DNA from: Heteronotia binoei
Taxonomy: Eukaryota
NCBI RefSeq assembly: GCF_032191835.1
Contig: NC_083239.1
Span: 55,924,001 to 55,988,000, forward strand
Length of the DNA: 64,000 bases
Direction of reading: 5' to 3'
The translations under genes and the position numbers were made by a program. The notes below the pieces were generated by a model. It saw only the letters and a program-made list of their open reading frames with translations, had not been told where the DNA came from and searched no databases. Below, one piece after another: positions 1 to 64,000 of this stretch (the stretch's first letter is position 1; the number at the start of each line of letters is the position of its first letter).

Positions 1-137
1 TACAGGAGCTCACAATGCTAAAGCTAGGAGCTCCCAAAGTAGACTTTTTGCTCACAAGACTCTGCAGCTTGGAGGGAGCCTTGGTGGCAACTGTTGTTTT
101 ATGGGCCGCTTGTAACGCGGATCCGCTTGCTCTTCAG

Positions 138-2109
138 CTTTGATGGCCTCTCCGTATCCTTATTGGGCTCCCAGACTCTGAAGGCGTCGCAGCCGGGCGG
201 CACAGAGAAGACCTTCCACGTTCGGGCGGCTCTGGAGCATCTGGCCGGGGCTCACCTGCTGCTCCCTTCTGGCCACGGGGACCGCCTCGCCTGCTCCTCA
301 CCCTTCAGCGGCTCCCTGAGTATCTGCGAGACAAATGGGGGCTCCAGCGGCAACCAGCCCCTTTTCCCGGTGGCGGCCAGGCCAGCCCCCCAGATCCCAG
401 CAGGCCTCAAGCAACGCTTCCTGCCCTTCGGGAACAGCTCAGAGAGCGCTCCCCTGCCTGGAGCAACAGAGGAGCCTCCCAGGAAGAGAAAGAAGAAGAA
501 AAAGAAGCATCAGGGAGAGGAGAACCAGCCGCCTCTCTTTGCGATGCCTTTGGGGGAAGCCACAGAGCCTGGGGAAGCTGGGGCTGGAGGCCAGCATGAA
601 GCGGACGGGGAAGTCCTGTTGGCAGCTGATTCCCAGCCAAGCTCTGTGGCCGATGCCCAAAATGATCTCCTCTCTGGCGACCCAGAGGATGCAGCTTCCG
701 GAAGCAAGAAGAAAAAGAAAACGAAGAAGGACCGGAAACTGAAGGAGATGGTGGGGGAGGCAGAGGACGGGGCAGTCCCATTGGCAGCTGATTCCCAGCC
801 AAGCTCTGCCGCTGAAGCTCAAAACAATCTCCTCTCTGGCGACCCAGAGGATGTGGCTCCTGCAAGCAAAAAGAAGAAGAAAAGGAAGGATGACAGACAA
901 GCGAAGGAGGAGCTGGGAGAAGAGGCAGCGGCCCCGCTGCAGAGGGAGGAGGAAGACGGCACAGCTGGGTCGGCAGTCAGCTCCTTGCCAGAGGCGCAGC
1001 CAAACTCTGCAGCCTTTGCCCACGGCGGGCTTCTCTCTGGCGAGGCAGAGGCTGCAGGTCCCAGGAGGAAGAAGAAGAAGATGAAGAAAAGCAAGGAGGA
1101 TGGAGACCTGAAGGAGGAGGCGAGAGGAGAGGCGGAGGCCGCAAGCCTGCACCAGGCAGATGGGACAAACCCAATCAGCTTCCAGCCAGACCCTGCAGCG
1201 GTTGCCCAGAACAGCCTCCTGCCTGGTGAGATGGAGGATCTGGCTTCTTTAAGCAAGAGGAAGAAAAGGAAGAAAGAAAGAGACGTGAAGGAGGAGACGA
1301 GGGGAGAGGCAGAGGCCACAAGCCTGCACCAGGAGGATGGGACAAGGCCGGTCGACTTCCAGCCAGACCCTGCGGCCGTTGCCCAATATGGTCCTCTGCC
1401 TGCTGAGATGGAGGATCTGGCTTCCTTAAGCAAGAGGAAGAAAAGGAAGAAAGAAAGAGACCTGAAGGAGGAGATGGGGGGAGAGGCAGAGGCCACGCTG
1501 TCGGGAATCTGCTCCCAGCCAAACTCTGAACTTCTTGCCCAGGATGGCCTCGTGTCTGGTGGGGCGCTGGATCTTGGTCCCAGAAGCAAGAAGAAGAAGA
1601 AAAGGAAGGGGGACCAGGAGGTGAAGGAGGAGCTGGTGGGAGAGGCAGAGGGGCTGTTGGGAGGGCACTCTGAGACCCAGGCAGGAGAGGACAGTCTCCC
1701 AGGGACAGAGGAGGTGACCCAGGGAACACAGAAGGGAAGAAGCCAAGAGCAGGCAGCGTCGCCCGAGCTCTTCAGCAGCCAGGAAGGTGCTGCTGAGGTG
1801 TTGCAGGACTCCAGTGGCCCGGGACCTGCCCTAGAGGGTGGGCTGGTCTTGGCCGGGGAGGAGCCCTGGGCGGGCAGCTCAAGTCACAAAGCCAAGAAGA
1901 AGAGGAAGAAGGAGAAGCTGGAGGAGGCAGCCCAGCCTGTCCCGCAGGAAGCGGAGAGCTGGGCTGGGCTGGACACACCCTTGGGGGGAGGGGGAGGGCA
2001 GGAGGTGGAGCCCGGCAGGGAGGAGCTGAGCCAGAAGCGCAAGAAGAAGGAGCATCGCAGGCGGCAGGCTGCCCAGGAGGGGCTGGAGAAGGAAGGGGGG
2101 GACTCCTAG
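138..2109 (+). CDS. POLR1G: RNA polymerase I subunit G (CD3EAP/ASE-1/PAF49), large terminal coding exon; upstream exons lie outside the window
   Basis: Acceptor ttcag at 133-137, then FDGLSVSLLGSQ...LACSSPFSGSLSICE...PAPQIPAGLKQRFLPFG. This resembles the A34-like domain of human CD3EAP (FNGRHVPLSGSQ...PPPQIPPGLRPRFCAFG) and is followed by poly-Lys repeats. Stop TAG 2107-2109. Tail-to-tail with ERCC1 as in human. The listed ORF start at 94 is intronic. Confidence 0.9.
571..1650 (+). repeat. Coding tandem repeat in POLR1G (~54-59 aa units, each ending in a poly-Lys tract)
   Basis: ggcagctgattcccagccaagctctg recurs at 621 and 783 (period 162 nt). agcctgcaccagg recurs at 1144 and 1321 (period 177 nt). 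About 6 recognisable units. Confidence 0.85.
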
Positions 2110-3080
2110 GGGCAGGAGCATTGGGGCCCAGGCCTCAGTGGGCTTGGATCCCATGCATCTGTCCTGCAAAGCCCGCTTCTGGTGCACGGAGGCTTCTGCT
2201 AACATCAGGCTCTTTCTCGCCTTGCCCTGCGGTTTTAAAAGAGGGGGAAACCCACCCTGGGAGAACGGTCTGGCCAGCTTGCCTGTTGGGTTTGAGGGAG
2301 GAGTGTTTTAAGCTGTGATGCTTTCACCTGACATGTCGAGGGGCTGGATCCTACTAGTCCCCGTGCGCCTTCAGGCATGTTGGCTAGATCTTGGGCACAG
2401 CTGGCCCAGGCTGTATCTCCTGGCTCTGCGCCACTGCTGCTATCTGAAGTCCTTGCCCATAAAGGAAGAAAAAGAGAAAGCTCGCTGCGGAAGCTGCCTG
2501 GTCTGTTGTCTTGCTCAGTTTTGCGTGGGGGCCCAGCCCCAATCTGTGTGCCGCCTGCCCCCCCCCCCTCGAGGCTGCTCTTTTGTTGCTGGGGGGCATC
2601 CAAGGGCAGCCCCTTCTTTGTGGGGGCACGGCTGGGATTCTCAGGGAGTGCTTTGCGTGGGATGGGTGGGCTGGCCTGGCACGATTTGCAGCTAAAGAGG
2701 GAACCAGAAGTGTTGTGTTCAGGCCCGCAGGGCTTCTTTTTTTGAGCTTGCAGTGGGCCCTGTACGAAGAGCCCTGGAAGCTCTTGGAGGATTGGCTACA
2801 GCAGGGGTGTGTGGCCTAATATGCAAAGGAGCTCCTGCTAGAATCCCACCCTTGGGCCACACACCCCTGGTCTATCCAATCCTCTTGGAGCTTGCAGTAG
2901 GCCCTGTATGAAGAGCCCTATGAGCTCTTGGAGGATTGGCTACATCAGGGGGGTGTGGCCTAATAGGCACAGGAGCGCCTGCTACCCACAAAGTCCTGGT
3001 TCAGGGATGGAAGGCTACTCTTCTTGGGCATACACCTCCAGGCAGCCCCCCTCCCCCCAAAAAACAGGCTGCCTTTGGGA

Positions 3081-3109
3081 TTTATTTTGCCAGTTGTGGT
3101 CCTTTTATT
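3081..3109 (-). terminator. ERCC1: Two AATAAA polyadenylation signals of ERCC1
   Basis: TTTATT on + at 3081-3086 and 3104-3109, ~200 nt past the ERCC1 stop. Confidence 0.7.
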
Positions 3110-3306
3110 GCAAGGTCTGTTGTGTTAATTTCACCTCCGCAGAAGGCAGCTTCTCTTCCCCCTTCCAGGAGCTGGCTTGAGCTGAGCCTGTTGGCTTTCC
3201 CAGAAGGCATTGCTGGCGAGGGGCTGCTCAGGCAGAGAGGGGGAACCAACACTGCTCCCCCCCCACCAAAGTGCACGATCCCTTGTCTGGTCAGGGTGCC
3301 CTCTGC

Positions 3307-3360
3307 TCATTTGGGGCCTTTGAGAAACGGCTCATGGAGAACGTCATACAGCCTCTTGGC
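3307..3360 (-). CDS. ERCC1: ERCC1 coding exon 9 (last): AKRLYDVLHEPFLKGPK*
   Basis: Pyrimidine tract + AG acceptor (3361-62), TGA at 3309-3307; matches the ERCC1 C-terminus (ARRLFDVLHEPFLKVP in human). Confidence 0.97.
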   Translation of the reverse strand, partial: AKRLYDVLHEPFLKGPK

Positions 3361-3548
3361 CTGGGAGGAGAGAGAAGAGAGGTGAGGAAGGGACATCGTT
3401 TCTGTGGGCCTTGCAAACAAGTCGCAGGCAGGGCTCCTTTGTATCTTGTCTGTGGAAGCTGCAAGGGACAACCCCCCTCTCCCAGTTGTCTTTGGATTAT
3501 CCAGAACGTTTTGTCCCATCCTCCCCGCGGGACGTGTTCCCTGCTTAC

Positions 3549-3617
3549 CTTCTGGGGCCCGATCCCTGGGCAGAGGGAGAGCTCTTCCCTGGAGGCTTCA
3601 CCTAGGCTGGCCAGGGA
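3549..3617 (-). CDS. ERCC1: ERCC1 coding exon 8: SLASLGEASREELSLCPGIGPQK (HhH2)
   Basis: CAG acceptor, AAG|GTAAG donor, 69 nt, phase 0/0. Confidence 0.97.
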
Positions 3618-3894
3618 CTGCAAGGCAAGAGGAAGCCCTGCAATTAAGGAGGGGCTGAGCCCAACGCGGCACAAGGGTTCTGGAGGGCAAGAGGTGGGCG
3701 AGAGAGAGGGTGTCCTCAGTAAACGGACGGGACAAGTGGCCCCTTTAAGACCAATGAAGTTTCATTCAAGGTACATGCTTTTGCAGGTGTCCACACTTCT
3801 TCAGATGCAGGGGAGAAGCCAGAGAGAGAGAGACCTCTTGAAAATGGCTGAGATGGGGTTAAACAAGGATTTAGTAGTCCCGTGCCAACTTGGA

Positions 3895-4180
3895 TGGCCT
3901 GGCTAGCCTGAGCCTATCGGATCTCTGAAGCTAAACCCGGTCGACCCTGCTTGGGATTGGATGGGAGACCACCAAGGGAACCCCGGACTGCCCCCCAGAG
4001 AAGGGCAGTAGATGAAACTGCCCCTGTTTGCCTCTGCCCTGCTGTGGGTGGTCCAGGGTGGCCAGAGGTTGGAAGCTAAGCGGGGTTGGCCTTGCTCAGA
4101 AACTGGATGAGAGACCACCAAGGGAGCGCCCAGGGTTGCTACGCAGAGGCAGGCAAGGGCACCCACCAGTCAGCTGCAAT
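3895..4180 (+). mobile_element. Two decayed 5S rRNA-derived SINE (SINE3-like) fragments
   Basis: gatctctgaagctaa...ggatgggagaccacc resembles the 5S internal promoter; a similar copy lies at ~8430-8600. Confidence 0.55.
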
Positions 4181-4489
4181 TTAACCAAACTTTACACGCA
4201 CCCCCCCCCCCGGGCTTTATCCTGGATCCTGCTTTAAGGGTGGTGACTTAATAATAATAATACTATTTATTTATATCCCACCCTCCCCGCCAAAGCAGGC
4301 TCAGGCCGGCTCACAACATATCCCAATTACAGAATTACAATATAAAACATTTTCTCAGTACAATATAATTTGCTAATTAAAACCATCAAAATTAAAACTA
4401 ACATTTACAGTGCTGTGTTCTAAGTGTTCTCGGTAGTTTATGAGGGCCATATGTAGTATACTGAAATCCGCATTAAGCGAAGGCCAGTT

Positions 4490-4700
4490 GGGAAGGATGG
4501 TGGCTCAGTGGTAGAGCATCTGCTTGGTAAGCAGAAGGTCCCAGGTTCAATCCCCGGCATCTCCAACTAAAAAGGGTCCAGGCAAATAGGTGTGAAAAAC
4601 CTCCGCTTGAGACCCTGGAGAGCTGCTGCCAGTCTGAGTAGACAAGACTGACTTTGATGGACTGAAGGTCTGATTCAGTATAAGGCAGCTTCGTATGTTC
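4490..4700 (+). mobile_element. tRNA-derived SINE (Squam2-like)
   Basis: A box GGTGGCTCAGTGG, B box GGTTCAATCCC, tail ggcagcttcgtatgttc; second copy at 54096-54305. Confidence 0.75.
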
Positions 4701-4958
4701 AAAAGGATAGTCTTGCAGGCCCTACGGAAGTTTTGTGGCACGCTGATCCTAGCGTGACGCCCCACAGACTTCCTCTGAACTAACTTGGCTCCAAAGAACG
4801 GTTGGGGCAGGCAGTCTGGAACCTTCTTTGGTGGTGAAGTTTGCGGCAGGGAGGAATCCGAGGTGCACAATCTGAACTCTGTGCCTTTCTGAAAGGCGCT
4901 TGGTGGTCTGAGAGGGGGAGGGGAAGGGACGCCCGGCCCCAGAAGAGAAGCTACTTAC

Positions 4959-5030
4959 TCCAAACGTGGAGAGGAGGCTCAGCGTGTCCGTCTTGTTCAC
5001 TGACTTGATGCTGGTCAGGCAGTCAGTCAC
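4959..5030 (-). CDS. ERCC1: ERCC1 coding exon 7: VTDCLTSIKSVNKTDTLSLLSTFG
   Basis: CAG acceptor, GGA|GTAAGT donor, 72 nt. Confidence 0.97.
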
Positions 5031-5516
5031 CTGGGAAAGGAGCAGAACCACCTCAGCGCCTGACCTCTGGCAAAGCTTATCTCGCCTTGAAAGTTGTTAA
5101 TACCCCCCCAGTTCTTGGTGTGAGCTCTGGCAGGCCTCAAAAAGGCAATGTAGGAATGTAGGAATTCATGGCTGGTGACCCCACCCAAAAAAGCTGAACT
5201 GGGGGGGGCATCGGGCCTGCTGGGATTGCTGACTCTCATAACTGCCAGCCCTCCCCCTGTCCAATCAGGACCAGCCACGTAGGGGCAAGGGGCAGCAGAT
5301 GCCAGGCGAGGCACAGCTGGGGTGGGGGTGCTGCAGAGGTCAGAAGGAGTGCCCCCGGGCCCTGCCTCCAGCTACTTCCTGTGCCACAAAGATTTGGGGT
5401 CGGCTGGTTCTGTCTAAATGGAACATGTTTCTGAGCTGTTGCTGCAAGTTGCCTTGAATGGCAAGCTGAATCAGGAGACGAAAGTTTTAATAAATCAAGG
5501 GGGGGGGGGCTCTTAC

Positions 5517-5616
5517 TCGGGACAAGTAATTCTGCTCCACCTTCTCCTTCAGCAGGTCCGCCGGCTTCTGTTCGTAGGCCTTGTACGTTTCGAGGTAGCG
5601 TCCTGCTTCCTCCGGG
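5517..5616 (-). CDS. ERCC1: ERCC1 coding exon 6: (S)[33 protein letters not shown]
   Basis: CTGCAG acceptor, CGA|GTAAGA donor, 100 nt, phase 2 in / 0 out. Confidence 0.97.
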
Positions 5617-6296
5617 CTGCAGGTTGGAAAAGGAAACCGGGGGAATCTGGTTCAAGAGACCTACCAGAGGGGCAGGCGACTCTCTTGTGCGTCGCTCATC
5701 ACAGGTCAGAGTTTCCCTGGGGGGGGGGGGGAGGCCTCCGGGGGCATTTCAGGCTGGGAAAACGATGCACTGGGAGGAGGGGTTAGACCCCTCTCCCTCC
5801 ACATACCACAATCCCAATCGGGACTGGGCTTGTGCCTGCCTGGGGACGGAGTTAATGAAGCGCAGGACGCACCGGGAGGCCTGAACGCGCAAACCTGGGG
5901 AGGAGGAGGCAAGGGCAAGGCACCCTGTTGCTAGGCCCTGAGGTATGGCTCTTGGGAGGGCGTGGGGGGCACCCGACAATTCTGAGATCGGGAAGGTGCC
6001 TTTCTGCCTCCCTCCCCCAGCCCCCTGACCAGCATGGCTCTTCTGCTGGTTGCACAGCAGGCCTGGGAGGGGCCAGGCCCATCCTGCCAACCCCCCTTGC
6101 AACTATATGGCCCCTCCCCAATCTGTCCCCTTTGCTCACCACCATTCTGAACAAGTAGTAGCATTACTGATGGTTTTTCACTTCCCCCCCCCTCCCCTTC
6201 CCTAACACACCTTGCAGAGCAAAGGGGGGGGGGGGGAGTTGAGAGGTCTCTGTTTCTCTGAGAGAGGAGCACATAAGAAAGGGGTGGGGGGAACAG

Positions 6297-7712
6297 AAGA
6301 AGATGATATCGTATTTATATCCCGCCCTCCACTCCGAAGAGTCTCAGAGCAGCTCACCATCTCCTTTCCCTTCCTCCCCCACAACAGACACCCTGTGAGG
6401 TAGATGAAGATATTGGATTTATATCCTGCCCTCCACTCCGAAGAGTCTCAGAGCGGCTCACAATCTCCTTTCCCTTCCTCCCCCACAACAGACACCCTGT
6501 GAGGTAGATGAAGATATTGGATTTATATCCTGCCCTCCACTCCGAAGAGTCTCAGAGCGGCTCACAATCTCCTTTCCCTTCCTCCCCCACAACAGACACC
6601 CTGTGAGGTAGATGAAGATATTGGATTTATATCCTGCCCTCCACTCCGAAGAGTCTCAGAGCGGCTCACAATCCCCTTTCCCTTCCTCCCCCACAACAGA
6701 CACCCTGTGAGGTAGATGAAGATATTGGATTTATATCCTGCCCTCCACTCCGAAGAGTCTCAGAGCAGCTCACAATCCCCTTTCCCTTCCTCCCCCACAA
6801 CAGGCACCCTGTGAGGTAGATGAAGATATTGGATTTATATCCCGCCCTCCACTCCGAAGAGTCTCAGAGCAGCTCACAATCTCCTTTCCCTTCCTCCCCC
6901 CACAACAGACACCCTGTGAGGTAGATGAAGATATTGGATTTATATCCCGCCCTCCACTCCAAAGAGTCTCAGAGCAGCTCACAATCTCCTTTCCCTTCCT
7001 CCCCCCACAACAGACACCCTGTGAGGTAGATGAAGATATTGGATTTATATCCCGCCCTCCACTCCGAAGAGTCTCAGAGCGGCTCACAATCTCCTTTCCC
7101 TTCCTCCCCCACAACAGACACCCTGTTAGGTAGATGAAGATAGTGGATTTATATCCCGCCGTCCAGTCCGAAGAGTCTCAGAGCGGCTCACAATCTCCTT
7201 TCCCTTCCCCCCCTCAACAGACACCATGTGAGGTAGATGAAGATAGTGGATTTATATCCCGCCCTCCACTCCGAAGAGTCTCAGAGCGGCTCACAATCTC
7301 CTTTCCCTTCCCCCCCTCAACAGACACCATGTGAGGTAGATGAAGATATTGGATTTATATCCCGCCCTCCACTCCGAAGAGTCTCAGAGCAGCTCACAAT
7401 CTCCTTTCCCTTCCTCCCCCACAACAGACACCCTGTGAGGTAGATGAAGCTATTGGATTTATATCCTGCCCTCCACTCCGAAGAGTCTCAGAGCAGCTCA
7501 CAATCTCTATCTCCCTCTCCCACAACAGACACCCTGTGAGGTGGGTGGGGCTGAGGGAGCTCTTAGAGCAGCTGCCCTTTCAAGGACAACCTCTGCCAGA
7601 GCTCTGGCTGACCCAAGGCCATCTCAGCAGCTGCAAGTGGAGGAGTGGGGAATCAAACCCGGTTCTCCCAGATAAGAGTCTGCACACTTCACCACTGCAC
7701 CAAACTGGCTCT
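6297..7712 (-). repeat. Squam3-like SINE with its 3' ~104 bp amplified into 12 tandem units (6297-7540), in an ERCC1 intron
   Basis: tagatgaagata recurs at 6401, 6505, 6609, 6713, 6817, 6922, 7027, 7131, 7234, 7337, 7441; the tRNA-like head follows at 7540-7712. Confidence 0.9.
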
Positions 7713-7913
7713 CCAAGAGCTGCTGTGACTGCCCAGGTGAGGTGGGGTTAGCTTGTGGAACTTAAGGCAACTTACAGTGCCGAGAGCCCTGGGCTGCCAA
7801 ATTGGGTGGCCCCCCTCCCAAAAAATTCTGCTGTGGGCCCGCCAACCCATGAAATCCTGGCTACCGCCCTGTTGCACAGAGAACCTCCCCGTCACCCGAG
7901 TCTCCGCCCTCAC

Positions 7914-7990
7914 CTCCACGCGAGGACCAGGGTACAGTCTGCCAGAATACAGATCTTGGCCAGCTCCTTCAGGGCCTGGTGAGGGTCTTT
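7914..7990 (-). CDS. ERCC1: ERCC1 coding exon 5: [25 protein letters not shown](S)
   Basis: TTTAG acceptor, GAG|GTGAG donor, 77 nt. Confidence 0.97.
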
Positions 7991-8148
7991 CTAAAGGAAG
8001 CAGAGGGGGCACAGCCTGAGCCAGCGGAAAGGGGAGGGGAGGGAAATGCAGACGCAGAACAGAAGAGGTCTGCGCAGAGCCGTGAGGGAGCAGGGAGGAC
8101 TAAAGGGGGCAGCGAGGGTGGGTATCCTTGGGGTCTGGAGTCTCTCAC

Positions 8149-8248
8149 CACATCGACATGAATGAGGAGCACCTGCAGCAGGTAGGTCTTGCCCAGGCTC
8201 TGAAGGCGTTCGTGGATGTAGTTGGGCTTCAGGTTGTGGTAGCGGAGG
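8149..8248 (-). CDS. ERCC1: ERCC1 coding exon 4: (S)[33 protein letters not shown]
   Basis: CTGCAG acceptor, GTG|GTGAG donor, 100 nt. Confidence 0.97.
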
Positions 8249-8986
8249 CTGCAGGCGGATGAGAGACAGACGGACAGTCGCTAGTCAGGGCATCAACAGG
8301 AACTGTGATGCGTGTTTCAAAATTGCATTTCGGCCCCATGAGGACAAGCTTCATGTTTCTCTAGGCCTCAACAGCTTCCGCAGGTGTAATGCCCCCTTCG
8401 CTTGAATGTAAGATGACTCGCTTGCTCTGCGTGGCCCAGGCTGGCCTGATCTCATCTCTCATCGTATCTCTGCAGCTAAGCGGGGTCAGCCCTGGTGAAT
8501 GTTTGTAAGGGAGACCACCAAGGAAGCTCAGGGTTGCTACGCAGAGGCAAGCGATGGCCGACCACCGCTGTCCATCTTTGCCTTCCCCTGGATGGCGTCA
8601 CAGATTGTTCATGAACATTCCAATGCTGGAGCGCTGAAGCCCGCTTGGCCCAGAAAGTCCTCACTCAGTGGGAGGGACTGTGTGGTTTTGGCGAGGAAGG
8701 GATAGTGAGGAGAAGGGCTGGAGGTTGTGGGAGTAAAGAAGAGACTGGATTTATCCCCCGCCCTTCGCCCAGTCTCAGAGAGGCTTACAGCCTCCTTCCC
8801 TTCCTTTCCCCACAGCAGACACCCTATGAGGCAGGTTGGCCTTCCCCACTAAAGGTTAGGAAGGCAGCAGAGCTGAATTTCAGATTCTTTCAGTGGGAAC
8901 CAGACATGTCTAGAAAAGCAGCCGAATGCTTCTGGAACCAGGACAGCTGCTTGTATGCATGCTTGAGACACTGCGCAAATTCTCAC

Positions 8987-9090
8987 CTCAGGAACAGGGC
9001 GCAGGTGCTCTGGCCCAGGACATAGTCGGGGACAATCTCGCCAAACTCCCAGGGCACGTTGCGGATAAACTTCAGGATGGGGTTGCCCCG
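8987..9090 (-). CDS. ERCC1: ERCC1 coding exon 3: [34 protein letters not shown](S)
   Basis: TTCCTCAG acceptor, GAG|GTGAG donor, 104 nt; hallmark ERCC1 central-domain motif. Confidence 0.98.
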
Positions 9091-9502
9091 CTGAGGAAAG
9101 AAGGGAAGCCCAGTCAGAGACTGAGAGAGAAGGCAGGAGAATCCACCCAGCTCTGCCACAAACAGCCACTGGACTAGCGTCCACGGGAGAGGGAGAGGAG
9201 TAAAAGTGGTCTGTCAGAACTGGGAGGTTCTAAGGGGTGGGTTATTTGCAAGCAGCCTTGTCCCAGGGGCCTGAACTGTAGCCTGTCTTGAGCTTTGGGA
9301 GGTCTGCACCCCTCTGCAGCTTCAAGGTTCAGCCCCCACCCCACATTCAAGATTTCACAACTCTTTTTCAGCCCTGGAGCATCCCCATCGTTCATGACCA
9401 TTTGGCTGGTGAAATAAGACCAGCTTTCATTCTACAGCCCCGCCAGAAAGCTCCAAGCTGGAGGCTGGCCCGGGTATTCCTTCTCGCTCTGCCCTCTCCC
9501 AC

Positions 9503-9766
9503 CTGCCGAGGACTGACAACGATGGAGTTGAGCTTGGCCCCCAGTTTTGGAGCAGGATTCAGGGGTGGCTCTTTGCCTTCCAGGTTCCCCTGCACGGCCA
9601 GGGAGCTGTGGGGTTTGGTTGCTGCTGCTGGCTTTGCCTGGATGGCTGTGGAGGTGCCCGCTTTCTCCACGACATAGTCTGCATAGGTGGCCGCATCTGG
9701 CCGAACTGGAGCCTCAGGAGCCGGGGAGGGGCTTGAAGTGCTGGAGGGCTTGAAGAGCAGCCGTGC
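9503..9766 (-). CDS. ERCC1: ERCC1 coding exon 2: ARLLFKPS...ATYADYVV...GAKLNSIVVSPRQ
   Basis: GGCAG acceptor, CAG|GTGGG donor, 264 nt in frame; ends in the conserved NSI.VSPRQ. Confidence 0.93.
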
Positions 9767-9889
9767 CTGCCAATGGGAAAACAGAATTGAAAGGGTGTGT
9801 GCAAACTGAGAAGACCCACTGCGGTGTCTGCACCAGCAAGAGCTCAGAGGCAAGGAGGGCCCCAGGAGACACCCCACCCCCCTTTATAC

Positions 9890-9976
9890 CGGTGCCATAT
9901 TGTCATCCTCCTCCTGCATCTTCACGGTGAACTTCTTCCTCCCTTCAACGGTGGTCCCAGCTGGCCGAGGCTCCAT
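9890..9976 (-). CDS. ERCC1: ERCC1 coding exon 1: MEPRPAGTTVEGRKKFTVKMQEEDDNMAP
   Basis: Acceptor TTTCCAG at 9988-89, ATG at 9976, RKKF motif as in human, CCG|GTATAA donor. The joined CDS is 927 nt = 308 aa + stop. Confidence 0.88.
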
Positions 9977-10216
9977 CTCGAGAGCTCCTGGAAAGAGTCA
10001 AGAATGAACCTCTCAGAACCGCCTTCCATCTTGCTTACCACAGCTGGAGGGCGGCTGCGTGGGACTCTTGCCAACTACACAAAGTGGCCTTCTTTTGAAT
10101 CAGACCCTCAGTCTCTCTAGCATGAGGCTGTCTGCTCTGGCAGCAGCTCCCTAGGATCCTAGGCAGGGAAAGGCATTTTTCATTGTATGTTGGCGGTCTG
10201 TTACTCCTTAACTTAA

Positions 10217-11090
10217 GGGTGTCAAACATGCAGCCCGGTAGCTGAATCAGGCTCCCGGAGAGTTCCTATCAGGCCCTCCAGCACTGGCTGTCATCTGCTT
10301 CCTTCTGCATCACAGCTTGCTTTGCAAGGCTTGCTCAATCGCACAGCAGAGCTACAGAGCAAAACCTCTATTTTCTCCATTGGCTGAGGCTCCTCCCATG
10401 GGGAGGAAGAGGGGGAAGAATAGCTTGCTTTGCCAGGCTCTCTCAATTGCACAGCAGAGCTACTAAGTCAAGCCTCTCTTCCTTCTATTGGCTGAGGCTC
10501 TTCCCGCTCCTGGTCCTCTGGGGGAGGAAGGAAAGAGCCAGAGCTTCCTTTGCCCAGTTCCCTGGATCTCAGGGGAGAAATATAAAGAAAGCAGCTTTAA
10601 GACCAATGAGTGCTAAATGTTTTAAGATTTTTTAAAAAATCTTTAATTGCATTTTTCTGTGTCCCTTATAAAGTTTATATTTCAGGTAAAAAAATGGTAG
10701 AGGTAGTCCCCTGTGCAAGCACCAGTTGTTTCCGACTCTGGGGTGACGTTGCTTTCACGTTTTCACGGCAGACTTTTTATTGGGTGGTTTGCCCTTGCCT
10801 TCCCCAGTCATCTACGCTTTCCCCCCCAGCAAGCTGGGTACTCATTTGACCGACCTCGGAAGAATGGAAGGCGGAGTCAACCTCGAGCCGGCTACCTGAA
10901 CCCAGCTTCTGCTGGTATCGAACGCAGGTCGTGAGCAGGGAGTTCAGAGTGCAGTACTGCAGCTTTACCACTCTGCGCCGCAGGGCTCCCTCTTATATCT
11001 CTGCTACCTAATCTTAAGTAGGTACACACATGGCCTGGCCCAACAAAGTCTCATTTATGTCTGATCCGGCCCTCATAAAAATGAGTTAAC
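10217..11090. mobile_element. hAT-like non-autonomous DNA element (GGGTGTCAAAC end) interrupted by a Sauria SINE (10696-10988)
   Basis: Same family in reverse at ~52530-53107; Sauria head ggtagtcccctgtgcaagcacc. Confidence 0.6.
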
Positions 11091-11624
11091 AGGAGATACC
11101 GTGGCTTGAACGCGGCCTCTTGAGGGTCCCATCAACTAAAGAACCTCATTTGGTGGGTACACAAGAGAGGGCCTTTTCAGGGCAGCCCCACAGTTATGGG
11201 ACAGCCCCCCTGGGGAGGCGCAACTGGCCCCCTTACTCTTGATCTCAAGGAAGCAGCCAAAAGTTTTATTCAGCACACCATTTGATGAGTTTTGCCCACC
11301 AGCAGTTTTAAATTATTAATTTTAATTTGTGGTTTCTATGTCTAATTATTATTTACATCGCAAGCTACCTTAAGTTCCTGTAAGACAGAAAAGTGGCTAA
11401 TAATAAATGTTTTAAATAATTATATTAAATAAAACTTACTGGCGTCTTGAGACTATGGCCCTGCCCAATGTCTACATGCTGCCTGGTTTTGGAGGGGGAA
11501 TGTGTATGCAGAAGCTGGAACTGCACAAGTGCCTGTTGCCTGGCCTGCATCAAGATGCTGTCAAAAGGGAAACACAACAGCTAACACCATAGTATGCCTA
11601 GGAACCGGCTGATTCCCCACTCCT

Positions 11625-12260
11625 CCAATCAGGGTCATCTAGTCCAACCCCTTGCATAAGGCAGGAAACTCACAGATCCCTCCCCCTAAATTCACAGGAT
11701 CTTCATTGCTGTCAGATGGCCATCCAGCCTCTGTTGAAAAACCTCCAAGGAAGGAGAGCCCACCACCTCCTGAAGAATCATAGAATCCTAGAGCTGGAAG
11801 AGACCTCCAGGGCCATCTAGTCCAACCCCCTGCACAATGCAGGACACTCACAAACACCTCCCCCTAAATCCACAGGATCTTCATTGCTGTCAGATGGCCA
11901 TCCAGCCTCTGTTTAAAACCTCCAAGGAAGGAGAGCCCACCACCTCCTGAAGAATCCTAGAGTTGGAAGGGAACTCTAAGGTCATCTAGTCCAACCCCTT
12001 GCACAATGCAGGAAACTCACAAACACCTCCCCCTAAATTCACAGGATCTTCATCGCTGTCAGATAGCCATCTAGCCTCTGTATAAAAACCTCCAAGGAAG
12101 GAGAGCCCACCACCTCCTGAAGAATCATAGAATCCTAGAGTTGGAAGGGACCTTCAGGGTCATCTAGTCCAACCCCCTGCACAATGCAGGAAACTCACAA
12201 ATCCCTCCCCCTAAATTCACAGGATCCTCATTGCTGTCAGATGGCCCTCTAGCCTCTGTT
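11625..12260 (-). repeat. Tandem array of CR1 3' ends, 4 units of ~170-178 bp
   Basis: agggtcatctagtccaacccc recurs at ~11631, 11809, 11979, 12156. Confidence 0.85.
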
Positions 12261-12699
12261 TAAAGGCACCTGCTGGAATGGCCTTGGGTCAGCCATAGCT
12301 CTCGTAGGAGTTGTCCTTGAAAGGGCAGCTGCTGTGTGAGCCCTCTCAGCCCCACCCACCTCGCAGGGTGTCTGTTTGTGGAGGAAGGGATAGGAGACCG
12401 TGAGCTGCTCTGAGATTCAGAGTGCAGGGTGGGATATAAATCCAATATCATCATCTTGAACACCGACTAAGTTTAATTCTGGGTAGAGGTTTTTGTGTGC
12501 ACGCATGCAGGCGAAATCTTATCCCCTGGATATCCTGCTGAATCTGAGGCCTGGCTGGAGCAAATATTTGACTCCCCGGGGAGTCCTCGCTTAGGTCTGC
12601 AGCCCCAGGAGGTGGCAGCTGCGGGGACAGAACTGGAAGCTCTTCGCGGGCAGAGACTCCGGGAACCCCCCTGGGGTCATGACCTCTTTCCCACCCCCG

Positions 12700-13270
12700 C
12701 CCCCCAGCAACGTGGGCCGCCCTCTGCCTGATTGGCCTAAGAGGCGCTTCCCGATTGGCTGCTGCTCGCCCAATGGCCGAGGCTCACCTGGCGCATGCGC
12801 ACCACCTCGCGACGCGGAGACGTTTCTAAGGCCGCGGCACCATAGAGTTGGCCACCTAGAGCGCCCAATCGACCCTGGGCGGCGGAGGCCGGCCGGCAGC
12901 CTCCGGGGTCCTTCTCCCGCGGGCCTCAATGGAGGCCGGACGCGCCGGTTCTTCTAGACGGGGCAACTTTTTGGTCCTCCCCCGGACTCTATGGTTGCGA
13001 AGCGGAGCCAGAAAAGACCCTTTGCCGTCTCTGTGGTCGGCAGAGAGGAAACGCCGGGCCCACTTTGTGAGCGCCTTTGCAACGCAGAGCAAGAGGAAGC
13101 GCTTTTCCTCGCTTCTCAGGGCTTTGAGGCCGCTCTAGCCCACTCCCTCTATGGTTCCGCCTTGTTTCCGGGCAGAACAGGAAGTGCCTGTAAACTCCCA
13201 CGCAGCTGCTGTGGCCCAGCACGCCCTCTGTGGCCGGGAGGCGCATTGCCAGATTGGTCATCCCAGGCTG
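12700..13270 (-). promoter_or_regulatory. ERCC1: ERCC1 CpG-island promoter and non-coding first exon (donor CAG|GTGAG at 12788/12787)
   Basis: CpG-dense; CCAAT/ATTGG boxes at ~12730, 12753, 12770, 12865, 13251; NRF1 palindrome GCGCATGCGC 12791-12800; ETS-like GGAAG(T) sites ~12997 and 13180. Confidence 0.7.
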
Positions 13271-13494
13271 GAAAATTCATGGGGAAATGTGGGGTCTGGA
13301 GCCGGAGGTGGGGGAGACGTTAAAATGCAATACAGTTCAGCCTCCAAAGCTCCTATTTTGTGCAGGGGGCCTGATCTCCATTGCCTGGAGACCAGTTGCA
13401 ATGCCAGTTCCCCAGGCATTACTCGGAAGTTGCAGGGATGCTGTAAGTAACAAAGAAGGTGGGACCAGAAGCAAGGAACAATAGACCAGAGCAG

Positions 13495-13998
13495 TAGGGT
13501 TGCCAAGTCCAATTTAAGAATCTGGGGACTTTGGGGGTGGAGCCAGGAGACATTAGGGGTGGAGCCAAGATAAAGGATGTGACAAGCATCATTGAACTCC
13601 AGAGGGAGTTCTGGCCACCCCATTTAAAGGGACGGCACATCTTTTCAATGCCTTCCTTCCATAGGAAATAATGAAGGAGAGGGGCACCTTTTTGGGAGGC
13701 TCATAGAATTGGACCCTCTGGTCCAATCATTTTGAAACTTGGGGAGTATTTTGGGGAGAGGCACTAGATGCTGTACTGAAAATTTGGTGCCTCTAGCTAA
13801 AAAAACAGCCCCCCCCCCAGATACCCGCGGATCAATTCTCCGTGATTTTCTATGGGAATACATCTCCATAGGGAATAATAAAGTTCCCAGCAGACATTTC
13901 CCACCCCTCCCCCCGCTTTCTGACGACCCTGAGGCGGGGGGGGGGAGAGCCTCCAAACCAGGGGATCCCCTGCCCCCATCTGGCGATTGGCAACCCTA
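13495..13998. mobile_element. Intact hAT-superfamily MITE
   Basis: 12-bp TIRs TAGGGTTGCCAA/TTGGCAACCCTA and identical 8-bp TSD CAGAGCAG (13487-94, 13999-14006). Confidence 0.9.
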
Positions 13999-14149
13999 CA
14001 GAGCAGCGAATCCGTGAACATAACAGAGTCCTTAATGAAGTTGAATATTAAGGTTAACTAAGGTCATACATAACAATTTTTAAGCCCGCTGAACGTTGTA
14101 CATGTTTTAATGACAAAGTGCTAGTGCAAAATGTGAAGTCTTGTAACAG

Positions 14150-14635
14150 ATTAGAACATACGGATATAAGAGAAGGCAGGTTGGATCAGGCAAATGGCCC
14201 ATCCAGTCCAACACTCTGTGTCACACAGTGGCCAATGTGTGTGTGTACACACACACATATATAGTGGCTAATAGCCACTGATGGACCTCTGCTCCTTATT
14301 TTTATCCAATCCCCTTTTGAAGCTGGCTATGCTTGTAGCCGCCACCTCCTGTGGCAGTGAATTCCACATGTTAATCACCCTTTGGGTGAAGGACTTCCTT
14401 TTATCCATTCTAACCCGACTGCTCATCAATTTCATTGAATGCCCACAAATTCTTGTATTGTGAGAAAGGGAGAAAAGTACTTCTTGCTCTACTTTCTCCA
14501 TCCCATGCATAATCTTGTAAACCTCTCATCTCACCCCGCAGTCCACGTTTCTCCAAGCTATAGATCCCCAAGTGTTTTAACCTTTCTTCATAGGGAAAGC
14601 GTTCCAAACCTTTAATCATTCTAGTTGCTTTCAAA
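14150..14635 (-). mobile_element. 5'-truncated CR1 LINE fragment
   Basis: RT C-terminal remnants (KRKSFTQRVINMWNSLPQEV; YEERLKHLGIYSLEKR). Confidence 0.85.
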
Positions 14636-15566
14636 TGGAGGTTCCAAATGGAGTAGACATTCCAGAAGACCCTCCAGGAGTAGACGTTGAGGGCCTTCTG
14701 GAACATCTACTCCATATTGTGAATGAATTACGGTAAATATGAATTGTGTGGATTACAATATTCAATTTCATTAGGGACTCCATTAGTTATTTTCACCGAT
14801 TTGCTGTTGTTGGATTACCTGAAAGTTGGCAACCTTCGTGTCCAGTGAGGGGAGTCACCAGGGACATCTTGCTGCAAAGTGCACCCTCCAAAGCTGCCAT
14901 TTCCGCCTGAGATCTTGGTGAGCTGCTGCCAGCCTGAGCAGACAAGCCTGACTTTTGATAGACCTGTTTGTGTGTGTGTTTCGAATTCAGCGTAAGGCAG
15001 CTGCATGGGATTGCATGAGATTTCCAGCCTGGAAGTTGGCAACCACATAAGGGCTCTTCTTCCAATGAAAAGGCCACCCTGTGACCATGCCCACCTCAGT
15101 CCCCAAGTTCACTTTGCTGTGTCTTTCTCCCTTGCACCATGCCTATGCCACACACAGCCTGGGGTTGGGTGGGGGAAATTCCTATCCTGCACGACGTTTT
15201 CTCAAAGCGTCCCCCCCCCCACCTTTCAGCAGCTGCTAACAGGATGCAACCCCTGCAGTCCAAATGTTGCCACAGCAGATGGGCTTCTTCTTCTGAGGCA
15301 ATGAAAACTGTTCAAAAGGGACTACTACTTTGCATAGGCAAAAAAAGTGAGGGGTGGTGAGAGAACTATTGCCTAAACTGACACTCCAACCAGAGGGCCC
15401 CCCCCCCTCCTTTCACTCTGTACTGGACAAGTCCTTCAAACCCCAGCAAGGTACTGGATTACCAGGGGGCGGATTTTCTTTAGGAGCTGCCCTTTTAGGG
15501 AAAACCAAAGAAGGGAAAGAAACTTAACCCAAAAACTGGAGTAAGAAACCTGAAATGTTAAGATGC

Positions 15567-16254
15567 AATTAAAGGGCCAAACGTTAAAAAAACAAAGTGT
15601 AAAGTAAATCATAAACCAACATATAGGTATTTATTGTAGAAAGCTAAAACCATTTAAGGGCCCATCATAAGCCTCTATCCTATGTACCATCCTAAAACCA
15701 CAATGGGAGCCCACTCAACTTAACCGGACGCGTTTGGACCTAGACTGGTCGTCTTCAGAGGTCAGAAAGGGAAGTACACATATTGGCTCATAATACAGAA
15801 CAGAATAAAACAATAGAACGATGCTGGATCAAAAGGAAATGTAATGAAGTGACAAAGGCTTAGCGATATTCTTGAGGCCTCTTATTCTACAGCCTTATGT
15901 CTTAACCAAGGGCATACATACTGCATCCAGTGTCTTATTGTATCCTGCATGGTCCAGAATTGATCAAGATAGGTATAAGGCCAGAGCCTATGTGCCAACT
16001 CATTAAATTTCCTTGTGGTCCAGCATTGTTCTACTGTTTTATTCTATTCTGTATTATGAGCCAATATGTGTACTTCCCTTTCTGACCTCTGAAGACCAGT
16101 CAAGTTGAGTGGGTTCCCATTGTGGTTTTATGACTGTACATAGGATAGAGGCTTATGATGGGCCCTTAAATGGTTTCAGCTTTCTACAATAAATACATGT
16201 ATGTTGGTTTATAATTTATTTTACACTTTGTTTTTAATGTTTGGCCCTTTAATT
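15567..16254. mobile_element. Inverted repeat (arms 15567-15848 and 16000-16254, ~150-bp spacer), Penelope-like
   Basis: Arms are reverse complements; the left arm carries CTGAAGA-cgacc-agtcta-ggtc-CAAAC on the minus strand. Confidence 0.65.
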
Positions 16255-16260
16255 ATGATC

Positions 16261-16850
16261 ACAGAATCATAGAGTTGGAAGGGACCTCCAGGGTCATCTA
16301 GTCCAACCCCCTGCACAATGCAGGAAACTCACAAACGCCTCCCCCTAAATTCACAGGATCTTCATTGCTGTCAGATGGCCATCTGGCCTCTGTTGAAAAA
16401 CCTCCAAGGAAGGAGAGCCCACCACCTTCCAAGGAGGAAGCCTGTTCCACTGAGGAATCGCTCTAACGGTCAGGAAGTTCTTCCTCATGTTGAGCCGGAA
16501 ACTCTTTTGATTTAATTTCAACCCATTGGTTCTGGTCCTACCTTCCAGGACCACAGAAAACAATTCCACCCCATCCTCTACAGGACAGCCCTTCAGGTAC
16601 TTGAAGATGGTGATCCTATCACCTCTCAGCCGCCTCCTCTCCAGGCTGAACATTCCCAGCTCCTTCAACCTTTCCTCATAGGACTTGGTCTCCAGACCCC
16701 TCACCATCTTCGTCGCCCTCCTCTTGTCCTTTTCCAGCTTGTCTAGATCCTTCTTAAAATGTGGTGCCCAAAACTGAACACAAGACTCCAGGTGAGGTCT
16801 CACCAGAGCAGAGTAAAGCGACACCATCACATCACGTGTTCTGGACACTA
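16261..16850 (-). mobile_element. CR1 LINE 3' fragment
   Basis: ORF 16351-16848 [23 protein letters not shown]...[20 protein letters not shown]. Confidence 0.9.
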
Positions 16851-17019
16851 TAGAACTGCATATTAACCTTTCAGGTTTCTTACTTCCTTCCAGACCAGGC
16901 AGAGAAGAGCCCTCTTGTGAGGTTCATCCTGACAGCCTGTTATTCCAACAAAGGTCAGCACCCACAGAGAGACGCAACCAGCACCCGGCAGTCCAATATC
17001 AGCAGCCAGAAGATACCAT

Positions 17020-17025
17020 TTTATT
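17020..17025 (-). terminator. AATAAA polyadenylation signal of the CIPC-like gene
   Basis: TTTATT on +, ~650 nt past the stop, with GU-rich sequence downstream on the minus strand. Confidence 0.6.
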
Positions 17026-17671
17026 GGACCATCTTTGGTCGGCAGCAGCATAACGCAAGCTTTTCCAGATAGGCAGAGCTCTTCACCAGGCAGAGAGTGG
17101 TACAGATTCACCCTTCAGTCCCCCAAGGGAGGGCGCAGTTCTCTTCTCCCAGCACAGCCTGCAAGCAGGTGGCAGTTTGGGTGGAAGGAGGAGGGGACTG
17201 GCTTCCTTACTGCCAGGAGGCCCCTGAACAGCCACGCCAGGAGAGACCCAAAGCCGAAAGCCCCGGTCCAGTCTGAAGGATGCTGGAAAGCTCTGGCGGA
17301 GTCTTGCTCCCAGAAGACAGACACAGTCCTGAGCTCCAGAGAGAGAAAGCTGTGATGCGATCAATGCCAAAACCACTCCTCTTTCCCAACCTGCCTTCGC
17401 TTCCGCCTCAGCAACCCAACCCACCAAGCTCCCCTCCCCTCCCCTCCACCAATCTAGTTCCCAGCCAGGCCGGCAGCGCCCAGCCTGATGCTCCAGGTTT
17501 AAAGGCCTCCCTCCCCTCCCCTCTCTCAGAGGCCATCCAAGTCCCCCAAGTGGCCAAGAGGGCCAGCCCGGCCTTCGTCTCAAAGCTCCTTCTGGAGGCT
17601 GAGGGTCAGGAGAGGCTCATCCCTTCTGCTTTCAAAGAACACCCTTTGCTCGGGAAGAAAACGCGGAGGGG

Positions 17672-18565
17672 CTAAGGCAGCTCTGGTCCCACTGAGGAGG
17701 CAGCCGGGGCCAGGGACAAATTCACAGGCGAGCTGGGGGGAGACTCTTGGGCCTCAGCTGCAGAGGAATCGGTGGCCTCGGCCGGCAGGCTCTGCCCCCG
17801 CAGCGGGTGAGAAGCGGCCCCCTTGCTGGCCCAGTAATCGGCGGAGCGGTCCACGGCCTCCTGGAGGCGGGTCCAGGCGAGGGTGTCGTTGCTCTGGACG
17901 GCCTCGCAGAGGAGCTGGGCTTGCTCCCGCAGCTCGGCCAAGTCCCGCTGCGTGTTGCTGCTCTGCCGGATCAGCTCCTTGGTCCGCAGCGTGATGCCCA
18001 GAAGCCCCGACCTCCGCAGGATCTCCACCGTGTTGTGGAAGCGGCGCTGCTTCGCCAGGCTGCTGAAGCCCAGTTTCTTGGAGGCCCTAGAGATCATCCG
18101 CACCTCCGCCTGCTCCAAGCCGGCCATCCCGCAGCCGGTGGACGAGGTGACGGCGTTCTGGGAGACGGCGGGAGGGTCCGAGGAAGCGGGGGGCGGGGGC
18201 GGCTCCCCTCCCTGCTTCTCCCCGCCACGTTTTGCCGCAGCAGGCTTGGAGGACGAGACCCAGGCCTCTTCCAAGCAGAAGCGCTTGTTCCTGCTGACGT
18301 TGTCGCCTGTCAGGGCGGCCTCCAGCCCTGCCGCCTTCGGCTGCCGGTCAAGGCCGGGGTGAGGAGCGATTTTGGGGTAAGTGCTGAGGCTGGCCGGGTA
18401 GGTCGCCTTGGTCGCCGCAGACTTCCGGTTGGGAAGGAGAGGCTTCAAGGTGGCCAGCGGCTGCTGGATGAGGAGCACGCGGGCTGGGGGGCCCTGCAGG
18501 CCGTTGAGGGAGTGTTGGCTGCCCCACGCCAGGAACTGGGTCGGGGCAGATGGGCCGCCTGGGGG
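17672..18565 (-). CDS. CIPC-like: CLOCK-interacting pacemaker (CIPC)-like protein, coding exon 3 (last)
   Basis: TTCTTCCTTCTGCAG acceptor (18566-67), TAG 17674-17672. Contains TYPKIAPHPG (human CIPC SYTKIAPHPG) and KQRRFHNTVEILRRSGLLGITLRTKELIRQ...LREQAQLLCEAV...AWTRLQ (human [30 protein letters not shown]...LKEQTQLFIEAT...AWAKLQ). Confidence 0.92.
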   Translation of the reverse strand, partial: PPGGPSAPTQFLAWGSQHSLNGLQGPPARVLLIQQPLATLKPLLPNRKSAATKATYPASLSTYPKIAPHPGLDRQPKAAGLEAALTGDNVSRNKRFCLEEAWVSSSKPAAAKRGGEKQGGEPPPPPASSDPPAVSQNAVTSSTGCGMAGLEQAEVRMISRASKKLGFSSLAKQRRFHNTVEILRRSGLLGITLRTKELIRQSSNTQRDLAELREQAQLLCEAVQSNDTLAWTRLQEAVDRSADYWASKGAASHPLRGQSLPAEATDSSAAEAQESPPSSPVNLSLAPAASSVGPELP

Positions 18566-18797
18566 CTGCAGAAGGAAGAAGCAAGAACAGGCGTTAGCCA
18601 GCAATCAACGGACGCAGCACTCTGGAAGGGCACAGGGCACTGGAGATCAGACTGGGCACCGCTGCCCCCCACCCCCCTTCCTTCCTTCTGGTCCACATCT
18701 GGGGCCCTGCTGGGAGGGAACGTGGGGGAGGGAGAAGAGGCTCCCAGGCAGCCGTGGCACAGAGCAGGCAGTGCCGGGGCCTCCTCTCAAGGGGTAC

Positions 18798-18979
18798 CTG
18801 TTTGAGGGCAACATTTCTGACAAAGTACACAGGAGCAAGGCTGGCGAAGGTGCCACCAGGAAGCCCCCCGGACGCCTTCTGTGGAGCCCTCTGCAGCTTG
18901 GGCGGGCGGCGCAGGGAGGAGGCGGACTGGTCCTCCGTGTCTGTCTGCTCCACGGTGCTCAGGTACTCCGAGCTCACAT
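18798..18979 (-). CDS. CIPC-like: CIPC-like coding exon 2: (D)VSSEYLSTVEQTDTED...FASLAPVYFVRNVALKQ
   Basis: TGTACAG acceptor, CAG|GTACC donor, 182 nt, phase 1 in / 0 out; matches CIPC DGSSECLSSAEQMESED and FPTLSPMVVMKNVLVKQ. Confidence 0.9.
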
Positions 18980-19544
18980 CTGTACAGAGAGGTACAAAAG
19001 GGGGGGGGGGGAGAAGTATTCAGGAGGCAGGAGGGAAAAAAAGAAGGCGAAACACTCAGCTAACCACTCCCCCCCCACGAGGGCCCCAACCCCGCTTAAC
19101 GGCACCAAGGATGTCCTACTGTGAACCCAGACCTCTACCCACATCCCCTTTTTCAAATTTTCCAGCCTGGGCCCCTTTGTGCAGCTCAGCCATTACTTTC
19201 CCACAACCAGGGTTCAAACTGGGGCTACGACAATCATTTTGCGTGGCTCTGCACTTCCCAGAGGGACCCAGGAAGGCAAGAGCGCCGGTGGCAAGATCCT
19301 GCCAGACATCCAGCCAAAAAGCTGCTTCCCCTTGAAAGTCCCTTTCCCCATTTTATTTCCCAGCCACTTCTGGCCTTCTCTGTTGAAGTGGTAGCGGAAA
19401 TAATCCGTGAAAAATTACTAATACAAGTTAAAGCCACAATTCATACACAATTAATATAATCTCAATAATTTATGAATGAAAGGTCTTACAGACCACAACA
19501 ATATTTCATCTTCGCAATATGCATCAGTGCATTCCCATGAGAGT

Positions 19545-20085
19545 CAGTTTGGTGTAGTGGTTAAGTGTGCGGACTCTTATCTGGGAGAACCGGGTTTGAT
19601 TCCCCACTCCTCCACTTGCAGCTGCTGGAATGGCCTTGGGTCAGCCAGAGCTCTCTTATCTGGGAGAACCGGGTGTGATTCCCCCCTCCTCCACTTGCAG
19701 CTGCTGGAATGGCCTTGGGTCAGCCAGAGCTCTTAAGAACATAAGAGAAGCCATGTTGGATCAGGCCAGTGGCCCATCCAGTCCAACACTGTGTCACAGA
19801 AGAACATAAGAGAAGCCCTGTTGGATCTGGCCAGTGGCCCATCCAGTCCAAAACTCTGTGTCACAGAAGAACATAAGAGAATCCCTGTTGGATCAGGCCA
19901 GTGGCCCATCCAGTCCAACACTGTGTCACAGAAGAACATAAGAGAAGCCCTGTTGGATCAGGCCAGTGGCCCATCCAGTCCAACTCTCTGTGTCACAGAA
20001 GAACATAAAGAGAAGCCATGTTGGATCAGGCCAGTGGCCCCTCCAGTCCAACACTCTGTGTCACACAGTGGCCAAAAAACCAGGC
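19545..20085. repeat. Squam3 head duplication (19545-19735) followed by 5 tandem ~68-bp CR1 3'-tail units
   Basis: aagaacataagagaagcc...ccagtccaacact repeats. Confidence 0.85.
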
Positions 20086-20401
20086 GCCATCAGGAGGTCC
20101 ACCAGTGGGGCCAGGACACGAGAAGCCCTCCCACTGTGCCCACCCCCCTCTTCTCTAACCAGAGGCACACGCCTCCCCCCAGAATACACTCAGCCATGCA
20201 GCACAGGGCCTGTAAGGCAGAGGTGTTCTGCCAGGCTATTGGTCGAGAGCAGCAACAGTCTTCCCATTGGCTGGCACCCCTTCTTCCCTCCCCCCCACAA
20301 TATAATCCAATTGTATTGTAAGAGTTGTCCTCGAAAGGGCAGCTTATAAGAGTTGTCCTCGAAAGGGCAGCTTCTGTCAGAGCTCTCTCAGCCCCACCCA
20401 C

Positions 20402-20915
20402 CTCACAGGGTGTCTGTTGTGGGGGAGGAAGGGAAAGGAGATTGTGAGCCGCTCTGAGACTCTTCGGAGTGGAGGGCGGGATATAAATCCAATATCTTCA
20501 TCTACCTCACAGGGTGTCTGTTGTGGGGGAGGAAGGGAAAGGAGACTGTGAGCCGCGCTGAGACTCTTCGGAGTGGAGGGTGGGATATAAATCCAATATC
20601 TACCTCACAGGGTGTCTGTTGTGGGGGAGGAAGGTAAAGGAGATTGTGAGCTGCTCTGAGACTCTTCAGAGTGGAGGGCGGGATATAAATCCAATATCTT
20701 CATCTACCTCACAGGGTGTCTGTTGTGGGGGAGGAAGGGAAAGGAGATTGTGAGCCGCTCTGAGACTCTTCGGAGTGGAGGGCGAGATATAAATCCAATA
20801 TCTTCATCTACCTCACAGGGTGTCTGTTGTGGGGGAGGAAGGGAAAGGAGATTGTGAGCCACTCTGAGACTCTTCGGAGTGGAGGGCGGGATATAAATCC
20901 AATATCATCATCTTC
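20402..20915 (+). repeat. Squam3-like 3'-end tandem array, 5 units of ~98-104 bp
   Basis: Reverse complement of the 6297-7540 unit. Confidence 0.88.
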
Positions 20916-22244
20916 TTCTTGCTAGTGTAAAACTTGAAAAGTTCTCCAATATATCCCAAGTCAAGTGTAGATATCCTGGAAGACGTGGATAGTCAGCATA
21001 TTCTTCACGTTTCAATCTTTGTTGAGGGATGCATTGGACAGAGTATCCAGCACAATATCTTGACAGTGGCAAAAGCTCAAGACGTTGCACATGAATTGTG
21101 GCTTTAACTTTTATTAGTCATTTTTCACGGATTATTTCCACTACCTCCATGATTCTCTTTTCTTCTCCTCTGCTGAACTGGCTACTTCCATGTAGACAGA
21201 TCCCAGTAGGCAATGGATGTTATCATCTCTTGAGAAACCAGGCCCTCTATTTAAACTAACAAAACCAGAATGTTACCTAGATTTATGGCACTTCGCACCT
21301 ACAACGGCAGTCTGCTTTTTAATCACCCTCCAGTGTTTTTCTTTCAGCCCTGCTTTGTCCTAACACTGACAAACACAGATCCCTGTTTGCGATTCTTTTA
21401 ATCTGCTAAAAACATTCCCATGATTCCACACTGCCCACTTATATTAAGAATCGCTGCTTGCCGTTCCCATTTTGTCTGATGAAGTCTGCCTAAGAGCATC
21501 CGAAAGCTTCCATTCTAAATAAAACTTCGTTGGTCTTAAAGGTGCGCTTGCCTGCTGCTTTGTTCTCTGGCTACTTCCAGCTCACTGCAGGGATGCCTGA
21601 ATCTATCCTTCTGTCCTTCCGGGCGTGTCAGCAGCCAGAGAAGGGAAGGGGAATGTGTTAAGTTACTGCTTCTCTCCCCCCCACCCCCCCAAACCAAAGA
21701 ACTGCTTGTTGATTTTCCACGATAGCCAAGCTTTAATTGCACAACCCCAAAATAAGGAGCAATTGATTCAGCTGAGAAACAGTCATCAAATCCCCCCCCC
21801 CCTTCCATTCCCCACCATCATGGCCACTGTCCTGAAACAACTGAGGCCAAATTCAGGAATGGGGGATCAGAAATTAAGTGGGAAGGAGCAAATGAAATGG
21901 GAAAGGAGCCCAGGAACACCGCAGTCGCTCCCTGCCCGTTCACACTGGAAATTTAATATATATATTTTTAATTAGATCAGGAAAAGAAAGATGGAAAAGC
22001 AACACAGGAGCATCTGGCAGCACTGCCCAGATTCTTGTTGAGCAGAGAGCCAACACACCAAGTCCTGCTCAGAGAACAAAGCAGTAGACAGGTGGTAAGT
22101 TGGTAATTATAGAGACAGCCCCACCCTCCCCCTCCAGCACTCTTCCTTCCTGGCCTCATGATCCCCCCCACCCCTGCAAAGGGCTCCCCAGAAGGCTGGA
22201 TCTAGAGCTCCTTCCACAGAGAAGGGTCAAACAGTTTGGTGAGA

Positions 22245-22510
22245 GAGTCGGTTTGGTGTAGTGGTGAAGCGTGCGGACTCTGATCTGGGAGAACCGGGTT
22301 TGATTCCCCCACTCCTCCACTTGCAGCTGCTAGCATGGCCTTGGGTCAGCCATAGCTCTTGTAGGAGTTGTCCTTGAAAGGGCAGTTTCTGTCAGAGCTC
22401 TCTCAGCCCCACCCAACTCACAGGGTGTCTGTTGTGGGGGAGGAAGATAGAGGAGATTGTGAGCCGCTCTGAGACTCTGAATATAGGACAGGATATAAAT
22501 CCAGTATCAT
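22245..22510 (+). mobile_element. Squam3-like (MIR/Ther1-derived) SINE, near full length
   Basis: gagagtcggtttggtgtagtgg...ccgggtttgattcccc...ggatataaatcc. Confidence 0.8.
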
Positions 22511-23195
22511 CATCCAACAGGAACTTGAAGGAGCCAGTCTATGTTTTGGATCCTCCAGCAGAGGAGAGAAGAAACTGGAGCCAATCCCTTCTGCCCCGTC
22601 TCACTTGCAGGGAAGGACAGATGCTTCTGCTCTGGACAGAGAGGTGCTCCAGAAATCCTTCCCGTGGGGGGCCACAGCTCCTCTGCAAGGACGCTTACTC
22701 GCGGGGAAGCCACATGCCACGAATCCAAGTCCCTCCATTGCCAGGGTCTGAGACGGACACCCTCCCCTTCTTGTGCTTCCCTCACCTCAGAAGCATTTTG
22801 AATTTCTTTTTTCTCAAAATGAACATTTGCAATAATCTACAGAGCAGCAGTAGTGGCAGGGAGAGGGGCTCCGGATCTCGGGGGGGGGGGGGGGCTTCCA
22901 GGGTGTCACGGCCTTTTCACAGTTAAGAGGACAAGAGACTCTTTGCCTGGCAGAGGGATGGAGCAATCGAGGGAGATGGGCAGATTGGAGTGGGTGCAGA
23001 GGAGAGTGGCGAAGATTATCCGGGGCCTGGAGACCAAGCCCTGCAAGGAAAGGTTGAGGGACTTTAAGGATGTTCAGTCTGAAGAAGAGGAAGTGGGAGG
23101 GGGGGGGAGGAGAACACGATAGCTCTCTGTGTGTATTTGAAAGGTGCTCTCTTAGGGGAGGGCAGAGAACTGTTCCTGTTTGCAACATAGAGGGA

Positions 23196-23494
23196 AAAGG
23201 AAAGGTCCCCTGTGCAAGCACCAGTCGCTTCCGACTCTGGGGTGACGTTGCTTTCACAACGTTTTCACGGCAGACTTTTTACGGGGTGGTTTGCCCTTGC
23301 CTTCCCCAGTCCTCTACACTTTCCCCCAGCAAGCTGGTGACTCATTTGACCGACCTCAGAAGGATGGAAGGCTGAGTCAACCTGGAGCCGGCTACCTGAA
23401 CCAGCTTCTGCTGGAATCAAACTCAGGTCATGAGCAGAGAGTTCAGACCACAGCACTGCAGTACTGCTGCTTTACCACTCTGCGCCACGGGGCT
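23196..23494 (+). mobile_element. Sauria SINE
   Basis: aaggaaaggtcccctgtgcaagcacc...ctgcgccacggggct. Confidence 0.85.
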
Positions 23495-25639
23495 GCATAG
23501 AGGAGGACCTGCAATAATGGGTTTGCATTATGACCAGAAAGATGCTGGCCAGAGATTAGAAACTTTTAACAAACTTTGTACTTTGTTCAGCAGTGGAATC
23601 AGCTGCCGAGGGAGACAGTGAGCTCTCTCTCGCTGGCATGCTTCGAGCAGCGGGTGGACAAATGCTCGTCAGGGATGCTCAAAGCTGATCCTGCAGGGAG
23701 CTGGATGAGATGGCCTCTAGGGTCCCCTTCCAACTCTGATTCTGTAAGTGAAGATGCTGTGCAAAGCGCAGGAGGATGGAGGGAGCTCAGCGCATGACTG
23801 GGCAGGCTGGGACAGCACCGTCGAGTGAGGAAGGGGCCCCCAAACCCTGCATCTCCCTGCCCTTTTTTATTTTCAAAGCCCCCCATTCTCCCAAGCTCCA
23901 GTGCCCCAAGCATAGAAGCAGAGACCTATTCCCCACTCGCCTTCTGCCGCTCTCACTCCCCTCTTCTCCGTGGGGCTTCACTAGGGTTTCACACGATCTG
24001 CCCCGGGGTTGTAACTCACTCCACCTCTTTCGCGCAGCAAACAAGATCCTCTAAAAACCAGATTCTGTTTGCCACGCGGAAAAGGCAAAGCGAGTTACAG
24101 CCCCGGGGCAGAGAGAGTGAAATCCCACGAAAGCCCTGCAGAGAAGAGGAGCGTGAGAGCGGCAAAAGGCGAGTGGGGAAATCGGTCAGAGTGTCCTAGG
24201 ATGCCTTTGGTGCATAACAGCCTGGCTGGAGAAGAAAAATAGAGGGTCCTTCCTCCTCCTCCTCCTCTCTTAGTGTCATGAGCCCCAGGGGACCTTGTGC
24301 CGAAGGGCCACTCTCTGCAATGGGCTATATCTGGCCTTTGGTTACCTGCTTCCAAGCACCGAGTGCTGAGGTCAGATGCCAAAGGGCTGTTTTGCATGTC
24401 AGCTTTGCAGGAGACCCACGGCCAGCTTCTCTCTGCTGCACCTCTGACAGAGAAGGCGGCCCCAGCAGCTTTCAGACTTCAGCAGAAAACAGGAGAGTGG
24501 GCAGGGGAATAAGGACTCCTTCCCCATCTTGTTAGTGCCAGGAACTCTGTGTATGCTCTGAGGAACCTGTTACGGCTTCAGTAACGGGTGTTTAGCAGAA
24601 TTCATTTCAACTGAATTTTTAAAAATTTAAATGTCTCTGTGGTCTGTGCCTTTTCCCTGTGGTTTTTTGCTCCCCTTTTTTACCATTTTTAAAATCCAGC
24701 AACACTTTTCCTTTTTTATCCTCTCTTTTATAATAAACCCGTTTTTAGAAAGACTAGTTTTGCTTTGCTTAGTACAATTCACTTCTCTGAGATAGCAACC
24801 TCTTCCAAATATGCTGGGTCACACAGGCACTTCTGGGTCGGTTCTAAGGTGTTTCCCAGGGTTCCTTTCTTGTCTGGCAGATCATGAGAGGGGGCACGAA
24901 GCGGTGGAGCCGGAACTCAGCTCTCATGGCCCTTTCTTATATGCCCAAGGAAATGCAAATTGCCACTTTGGGGTCAAGGTGGAATCTTCCTCCAGATCAC
25001 CCTCCCCTGGGCACACTGGTGGGGTGGGAGGTAGCTATGAATTTCCTGCATCGTGCAGGGGGTGGGATTTGGACTAGATTACCTCTGGGGTCCCTTCCAG
25101 CTCAATGTTTCCATTGCTGTAGTGCTGTAGTGCTCCTAATGGCATCAGTCTAGATGTCCTCAGGTAGCGACTGGGTACCAGGGCGTTCTCAAGGGAACTC
25201 TTGTTGGAAGGAAGATTGCCAGTAAGGAAAGACAGCATTCCCCCTTTACTACTGTAGCAACTGACCACTCCTAATGACAACAGAAGAAGATGAAGATGAT
25301 GATATAGGATTTATATCCTGCCCTATACTCTGAATCTCAGAGTCTCAGAGCAGACACAATCTCCTTTACTTTCCTCCCCACACCACACCACACACTGTGA
25401 GGTGGGTGGGGCTGAGAGAGCTCTCACAGCAGCAGCCCTTCCAAGGACTGCTCTGTGAGAGCTATGGCTGACCCAAGGTCATTCCAGCAGGTGCAACTGG
25501 AGGAGTGGGGAATCCAACCCGGTTCTCTCAGATAAGAGTCTGCACACTTAACCACTACACCAAACTGGCTCTCTTCCTCCCCCACAACAGACACCCTGTG
25601 AGGTGGGTGGGGCTGAGAGAGCTCTCACAGCAGCAGCCC

Positions 25640-26060
25640 TTTCAAGGACAACCTCTGCCATAGCGATGGCTGACACAAGGCCATTCCAGCAGCTGCAAGT
25701 GGAGGAGTGGGGAATCAAACCCGGTTCTCCCAGATAAGAGAGCTATGGCTGACCCAAGGCCATTCCAGCAGCTGCAAGTGGAGGAGTGGCGAATCAAACC
25801 CGGTTCTCCCAGATAAGAGAGCTCTGGCTGACCCAAGGCCATTCCAGCAGGTGCAAGTGGAGAAGTGGGGAATCAAACCCGGTTCTCCCAGATAAGAGAG
25901 CTATGGCTGACCCAAGGCCATTCCAGCAGGTGCAAGTGGAGAAGTGGGGAATCAAACCCGGTTCTCCCAGATAAGAGAGCTCTGGCTGACCCAAGGCCAT
26001 TCCAGCAGCTGCAAGTGGAGTAGTAAAGAATCCATCCTGGTTCTCCCAGATAAGAGTCCA
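25640..26060 (-). repeat. Squam3 internal 79-bp tandem array (~5 units)
   Basis: 79-nt periodicity (ORF starts 25707, 25786); the unit includes a B-box-like GGTTTGATTCCC. Confidence 0.88.
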
Positions 26061-26078
26061 CGCATTTAACCACTTCAC

Positions 26079-26214
26079 CAGGGGTGGCCAACAGTAGTTC
26101 TCCAGATGTTTTTTGCCTACAACTCCCATCAGTCTCAGCCATCGGCCATGCTGGCTGGGGTTGATGGGAGTTGTAGGCAAAAAACATCTGGAGAGCTACC
26201 GTTGGCCACCCCTG
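26079..26214. mobile_element. Short palindromic hAT MITE inserted in a Squam3 head
   Basis: TIR CAGGGGTGGCCAAC; TSD CACTTCAC/CACTACAC (1 mismatch). Confidence 0.8.
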
Positions 26215-26394
26215 CACTACACCAAACCGGCTCTCAGCAACAACTCGTTCTCTCCATGCACCAAGAGTCTTCCTGCGGTGCCTCAAAGTGTTGGATTTGG
26301 GGGTGTGGAGGGTTCATGTTAACTGGCAGCTGCATTCCCTGAAAGAGTGACCTCCCACATGTGCCCCCCCACGCCCCGTCTGCAGGCCCCCTAC

Positions 26395-26593
26395 CAGAGA
26401 ACCCCGAGTCCTTCTCCACTTCACTCAACGAATGATGGGACTTCCCGCTATATTTGAGGCCTGCTGCCATCTTCTCGGCCTGTACCGGGCGGCCCTTCGA
26501 GTCGGGGCACTCTGACTTTGAGGACCGAGCTGGGCCGGTCTTCTTCCCGGGCTTGGACGGATGACCAGGCGGGGAGGGCTGACCAGAAGGCAT
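26395..26593 (-). CDS. CIPC-like: CIPC-like coding exon 1: MPSGQPS...SEVEKDSGFS
   Basis: Perfect Kozak GCCACCATG at 26593; acceptor CTTCCTCCAG at 26614-15; EKDSGFS G|GTAG phase-1 donor (CIPC: ESDKDSGFSD). The joined CDS is 1275 nt = 424 aa + stop. Confidence 0.88.
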
Positions 26594-26684
26594 GGTGGCG
26601 CTCTCAGCTGCTCCTGGAGGAAGAAGAGGGACAAAAGGACCGTGAGGTCAGGCAGGGGTGTGCCCACGCAGGAGAATCATAAGA

Positions 26685-27480
26685 GTTGGAAGGGACCTCC
26701 AGGATCATCTAGTCCAACCCCCTGCACAATGCAGGAAACTCACAAACCCCTCCCCCTAAATTCAGAGGATCCTCATTGCTGTCAGATGGCCATCTAGCCT
26801 CCGTTGAAAAACCTCCAAGGAAGGAGAGCCCACCACCTCCTAAGGAAGCCTGTTCCACTGAGGTACCGCTCTAGCAGTCAGAAATCATAGGGTTGGAAGG
26901 GACCTCTAGGGTCATCTAGTCCAACCCCCTGCACAATGCAGGAAACTCACAAACACCTCCCCCTAAATTCACAGGATCCTCATTGCTGTCAGGTGGCCAT
27001 CCAGCCTCTGTTTAAAAACCTCCAAGGAAGGAGAGCCCACCACCTCCCAAGGAAGCCTGTTCCGAGGAACTGCTCTAGCGGTCAGGAATGATAAGAGTTG
27101 GAAGGGACCTCCAGGGTCATCTAGTCCAACCCCCTGCACAATGCAATAAACCCACAAACCCCTCCCCCCAAATTCACAGGATCCTCATTGCTGTCAGGTG
27201 GCCATCCAGCCTCTGTTTAAAAACCTCCAAGGAAGGAGAGCCCACCACCTCCCAAGGAGGAAGCCTGTTCCACTGATGAACCGCTCTCACGGTCAGGAAG
27301 CTCTTCCTAATGTTGAGCTGGAAGCTTTTTTGATTTAATTTCCACCTGTTGGTTCTGGTCCTACCTTCCGGGGCCACAGAAAACATTTCCACACCATCCT
27401 CTAGATGACAGCCTTTCAAGTTTTTGAAGATGGTGATTCTATCACCTCTCAGCCACCGCCACCAGGCTAAACACCTCCAG
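26685..27480 (-). repeat. CR1 fragment with its 3' end triplicated in tandem
   Basis: ggttggaagggacct...tccaaccccctgcacaatgc recurs at ~26685, 26890, 27095. Confidence 0.8.
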
Positions 27481-29131
27481 CTCCTTCAACCTTTCCTCAT
27501 GGTCTCCAGAGATCACAAGCCAAGAGATCTCCAGAGATCACACGAGAGATCACACGCCAAGCAAGATGACGTCCACTCCTTACAGGGCTGGTGCCACATT
27601 CCTGCCAGACCCCTGTGATTGATTTCACTGCCTCCTGAGAAACCTCGTCACAAGCCAAGCTCCCAGGGCTGCCTTATGGCTGCTTACGCGTCCCCCACAC
27701 ATCCCATACAAATGCGCAACATTCACTTGTAGGATTTCTTCTACTGGAAATTCATGGGGCCTTTTTCCTTGGGTCTCGCTCTGGGGGAGAGCAATAAGAA
27801 GAGCCCCCCGAGATCTCCCTGCTGCCGTTGTTCTAAAAGCCACAATGCCCCTGTTCATTCAGCCACCAGAGAAACCGCTGGGCGCGTCGTCACTGGGGAC
27901 TGCAACGAGACTGTGAGCGGCTGTGAATCTTATTAAGGGCGTTAATACATGTCTTGACGGAACTTTAATAATTCAGCGTTGAGACTTTACATACGATATT
28001 GTGGATTTAAGAACACTTCAGAGAATATTTAATACGGTTGAGATTTGCACTAAGAATGTGGTGGCGATAGCTTGTGTGTTTTTGCACGCCCACCAGAATT
28101 CCCAGGGGGCCCACTCAACGTTGACAGCCTCCAGGGGTGGCCTGGAGACCTCCCAGAATTACAACAACTTATCTCTAAACAGCAAGAGATCACCTCCCCC
28201 AGGAGAAAACGCCTGTTTTGGAGGGAGGATTCTGCGGCACATGCCTCCCCTCCCCAAATCCCACCCTCTGCAGGTTCCACCCCCAAATCTTCAGGAATTT
28301 CCCAACCCACAGCGGGGTGCCCCTAGGCTCAGTGCAAGCACCCGCCCCATCCCCCGTTCCCTGGTCCTTTTATCTTCACAAGCTGCTGGGAAGGACTCCG
28401 GCCCACCCCACCCCGCTGTGACTTCCTCCAACAAGAACCTTCTTCACAAACTTACCCAAGGGGGCCACAACCTTCGTGGCATTACTAAATCCCCCCACCC
28501 CGACAACTGTGGTGGATACGGGAACCCACGAAGCTCCCGTATTCTGAATCAGAACCAACAAGTTGTCTGCTCAGACCGGCAGCTGCTCTCCAGGATCTCA
28601 GGCAAAGAAAGGTCTTTCTCATCCTCTCTGCTCGGTCCTTTTCACAGGAGACGCTGCCGGGGATTGAACCTGGGACCTTCTGCGTGCCAGGCAGATGCTC
28701 TGCCTTTGTCCCAGCTTTGCCACCAATCTGCTCTCACAACAAACAAAACCTTCCATTTTCCTGTCGGGTTAACCCACGACGCCTCAGACTTTGCAGCTGA
28801 GCAGAACTTAACTTCCCCCCCCCTCCCCCTCTAACCACTACACACACACACACACAACCCCGGCCGTGTCTCACAAACCCCACAAATGACAACCAGAGCC
28901 GCTCTCAGAAACATGTCGCCGGGTTTTGCTCACCTAAACAAAGGCTGTGGCTGTGCCTCCCACCGCATCTGGGGCTGACAGTCCAGGGGCTCCACCAGCT
29001 AGGACCACAAGCCCGCCCGCAGCCCCCTTCCGTGCTCCAGAGGAAGCTGAGCATCCCCCTCCATCTCCCCCAGAGCCAGCGTGTCCCCTCTCCTCTCTGC
29101 CGCCAGGGCGAGGCTGCAGAGTCTCCCTGCG

Positions 29132-29805
29132 ATTACATAACCAGGCCGACAGCCTCCCTCCCTCCCCACCCCGACTGACTCCTCTTGCACGGCCTGCCAC
29201 AGCCACGGGCGGGCGGGCGGGGAGGAGCCAGCCGGGCCAGCAGCCCCCTCCGCTCTCCTGCAGCCTGCCTTTGGAGGGCGGTGCCGGCAGGCAGCTGTTT
29301 GTGACACATGGCCGCGCAACAGCCCCACAGACACATTGCGAGCCACGTGCTCCCCGGCCGGCTCTCACGGTGCCAAGACAGCTACAGGTGGCCTCCCTCC
29401 TGCCAGGTTCCTACAGAGGAAGAGAGAGCGAGAGCGGCAGTATGTGGGAGAACTCCTCCCTGCGGGGCAGAAGGGGCAAGCGTGACTCAGACAGAAACCA
29501 AAGGCAGATGGGCTTCTGGGCAGGACCAGAAGCAGACCACGGATGGATCTCCTGGACGGATCCCGTTTCCAACACGCCTGGCCTCAGCACAAGACCACTG
29601 CATGGCTGTCACTCACGTTCCTTCTCACCCGCTTTCCCTCAGGGGCCGGAGGGCGATCGCCCATCTACACCCCACTCCCATCGGCAATATGAGGGATTCG
29701 TTAACAGGTGCGTTTGGATGTTTGACGACCGGAACCACCGCCAAGACCTGAAGTGGAGCATTAAACGTCCACATGACATGCTAAGCGGTACAGAAATTAC
29801 ATAAT
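29132..29805. promoter_or_regulatory. D-box/E-box cluster (ATTACATAAC 29132-41, CACGTG 29344-49, ATTACATAAT 29796-805) in a GC-rich intronic patch
   Basis: Exact matches to the PAR-bZIP/NFIL3 consensus RTTAYGTAAY (minus strand) and the CLOCK:BMAL1 E-box. Confidence 0.55.
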
Positions 29806-30014
29806 AGGATCGTAGTCACAATAAGCTAGAGACAACAGTATTGACTGCAATGCTTCAGCGGCCCAGGGTCAAGGGCAGCGGCGTCCCCAGAATCTGCTTC
29901 AAGTGGCCAGGAGTTCCAGAGCTGATGTCTTGATCGTAATCACAATCATAGCTCTCCTTCCCTCCCAAAAACAAACCACAACCTCCTGTGCACCAACAGC
30001 GGAAGCTGCCGGAA

Positions 30015-31050
30015 GAACATAAGAGAAGCCATGTTGGATCAGGCCAATGGCCCATCCAGTCCAACACTCTGAGTCACATAAGAACATAAGAGAAGCCCTG
30101 TTGGATCAGGCCAATGGCCCATCCAGTCCAACACTCTGAGTCACATAAGAACGTAAGAGAAGCCATGTTGGATCAGGCCAGTGGCCCCTCCAGTCCAACA
30201 CTCTGTGTCACATAAGAACATAAGAGAAGCCATGTTGGATCAGGCCAGTGGCCCCTCCAGTCCAACACTCTGTGTCGCAGAAGAACATAAGAGAAGCCAT
30301 GTTGGATCAGGCCAATGGCCCATCCAGTCCAACACTCTGTGTCACAGAAAAACGTAAGAGAAGCCATGTTGGATCAGGCCAGTGGCCCCTCCAGTCCAAC
30401 ACTCTGTCACAGAAGAACATAAGAGAAGCCATGTTGGATCAGGCCAATGGCCCATCCTGTCCAACACTCTGTGTCACAGAAGAACATAAGAGAAGCCATG
30501 TTGGATCAGGCCAATGGCCCCTCCAGTCCAACACTCTGTGTCACAAAAGAACATAAGAGAAGCCCTGTTGGATCAGGCCAATGGCCCCTCCAGTCCAACA
30601 CTCTGTGTCACACAGAGGCCAAAAAACTCAGGTGCCATCAGGAGGTCCATCAGTGGGGCCAGGACACAAGAAGTCCTTCCACTTTTGCCCCCCTCTCCAA
30701 GCACCAAGAATACAGAGCATCCCTGCCCCAGACAGAGAGTTCCAACAATACGCTGTGGCTAATAGCCACTGATGGACCTCTGCTCCATATCTTTACCCAA
30801 CCCCTTCTTAAAGCTATCTATGCTTGTAGCCGCCACCACCTCCTGTGGCAGTGAATCCCACATGTTAATCACCCTTTGGGTGAAGAAGGACTTCCTTTTA
30901 TCCGTTCTAACCCGACTGCTCAGCAATTTCATCGAGTGCCCACGAGTTCTCGTATTGTGAGAAGGGGAGAAAAGGACTTCTTTCTCTACCTTCTCCATCC
31001 CATGCATAGTCTTGTAAACCTCTATCATGCCACCCTTCAGTTGACATTTC
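30015..31050 (-). repeat. CR1 fragment whose 3' tail is amplified to ~9 tandem ~68-70-bp units (30015-30612)
   Basis: aagaacataagagaagcc unit repeats, then RT remnant 30760-31050. Confidence 0.88.
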
Positions 31051-32125
31051 ACCAAGCTTGCCTTGTGCTGAGTCAGACACCTCAACGGTCTCCTGTGACC
31101 GACAGCAGTGGGAAAGATGTCTTCTTGGCCTACCTGCTGCTACCCAGCCTGTCTGCCTGGATCTTCTGTGTGCAAAGAAGATGCCCAGCCCTGAACGACG
31201 GTCCCTCCATCTAGCCCAGAGCTCTCTGGGTCTCCGGCTGCAAAGAGTCTCTCCTAACACCTGTTACCAGAGTCCTAACTGGGCCTTTTGCAGGCCAAGC
31301 AAACGCTCTGCCAAGGATGCACAAAAAGGATGTCTTTGGTTGTCTGCTTCTGTTTCCCAACTCCGTTCTCTAATCGCACAGGGCCACAGCTTGCCTGAAC
31401 CCCCCCTCCACATTTCAAATACTCTGCAGTTCTAGCAGGCCCCGGAGGTCACCTCTGGGCATCTTCCCCAAGGAACACAGAATTCCTTCCGTCGGCAGAT
31501 TAAAAAAAAACTACCTGAATTGGTCAGTTTATGATACCAGTTTAAGAAACAACAACCACCAAGGGTATGAAAACACAAAGAGAAAGAACTGCACGTTCCA
31601 ATGAACTTCACATCTCACATCTGGAATATCAACAGAAACCGATTAAAGCCTGGGTTTCCACATAAATCAGCTGAGATGCACAACAGGATTGAGGGAGAAT
31701 CGACTGCAGCTCCCCCCTTCCTATATCCCCCCCCCCAAACAAGCACTGCCATTTGGCAGCCCACTTTTATGAAACTGGAGCAACAGAGAGGACAAAGGAG
31801 AGCCGCTCCCCCAAGCACCCAGCATTGCATCTTCACCAAACTACAATTCCCACAATTCTTAGGGGAAAGCTACAACAGACGAATACTGGAAGGAAGACCC
31901 AGTGCGGCCATAAATCCAGTCTGAACCCAAAAGCTCCACCGCAAGGCATTCTTGTCAAAGGACCAAGAGGCCTCTTCTCCAACAATTCAGCACCTCCTGG
32001 CTGCACAGCTGGGTGCTTCCTCAAGAGGCCCCCCCCCAGTCGCGTGCCTCATGGATCTAGCCCACGGGTGGCCAAACTTGCTTAACATAAGAGCCACACA
32101 GAATAAATGTCTGAGAACAGCAAGA

Positions 32126-32594
32126 NNNNNNNNNNNNNNNNNNNNNNNNNNNNNNNNNNNNNNNNNNNNNNNNNNNNNNNNNNNNNNNNNNNNNNNNNNN
32201 NNNNNNNNNNNNNNNNNNNNNNNNNNNNNNNNNNNNNNNNNNNNNNNNNNNNNNNNNNNNNNNNNNNNNNNNNNNNNNNNNNNNNNNNNNNNNNNNNNNN
32301 NNNNNNNNNNNNNNNNNNNNNNNNNNNNNNNNNNNNNNNNNNNNNNNNNNNNNNNNNNNNNNNNNNNNNNNNNNNNNNNNNNNNNNNNNNNNNNNNNNNN
32401 NNNNNNNNNNNNNNNNNNNNNNNNNNNNNNNNNNNNNNNNNNNNNNNNNNNNNNNNNNNNNNNNNNNNNNNNNNNNNNNNNNNNNNNNNNNNNNNNNNNN
32501 NNNNNNNNNNNNNNNNNNNNNNNNNNNNNNNNNNNNNNNNNNNNNNNNNNNNNNNNNNNNNNNNNNNNNNNNNNNNNNNNNNNNNNNNNNNNNN
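32126..32594. other. Assembly gap (469 N)
   Basis: Run of N. Confidence 1.
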
Positions 32595-33139
32595 ACTTTT
32601 AATGGATTCTGCAAGCCACTGGCCGGCTTGGAGAAGTGATTTAAAGAGAGAAATGCCTTCTCCAAGTCGACTGATGGGGTTGTGTGGGCTTCAAGAGCCA
32701 CACAGTGTGTGTGAAAGCGCCAAATGCGCCTCCCCAGGCCCAGTTCGGCTACTCCTGATCCAGCCCATTCACACCAACCCCAGGCGGACATTTTCTCCAC
32801 CTCTCCTGACAAGCCGGCTTCTCTACACCCCAGCGACGCTCCACCATCACAAACTTGAGAAGTTTCTCCTAAATGCCCCCTACAAAACCTCAAACACAGT
32901 CCACTTTTGCTGCCTTCAGTTCCCTCAAAGAATCCTGGGAACTGTAGTTTGACAAAACAGCTGAGCATTCCTGGGGGGGGGGAGGGAGAGAGGGGTCCCT
33001 CCCTCCCCCTCACAGAAGCAAGCCCCTCTCCTCCTTGGATGATGACATCAGTGACTCTGCAAGGTAGAAATGCCACTTAATGTCAGCAGCTGGGTGGAAC
33101 TGAAGATCTCCGTCTTCTTGCAGAAAGAAGAACTGAAGA

Positions 33140-34170
33140 AGAATTGCAGTCTTATACCCCACCCTTCTCTCTGAATCAGAGACTCAGAGCAGCTTACAAT
33201 CTCCTGTATCTTCTCCCCCCACAACAGACACCCTGTGAGGTGGGTGGGGTTGAGAGGGCTCTGACAGCAGCTGCCCTTTCAAGGACAACCTCTGCCAGAG
33301 CTCTGGCTGACCCAAGGCCATCCCAGCAGCTGCAAGTGGAGGAATGGGGAATCAAACCCGGTTCTCCCAGAAAAGAGAGCTCTGGTGACCCAAGGCCATT
33401 CCAGCAGGTGCAAGTGGGGGAGTGGGGAATCAAACCCGGTTCTCCCAGATAAGAGAGCTCTGGCTGACCCAAGGCCATTCCAGCAGCTGCAAGGGGAGGA
33501 GTGGGGAATCAAACCCGGTTCTCCCAGATAAGAGAGCTCTGGCTGACCCAAGGCCATTCCAGCAGCTGCAAGGGGAGGAGTGGGGAATCAAACCCGGTTC
33601 TCCCAGATAAGAGAGCTATGGCTGACACAAGGCCATTCCAGCAGCTGCAAGTGGAGGAGTGGGGAATCCAACCCGGTTCTCCCAGATAAGAGAGCTCTGG
33701 CTGACCCAAGGCCATTCCAGCAGCTGCAAGGGGAGGAGTGGGGAATCAAACCCCGTTCTCCCAGATAAGAGAGCTCTGGCTGACCCAAGGCCATCCCAGC
33801 AGCTGCAAGTGGCGGAGTGGGGAATCAAACCCGGTTCTCCCAGATAAGAGAGCTCTGGCTGACCCAAGGCCATCCCAGCAGCTGCAAGTGGAGGAGTGGG
33901 GAATGAAACCTGGTTCTCCCAGATAAGAGAGCTCTGGCTGACCCAAGGCCATTCCAGCAGCTGCAAGGGGAGGAGTGGGGAATCAAACCCCGTTCTCCCA
34001 GATAAGAGAGCTCTGGCTGACCCAAGGCCATCCCAGCAGCTGCAAGTGGCGGAGTGGGGAATCAAACCCGGTTCTCCCAGATAAGAGAGCTCTGGCTGAC
34101 CCAAGGCCATCCCAGCAGCTGCAAGTGGAGGAGAGGGGAATCAAACCTGGTTCTCCCAGATAAGAGTCCA
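33140..34170 (-). repeat. Squam3 with an internal 79-bp unit amplified ~11 times
   Basis: ORF starts at 33422, 33501, 33580, 33659, 33738, 33896, 33975 show the 79-nt period. Confidence 0.9.
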
Positions 34171-34709
34171 CGCATTTAACAAGGTAGTCCCCTGTGCAAG
34201 CACCAGTCATTTTCGACTCTGGGGTGACGTTGCTTTCACGTTTTCACGGCAGACTTTTCAAGGACAACCTCTGCCAGAACTATGGCTGACCCAAGGCCAT
34301 TCCAGCAGCTGCAAGTGGAGAATCAAACCCGGTTCTCCCAGATAAGAGTCCGCGCACTTAATCACTACACCAAACTGGCTCAGAAAGTCCTGGTGAACTG
34401 GAGGACGGTTGGGCTGAGGTCTCTCCCACAGTGGAAGAAGAACTCACTCTGGTTCTGGACTACATCATGGCTAACATGAGATAAAAATCTAGTACAGCCC
34501 AAGTTTCACCTCCTCTGCTCTGCCAAGCCAAGGAGGCCTCATCTTATTTTCCATGCAAAACTCCTCTCCCTGAGGACTGGCCCAGCGACAGAGCCAGGCA
34601 AACGAGTCCGGCGCCCTTCCCCACAGCAGGGCTTGCGGAGATCCCGGAGACAGAAGAGGACAGGCCACGTCCAGGCTAGCAAAACGAAGAAGAAAACATT
34701 GAATTTATA

Positions 34710-35195
34710 TATTTCGCCCTCCACTCAAGAGTCTCAGAGTGGCTCACAATCGCCTTTACCTCCCTCCCCAACAACAGACACCGTGGGAGGCGGATGGGGC
34801 TGAGAGGGCTCTCACAGCAGCTGCCCTTTCAAGGACAACCTCTGCCAGAGCTATGGCTGACCCAAGGCCATTCCAGCAGCTGCCAGTGGAGGAGTGGGGA
34901 ATCAAACCCGGTTCTCCCAGAGAAGAGAGCTCTGGCTAACCCAAGGGCATTCCAGCAGGTGCAAGTGGAGGAGTGGGGAATCAAACCCAGTTCTCCCAGA
35001 GAAGAGAGCTATGGCTGACCCAAGGCCATTCCAGCAGCTGCAAGTGGAGGAGTGGGGAATCAAACCCTGTTCTCCCAGATAAGAGAGCTCTGGCTGACCC
35101 AAGGCCATTCCAGCAGGTGCAAGTGGAGGAGTGGGGAATCAAAGCCGGTTCTCCCAGATAAGAGTCCGCGCCCTTCACCACTACACCAAACTGCC
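34710..35195 (-). repeat. Squam3 with a 79-bp internal unit x4
   Basis: Period 79 (34894, 34973, 35052, 35131). Confidence 0.88.
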
Positions 35196-35989
35196 TCTCA
35201 GGAAAAGGAGAGCAAGCTCCTCCGGTTGGTTGTTTTGGTCTGGTCAAAAGGATTGCTGCCTGTACCAGCACTGCTGTTCAACAGGTGTCCTTTTGCGGAA
35301 GGGGGGGGGGAGATCAGGAAGCCGGGCAAGACCCACCCCCCACAGAGAAGGAATTGTTTGCATTGAGACTATTTATTTATTTAGACTATTTATATTCCGC
35401 CCTATCCCAGAAAGGGCCCAGGGCCGATAACATCATTATAAGAACAGTATAAATAACAATGAAAGCATATATCAATAAAACAATACGATTTGATCATGAA
35501 CAGTCACAGGGGGTGGCTCAGTTGGACACCCATTATATAGATTAAGAATCTGGCACAGTCCCAGCTGCTGGCTGGGAAATCTAAGGAAGAAGCAAGAAAG
35601 TATTGGTTGAAATTCTATATTTGGCTAGATGCTAAAGACTCTTAAGATTCTTTGGTGTGAACTTATATCTCCTTTCTTCTGTATTTTGTATTATAAGATT
35701 GCCTTTGTTGGAAATATCAATTTGAATAGGTATTTTAACAAGACACAGTATAAAAATACCAAAATGTTGATGATGTAAAGTTAAGAGATAATAATGTGAC
35801 AATTTATGTATTTAAAGTATATTAAATGCAGACTTGTATTTCATGGAAGTATACTATATGCAGACTATGATTGATTTGTAACTATAATTTCTTGTCCCTT
35901 CTTACCCTTAACTTCTAGAAAACTAATAAAAACTTTTAAAATCAAGGATCTGGCACAGTAGAAAGGTAATTTAATATTACAGCAGAGAT

Positions 35990-36350
35990 GGTACCGCAGA
36001 ATAGGACCGGCCGACGAAAGGAACACCCTACAGAGCAGGACGTCCACTGCCTCAACTAAAGGCCTTGTGGGATAGCTCCTTTTTACAGGCCCTACAAAAA
36101 GGTAAATAGTTCAGTGAGGGCCCGAATCTCCAAGGGGAGCCGATTCCACCAGGCTGGGGCCAAGGCCGAAAAAGCCCTGGGCCTAGTTGAGGCAAGATGG
36201 ACATCCTTTGGCTCAGGGGCTGTCAGCAGATGTTGTGCGCCAGATCGTAGTGATCTCCAGGGCACACATGGGGAGATGTGGTCCTGTAGGCTGTGTAAGG
36301 CTTTAAAAGTCAATACTAAAACCTTAGCGTCACAGGCTAAAGAGAAGCTT
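35990..36350 (-). mobile_element. L2 LINE 3' fragment
   Basis: KVLVLTFKALH...RAFSALAPAWWNRLPLEIR. Confidence 0.8.
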
Positions 36351-36907
36351 TGGCAGAGGAAGAAGTCAGAATACAAAGTGCTGTTCCCAAATGTCCACAT
36401 TTGGCTGGGGGGAGGGGGGGGGAGGGAGACACACAACAGCTCGGAAGTAGCTGGCAACCATTTTTAAAAACCTGACCCAAGGACACCGCAGGTGGGACTC
36501 CCGCTATCCTCACACAGCCCTCATCGGATAGAAAGGAGTTTCAGGGGCCCGTAATGGCTGCCGAGCTGCGTAGCCAACTCTGGGTTGGGAAATTCCTGGA
36601 GATTTGGGGACGGGGAAGCACAGCGAGGACAGGGTTTGGGAAAGGGAGGCATAACGCCACAGAGTCTACCCTCCGAAGCGGCCGTTTTCTCCAGGGGAAC
36701 TGATCTGGTAGATGAACTGGTAGAACAAAGTTGGAGCCAAGTCGCACCTTTAAGACCAACAAAGTTTTTAAGGATGATAAGAGTTCCATGCTTGGAGCAC
36801 ACGAAAGTTTACATTCTGAATCAAACTTTGGTCTTAAAGGTGAAGCTTGACTCCTACTTGGAGATGAACCAGGAGGTCTCTAGGCCAAGCACCAAGCCTC
36901 AAACAGC

Positions 36908-38374
36908 CACGTGAGAGGGAGAGCAAGAACGGGCTGAAAGAAGCAAAAAGCAAATCCCCTTCCAGCTCTCTTTATGGGGGCCTTCTTTCAAACCCCCTGT
37001 CCTGAAATTTGCTACCACCGTGAAGTCATCTGGAAGTGTGCGGAAGAAAGAAATTATCTTTCCCCTCTTCCGCCAGCCAGGATCTTGGATTAGGCTCAGC
37101 AGCCACAAGCATGTGCGTCTGTTTACACCCCGCCCCGCCCTGAAGCCAAGCGAGGGGGGAGAGGAGGAGGGGTGGCGGCAGACGGGCTACTACGCTCCTG
37201 GAGCAGAGGCAGATTACGTAATGGCACAGAGTGTTCCCAGCAAGGAAAGGAGGCGCACGCTCACCAGCCCGAGTGCATACAAACACACACCCCTTCCTCG
37301 GAAAAAGGATGGACAGTCAGGGGCCAAACCTTGCTAAGGGTGGGGGTGGGGGGACCATCTGAAAGCAGCACAAAAAGGGGAGGGGGCCCTGCCAGGACAC
37401 TGGAGGGGGCTGAAAGAGAAGAGACGGAACATCCAGCACCAGGCACCGAACTTTTGCAAAGTTCAGTCCACTCCACCATCCGGCTACAGCTGTTTTTCCG
37501 GGGAGAAAAAACCAAATGCAGCCACTCCAAGAGAGGATTCCCAGTTCCTGGTTGGGTAACTCCTGGAGATTTGGGGATGGAGCCTGGGGAAAGCAGGGTT
37601 TGGGGAGCAGAGGGCTCTCAGCAGAGACGTCATGCAGGAGACTCAGCCTCTGAAGCCGTCACTCTCTGGGGTGGAAGGACTGACCTCTGTAGTGTGGAGA
37701 TCAGAGGGGAGATCTCCCAGCCCCACCTGGAAGCCGGCAGCCCTTCTCCAAGTTGTCCCCTTCACCCCCCCTCTCCAACTACCACACGCACACACTCACA
37801 CACACACAAAGCCAGGCAGGTGTTGAAAACTTTTTAATTCCAGGGACGGTCGACACAAAAGCGACCTGGTGCACCATTCTGGCACAAAGAAGCCGGACAG
37901 TCACAATGACTAGAGCAGCATATGATCACCCACTCACCCACCCCTGGCCCCAGATCCAGCCGTGTGCATTACCCCAGAACAACACGAAGTTCAGAATGAC
38001 ACACTCCAGGCCATCTGGGCTGAGAAAGGGGTTCTTGGCCATGCGCAGAGAGAAGGACTGCTGTGGGGATTGGCCCTGAGAGGAGGCAGCGGCTCTGTAC
38101 TCCTGAGAGAAGGCAGTGGCCCACGCCCCACTTGAGACCAGCAGCACTGCCTCTCGGGCACTCTTCAGCTGAGAAAAGAGGCCTTCCCAAATCTTCGTCC
38201 CCTTTCTGCCTTCTGGGACAACAGACCAGGAACTCTGCCACAGTTCTCAGGGTCTGCACAAAAGCTCTGAGGGATGGCACAAGATTCACTCGCCAAGGGT
38301 GAAAGGACCAAGCGTGCAGGCCACCAAGGTGCCTCCTTCACTACTTCTGAAAATAATAATCAAGAAACCACGTG
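36908..38374. promoter_or_regulatory. Second E-box/D-box cluster (CACGTG 36908, palindromic ATTACGTAAT 37213-22, CACGTG 38369)
   Basis: Exact motif matches in non-repeat sequence. Confidence 0.5.
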
Positions 38375-39140
38375 ACGCACATCACCACCAGAGCGTCTGC
38401 CTCCAAGATTCTCGGCCTTGGGCTTTTTGCTCAGAAGTTTGAGAATTGGTGTGCGGTGGCTTCTGAGCTTCCAGTTGAAAAGGCAAAGGGGTGGTGGTGG
38501 TGGCTTATCTCACAATCATGGAACTGTATTTTTGACGAGGGAGCTGGCAAACGCTTTAGCTTTCTGGGCTGGGGGAGGGGAAGAGAGAGAGAGAAATCTG
38601 CCTGAAGCAACAGCATCAGACTCTTGCAGAACAAAGAAGAATAAGAAGATATTGGATTTATATCCTGCCCTATACTCTGAATCTCAGCGTCTCAGAGCAG
38701 TCACAATCTCCTTTACCTCCCCACCCTCAACAGACACCCTGAGGCTGAGAGGGCTCTCACAGCAGCTGCCCTTTCAAAGACAACTCCTGCAATAGTGATG
38801 GCTGATCCAAGGCCATTCCAGCAGCTGCAAGTGGAGGAGTGGGGAATCAAACCCGGTTCTCCCAGATAAGAGTCCACGCATTAAACCACTACACAAAACT
38901 GCCTCTCAAATTCAAAGCCTCATCTCCCTTACTCGAGTGCAACAGTCTACACACTGGGTCCACGTCCAGTCTTTCTCCCCTGCCGAAAACAGCTTGCTCA
39001 CAAAACTAGGGGAAAGAGCAGATATGCCCAAACGGCATAAAACGTGCCAATCAGAGTAACACCTGTACACAATCATGCCCCCCCCCACAGACAGGCCTGT
39101 TTGCAAGGACACGAAAACAGCCTCCCTGCCTGCCACAAGA

Positions 39141-39434
39141 AAAGGTAAAGGCAGTCCCCTGCGCAAGCACCAGTTGTTTCTGACTCTGGGGTGACGTTGC
39201 TTTCACAACGATTTCACGGCAGACTTTTTATGGGGTGGTTTGCCCTTGCCTTCCCCAGTCATCTACGCTTTCCCCCCCCAGCAAGCTGGGTACTCATTTC
39301 ACCAACCTTGCAAGAATGGAAGGCTGAGTCAACCTAGAGCTGCCTATCTGAACCAGCTTCTGCTGGGATCGAACTCAGGTCGTGAGCAGAGGGCTCCGAC
39401 TGCAGTACTGCAGCTTTACCACTCTGCCCGCCAC
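39141..39434 (+). mobile_element. Sauria SINE
   Basis: aaaggtaaaggcagtcccctgcgcaagcacc head. Confidence 0.85.
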
Positions 39435-40884
39435 ATACCTGCTCCAAAAGGCTTTGATCCAGCCCTACAAGAGGCAGGAGGGCCTCAAAAGGGCAGCTCC
39501 ATCTTCAAGCCCTTTAGCAAGAAAGCCACAAGTGGATGTAAAAAAAAAGGGGGGGGGAGCTGAGCTGTGAAGGAGGAGGGGGAGAGGTTCCCACCCTCTC
39601 ATGTGCACGCACATGGATTGCAGACACAGACTCAGCACTTCCAATGCCCATGTTGGGAGGTGGCTGGCTAAATATGTACAGGGCTTACAAGCGGCAGTAT
39701 CACCTGGAGTGACACACTGCTGGAGAAGGGAAACGGAGAAGGCAGCGTGCGGTGCCTCCGCGCCTGGAGGGAAGGGTGCTAAAGCCACGGACATGAGCAG
39801 CTGGAGGCAGATAATGGACCATTTCCCTGGGTTTTTGGCAAAGGCAAGAGGAATTGCCACTGCCGGCCAGTAAAACTCATCTTTGTCTGATAGCAGGCAG
39901 ACAACCCAGTAGAAAGAAAGCGGCACAACCACAGTGAAGGGAAATCCTTCCCAAGTTAGTTTAAACTCTCTGGGGAAAGCAGCAAGCTAAGAAAAGGAAG
40001 GTTTTACTTCCACTTGGAATTGAACAAAAGCTTGACACAGCAGCTTCCATCCAAGGCATGAACGGTCTGAGAAACTCCCCAATAATATTCCCGCTGAGCT
40101 GTGGACACCGGTGAGCAAAAATTCTACTTTGTGAGTTCCTGGCATGAAAGTTGGGAGCATCTGCAGATATCAGTTTGTCCGGGGACCATCCTTTCTGAGC
40201 TAAGACTAAAATGTGTGAGCCGGAGGCTAAAAAACGGTGAGCTGGCTCACACCAACTCGGCTTAGAGGAGACACTGGTCCCCGCAATAAAAGAGAGCAAC
40301 TGGTACTTTCAGCCCCCTTGCAGTCTCCCAATTGGACAGTCTTCCTGGGTTGGCGTTTGGCTGCATTTATTAATAAAAAGGAGGAATCGTTTGCAGAGAG
40401 TTTTTAACTAGCACTAGAGTGAGAAGAGCGTTTTGACTCCTAGCGTCTTGGGCAAAGGTCAGGAAGCTCCCGAAATTATTAAGCACGTGCAGCTGTGGCC
40501 TGGCAAAAGACACGCTAATTCCCTGTTAACTCAACTCAGCAGAATTTAAAGATTCAGGAATGGGAGCATCACCCTTTCTATGCAGGGCTCCATTCCTCCC
40601 CCTAATTACAGGGATGATAATGATTACCTGGCGCTTCTGATGAGCAAAATGCTTCTTGGTCTTCATGGTGTCTGCCCTTCTCTGGAAAGGTGCAGTAATA
40701 GCATTTCAGCTTAACAGAGGGGAAACTGAGCTGAAAACGACGTGCAAAGTCAAGCTGAGAAACTCAGGCCACAACGAGGGTAAGAGCTGAACGCATGGCT
40801 TCTAGCCGCAAGACAAAAAATAAAGCTCCAGAGGGCAGCTGTCTTGGTCTACAGGAGAACAGCCAAGTTCCAGGCCTTTGTTGT

Positions 40885-41210
40885 TGTTGTCGTTGTTCAG
40901 TTGCACAGGCCCTACTGTTCTCCACCACTTTCCGAAGTCCGCTCAAATTCATGTTGGCTATATCAGTAATGCTGTCCAGTCATTGCATCTTTTGCCGTCC
41001 CCTTCTTCTTTGGCCTTCTGTCTTTCCCAGCATCAGGATCTTCTCCAGGAAGGGCTCCCTTCTCATTGGGGGGCCAAAGGATTTGAGCTTCAGCTTCAAC
41101 ATCTGCCCTTCCAGGGAGAAGTCTGGGTTGCTTTCCCTTAGGACTGACTGACTGGATCTTCTTGCAGTCCAAGGGACTCTCAAGAGCCTTCTCCAGCACC
41201 ACAATTTGAA
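40885..41210 (-). mobile_element. RTE/BovB LINE 3' fragment
   Basis: WCWRRLLRVPWTARRSSQSVL...LEGQMLKLKLKSFG...LMLGKTEGQRRRGRQ. Confidence 0.9.
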
Positions 41211-42809
41211 ATTGGTTCCAGGCCTGCAAGTGCCTTAAAGACCAAAGGGATGTTCAGCGTATGAGCTTTCGAAATCCCTTCGTCAGATAAATAAAGGAAA
41301 TACTCATTTGGTTGCCTCCTCCACCGAGCCCCTTGGTTTTCTCATCTTCCTTCCAGTCCAGTTCAGAGTAGCTGGGGATTCTGGTTGGTAGCACTGCTCA
41401 TTTAGTGGAAGGTGGCCATGTCCCACTGCTAAGTGGCATCTCTGTGCAAGAACAGATGATTCAAACAAGCAGGGTTCATCCGTCAGACCAGCACTGGGGT
41501 TCTAGTCACTGGCCAGCTTCCACAATGAAGGGGAGCCTCCAGAAAGATTTCACACACACACACACACGCCATTCCCACTTTCATTTGCAAGCCCAGCTGA
41601 GGAGCATGCTGCCCTAGAGTGGGGCAAAGCAGAAGAGAAGGACTGCATTTATCTCCTTTTCCTTCCCCTCCCCACAACAGACATGCTGTGAGACAGGTGG
41701 GGCTGTGAGAGCTCTTTCAAGAATTGCTCCTGAGAGTGCAGCTCTTTTCAAAAACCGTGACAGACCCAAGGTCACTCCAGCAGGTGCATGTGGAGGAGGA
41801 GGAGCGGAGAATCAAACCTGGCTTTCCCAGATTAAAGGCCATGCATTTAACTAACACACCAAACTGTAAATCAGGTTGACCCCTCTCCCCGATTGTCACA
41901 AATACTGCACAGCTGGATCCTGCACCCCTTCACGATTAAGCCCCATCCCAACGTAGAGAGGTGATTCACAAATGATCCTTTGGTTTGGGGACAGGGCAAA
42001 GAGCTGACCACTCAAAGCCTGTCTAAACATGTTGTAGGATGGTAGTTCCCCGTCCCCAGAGACACCTGCAAAATGCAGAGCAACTGGGGAGCCAAAAACC
42101 TCAGTCTCTTTGCTTCAACCACCACATCTGGGGAGAAAACCCAGCCATGGAGAGAGATGGTCATGAGAACAAGGTCTTCGATACGGGTTGGAGCGACAGT
42201 GGGAGTCAGAGGAAATTGCCAAGAAAAAGTTTAACTCGCAAGTCGCTGCCACACTGTCCAAGGCTTTGCATTCCCCTGGCCTCCAGAAGATGGCTTGGAG
42301 GCCCCAGGGATCCGGCCTGGTTTGCAAGAAGAGAAGGAAAACTTAGTCTTAGACCTTCCCGGGGCCAGGTAAGAGAAGCCTGTCTTGTTCCCACAACTTT
42401 CTCCTTCCCATCATTTCTACATTGGCATCTTCACGCTCGTCCCTGCCCTGAAGGTTTTTCCTAGCACGACTGGTTTCACCGTGCGACACTCACATGGCTC
42501 CACCTCAGCCAAGAGCAGGCAGCTCACGCCACCCGGGCAGGAGGTGCTCAGAGGTGCTTCGGGGTGGGCGGGTCAGTGGCCGACAAGCAGAACCAGGCAA
42601 TTACAGCATCAGAGTCTGTGGCGTGTCTGTGGTGAAAGGGCTGCAACTCGTTCCACATGAAGAAGGATGTGCGAATTGACTTTCACTCCTTCAAAATACC
42701 AGTCCGTGAAACTCAACGGAGGTAGCTCTATCTGGGTAGAATTCTGAACCAGCCAAGCAGCGTGTGTGAATGGGCCACCCAAAGCAGAACATCCATCTCC
42801 TTACATCCA

Positions 42810-43310
42810 ACATAAGAGAAGCCCTGTTGGATCAGGCCAATGGCCCATCCAGTCCAACACTCTGTGTCACACAGTGGCCAAATATATATATGTATATACA
42901 CACACACACAGAGAGTTGCTAGTAGCCACTGATGGACCTCTGCTCCATATTTTTATCCAACTCCCTCTTGAAGGTGGCTATGCTTGTAGCCGCCACCACC
43001 TCCTGTGGCAGTGAATTCCACATGTTAATCACCCTTTGGGTGAAGAAGGACTTCCTTTTATCTGTTTTAACCTGACTGCTCAGCAATTTCATCGAATGCC
43101 CACGAGTTCTTGTATTGTGAGAAAGGGAGAAAAGTACTTCTTTCTCTACTTTCTCCATCCCACGCACTATCTTGTAAACCTCTATCGTCATCCCGCAGTC
43201 GATGTTTCTCCAAGCTAAAGAGCCCCAAGCGTTTTAACCTTTCTTCATAGGGAAAGTGTTCCAACCCTTTAATCATTCTAGTTGCCCTTTTCTGGACTTT
43301 TTCCAATGCT
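42810..43310 (-). mobile_element. CR1 LINE 3' fragment
   Basis: [36 protein letters not shown]. Confidence 0.88.
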
Positions 43311-44017
43311 TTGGAGTTTGGACCATTCACACATTCAGCGACTGTACACTGCTTAAAGACCACAAGCATGTTTATCCCAGGCCTATTCAAGATCAAATAT
43401 TACAAAACCCTTCATGCTTACCCAAAGTTCGGCGTTCCCTAGGAAAGTTGCCAAAATCCAAAGTCCACCTGCAACAGAGTTCCCCGTATGTGCCCCCCTC
43501 CAGTATCTACACCACCCGTTTTCCAACAGTGCCCCTCCGAGCTGGAAACCTCTAAACAGGAATTGTACATGTAGGAACAACCAGAACACACTGTGGAAAC
43601 TCAGCGCTGGGGTTTAAAATGAAAACAAGATGCAGACTCTTCTGGTTCAGAACCGGTGAAGACTGTCAAGAGGCCAAGCACTCAAGATCCAGAGACGCCC
43701 CGAGTAATCTGAAAGCTCACAGGAATTCGCACCCAAGCCTCACACCAAGGACGAGCAGCCAAGGACACCCCCCCTACCCCGAATAAATGAGTAACCCCAA
43801 ACACCCCTGAAATAGCGATGCCTGCTACAACACAAACGTAGGAGGAGAGCTGCACATGGGAACAGAAGGGTGTCACGATGACAGGCACCTGCTAGGCCCC
43901 ATACAAAACAGCCCCTGCGTGGGGGATCTACGCAGACTCAGATGCGAATCTTCCCTGGCACAAATGAAGCTGCCTCAGATCACGATGAGGCCTGATGAAG
44001 GCCAGTATTGTCTACTC

Positions 44018-44154
44018 CTGGGGTGGCCAACGGTAGCTCTTAAGATGTTTTTTTGCCTACAACTCCCATCAGCCCCAGCCATAGGCTGTGCTGGCTGGGA
44101 CTGATGGGAGTTGTAGGCAAAAAACATCTGGAGAGCTACCGCTGGCCACCCCTG
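44018..44154. mobile_element. Short palindromic hAT MITE
   Basis: TIR C[T]GGGGTGGCCA/TGGCCACCCCTG; identical 8-bp TSD GTCTACTC. Confidence 0.88.
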
Positions 44155-44399
44155 GTCTACTCAGACAGGCAGCCGCTCTCCAGGGTCTTCAACGGCAACT
44201 CCCACCGCATCCTTTTAACTGGAGATGCCAGTGGAGGTTGAACCTGGGACCTTCTACTGCTCTGCTGCTGAGCCACGGCCGCTGACCCACCCCTGTCTGG
44301 TTTCCCAATACTTCTCCAGGGTGACCCAATGGAGAGGGGCAGTCTGGACCTTCCACAAACCGGGACAGTCCCTGGAGGGTGGCTGAGTCCACGCGCCAG

Positions 44400-46450
44400 C
44401 CAAGCCCCTGTGGCCACTCAGCTTGGACCCTGAGAGCAAGGATGGGCACGAGCTCACCTGCTGCCTCCTCCCGCACCCAACCTGAGCCGCCCACCTGGCC
44501 AATGATCCCACCGCACTGGCCCACACCTGGGCCTCTGGCCTCCTCCCCTGGCACCCGGGGCCCCTTCCCCACCTTGGGCCTCATCCTGCCGCCCAGCACA
44601 GGTCTTGCGCACCCCCCCCCCTGGCCCGCACCGAGCCTGGGCCAGCCCCCTCCTCGTGGGCATCGACCCCTGTGCAGTGCAGGCCAGGTGGGCTGCGCTC
44701 CCTCTCAGCAAGCCAGGCTCTCATGGGCGCCCCACCGGTTGGGCGACTGCCTGCAACGAGGCTCGGGGGCCACGTGCAGCAGCAGGGAGGGGGGAGGAGG
44801 CATGCATCCGCCCCCCCTCAGGGCGTCCCCCGGGCGGTGGAGGCGGGAGCCCCCGGGAGCGTGCATGCAGCGGGGCGGGAGGAAGGGAGGGCCGCCTCCT
44901 GCTTACCTGCTCGCCTCCGCCTCTGAGCGACGCCCGCCGCGTCCAATGGGCGCTTCCCCTGCCCAGCGCTGGGCGGCCCCAGAGGCCCTGCCGGCCACGT
45001 GCGCAGCTGGGCGAGGGGCGCGCCGCCGCGTGAGGGGGCGGGGACAGAACGCCGGGACATGTGCGGGGGCGGGGCCAGGAGCGCGCGTGGGGAGGGCCGA
45101 AGGCGAGAGGGCCAATGGGAGGCCGAGGAGCGCAAGGCTCGTCTGGGCTGGGGGGGGGGGAGGGAGGAAAGAGAGAGCCTGTTCCGCGCTGATTGCCAAC
45201 TCCCGGCGGGGGATTCCTGGAGATTCCGGGGCAGGCGGCATTTGCGGCAGAGGGGGCTCAGCGGGTGTGTGAGGAAAGGGTCCTTCGGGTCCTTCAGTCG
45301 TCCCCACCCGGTGCTGTAGAACGGAGCAGTCAGGTCGCCTAAGGGTGGCGTGGCACTCGCTCCCGGAGGTCAGTGGTGATTCCGAGATCTCCAGGCTCTA
45401 CCTGGAGGTTTGAAACTCCCAGCTAACGCTGCGCGTAAAGCATTTCAAATGATCATGCTGCCAAATTTTGCACGCTCCTGTTATTCTTTCTGCTTTTGCA
45501 AGAGACATAAAACGCAAGCAGGCTTTCGTACCTTCTTTCTTTTGGACTGCTACCTATATGATTTAGGGACATTGAAGTGGAATTAGTGGTGTTAATTATG
45601 TACCTTGCAAAAGTAGAAAGAATAACAGGAGTATGTAAAAATTTGCAGCACGGTTGTTTGAAATGCTTTAGGACGCAGCGTTGCCTGGGAGTTTCAAATT
45701 ATCGGTGCACTGTGGTTTCCTGTCGTGTTCTCCCTGGAGGTTGGCAACCCCCACCTGTTTCGTCGCAAGGGCCCGCCAGGCGGCGCAAAGAACGCGGCGC
45801 TCCTTTGGATGCCGCCGGGCAGGCGCTGGGACAGGAGGGGCGGTGGCGGGAACCGGCAGCTGAGTCCTTCCTGCGGGCTGGTTCCCCCTACCAAAAGCCG
45901 CCCTTCTCAGCCCGCTCCTGGCCCAGGCGGGTCCCCCCAGCACGGCAGCCGGAGCTTCAGCGGGGAGCAGCAGCTAGGCAGGCGGGCACCGTCGCCCTCC
46001 AAGGCGTGGGAAGCGTTCGAGGCTGACCTGCTGGTCAGTTGGCAACCGGCTCTCTCGCAGATATCCCGGCCGTGCGGCGCATCCCCCCCCCCCCCGCCCA
46101 GCAGAAGGCGAGATCGTGGAGGCAGCGGAGGCTCCTGAAAGCGCCGGAGGGCTCCCGCCCGGGGCGGGAGGGTGGGAACTGACCCTTGGTGTCCCTGCCC
46201 GGGACTGACCAGCGTCTCCCAAGGGGCCTGCGGGAGCGTCTCCTTCCCCTCTTCCCTGGGCCTGCAGGGGGCAGCAGAAGGATGCTGCGGCCAGCTGGCC
46301 TCTGATTGGCTGGCAGGGATGCTGCCTCCGGGATGCTCAGCGGGGATTAGAGGTGCCCCGCCTGCCCCAGCATCTGCTCCTTCCCCCCTCCTCTTCCTCC
46401 TCTTCCTCTCCCATGGAAGGCTCCGGGCAGGATGAGCGCCTCCTCGGGAA
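44400..46450. promoter_or_regulatory. CpG island, probable bidirectional promoter of CIPC-like (-) and the PH-domain gene (+)
   Basis: High CpG/GC; GC boxes; CCAAT at 44943 and 45113; E-boxes CACGTG 44771 and 44996; minus-strand donors CAG|GTAAGC (44907/44906) and CAG|GTGAGC (44458/44457). Confidence 0.7.
44907..44945 (-). other. Candidate non-coding first exon of the CIPC-like gene
   Basis: Perfect donor CAG|GTAAGC just downstream of CCAAT/E-box/GC boxes; the TSS position is inferred, not observed. Confidence 0.45.
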
Positions 46451-46477
46451 TCCATTGGGGCTATCTCCGCAAATACG
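46432..46477 (+). CDS. Uncharacterised PH-domain protein, coding exon 1: MSASSGIHWGYLRKY(G)
   Basis: ATG 46432 after a long pyrimidine tract and AG; TAC G|GTGAG phase-1 donor; GYLRK resembles PH strand beta-1. Confidence 0.78.
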
Positions 46478-47487
46478 GTGAGCTGCCAGACCCCCTTTCG
46501 AGCCCCAAGCAGAGGGGTGGCGGGATGGGGATCTTGGGCCAGGTCAGCTTCTGCCCTCTTGGCAACGGGTGCTTGGAAGGAAATCTTGGAGGGAGCCAGG
46601 AGGAATTGGATAGGTTCAGCCTAGCCTGGGGGGAGACCATGGACCAGCATCCAAATAGATAGATCCAAGAGGGCAGCGTGTTGGTCTGAAGCAATAGAAC
46701 AAGGCAATGGACAAGGTGCATCTTGTCTTTTGCCTTGTTCTGCAGCATCCGGCATCCCTACAGCTCGTAGCTCCTGTCCTTGGAACTCTGTGAATCCTAC
46801 CCTCTGAAAGCGGGCTGGTCATAATTCCTCAGGACTGAGTGTGTGGCACTTTGCACATGCTCAGAAGTACCTTTTTCACAGGTTCAGGGGCTGAGTGGTG
46901 AAGCCACAAGGAGGGCCTCCTAGGACTCACTTTCCTGAGGGTCCCTGGCTTAAATTAAACCCCTCCCCTGCCCCACTTCCAGTCCTGTCTCAGGGTCTAG
47001 CTAAAGTGCAACTGTTTTCTCCAAGGAATGGGGGCTGGTAGCGCTTGCTTCAAAACGACTTTTGTGGTTCGTGGCTCCAGGACAGACAGAAATAAAACAG
47101 CTGGATCGGAAGAGTAGCATTATTGCATCTGCAGCATGTTAGAATGGCCAACAAGATGGAGAATAAATTTCCTGTCCCTTGAATAAAGGCTAGATGGGTA
47201 GAAATGGGCAAATTAAGCTTTTCATGGGATGGAGAGATAATAGTAATATCCCATTGATCTTCAGCCTGGGAAGGGCTGAAGATTCTGCTACTAAAGCTGC
47301 CCAGGCCAGGTAACCCTCACATTTTTGACCATCTTTAGCATCTTTATGAAGACGTGAAGAACTTAACTTGGGAGGGGCTGCGCCCCCACCCCCCCACACT
47401 AGCCTGACTGCTAATCATTGGCCACACATAAGTAAAATCTAAAGTATGAGAATTTGGAAAAATAGGATAGTCGACTTTCTACTGGGA

Positions 47488-47900
47488 AAAAGGAAAGGAA
47501 AGGTCCCCTGTGCAAGCACCAGTCGTTTCCGACTCTGGGGTGACGTTGCTTTCACACCGTTTTCACGGCAGACCTTTTTACAGGGTGGTTTGCCATTGCA
47601 CGGGCAAACCACCCTGTAAAAAGTCTGCCATGAAAATGTTGTGAAAGCAACGTCACCCCAGAGTCCGAAACGACTGGTGCTTGCACAGGGGACCTTTCCT
47701 TGCCATTGCCTTCCCCAGTCATCTACGCTTTCCCCCCAGCACACTGGATACTCATTTTACCGACCTCGGAAGGATGGAAGCTGATTCAACCTCGAGCCGG
47801 CGACCTGAAAACCCAGCTTTCACCGGGGATCGAACTCAGGTCGTGAGCAGAGTTTAGGACTGCAGTACTGCAGCTTTAACACTCTGCACCACGGGGCTCT
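47488..47900 (+). mobile_element. Sauria SINE with an internal fold-back inversion
   Basis: Arms 47495-47594 / 47603-47701; flanked by TSD TTTCTACTGGGA. Confidence 0.85.
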
Positions 47901-48059
47901 TTTTCTACTGGGAACTCTGCCTTAAATTGAAACGTGATGGCCATGTTTATATCTGTGCACTGGGGGGGTGGGAAGGTGATGCTGGGGGCCGGGAGTAGGT
48001 GAGATAGTTGTTTTTTTCCAACGGGAGTTGGGAATGCTATTTTTGAAACCCCGTTTCTG

Positions 48060-48388
48060 AATCTGTTATTTCAAATTCCAAGATCCTTTGCGCTCACACA
48101 ACTGACCCATCCTTTGCTCAAAGAGGCTGAGTGTGGATTTCAGCAGACCCTCTTAGAAGTCTGTGCTGCATTGCAGAGTCCCCCCTTCCCTGTAATGCCC
48201 ATGAGGATTATAGCTGCCAGCATTTGCTTGAGCTGTAATCCCAGGGCGGCCAAGGGAGAATTTAATCATCATTTTAATCTGGGGGTTGCCATGCGTGATA
48301 CTTGTCAGGCCCGTGGCGGATTGATAAAGCCAGAGCATCTTTAGTAGCAAATTATTCTTTGGGATAAACAAGGCATCCGTCCACTCAG
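48060..48388 (+). repeat. Dispersed duplicated non-coding element, copy A (PH-gene intron 1)
   Basis: Aligns by eye to 55680-56049; core caagggagaatttaatcatcattttaatct is identical. Confidence 0.85.
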
Positions 48389-48820
48389 AAACGGAGGCCC
48401 TCGAAGGCACCTGCAAAGTTCAGATGTGAAAAATAAGGAAGAGGAGGCTTTATTTGGAAGTCTCCAGGGCTGGGAATTCTTGCTTCCCTTGGAAGCGAAG
48501 AGCAAAGCTGATGTGCTTGCAGAGGGCTGCAATGTTCACATCATAGGGCCATGTGTTCCCCCCTCCCCCCACAACGGCTGGGATGTTCTGATAGGAGTCC
48601 TACAGGGGCCTGATTCGGCCCCCAGGCTGGACTACATGCCCTCTATGACATCTCCTAACTCTGTGATTCTGCATCCTGCCCTCTGCTCTGGAAACCATTT
48701 CCCACAATCCCAGCAGTACTGGGTCCCATTGCAAGTCCCTGTTCATGAGCCAAGGGCACTCTGTGCATGCTCAGGCATCTTCACGCCACATTCTTTCCTG
48801 TGAATCTTTGCCCTTTTCAG

Positions 48821-49079
48821 GAGGCTTCCTGTTCAAGCAGTGGAAAGAGAAGTTCCTCTCTCTCTCGCCGGATGGGTGTCTTCTCATCGGCCCGCGTGCG
48901 GGAAGCCCTGCTGAGCTGGGCATCTCTCTGGGCACCAGCTGCGATGCCATCCTGGAGGGGAGCGAGATCTGTGACCTCCCACGCCTTCCCGTGGGCGCCC
49001 AGCGGGACAGCTGCCTGGGCCTCAGCCTCAACGACGGGAGATTCCTGCTTTTTCTCGCACCCAGCACCCAAGAGTGCAG
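48821..49079 (+). CDS. PH-domain protein exon 2: GGFLFKQWKEKFLSLSPDGCLLIG...SCLGLSLNDGRFLLFLAPSTQEC(R)
   Basis: CCCTTTTCAG acceptor, CAG|GTACAG donor, 259 nt, phase 1 in / 2 out; typical PH pattern (K-x-W-K-x-K-F-L-x-L ... F-L-A-x-S-x-x-E). Confidence 0.88.
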
Positions 49080-49119
49080 GTACAGCTCTCTGAGAGGGAG
49101 CGCCCTTCTGTGCCATTGG

Positions 49120-49273
49120 CAGGGGTGGGATTCTAGCAGGAGCTCCTTTGCATATTAGGCCACACACCCCTGATGTAGCCAAAGGCTCTTTTTTGTAAGC
49201 TCTTGGAGGATTGGCTACATCAGGGGTGTGTGGCCAAATATGCAAAGGAACTCCTGCTAGAATCCCACCCCTG
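49120..49273. mobile_element. Palindromic hAT MITE 40 bp into PH-gene intron 2
   Basis: ~60-bp TIRs CAGGGGTGGGATTCTAGCAGG...; identical 8-bp TSD GCCATTGG; partial relatives at 2755-3000. Confidence 0.9.
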
Positions 49274-49905
49274 GCCATTGGAATGATGGCGGGTTGCGCC
49301 CCCTGGTCCTCTCCCACTGAGCAGTGGGGGGTGTTCTGCTTCACACTGGACGTCCAGGCAAAACTCAGGCCCATTTCTCCCTGGGCGATGGCCCTGCAGC
49401 CCAGTTGTGGGGCCACTGCTTTGCATGCAGAAGGGCCCTGGTTCCATCCCCAGCAGGGGCAGCTCTGGTTAAAGAGGACCAGGGTGCAAGTAATAGCAAA
49501 GACTTCCGCCTGGGGCCCTGGACAGCCACTGCCGGTTAGAGAGGAGGCCATCTTGAGCTCAGTTGGCCTGGGGTCTGCTCAGTCAAAGGCAGCTTCATTT
49601 GTGTTAATTTGGGAAGTGACCGCTCCCACATAAGAGCTCGCTTTTAGATAACTTTCTGATTTAAAAAAAAATGTGCGTTCCCTTTAGCTTATGTAAGCAG
49701 AACACAGTGTATAAAGAAGGAGAAGACCACAGATTTACTTCTCTCTGAATCAGAGTCTCAGAGCGGCTTACAGTCTCCATTATCTTCTCCCCCCACAACA
49801 TGCTATTCAGAGAAAGGTGTCGGAGGCAGGTGGGGGTGGGAGTTTAATGTGATATGGTGCAAAGATGCATGGTGAAGATGTTTGTTTTTCCTCACTTTTC
49901 CACAG

Positions 49906-49939
49906 GCAGTGGCTGAACGTCTTAAGAAAAGTCAAAGAG
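49906..49939 (+). CDS. PH-domain protein exon 3: (R)QWLNVLRKVKE
   Basis: TTTTCCACAG acceptor, GAG|GTAAGA donor, 34 nt; supplies the invariant Trp of the PH C-terminal helix; phases match neighbours. Confidence 0.88.
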
Positions 49940-50249
49940 GTAAGAACGATTTAGTAGAGAAAAGAATAAAGGGCAGAAAGATTTGGTGGCAGGTGTCCGT
50001 GGAAGGCATATTGTTTGCAGGATATTATTGCGTGGATACTATTGAAGTATACTTGTTGTTTGTACACAAGCACAGACTTTTGCATTGAAAAAATAATTTG
50101 GATTTTTTTTTGGGGGGGGGGGGGGTAAAGATTTGTGATAAGATTTGTGAAAAACTCAAACAGGAAACTTGAAGTTTCAGTTTCTTTTAAACTACAGTGA
50201 GTGTACAGGCTGAATCTTGAGAAAACGTAGGTAAAACTTTGTTAGAGAT

Positions 50250-50870
50250 TATTTACGGAACACCTTACTTAAAAACATTGAGTTTATAACAATGTATATA
50301 CAAAACAAGAGCATAGCAGTATTGTACAACCTTGTGATAAGTGAGATATTGAATATACGAGATGCATAGAACGTCATGCAAAAATTCTTCCCAAATTATG
50401 CTGCATTGAAGAAGGGGGTCATAACAACAAATTTAAAACAACTAACATCCAAACATCTCATACAACCTTTTTAATGTCAGATATTAAGCAAATTCATGCA
50501 GATCAACTTTTTAGGAACCACATTGTGAGCAGACAAACTAATACAGGAAACTACTTTCCTACAAATTAGGAGTACATGCCCATTTTACTTTTTTGAGTTA
50601 GTTGATCAATGATTTTTCCCCCATTATGTACAGATTCTGTATCTTGTTATTCCACATATTTATGGAAGGCCCTGACATGCCTCTCCATCTAGCAGCTATA
50701 GCTGTTTTTGCTGCAATCAATAATGTGGCAATTAATTCTTTAGTAGTTTTTGATATATCTAGATCTGACCAGTAGTTTAGAAATAAGAGTTCTGGTTTCA
50801 TAGGTATATTAAAACCAGTCATAATATAAATCCGATTTAGAACCTGTCCCCAAAATGCTGTGATAACCTT
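50250..50870 (-). mobile_element. L1/Tx1-type LINE ORF2 3' remnant
   Basis: KELIATLLIAAKTAIAARWR...WNNKI; AT-rich; a similar remnant lies on + at ~35560-35945. Confidence 0.7.
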
Positions 50871-50984
50871 GCATCTATACCAACGAGGCTCAGACGAATC
50901 CACTTCTCCGCACATTTTCCAGCATGATGGAACACACTTAGAAGACATGCAAAATAATTTAAAGGTAAAAGTAGCTTGCCATTT

Positions 50985-51270
50985 GGTTTGGTTTCTGCCC
51001 TGTGTAAGCACCAAGTTGTTACCGACCCATGGGGTGACGTCACATCATGACATTTTCCTTGGCAGAATTTTTACGGGGTGGTTTGCCATTGCCTTCCCCA
51101 GTCATCTACGCTTTCCCCCCAGCAAGCTGGGGACTCATTTTACCGACCTCAGAAGGATGGAAGGCTGAGTCAACCTGGAGCCGGCTACCTGAACCAGCTT
51201 CCGCTGGGATAGAATTCAGGTCATGAGCAGAGCTTGGACTGCGGTACTGCAGCTTTACCACTCTGCCCCA
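50985..51270 (+). mobile_element. Sauria SINE
   Basis: Family body sequence; further copies at 52240-52500, 59712-60002, 60335-60630 (-), 62461-62579, 62824-63103. Confidence 0.85.
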
Positions 51271-51703
51271 ATTTAAGAGGGATTAAATATCCATGAGATA
51301 GAACACCTTCTGTCTGAGATACAATATCTCCGAGATCTCAGTTCCTACTTATATCTGACGAAGGGCTCTTGAAAGCTTACACTCCCCAAAATTTTGTTGG
51401 TCTCTAAGGGGCTCCTGCACTCGAATCTTAACGGTTCTCCTGCAGACCAACATGGCTGCCTTCTAGAACTATCTTTACAGAACCAAGGACCTGAAAGTTC
51501 TCTGTCTGAATCAAGTCTGATTAAGAAAATACCCGGACCATTGCCTGATAAAACATGCCTGCCAATCAGATGTCCTCTTCTGAATGGTTCTCTCTGGCTT
51601 GAGGTTAAGCTCCTGTTGAAGTACTCCCCCCCCAAAAAAAAAACCAGTTTCCAGCAAGTGGCTTGAAAATACAGCTGCCTCTCCCTTTTGCTTTGGTCCC
51701 CAG

Positions 51704-51833
51704 AGTTTCTCCGAAGGGTCTCCTTCTAGCTGCAAAGTCCACATCCACTCGCCAGCGAGAAAATGTTGCCGGAAAGGAGGAGCGGGTGCTGGCACGAGCT
51801 GCAGGCGGCCACCCAGCATGGAGAGAGAAGAAG
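51704..51833 (+). CDS. PH-domain protein exon 4: SFSEGSPSSCKVHIHSPARKCCRKGGAGAGTSCRRPPSMEREE
   Basis: Pyrimidine tract + CCCCAG acceptor, AAG|GTACTG donor, 130 nt, phase 0 in / 1 out; exactly bridges exons 3 and 5. Confidence 0.7.
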
Positions 51834-53340
51834 GTACTGGGTTTGGTTTCTGCTATTAGTTGCTTGCATCCTACCGCTCAAGTTTTGAATTGTGCTTATG
51901 CGGCTGCCCAGATTTGGATTGGGGCCTCAATGCAGGGAGAGCAGGGCTTTAAATGCCATCCCCCCATAGGTTGTTTTTATGATCTGAACCACACACAAAC
52001 ACACACACATGTGAGGCTGTTGTTAACCCTATGGGTGGAAACCTATAGGTATGCTTCTAAGCACTGTCAAGTTGTAGTCGACTTATGGCCACACCAGCAA
52101 GGGAGCTTCAAGGAAAGGGAGAAGCAGAGGTGGTCTGCCCTTGCCTTCCCCCGCAGAGCCTTCCTTGGTGGTCTCCCTTCTGTGATGTGCTGAGGGTGGG
52201 CTGGACCGTGGCCCCCTTCCCTCCAGTCATATAGGTAAAAAAAGGTAAAGGTAGTCCCCTGTGCAAGCACCAGACTCTGGGGTGATGTTGCATCAGGATG
52301 TTTTCACGGCAGACTGTTTACAGGGTGGTTTGCCCTTGCCTTCCCCAGTCCTCTACACTTTCCCCCCTGCAAGCTGGGGACTCATTTGACTGACCTCGGA
52401 AGGATGGAAGGCTGAGTCAACCTTTAGCCCCCTACCTGAACCCAGCTTCCTGACTAGAAAATGGTGCATGGCCAAAGTGTTACCCTCCGCCGCACAACGC
52501 GATCCCACCTGAGGCCCTAAGGCAGGAGTGTTGAACTTATTTGTTATGAAGGCCGGATCTGACAGAAATGAGACCTTGCCGGGCCGGGCCATGTCGGGCT
52601 GGGCTATATGAGTACCTATTTAAGATTAGGTAGCAGAGATACACATTTTATAAAGAACACAGACAAACACAAATATATATTTTTAAAAACTTAAAACATG
52701 CTTAAAACGTTAGCACTCGGTCTTAAAGATGCTTTCTTTGTATTTCTCCCATGGGATCCAGGGAACTGGACAAAGGAAGCTCTGGCTCTTTCCTTCCTTC
52801 CCTAAGGGACTGGGGGTGGGAGGAGCCTCAGCCAATAGAAGGAAGAGAGGCTTGGCTCAGTAGCTCCACTGTGCGATTGAGAGAGCCTGGCAAAGCAAGC
52901 TATTCCTCCCCAAGGGAGGTGCCTCAGCCTATGGAGAAAATAGAGGTTTTGCCCTTTAGCTCTTGTGCAGTTGAGCAAGCCTTGTACAGTAAGCTGTGAT
53001 GCAGAAGGAAGCAAGAGAGAGGGAGAAGGAAGCAGATGACAGCCAGTTGCTTAGGAACCCTCCAGGGGCCTGATTCGGCCCCCGAACTGCATGTTTGACA
53101 CCCCTGTCCTAAAGAGTGTCTTGAGAAAAGTTTAGAGAAAGGCTCTCATTTCATGTGGCCCAGAGAATCTGGGATTCTTTGGGTGCAGCCATGAGGGTAT
53201 CCGTGATGCCTCTTCAGCCTTCCTGCCCCGGGACAGCTGGGCTGCCCTCCTCCCCTTCCAAAGTTTCATGGCTTGGACGGAATTCCTGTTCCTTTCGCTT
53301 CATTGTCCGTGACGCAGGGTCCCCTTGTTCTTCTCCGCAG

Positions 53341-53630
53341 CTGCCCGGACCAGCCTGTGCCAAGAACCCTGCCTTCGCCACAACTCCCTGGCACATGCCC
53401 GGGTGCAAGCAGCTTGCCTCTTGGTGGGGGGAGCTGCCGCTGGCCCCACCATGGGCTACATGGTCACCTCTGCCAATGCCGGACAACCTGTGGAGTCGCA
53501 TCCGCCAGACTTCAAGGAGTTGGGCTACCACCCGTCGGCCTGCGACACAGAATCGCAATACGAAGCCCTGGATTACGAGGGGATGGACCAGGACTTTGAC
53601 GTGCTGGAATTTGGGAGCTTTGCCTTCTAG
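53341..53630 (+). CDS. PH-domain protein exon 5 (last): AARTSLCQEPCLRH...VQAACLLVGGAAAGPTMGYM...DYEGMDQDFDVLEFGSFAF*
   Basis: TTCTCCGCAG acceptor, TAG 53628-30. The joined CDS is 759 nt = 252 aa + stop. ATTAAA at 53927-32. Confidence 0.75.
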
Positions 53631-54095
53631 GCTCAGCCACTGCCCACCCCCAAACACCAGCATTTAAGGGCTAAGGCAGAAGCCTTCCTGCAGCCAGCAA
53701 ACAGACCCTCCCTTCCTCATGCCCTGGAGTAGTCCTTGCAGGTCCACAAGAACTTGTGTGTTTTTATTTCATTTCACTGTGTATGTGGGGTTATTTTTTT
53801 TTGGGGGGGGGAAGTATTGACATGTTAGTAGGATGTAACGTTGGGTCCCTGTCTTCCTTGAGGGAGCCAAGTTCCGTATCTGTTCCTGCCACAGCTGCCC
53901 ACCACATTCTTGTCTCGCTCTTTTGCATTAAATAGTAATTTCCTGTCTTTTCAACTGCTGATCTTGGGGATTATGAATGGCTGATGGGTGTCAGGAAAGT
54001 ACAGCTGGGGGAGGCCGCAGTGGAACCTCCTCGCCCTCCTTGTCTGCCTGAAAAACCCTGTCTGGACTCAGTCTGAGATGTGGAACACAAAACAT

Positions 54096-54305
54096 GGGGA
54101 GGGATGGTGGCTCAGTGGTAGAGCATCTGCTTGGGAAGCAGAAGGTCCCAGGTTCAATCCCTGGCATCTCCAAAAAAGGGTCCAGGCAAATAGGTGTGAA
54201 AAACCGCAGCTTGAGACCCTGGAGAGCTGCTGCCAGTCTGAGAAGACAATACTGACTTTGATGGACGGAGGGTCTGATTCAGTATAAGGCAGCTTCATAT
54301 GTTCA
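54096..54305 (+). mobile_element. tRNA-derived SINE (Squam2-like)
   Basis: Near-identical to 4490-4700. Confidence 0.75.
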
Positions 54306-55679
54306 TGAGCTAGACATTTAGGGCAACCAGCCTCTAGGTGGGGCACAGAATTCTGCTGGAATTGCAGCTGAGTTCCAAACGACAGAGGTCAGTTCCGCTG
54401 GAGGAAATGGTTTCTGAGGACAGGTTCTACAGCATCAGATCCCAAGCTGCGTCCCCAAACCCCATCCTCCCCTGGCAGTACCCCCCAACCTGCATTCCAG
54501 AGGTAGCCAAACTTGCTTAACGTAAGAGCCACAAAAAATAAGTATCAGATATTTGAGAGCCGCGAGACCCGAACGTCAGATGTTTGAGAGAGGAAGGAAG
54601 GAAAATAGATGGGAGGGAGGTGAAAAGAAAGTAACTTTAATTCTAAATGCATTCTCCAAGCATAATTGAACTCCAAAGGGAGTTTTGGCCATCACATTTA
54701 AAGGGACCGCACACCCTTTACATGCTTTTTCTCCATTGGAAATATTGAAGGATAGGAGCACCTTCTTTGGGGGCTCATAGAATTGGACCCCCTGGTCCAA
54801 TCCTTTTGAAATTTGGAGGGTATTTAAGGGAGTGATACTGGATGCTATGCTGAAAATCTGGTGCCTCTACCTCAAAAAACAGCCCCTCAGGAGCCTCACA
54901 TACCCACAGATTAATTCTCCATTCTACCCTATGGGAATCAGTTTCCATAGGGTGTAATGGAGTGCTCAGTGGACATTTTCTTCCCCACTTTCTGATGACC
55001 CCGAAGTGGGGGGAGGGCCTCAAAACCAGGGGATCCCCTGCCCCCGCCTGGGCATTGGCAACCGTAGGCTGGAGTGATTAGCAGCAATACAGCCGTATAG
55101 GACCTGTCCCTTTACCAACACAAATTTCTGACCACTACATGACAGTGTGATCCTATTGACCTATGCAAAAAGCCTTCTTGAACAATTGCGTTTTACGGAG
55201 CTTGCAGGAAGCCAGAAGAAAGGGGGCTTTCCTCACCTCCTCCAGGAAGGCCAATCCAGAAGGTGGGAGCCACAGCAGAGAAGGCCCAAAGACCAGCTGG
55301 TATCAGTTTTGCCCGTCTGCAGGCTGGGCCCTGCAGAAGCTGCCGCTGCCGTGAGCAAAGTCAGGAGAGAGGCGGACTTGCTGGGGCGAGGCCGCAGAGG
55401 GCTTTGTATGTGATAGCCAATCCCTTGAATTGAGACTGGCAATCGATGGGCAGGCAACGGAGCAAGGGGTGTGTTCCATGCAGCTCCTGAAAATACCTGA
55501 GGTGGTCAGCCTACCTGAGGCAAGTCACCTACCGCAGTTTGGGGGACAGCTCCTTTCTCTGCTCTTTCTCTTCCCCTCCCCGGAAGAAGCACATCTTCCC
55601 TGGGGCTGGGCAATTAGCCCAAAAGAACAGAGCTGCTCAAGATACTATGCCACGCCCGGTAAAAACCTGGGTTGTCAAT

Positions 55680-56049
55680 TTATCTTTTCAAATATCCCCA
55701 AGCTCTTTTCGGTTTCTCACAATTTGCCTTTCTTCTGCCCCAGCCCTTGAAGGGGCTCCTCTGCCTGAGGAGGCCGAACGGAACGTGGGCTTTCTGGACC
55801 CTCTTGAAAGGACGGCTGCGTTCCGTTGCAGAATAGCAGCATCCCCTCCCCTCCGTAATGCCCTCGGGGATTATTGCTGCCGGCATTTGAATGGTCTCTA
55901 ATCCCTGGGCAGCCAAGGGAGAATTTAATCATCATTTTAATCTCTTGGTCGCTATGCGTGATGCTTGTCAGGCCCGTGGTGGATTGATGGAAAGAGAGTG
56001 TCTTTAGTAGCAAATTACTCTTTGGGATAAACGAGGCATCCGTCCACTC
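55680..56049 (+). repeat. Dispersed duplicated non-coding element, copy B (3' of the PH gene)
   Basis: See copy A. Confidence 0.85.
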
Positions 56050-56719
56050 AAGGGAAAGGGGGCTTTGTGAATCACTGCTACAGAAAGCGAGGGCAGGGGT
56101 GGTGACCTAGCAGGGTTACCAACCTCCAGGCAGGGCCTGGAGATCTCCTGGCATTACAACCAGTCTCCAAAAGAAGGAGATCTGTTCCCCTGGAGAAAAG
56201 GGCTTTTTTGGAGGGTGGACTTTGTGGCATTATTCCCTGCTGAGGCCTTCCCCTTCCTCAAATCCTGCCCTCCCTAAGTTTCACTCCCAAATTTCCAGGA
56301 AGTTCCTGACCTGGAGTTGGCAACCTTATGTAGCTCTTGTGAATTAGGGGCCAAGGCTCGGAACTGGAGCAGAAACCTTACATGCCGCACCCACCACCAT
56401 TCCTTTCTTTCCCTGAGATCCCTGCTGAAAATGTAGCGGGTCTTGAGAAACGCCTTTTGCTGGCAGAGGTTCTGGAGAGGTTAAGAGGGCAATTCTGGGC
56501 TAGTTGGACCAGCAGTCAGACTTGACATAAGGTACCTTCAAAGAAGAAGGACTGAGCACCTGGTTGGCATGCAGAAGGCACCAGGTTTAATTTTGCCATC
56601 TCTTTGGAGAGACTTCGGTGAACTGTAGCGCTCGGCTGCCTCCCCTCCTATCAAGCATAGACAAGCTTCAAGAGGGGATTGGATAAACATATCATATTAG
56701 CCACAAGGTATAGATGGAA

Positions 56720-57400
56720 CACTCTGTCTGGGGCAGTGATGCTGGGGTTTTTTGGCTCTGGGGGGCACAGAAGGAGGGCTTCCGGAGTTCTGGCTCCACA
56801 GGTGGATCTCCTGACGTCCCCTGAGTTTTGACCACTGTGTGGCACAGAGTGTTGGACTGGATGGGCCATTGGCTTGATCCGACATGGCTTCTTTCCTGTT
56901 CCTGTGTCTGGGGCAGTGATGTTCTGTATTCTTGGCACTTGGGGGGCAACAGTGGGAGGGCTTCCGGAGTTCTGGCCCCACTGGTGGATCTCCTGACATC
57001 CCCTGAATTTTGACCACTGTGTTGGACTGGATGGGCCATTGGCTTAATCCAACATGGCTTCTTTCCTGTTCCTGTGTCTGGGGCAGTGATGTTCTGTATT
57101 CTTGGCACTTGGGGGGCAACAGTGGGAGGGCTTCTGGAGTTCTGGCCCCACTGGTGGATCTCCTGACATCCCCTGAATTTTGACCACTGTGTTGGACTGG
57201 ATGGGCCATTGGCTTAATCCAACATGGCTTCTTTCCTGTTCCTGTGTCTGGGGCAGTGATGTTCTGTATTTTTGGCACTTGGGGGCAACAGTGGGAGGGC
57301 TTCTGGAGTTCTGGCCCCACTGGTGGACCTCCTGAGGGCCCCTTGGTTTGGGCTGCTTTGCGACACTGAGTGTTGGTATGGATGGGGCACTGGCCTAATC
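56720..57400 (+). repeat. CR1 3'-end tandem array, ~4 units of 170 bp
   Basis: acatggcttctttcctgttcc recurs at 56882, 57052, 57222. Confidence 0.85.
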
Positions 57401-57917
57401 CAACAAGTCTTCTCTTGTATTCTTAAAATACCTGCAGATGTGAAGACTTGTAGAGCCCCCAAGAGGGGTCAAAACCCCTCAATGTGTGCTGACACAGCAT
57501 GGGCATCAGTGTGGGGCAGGGTGGCTCAGCAGGATGCTGTAGGAGCGAAGAACACGGTGGCTGCCCCATAATTTGAACCTGCGGACGAACAGGCCAGGCC
57601 CCGATCCTTGAGAAGAACCTTCCAGATATTCTGCAGACCCACTTCAGGAGGGCTTCTCGTCCACAGTCTCTGGAAAAGAATATTCACCCTCAAAAAGCAC
57701 ACTGCCATTTCTCTCTGCGGAAATCGGTTTCAGAATCTCACAGGGGCATGAAAGGGGAGGAATATTGTTTTTGCCAAGTCCCTTTACCTGATGTAATGTG
57801 GACTCTCTGAGTAGATAAAAGATTGTGGGTCCAAGGTCTCTTGGGTCATGATTAATCTGCAAACACGAAGGGTTCTCTGGGGTGCTACCCTAGAGAAGGC
57901 ACAATCACAGGGCCTCT

Positions 57918-58905
57918 TTGGGTTGCCAAGTCCAATTCAAGAAATATCTGGGGACTTTGGGGGTGGAGCCAGGAGACATTGGGGGTGGAGCCAGGAGCAA
58001 GGGTGTGGCAAGCATAATTGAACTCCAAAGGGAGTTGTGGTCATTACATTTAAAGGGACCCCACACCTTTTAACTGCCTTCCTTCCATAGGAAATAATGA
58101 AGGCTAGGGGACCTTCTTTTGGGGGTCATAGAACTAGACCCCTAGTCCAATCCTTTTGAAACTTAGAGGGTGTTTTGGGGAGAGGCATTGGATGCTATAC
58201 TGAAAATTTGGTGCCTCTAACTCAAACGACAGCCTCCCCCAGAGCCCCAGAAACCCGCCAATTAGGGTTGCCAAGTCCAATTTAAGAAATATCTGGGGAC
58301 TTTGGGGGTGGAGCCAGGAGACATTGGGGCGGAGCCAAGAACAAGGCTGTGACAAGCATAATTGAACTCTGAAGGGAGTTCTGGCCATCACATTTAAAGG
58401 GACGGCACACCTTTTCAATGCCTTCCTTCCATAGGAAATAATGAAAGATAGGGGCACCTTCTTTTGGGGCTCATAGAATTGGACCCCCAGGTCCAATCTT
58501 TTTGAAACTTGGGGGATATTTTGGGGAGAGGCACTAGATGCTGTACTGAAAATTTGGTGCCTCTGTCTCAAAAAACAGCCCCCCAGAGCCCCAGATACCA
58601 GCAGATCAATTCTCCATTATTTTCTATGAGAATAAATCTCCATAGGGAATAATAGAGTTCCCAGCAGACATTTCCCTCCCCTCCCCCCGCTTTCTGATGA
58701 CCCTGAAGCGGGGGGAGGGCCTCCAAACCGGGGGATCCCCTGCTCCCACCTGGGGATTGGCAACCCTACCGCCAATCAATTCTCCATTATTTTCTATGGA
58801 AATAAGTCTTCATAGGGAATAATAGAGTTCCTAGCAGACATTTCCCTCCCCTCCTCCTGCTTTCTGAGGACCTTGTAGCAGGGGGAAGGCCTTTAAACCA
58901 GGGGA
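57918..58905. mobile_element. hAT MITE (58263-58768) nested inside an older copy of the same family
   Basis: The inner copy has TAGGGTTGCCAA TIRs and identical TSD CCGCCAAT; the outer copy resumes at 58777. Confidence 0.9.
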
Positions 58906-58930
58906 TCCGCTAATGGGAGAACCGCTAATG

Positions 58931-59358
58931 AGACTACCTTTACCTTTATAGATGGAGCTCTCTGTCTGGGGCAGTGATGCTCTGTAATCTTGGTGCTTGT
59001 GGAGGTGGGGGGGGCGGGGACAGTGTGAGGACTTTTCTAGAGTTCTGGCCCTGCTGGTGGACCTCAGTTTCTTTAACCGGCATGAGAACCGCTAATGCCA
59101 GATAAAGAAACTGACTAGTCGCGTGCATCTTGTTGTGAGCGTTGGTTCCAGATTTGATCCAGACGAAGGTCTGCAACCGAAACACGGCTTTTTAAACCTA
59201 GGGAACGTGTGGTCATTTGCACTTCATTAGAAAGACATTGTCTCATGTGCTGAGTCTTCAATGTACTGCAAAGGAGCTTTTGACATCTCAGACAACATCG
59301 TCATCCATCTGGAGAGGGCAAAGCGCACCTGTTCACTCCTTGGAGTCTTTACTCTACA
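58931..59358. repeat. Inverted duplication partner of 62051-62478
   Basis: Composite Sauria head + CR1 tail + Penelope-like segment, shared with the same junctions. Confidence 0.85.
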
Positions 59359-61084
59359 TGGACTCTTTCATGATGAAAAATGGCAAATGCTTTAATGTAA
59401 TTTGGATTTAAAATTTTGGCTACGTACATTGTATGTTATAAAATAGTATGAGATATTCCTTCAACAGTGAGTCTAAAAAATTCTTCGTGCTGAGCAACAT
59501 ATTCTTGTAAATTTCACTGAAATTGACTTTTTTGTAGAACGAGGGTCTCCCCTGCTTCCCACTGGGGATTGGCAACCCCAGGCCTTCTTCTTGTGATACG
59601 GAACCTGAAGAACTGAGCAGTGAGTCACAAAAGTGACTCCTTCCCTGAGGCCACAAAGGTTGTCAGTCTTGAAGGTGCTGCTCGATCCTGGCTCTTTCCT
59701 GATGCTAAAAAGGTCAGGTAAAAGGTCCCCTGTGCAAGCACCAGTCGTTTCCAACTCTGGGGTGATGTTGCTTTCACAACTTTTTCAAGGCAGACTTTTT
59801 ACGGGGTGGTTTCCCATAGCCTTCCCCAGTCATTTACGCTTTCCCCCCAGCAAGCTGGGGACTCATTTTACCCACCTCGGAAGGATGGAAGGCTGAGTCA
59901 ACCTCAGCCGGCTACCTGAACCAGCTTTCGCCGGGATTGAACTCAGGTCATGAACAGAGCTTAGTGCAGGACCACAGCTTTACCACTTTGCACCACAGGG
60001 CTACAGAAAGACTAACCCGGCTCCCCATCTTGATCTCCCACAATGCCCTCTGCCTTTACGGTCCAGCCCCCCTGCAAAGAGGCCCCAGCTGGGTAGACGG
60101 GTCATAGCTTTATTGTATGTGGCCACTGGCCATTACAATATAAAATGACTGTATGAAAATTAGTTAAAAAGCAGATCTTCAGGTTAGAATTGTACACTTC
60201 CAAAATTTCATAAGTACATTGTTGGTATGTTTAAAATCATAATAACTGTGCTGGACTATAGAGCTCAATGTGGTGTATTAGGAGGAGGAGAAGAAAAAGA
60301 CGATGACATTGGATTTATATCCTGCCCTTCATATCTGCCCGTGGCGCAGAGTGTTGAAGCTGCAGTACTGCAGTCCTAAGCTCTGCTCACGACCTGAGTT
60401 TGATCCCTGGTGGAAGCTGGGTTTTCAGGTAGCCGGCTTGAGGTTGACTCAGCCTTCCATTCCTTCCGAGGTCGGGAAAATGAGTCCCCAGCTTGCTGGG
60501 GGGAAAGCGTAGATGACTGGGGAAGGCAATGGCAAACCACCCCATAAAAAAGTCTGCCGTGGAAATGTTGTGAAAGCAACGTCACCTCAGAGTCAGAAAC
60601 GACTGGTGCTGGCACAGGGGACTTGTCCTTTTCCTTCACTCTGCCATTCCTAGAGCAGCTCACAATCTCCTATATCTTCTCCCCCCACAACAGACACCAT
60701 CTGAGGTGGGTGGGGCTGAGAGAGCTCTGTAGAGAGCTCAGTAGAGGTGTGGGGAATCAAACCTGGTTCTTCCAGATAAGAGTCTGCGCACTTCACCACT
60801 ACACCACACTGGCTCTCTAGGAGCCACTTTGGATCAAACTTTTCTAGCTGCTAATGCAAGAAGCACTACGTTGCATGAGACCAAGGGGTTAACGTCTAAG
60901 TAAAAAAAATAAATAAATCAATTTTTCATTGTCAGATAAGTTGTGTACTGGGCTTAAAATTCCAGAAAGGAACCTGCTTCTTAGGTCTGAATACAAAGGG
61001 CACAACATTATATAGTGAAAGAGATCTTCCACTGCCCTTTATATTCAGACAGCAGCCTTGAACCAGCTCCATGCCGGCTGAACT

Positions 61085-61200
61085 TTCTCCCAATCAGCAC
61101 CTTCCTACTCATCCATTCATGGAACTGAGTTAATAATCAGTAAGAGCTCTGGGGCGTTTCTCTAGCTTTATAGCGTAGCGTTGGGACGGTTGTCTCCTCC
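61085..61200 (+). promoter_or_regulatory. CYP2 proximal promoter: CCAAT 61090-94, HNF1-like GTTAATAATCAG 61129-40, TATA-like TTTATAG 61167-73
   Basis: Motif order and spacing upstream of ATG 61254. Confidence 0.5.
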
Positions 61201-61253
61201 TTTGCACAACTGGAATTTCAGCAGTGAGAGGGACAAGGTCTTCAGGCTCCCAG

Positions 61254-61433
61254 ATGGACCTGCCTGGAGTGGTTTCCTTCTTCCTGGCTTTCTGCATTGC
61301 AGGCCTCCTCATCCTGCTTCTCTGGAGAAGACCCAGCAGCAGGGCTGAACTGCCCCCCGGCCCCACCCCCCTGCCTTTGGTGGGCAACTTGTTCCAAGTC
61401 AACGTTCAGAATATCATCCAGTCCTTGTTTCGG
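61254..61433 (+). CDS. CYP2: Cytochrome P450 family 2, exon 1: MDLPGVVSFFLAFCIAGLLILLLWRRPSSRAELPPGPTPLPLVGNLFQVNVQNIIQSLFR
   Basis: Signal-anchor helix, basic residues, PPGPxPLPxxGN hinge; 180 nt; CGG|GTGAG phase 0. Subfamily not assignable. Confidence 0.95.
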
Positions 61434-63450
61434 GTGAGCATCGCTTGGCTGGTGTGAGGGGCACCGTGTGTGTGTGTGTGCCCTTTTCAAGGATGGACTC
61501 CGCAGTCGAGAATGGAAGAGGAGGGTCGGCTGTCTCGTGGGTAGAGCTAGCAGTCACCTCTGATCATGTGCAGAAGACTTTCCGCTCGTGTTCTTTGGGC
61601 AGGGAGAGCTCCTTATTGGCTGGAGGGGGGGGGTGTCAGATCTTCCCTATGACACCTGCAAGATCTAGAGGAGAAAACCCACGCTGCCTTCGGTTCTCAC
61701 TTTGTAAAATCAAAATGCTGATAGCTTTGCTTCTATGGTGAGGTGAGGGGGATGAGTTGGTTGCTCTCCTGCTCTTTGAAACATTCTAATGTAGTTTAGC
61801 CACAGCTTATCATTGAAACTCTCTGTCTGGGGCCGTGATGCTCTGTATTCTGGGTGCTTTGGAGGGGCACAGTGGGAGGGCTTCTAGTGCCTTGGCCCCA
61901 CTGATGGACCTCCTGATGGCACCTGGGTTTTTGGCCACTGTGTGACACAGAGTGTTGGTCTGGATGGGCCATTGGACTGATCCAACATGGCTTCTCTTAA
62001 GTTCTTATGCTCTGCATTCTGGGTGCTTGGTAGGATTGCCATTCCCCAAGTGTAGAATAAAGACTCCAAGGAGTGCACAGTTCTAGCAGGTGCGCTTTGA
62101 CCTCTCCTGATGGATGATGATGTTGTCTGCGATGTCAAAAGCTCCTTTGCAGTACATTGACGACTCAACACATGAGACAATGTCTTTCTAATGAAGTGCA
62201 AATGACAACACATTCCCTAGGTTTAAAAAGCCGCGTTTCAGTTGTAGACCTTCGCCTGGATCAAATCAGGAATCAACACTCACAACAAGATGCACGCGAC
62301 TAGTCAGTTTCTTTATCCAGCATTAGCGGTTCTCATGCCAGTTAAAGAAACTGAGGTCCACCAGCAGGGCCAGAACTCCAGAAAAGACCTCACACTGTTG
62401 CCTCCCCACAAGCACCAAGAATACAGAGCATCACTGCCCCAAACAGAGAGCTCCATCTATAAAGGTAAAGGTAGTCTCCTGCGCAAGCACCAGTCATTTC
62501 CGACTCTGGGGTGACGTCGCATCGCAACGTTTTCATGGCAGACTTTTTATGGGGGGTTTGCCATTGCCTTCCCCAGTCCCCATCTATACCCTGTGGCTAA
62601 TAGCCACTGATGGACCTCTGCTCCATATGTATCTGATCCCCTCTTGAAGCTCGCTATGTTTGTAGCCGCCACCACCTCCTGTGGCAGTGAATTCCATGTG
62701 TTAATCACCCTTTGGGTGAAGAAGACAATTGAAAGATCCTTGACAAATTACTAATACACTTCAATTATTACTTCTAGCCAATTTGTAACTGGTTTATAAA
62801 GCATCAAGTAAACAAGTCACATAGGAAAGGAAAGATCCCCTGTGCAAGCACCAGTCGTTTCCAACTCTGGGGTGACGTCGCTTTCACATCGTTTTCACGG
62901 CAGACTTTTTACGGGGTGGTTTGCCCTTGCCTTCCCCAGTCATCTGCACTTTCCCCCAAGCAAGCTGGGTACTCATTTCACCGACCTCGGAAGGATGGAA
63001 GGCTGAGTCAGCCTCAGGCCAGCTACCTGAACCCAGCTTCCGCCGGAATTGAACTCAGGTCGTGAGCAGAGAGTTCAGACCAGAGCACTGCAGTACTGCT
63101 GCTTATAATCTTTTAAATAGCCATAAACTTCACAATAATTAGTCTTGACGATGACAAAGTGCTTGCACAATTGTGCAAAAAGTTTCAATACTGCCTTAAA
63201 GTCCACAAAATGTTTAAATCCAGTGAGCAGACATCCCAGTGCATTGGATCTGGCAACACTGACCCCCCCATCCCCTGGAGGTGGCTGTGGGGGGCGGAAC
63301 TTGGTGACTCTGGACAGCCCAATAAGAGTTAGAACTATTGATCGTTGTGGTGATGAGGGCCTTTCTGCTGGTGCGGGGAAAAGAAGTCTCATTGTGTTTC
63401 TCCAGAGATATTGTCCTACATCTTCTGCATGTTTTTGTGTCTCCTGGTAG

Positions 63451-63613
63451 CTCCAAGAGCAGTACGGTCCCGTTTTCACAATCTACACGGGCTCCCAGCC
63501 AACTGTGGTGCTTTGTGGCTATCAAGCAGTGAAGGAAGCGCTTGTGGATCATGCTGAAAATTTTAGTGGGAGGGCACCAATGCCAATTCTGGACAAGAAG
63601 TTCTCAGATTATG
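63451..63613 (+). CDS. CYP2: Cytochrome P450 family 2, exon 2: [54 protein letters not shown](G); gene continues beyond the window
   Basis: TAG acceptor, G|GTGAA donor, canonical 163-nt CYP2 exon 2 with YGPVFT, VKEAL and FSGR motifs. Confidence 0.95.
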
Positions 63614-63659
63614 GTGAATATACAAGGGGGGAAAACAGATTATTTGCAGTGCATGTGTA

Positions 63660-64000
63660 AATCAAAATTTATAGACAGCTTCAAGGGGGGATTGGATAAA
63701 AATATGGAGCAGAGGTCCATCAGTGGCTATTAGCCACAGTGTAGTATTGGAACTGTCTGGGGGCAGTGATGCTCTGTATTCTTGGTGCTTGGTGGGGGGG
63801 CAAAGTGGAAGGGCTTCTAGACCCACTTGTGAACCTCCTGATGGCACTTGAGTGTTTTGGGGGGGTTTGGCCACTGTGTGACACAGAGTGTTGGACTGGA
63901 TGGGCCATTGGCCTGAGCCAACATGGCTTCTTTTATGTTCTTAAGTCTGGGGCAGGAATGCTCTGTATTCTTGGTGCTGGGGGGCACATTGGGAGGGCTT
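63660..64000 (+). mobile_element. CR1 3' end (with start of a further tail duplication) in CYP2 intron 2
   Basis: gtgttggactggatgggcc...ttttatgttctt tail. Confidence 0.8.

Follow-up and report, generated by a model that had tools for sequence, protein, structure and literature searches.

A CIPC-family gene upstream of ERCC1

The analyzed window, 64,000 nt of the genome of the gecko Heteronotia binoei (contig NC_083239.1, positions 55,924,001 to 55,988,000), contains on its minus strand a gene of the CLOCK-interacting pacemaker (CIPC) family, here termed CIPC-like. Three coding exons with GT/AG borders yield a 1275-nt coding sequence (CDS) and a protein of 424 aa. The first coding exon (26395..26613), assigned by sequence reading and translation, starts with 20 nt of 5' untranslated region (UTR), followed by codons 1-66 and one base; it is bounded by an acceptor AG at 26615-26614 and a donor GT at 26394-26393 (GTAGGG), and its ATG lies at 26593 in the context gccaccATGc. 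Coding exon 2 (18798..18979, 182 nt), between acceptor ..TGTACAG and donor GTACCC, matches the Pfam family CiPC (E 1e-08) and encodes ..DVSSEYLSTVEQTDTED.. and FASLAPVYFVRNVALKQ. Coding exon 3 (17672..18565), with acceptor ..TTCTGCAG, comprises codons 128-424 and the stop, its product extending from a YPKIAPHPG block through a low-complexity linker to C-terminal helices and a tail. Exon phases agree (199 + 182 = 381 nt), and the Gekko orthologue has the same exon structure, with a 199-nt coding part of exon 1 and a 182-nt exon 2. The 3' UTR (16993..17671, minus strand) reaches at least to 17546, as covered by a contig spanning the spliced CDS, and possibly to ~16993, where low-depth contigs (16993-17421) align.

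Translation bore out an earlier, sequence-only reading of the locus (17672-26613) as three exons with canonical splice sites and matching phases encoding 424 aa; the acceptor AG places the start of the first coding exon exactly at its end coordinate, 26613. Its 'perfect Kozak' proved near-perfect, with C instead of G at position +4, and all four motifs that it had quoted were found: EKDSGFSD, which spans the junction of exons 1 and 2, FASLAPVYFVRNVALKQ, YPKIAPHPG and RRFHNT...LLGITLRTKELIRQ. The gene is already annotated in databases, the NCBI entry 'CLOCK-interacting pacemaker-like [Heteronotia binoei]' (424 aa) being 100% identical to the predicted protein; a literature search found no published study of it.

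In RNA data, the joint 18565->18798 (GT..AG, minus strand) was covered by one 1499-nt contig, two raw reads from a second run and ten from a third, with contig and reads ending and joining exactly at 18798. Depth was ~5-15x over exons and near zero over introns. The transcripts showed 13 variants, seven synonymous and six not, and an in-frame 24-nt insertion polymorphism was present behind 18167 in exon 3. Between Heteronotia and Gekko, dN/dS was 0.32 overall and 0.21-0.43 across all segments. The locus is, thus, intact, spliced, transcribed and under purifying selection.

Downstream, the nearest gene is the syntenic anchor ERCC1 (3294..9976, likewise minus strand), an NCBI gene with Rad10 and HHH_5 domains (HHH exon at 3294-3761) that starts 7.7 kb from the CIPC-like stop codon. 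Convergent with ERCC1 lies a large POLR1G (CD3EAP) exon (94..2109, plus strand), assigned through a Pfam RNA_polI_A34 match (E 1.8e-05) whose 25.4 bits are under the 31.7 cutoff; the same family occurs at the equivalent place in the ostrich and eagle loci. On the other side, ~32 kb upstream of the candidate CIPC-like promoter, exon 1 of a CYP2-type P450 gene (61179..61454, plus strand) encodes a membrane anchor followed by a ..LPPGPTPLPLVGN.. motif. It aligns with positions 1-27 of the Pfam p450 profile (E 0.016, below cutoff), and the remainder of the P450 gene extends beyond the window.

Two ancient CIPC clades

Trees were computed with FastTree for 136 representatives from an exhaustive HMMER search and with IQ-TREE (LG+C20) for 55 named proteins. 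The family divided into two clades. Clade A, the canonical CIPC, received IQ-TREE support of 100/99 and excludes the gecko gene; it contains mammals (including human and cat), birds, turtles, alligator, tuatara, frogs, the teleost cipc genes and the gecko Euleptes. Clade B, with good but below maximal support of 91/95, holds the gecko gene, whose nearest rows are from Gekko, Euleptes-like and Eublepharis, together with other squamates, tuatara, turtles, alligator, birds, caecilians, salamanders, coelacanth, sharks, gar and teleosts. Both clades were represented in seven species or genera: Latimeria, tuatara, Euleptes, Alligator sinensis, gar, sturgeon and Astyanax. Cyclostome rows had very long branches.

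Because ray-finned and lobe-finned lineages occur in both clades and cartilaginous fishes in clade B, the duplication is ancient; the sequences compared show that clade B is at least as old as the jawed-vertebrate common ancestor, the two copies having separated before the jawed vertebrates radiated. This fits a pair of whole-genome-duplication ohnologues without proving one. The sequence-only reading had proposed a repressor kept in reptiles and lost in mammals. Its second half gained support, as neither a word-indexed search nor the exhaustive HMMER search found a mammal in clade B. The first was too narrow, the range also including sharks, ray-finned fishes, coelacanth, caecilians, salamanders and birds. 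Frogs were likewise not found in clade B.

Turtle shows the order CIPC-like-ERCC1, ostrich CLPTM1-CIPC-like-ERCC1-POLR1G, and eagle the same order as ostrich continuing to PPP1R13L. These neighbors are of the human 19q13.32 type, and canonical human CIPC lies at 14q24.3; the gecko gene adjoins ERCC1 rather than a 14q24-type region. Sauropsid CIPC-like, therefore, sits directly upstream of ERCC1-POLR1G in a human 19q13.32-type order, confirming the 19q13-type neighborhood suggested earlier and showing, by its recurrence in gecko, turtle, ostrich and eagle, that it is not peculiar to geckos. ERCC1 was not found within the 10-kb flanks of the alligator gar, sawfish and tetra loci. For the clade A position, the chicken locus had no neighbor within 10 kb, and fish clade A gene models were fused to a PDGF-domain neighbor.

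A conserved C-terminal helix

Exon 3 scored 149.5 bits (E 2.8e-43) and exon 2 35.9 bits against Pfam CiPC (PF15800; gathering cutoff 27), the family that also contains canonical CIPC (CLOCK-interacting pacemaker, KIAA1737). The two proteins share an N-terminal EKDSGFSD acidic block, a PV..KNV.LKQ block, a YLPIL..YPKIAPHP block and, beyond a long disordered linker, C-terminal helices. The likeness is closest in a helix at codons 302-361 (17864..18043, minus strand), which is homologous to the mouse CIPC segment crystallized with CLOCK exon 19 (PDB 5VJI/5VJX) and is the presumed CLOCK-binding element. Chain 5vji_C aligned ungapped to exon-3 residues 178-237 (protein 305-364; E 7.9e-13), and 33 of 60 helix residues (55%) are identical to cat CIPC.

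As judged from aligned sequences, conservation across the entire CIPC family is highest in this C-terminal helix. Of the ten family-invariant columns, eight fall within codons 302-361, as do 14 of 25 nearly invariant ones. Family-invariant residues in the helix include T306, L310, S313, G314, L315, L316, T322, L339 and L361. At a conservation of at least 85%, no position was fixed differently between clades A and B. AlphaFold2 predicted helices only at residues 275-378 and disorder elsewhere, with pLDDT values of 82-98 from residue 281 and 88-98 over residues 290-370.

Upstream region and candidate promoter

The RNA contig reaches ~54 nt beyond the 219-nt coding exon 1. Further upstream, we assign a putative noncoding first exon (28934..29100, minus strand) with donor ..TTTAG/GTGAGC (last exon base 28934); donor and flanks are kept between Heteronotia and Gekko. 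Next to it lies a putative promoter block (29133..29420, minus strand), nearly unchanged between the two gecko genera, with an E-box CACGTG (29344-29349), E-box-like CACCTG/CAGCTG sites and a D-box TTATGTAA (29133-29140). A second D-box TTATGTAA (29797..29804, minus strand) is also kept in Gekko. The conserved E-box and two D-boxes are, thus, located ~2.5-3.2 kb upstream of the start codon in the same D-E-D order in both geckos, with spacings of 455/209 nt and 439/215 nt, respectively. In the upstream alignment of these two geckos, long identical runs surround the motifs against a mean identity of 77%. Compared to shuffled sequence, the window contained five D-boxes versus 0.59 expected but no excess of E-boxes (seven versus five expected). 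CACGTG clusters were also present upstream of the ostrich and eagle genes. The conserved gecko E-box/D-box block suggests that CIPC-like may itself be driven by clock or light/PAR-bZIP factors.

Proposed function and alternatives

We consider it probable that the locus is a functional gene for a second vertebrate CIPC paralogue whose product binds CLOCK. The roles of CIPC and CLOCK exon 19 are established (PMC8795551, PMC7726318, PMC12285964). Mostly disordered, CIPC-like would act through the C-terminal helix at residues ~297-378, with a core at 302-361. Since this helix is conserved and corresponds by homology to the mouse CIPC helix responsible for binding the coiled coil of CLOCK exon 19, CIPC-like most likely binds CLOCK, and perhaps NPAS2. 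The same conservation leads us to infer a role as CLOCK repressor, in which CIPC-like, in the manner of canonical CIPC, would dampen CLOCK:BMAL1 transcription without relying on CRY. If clock-driven, it would be part of the negative feedback limb.

That the gecko gene might instead be a surviving open frame in a decaying, nonfunctional copy is very improbable. The protein is mostly low-complexity with predicted disorder, RNA depth was low and the short eagle orthologue (239 aa) no longer has the YPKIAPHP block. Nevertheless, the 424-codon frame is unbroken, its splice sites are canonical, spliced RNA is present, dN/dS is 0.32, exon lengths are identical in Gekko and sequence blocks are kept from sharks to geckos. 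Hardly credible is a reading in which the gecko has a single CIPC, the orthologue of the mammalian gene, moved beside ERCC1 and rapidly diverged. It would agree with the plain NCBI name 'CLOCK-interacting pacemaker' for the clade B gene of many non-gecko squamates and with the absence of squamates among the best 120 hits to tuatara canonical CIPC, and among geckos both copies were seen in Euleptes, not in Heteronotia itself. However, the trees join the gecko gene to shark, gar, coelacanth, turtle and bird CIPC-like proteins apart from clade A, and an approximately unbiased (AU) test rejected a forced union of sauropsid clade B with amniote CIPC (delta lnL 157.5, p-AU 0.0004). Furthermore, Euleptes is a gecko with proteins of both clades, and turtles and birds, in which canonical CIPC is present too, share the position adjoining ERCC1. 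Orthology of the gecko gene to amniote CIPC is, therefore, rejected by tree and AU test; separate clades, the AU result and the seven species or genera with both copies identify it as a paralogue, as the sequence-only reading had expected, and not as a moved orthologue.

A true ancient paralogue could also have taken on another job, with a different coiled-coil partner or a nonclock role (for example, signaling or cell cycle), and provide no second CLOCK repressor. CIPC-like and canonical CIPC are only 26-31% identical overall, and at 27 of 60 helix positions the residue is not that of mammalian CIPC, which leaves room for a shift in partner specificity. In consensus lines, clade B has conserved features not general in clade A (a C following the L.. 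motif and a Y within the tail), and both copies were long retained in many lineages, often a sign of divided labor. We nonetheless regard such a change as unlikely: residues invariant in both clades fall mostly within the helix contacting CLOCK in 5VJI, no clade-specific position is fixed at the 85% level, E-box and D-box motifs occur in the conserved gecko promoter block and the zebrafish gene si:ch211-132b12.7, an orthologue by proposal only, is among up-regulated circadian genes in published papers.

Returning to a CLOCK-binding paralogue, a more far-reaching version can be offered only tentatively: clade B CIPC might be a clock-driven (E-box/D-box) repressor binding CLOCK exon 19, forming an extra negative limb in most nonmammalian vertebrates and lost independently in mammals and frogs. 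The canonical CIPC of squamates seems fast-evolving and hard to find, so clade B may represent the main CIPC activity in that group.

Significance and comparison with known clock proteins

To our knowledge, CIPC is the sole known repressor acting through the CLOCK exon-19 coiled coil, and the work on it that we know of is almost wholly mammalian. CIPC-like is an uncharacterized member of this known family. Since the second, equally old paralogue ranges from sharks to birds, and no mammal was found to have it, clock models for fish, reptiles and birds may lack a component, and redundancy may buffer CIPC loss of function in zebrafish. Among clock genes, the pair would also stand as a clean example of differential ohnologue loss. 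The E-box/D-box block and helix residues 296-378 offer concrete handles for further work. A modest effect size is to be expected: according to a passage in a review citing earlier work, inactivation of mouse Cipc did not alter circadian rhythms (PMC12285964), so even a true CLOCK binder may matter little.

Like CHRONO/CIART and CRY, CIPC-like would be a clock-driven repressor with feedback on CLOCK:BMAL1. Those proteins are unrelated, however, and target the BMAL1 transactivation domain, whereas CIPC-family helices target CLOCK exon 19 (PMC8795551). The CIPC-like clade, known here from sequence, differs from canonical CIPC in lacking any mammal or frog found. Teleost cipca and cipcb, which cycle in fish transcriptomes (PMC8297936), belong to the same family but, by their names, all to clade A, and thus look like teleost duplicates of canonical CIPC. 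The fish counterparts of the gecko gene are, instead, separate clade B 'CIPC-like' genes. A candidate among them, by proposal, is zebrafish si:ch211-132b12.7, which papers place under 'circadian rhythm' and report as up-regulated with per1a/b, per2, cry, nr1d1, ciarta and bhlhe41, a listing that fits a clock-driven gene of the CIPC family.

Gene structure and transcription of the gecko CIPC-like gene

Reading of the sequence placed the gecko CIPC-like gene on the minus strand of the window as three coding exons at 26613-26395 (exon 1, with the start context gccaccATGc), 18979-18798 (exon 2) and 18565-17672 (exon 3, including the stop). All internal borders are GT/AG and the phases of the three exons agree, yielding a CDS of 1275 nt that encodes 424 aa. 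Pfam CiPC (PF15800) matched exon 3 with 149.5 bits and exon 2 with 35.9 bits, and the protein is 100% identical to the NCBI entry ‘CLOCK-interacting pacemaker-like [Heteronotia binoei]’. All four motifs quoted in an earlier sequence-only reading are present in the translation, and its observation of an intact CIPC-like gene was confirmed by gene model, motifs, Pfam match and NCBI identity alike. An acceptor AG at 26615-26614 directly precedes the first coding exon; because this exon has its own acceptor, the end that the reading gave for the gene, 26613, is an exon start and at least one non-coding exon must lie upstream.

Transcript data covered the gene in several RNA runs. A 1499-nt transcript contig from one run spans the joint between exons 2 and 3 (18565 to 18798, GT..AG, minus strand), and raw reads crossed it in two others (2 reads in one, 10 in the other). 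Depth was roughly 5-15x on the exons and about zero in the intron. Upstream of exon 2 the contig continued for 272 nt, which exceeds the 219-nt first coding exon by ~54 nt. Transcripts from other individuals carried seven synonymous and six non-synonymous variants and one in-frame 24-nt insertion. This insertion, at window position 18167 (codon 260), occurred in a single transcript contig, was absent from the reference and the other runs, and is a length polymorphism in a proline/serine-rich low-complexity linker. The Gekko japonicus orthologue could be reconstructed exactly from its locus, with an exon 1 coding part of 199 nt and an exon 2 of 182 nt, both as in Heteronotia. Nei-Gojobori comparison of the two gave a dN/dS of 0.32 overall at a dS of 0.38, and 0.21-0.43 across four segments. 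These substitution ratios indicate purifying selection, at the moderate level commonly seen in proteins that are largely disordered.

Between the CIPC-like gene and ERCC1, window positions 16187-16891 had a summed word depth of up to ~100,000 in contigs and a depth of ~600x in raw reads, compared with 5-15x for the gene itself, and showed many backward joints and loose ends without consensus. An Rfam scan of window 15-30 kb, including this segment, returned no match. The segment resembles a heavily transcribed interspersed repeat rather than a part of the CIPC-like gene.

Two ancient clades of CIPC proteins

To place the gene within its family, we ran a word-indexed protein search with gecko exon 3 and considered the best 120 matches. 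These came from squamates, tuatara, turtles, alligator, ratites, caecilians, salamanders and coelacanth as well as from sharks, rays, gar, bichir, sturgeon and many teleosts; mammals, frogs and neognaths were not among them. Gar was represented by two genes, a ‘-like’ protein with 42% identity and ‘cipca’ with 30%. When 1.84 billion representatives were searched exhaustively with HMMER, 167 CiPC family members came up, and FastTree split the 136 longest of them into two starred clades. Cluster look-up assigned human, cat, other mammals, frogs, newt and tuatara (A0A8D0L6N4) to clade A, the canonical CIPC group, together with coelacanth ‘cipc a’ and the ‘CLOCK-interacting pacemaker’ of the gecko Euleptes europaea. 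A query with the tuatara clade-A protein added turtles, alligators, ~60 birds and mammals among its best 120 matches. The gecko gene belongs to the CiPC family and to the second group, clade B, outside the canonical CIPC orthologue group.

The alternative of a moved orthologue of mammalian CIPC was assessed with an IQ-TREE analysis (LG+C20+F+G4, 55 named proteins, 451 columns). Clade A was supported at 100/99 and clade B at 91/95, with cyclostomes outside both. Forcing the clade-B genes of sauropsids to group with amniote CIPC, the placement that the sequence-only reading had itself set against its proposal and that we tested after seeing the tree, cost 157.5 log-likelihood units (p-AU 0.0004). 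Moreover, Latimeria, Sphenodon, Euleptes, Alligator sinensis, Lepisosteus, Acipenser and Astyanax each hold one gene per clade. On the basis of these seven taxa, the tree and the AU test, the gecko gene is an ancient paralogue, as that reading had proposed, rather than a translocated orthologue.

The CiPC-family proteins of Lethenteron, Petromyzon and Myxine (P0288, P0331 and P0278 in the family search) sit on very long branches and belong to neither of the two jawed-vertebrate clades. Beyond vertebrates, the literature mentions CIPC-like genes of cnidarians and a putative orthologue in Drosophila. From these mentions and the cyclostome members, it follows that the CiPC family is older than ‘vertebrate-specific’.

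Genomic neighborhood and origin of the duplication

The window lies near one end of a 56.9-Mb chromosome and contains, in order, POLR1G (94-2109, plus strand; Pfam A34.5 match, below cutoff), ERCC1 (about 3.3-9.98 kb, minus strand; Rad10 and HHH_5), the CIPC-like gene, a ~32-kb repeat-rich stretch and exon 1 of a CYP2-type P450 (about 61.2-61.45 kb, plus strand). An assembly gap of 469 N (32126-32594) interrupts the repeat-rich stretch. The previously noted proximity to ERCC1, POLR1G and CYP2 was thus borne out, and the ERCC1 neighbor recurred in other sauropsids: the order is CIPC-like-ERCC1 in Mauremys, CLPTM1-CIPC-like-ERCC1-POLR1G in Struthio, and the same in the crested eagle Morphnus, there followed by an Ank/SH3 gene that we take to be PPP1R13L. 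CLPTM1, ERCC1, POLR1G and PPP1R13L are human 19q13.32 genes; FOSB flanks human ERCC1 on the CIPC-like side, and canonical CIPC lies at human 14q24.3. Paralogy between 14q24 and 19q13 is established through FOS/FOSB, TGFB3/TGFB1 and other pairs.

The sequence-only reading had interpreted the gene as a whole-genome-duplication ohnologue. A whole-genome-duplication origin of the two clades is well supported by the timing and by the clade-B synteny, short of proof. Beyond sauropsids, 10 kb of flanking sequence in alligator gar, sawfish, tetra and caecilian was uninformative for synteny, as was that of chicken canonical CIPC. Several fish clade-A models (P0101, P0146, P0147, P0159 and P0172) are fused to a PDGF/VEGF-type domain (PF00341), so that a PDGF-family gene is implied as the immediate neighbor of clade-A CIPC in fishes. 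This neighbor may be pgf, a 14q24-type gene.

Retention and loss across vertebrates

Of the suggestion that the gene was kept in reptiles and lost in mammals, both halves agree with our data in part. Clade B is present in squamates, tuatara, turtles and alligator, but its range is wider and includes birds, caecilians, salamanders, coelacanth, sharks and ray-finned fishes. Neither protein-level search (the best 120 word-indexed matches or HMMER) placed a mammal or an anuran in clade B, in line with a loss in mammals. Overall, the evolutionary part of the earlier interpretation is supported.

Two further loss scenarios were rejected. A loss of clade B in neognath birds is ruled out by a CiPC gene in the CLPTM1-ERCC1 slot of the crested eagle, and poor assembly of GC-rich regions may explain why most bird annotations lack clade B. 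The eagle gene (Morphnus guianensis locus L009, 10001-11467) is short and fast evolving, encoding 239 aa with 35% identity to ostrich; its YPKIAPHP block is lost and the RRF.NT helix start altered. The second scenario, a reciprocal loss of canonical CIPC in squamates, arose from NCBI naming and from the absence of squamates among the best 120 matches to tuatara CIPC. It fails as a general rule, as one clade-A protein (P0348) comes from the gecko Euleptes; no other squamate clade-A representative surfaced in the family search, and none among the best 120 tuatara-query matches. P0348 comprises 313 aa without the EKDSGFS start of the N-terminal block and looks degraded, with altered YPKIAP and helix motifs. 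Its branch measures 0.90 changes per column versus 0.07-0.4 in turtle, alligator, bird and tuatara. Canonical CIPC in squamates may be under relaxed constraint.

A conserved helix and its predicted role

Across 52 proteins of both clades, ten columns are invariant (P195, T306, L310, S313, G314, L315, L316, T322, L339 and L361), and most nearly invariant ones lie between residues 302 and 349. The mouse CIPC chain of 64 residues that was crystallized with CLOCK exon 19 aligns to this region with no gap (5VJI/5VJX, E 7.9e-13). The gecko helix shares 33 of 60 residues with cat CIPC, versus 28% identity across the whole protein, and no column is fixed differently between the clades at ≥85% conservation. 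AlphaFold2, run with the family alignment, predicted helices at 275-291, 297-313, 315-352 and 355-378, with a pLDDT of 88-98 at residues 290-370 and disorder in the remainder (mean pLDDT 58).

Joining the CLOCK exon-19 coiled coil and damping CLOCK:BMAL1 is the mechanism described for CIPC (PMC8795551, PMC7726318, PMC12285964). Whereas this mechanism is known for the canonical protein, the function of gecko CIPC-like is assigned by analogy from the shared helix: the largely disordered protein would use the helix to join the same coiled coil and thereby damp CLOCK:BMAL1. CLOCK binding and repression are plausible as the simplest reading, which we infer from this likeness. A passage of one review, citing a further reference, states that inactivation of mouse Cipc left circadian rhythms unaltered (PMC12285964).

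The CiPC family, its Pfam model and the canonical mechanism are already known, the gecko protein is annotated at NCBI and orthologues are annotated in dozens of species. Full-text literature searches on a second CIPC in vertebrates, also under the name ‘CIPC-like’ and under that of the zebrafish clone si:ch211-132b12.7, retrieved gene lists only and no study of the paralogue. Given the known family and annotation and no such study, we regard the gecko gene as an uncharacterized member of a known family. Extra clock-gene paralogues are common outside mammals, so a second CIPC is no surprise in kind; it marks a neat gap, open to testing, in clock models outside mammals. The zebrafish gene, which the sequence-only reading had named as a candidate orthologue, is listed under ‘circadian rhythm’ in papers, and its up-regulation accompanies that of per1a/b, per2, cry genes, nr1d1, ciarta and bhlhe41. 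No Danio name came up in the cluster look-ups of the family search.

Upstream region and candidate regulatory elements

No E-box, D-box, RRE or CRE was found within 2.4 kb upstream of the ATG or in intron 1, and a 207-nt tandem repeat lies directly upstream of the first coding exon. At 2.5-3.2 kb upstream of the ATG, alignment of Heteronotia and Gekko revealed a block with long identical runs that ends at a donor (..TTTAG/GTGAGC) at 28934. It contains a canonical E-box (29344-29349), further CANNTG sites and D-boxes TTATGTAA at 29133-29140 and 29797-29804, with motif order and spacing kept across the two genera (455/209 nt versus 439/215 nt). We read this block as a putative promoter with a putative non-coding first exon ending at 28934. 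In the window as a whole, D-boxes are enriched (5 observed versus 0.59 expected) and E-boxes are not (7 versus 5). Comparison of the block with turtle, bird and fish upstream regions using blastn gave no meaningful alignment. Ostrich has two CACGTG sites ~0.6 kb upstream of the ATG, and Morphnus four plus a CRE within ~150 bp, ~1.1-1.2 kb upstream, in both cases in GC-rich sequence where chance matches are commoner.

At 37214-37221 lies a palindromic D-box TTACGTAA, with canonical E-boxes on either side at 36908 and 38369. The segment (36908-38374) is ~8 kb beyond the putative CIPC-like promoter, has no called gene and its longest ORF is without a Pfam match; it is a possible distal enhancer (clock or PAR-bZIP) or a chance arrangement. 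Short tandem arrays with units of 65-67, 79, 104 and 207 nt crowd intron 1 and the upstream region (19574-20913, 25371-26056, 26674-27299, 30012-30612 and 33297-35210) and account for the repetitive ORFs in the window; the same units of 79 nt and of 65-67 nt reappear in several locations.
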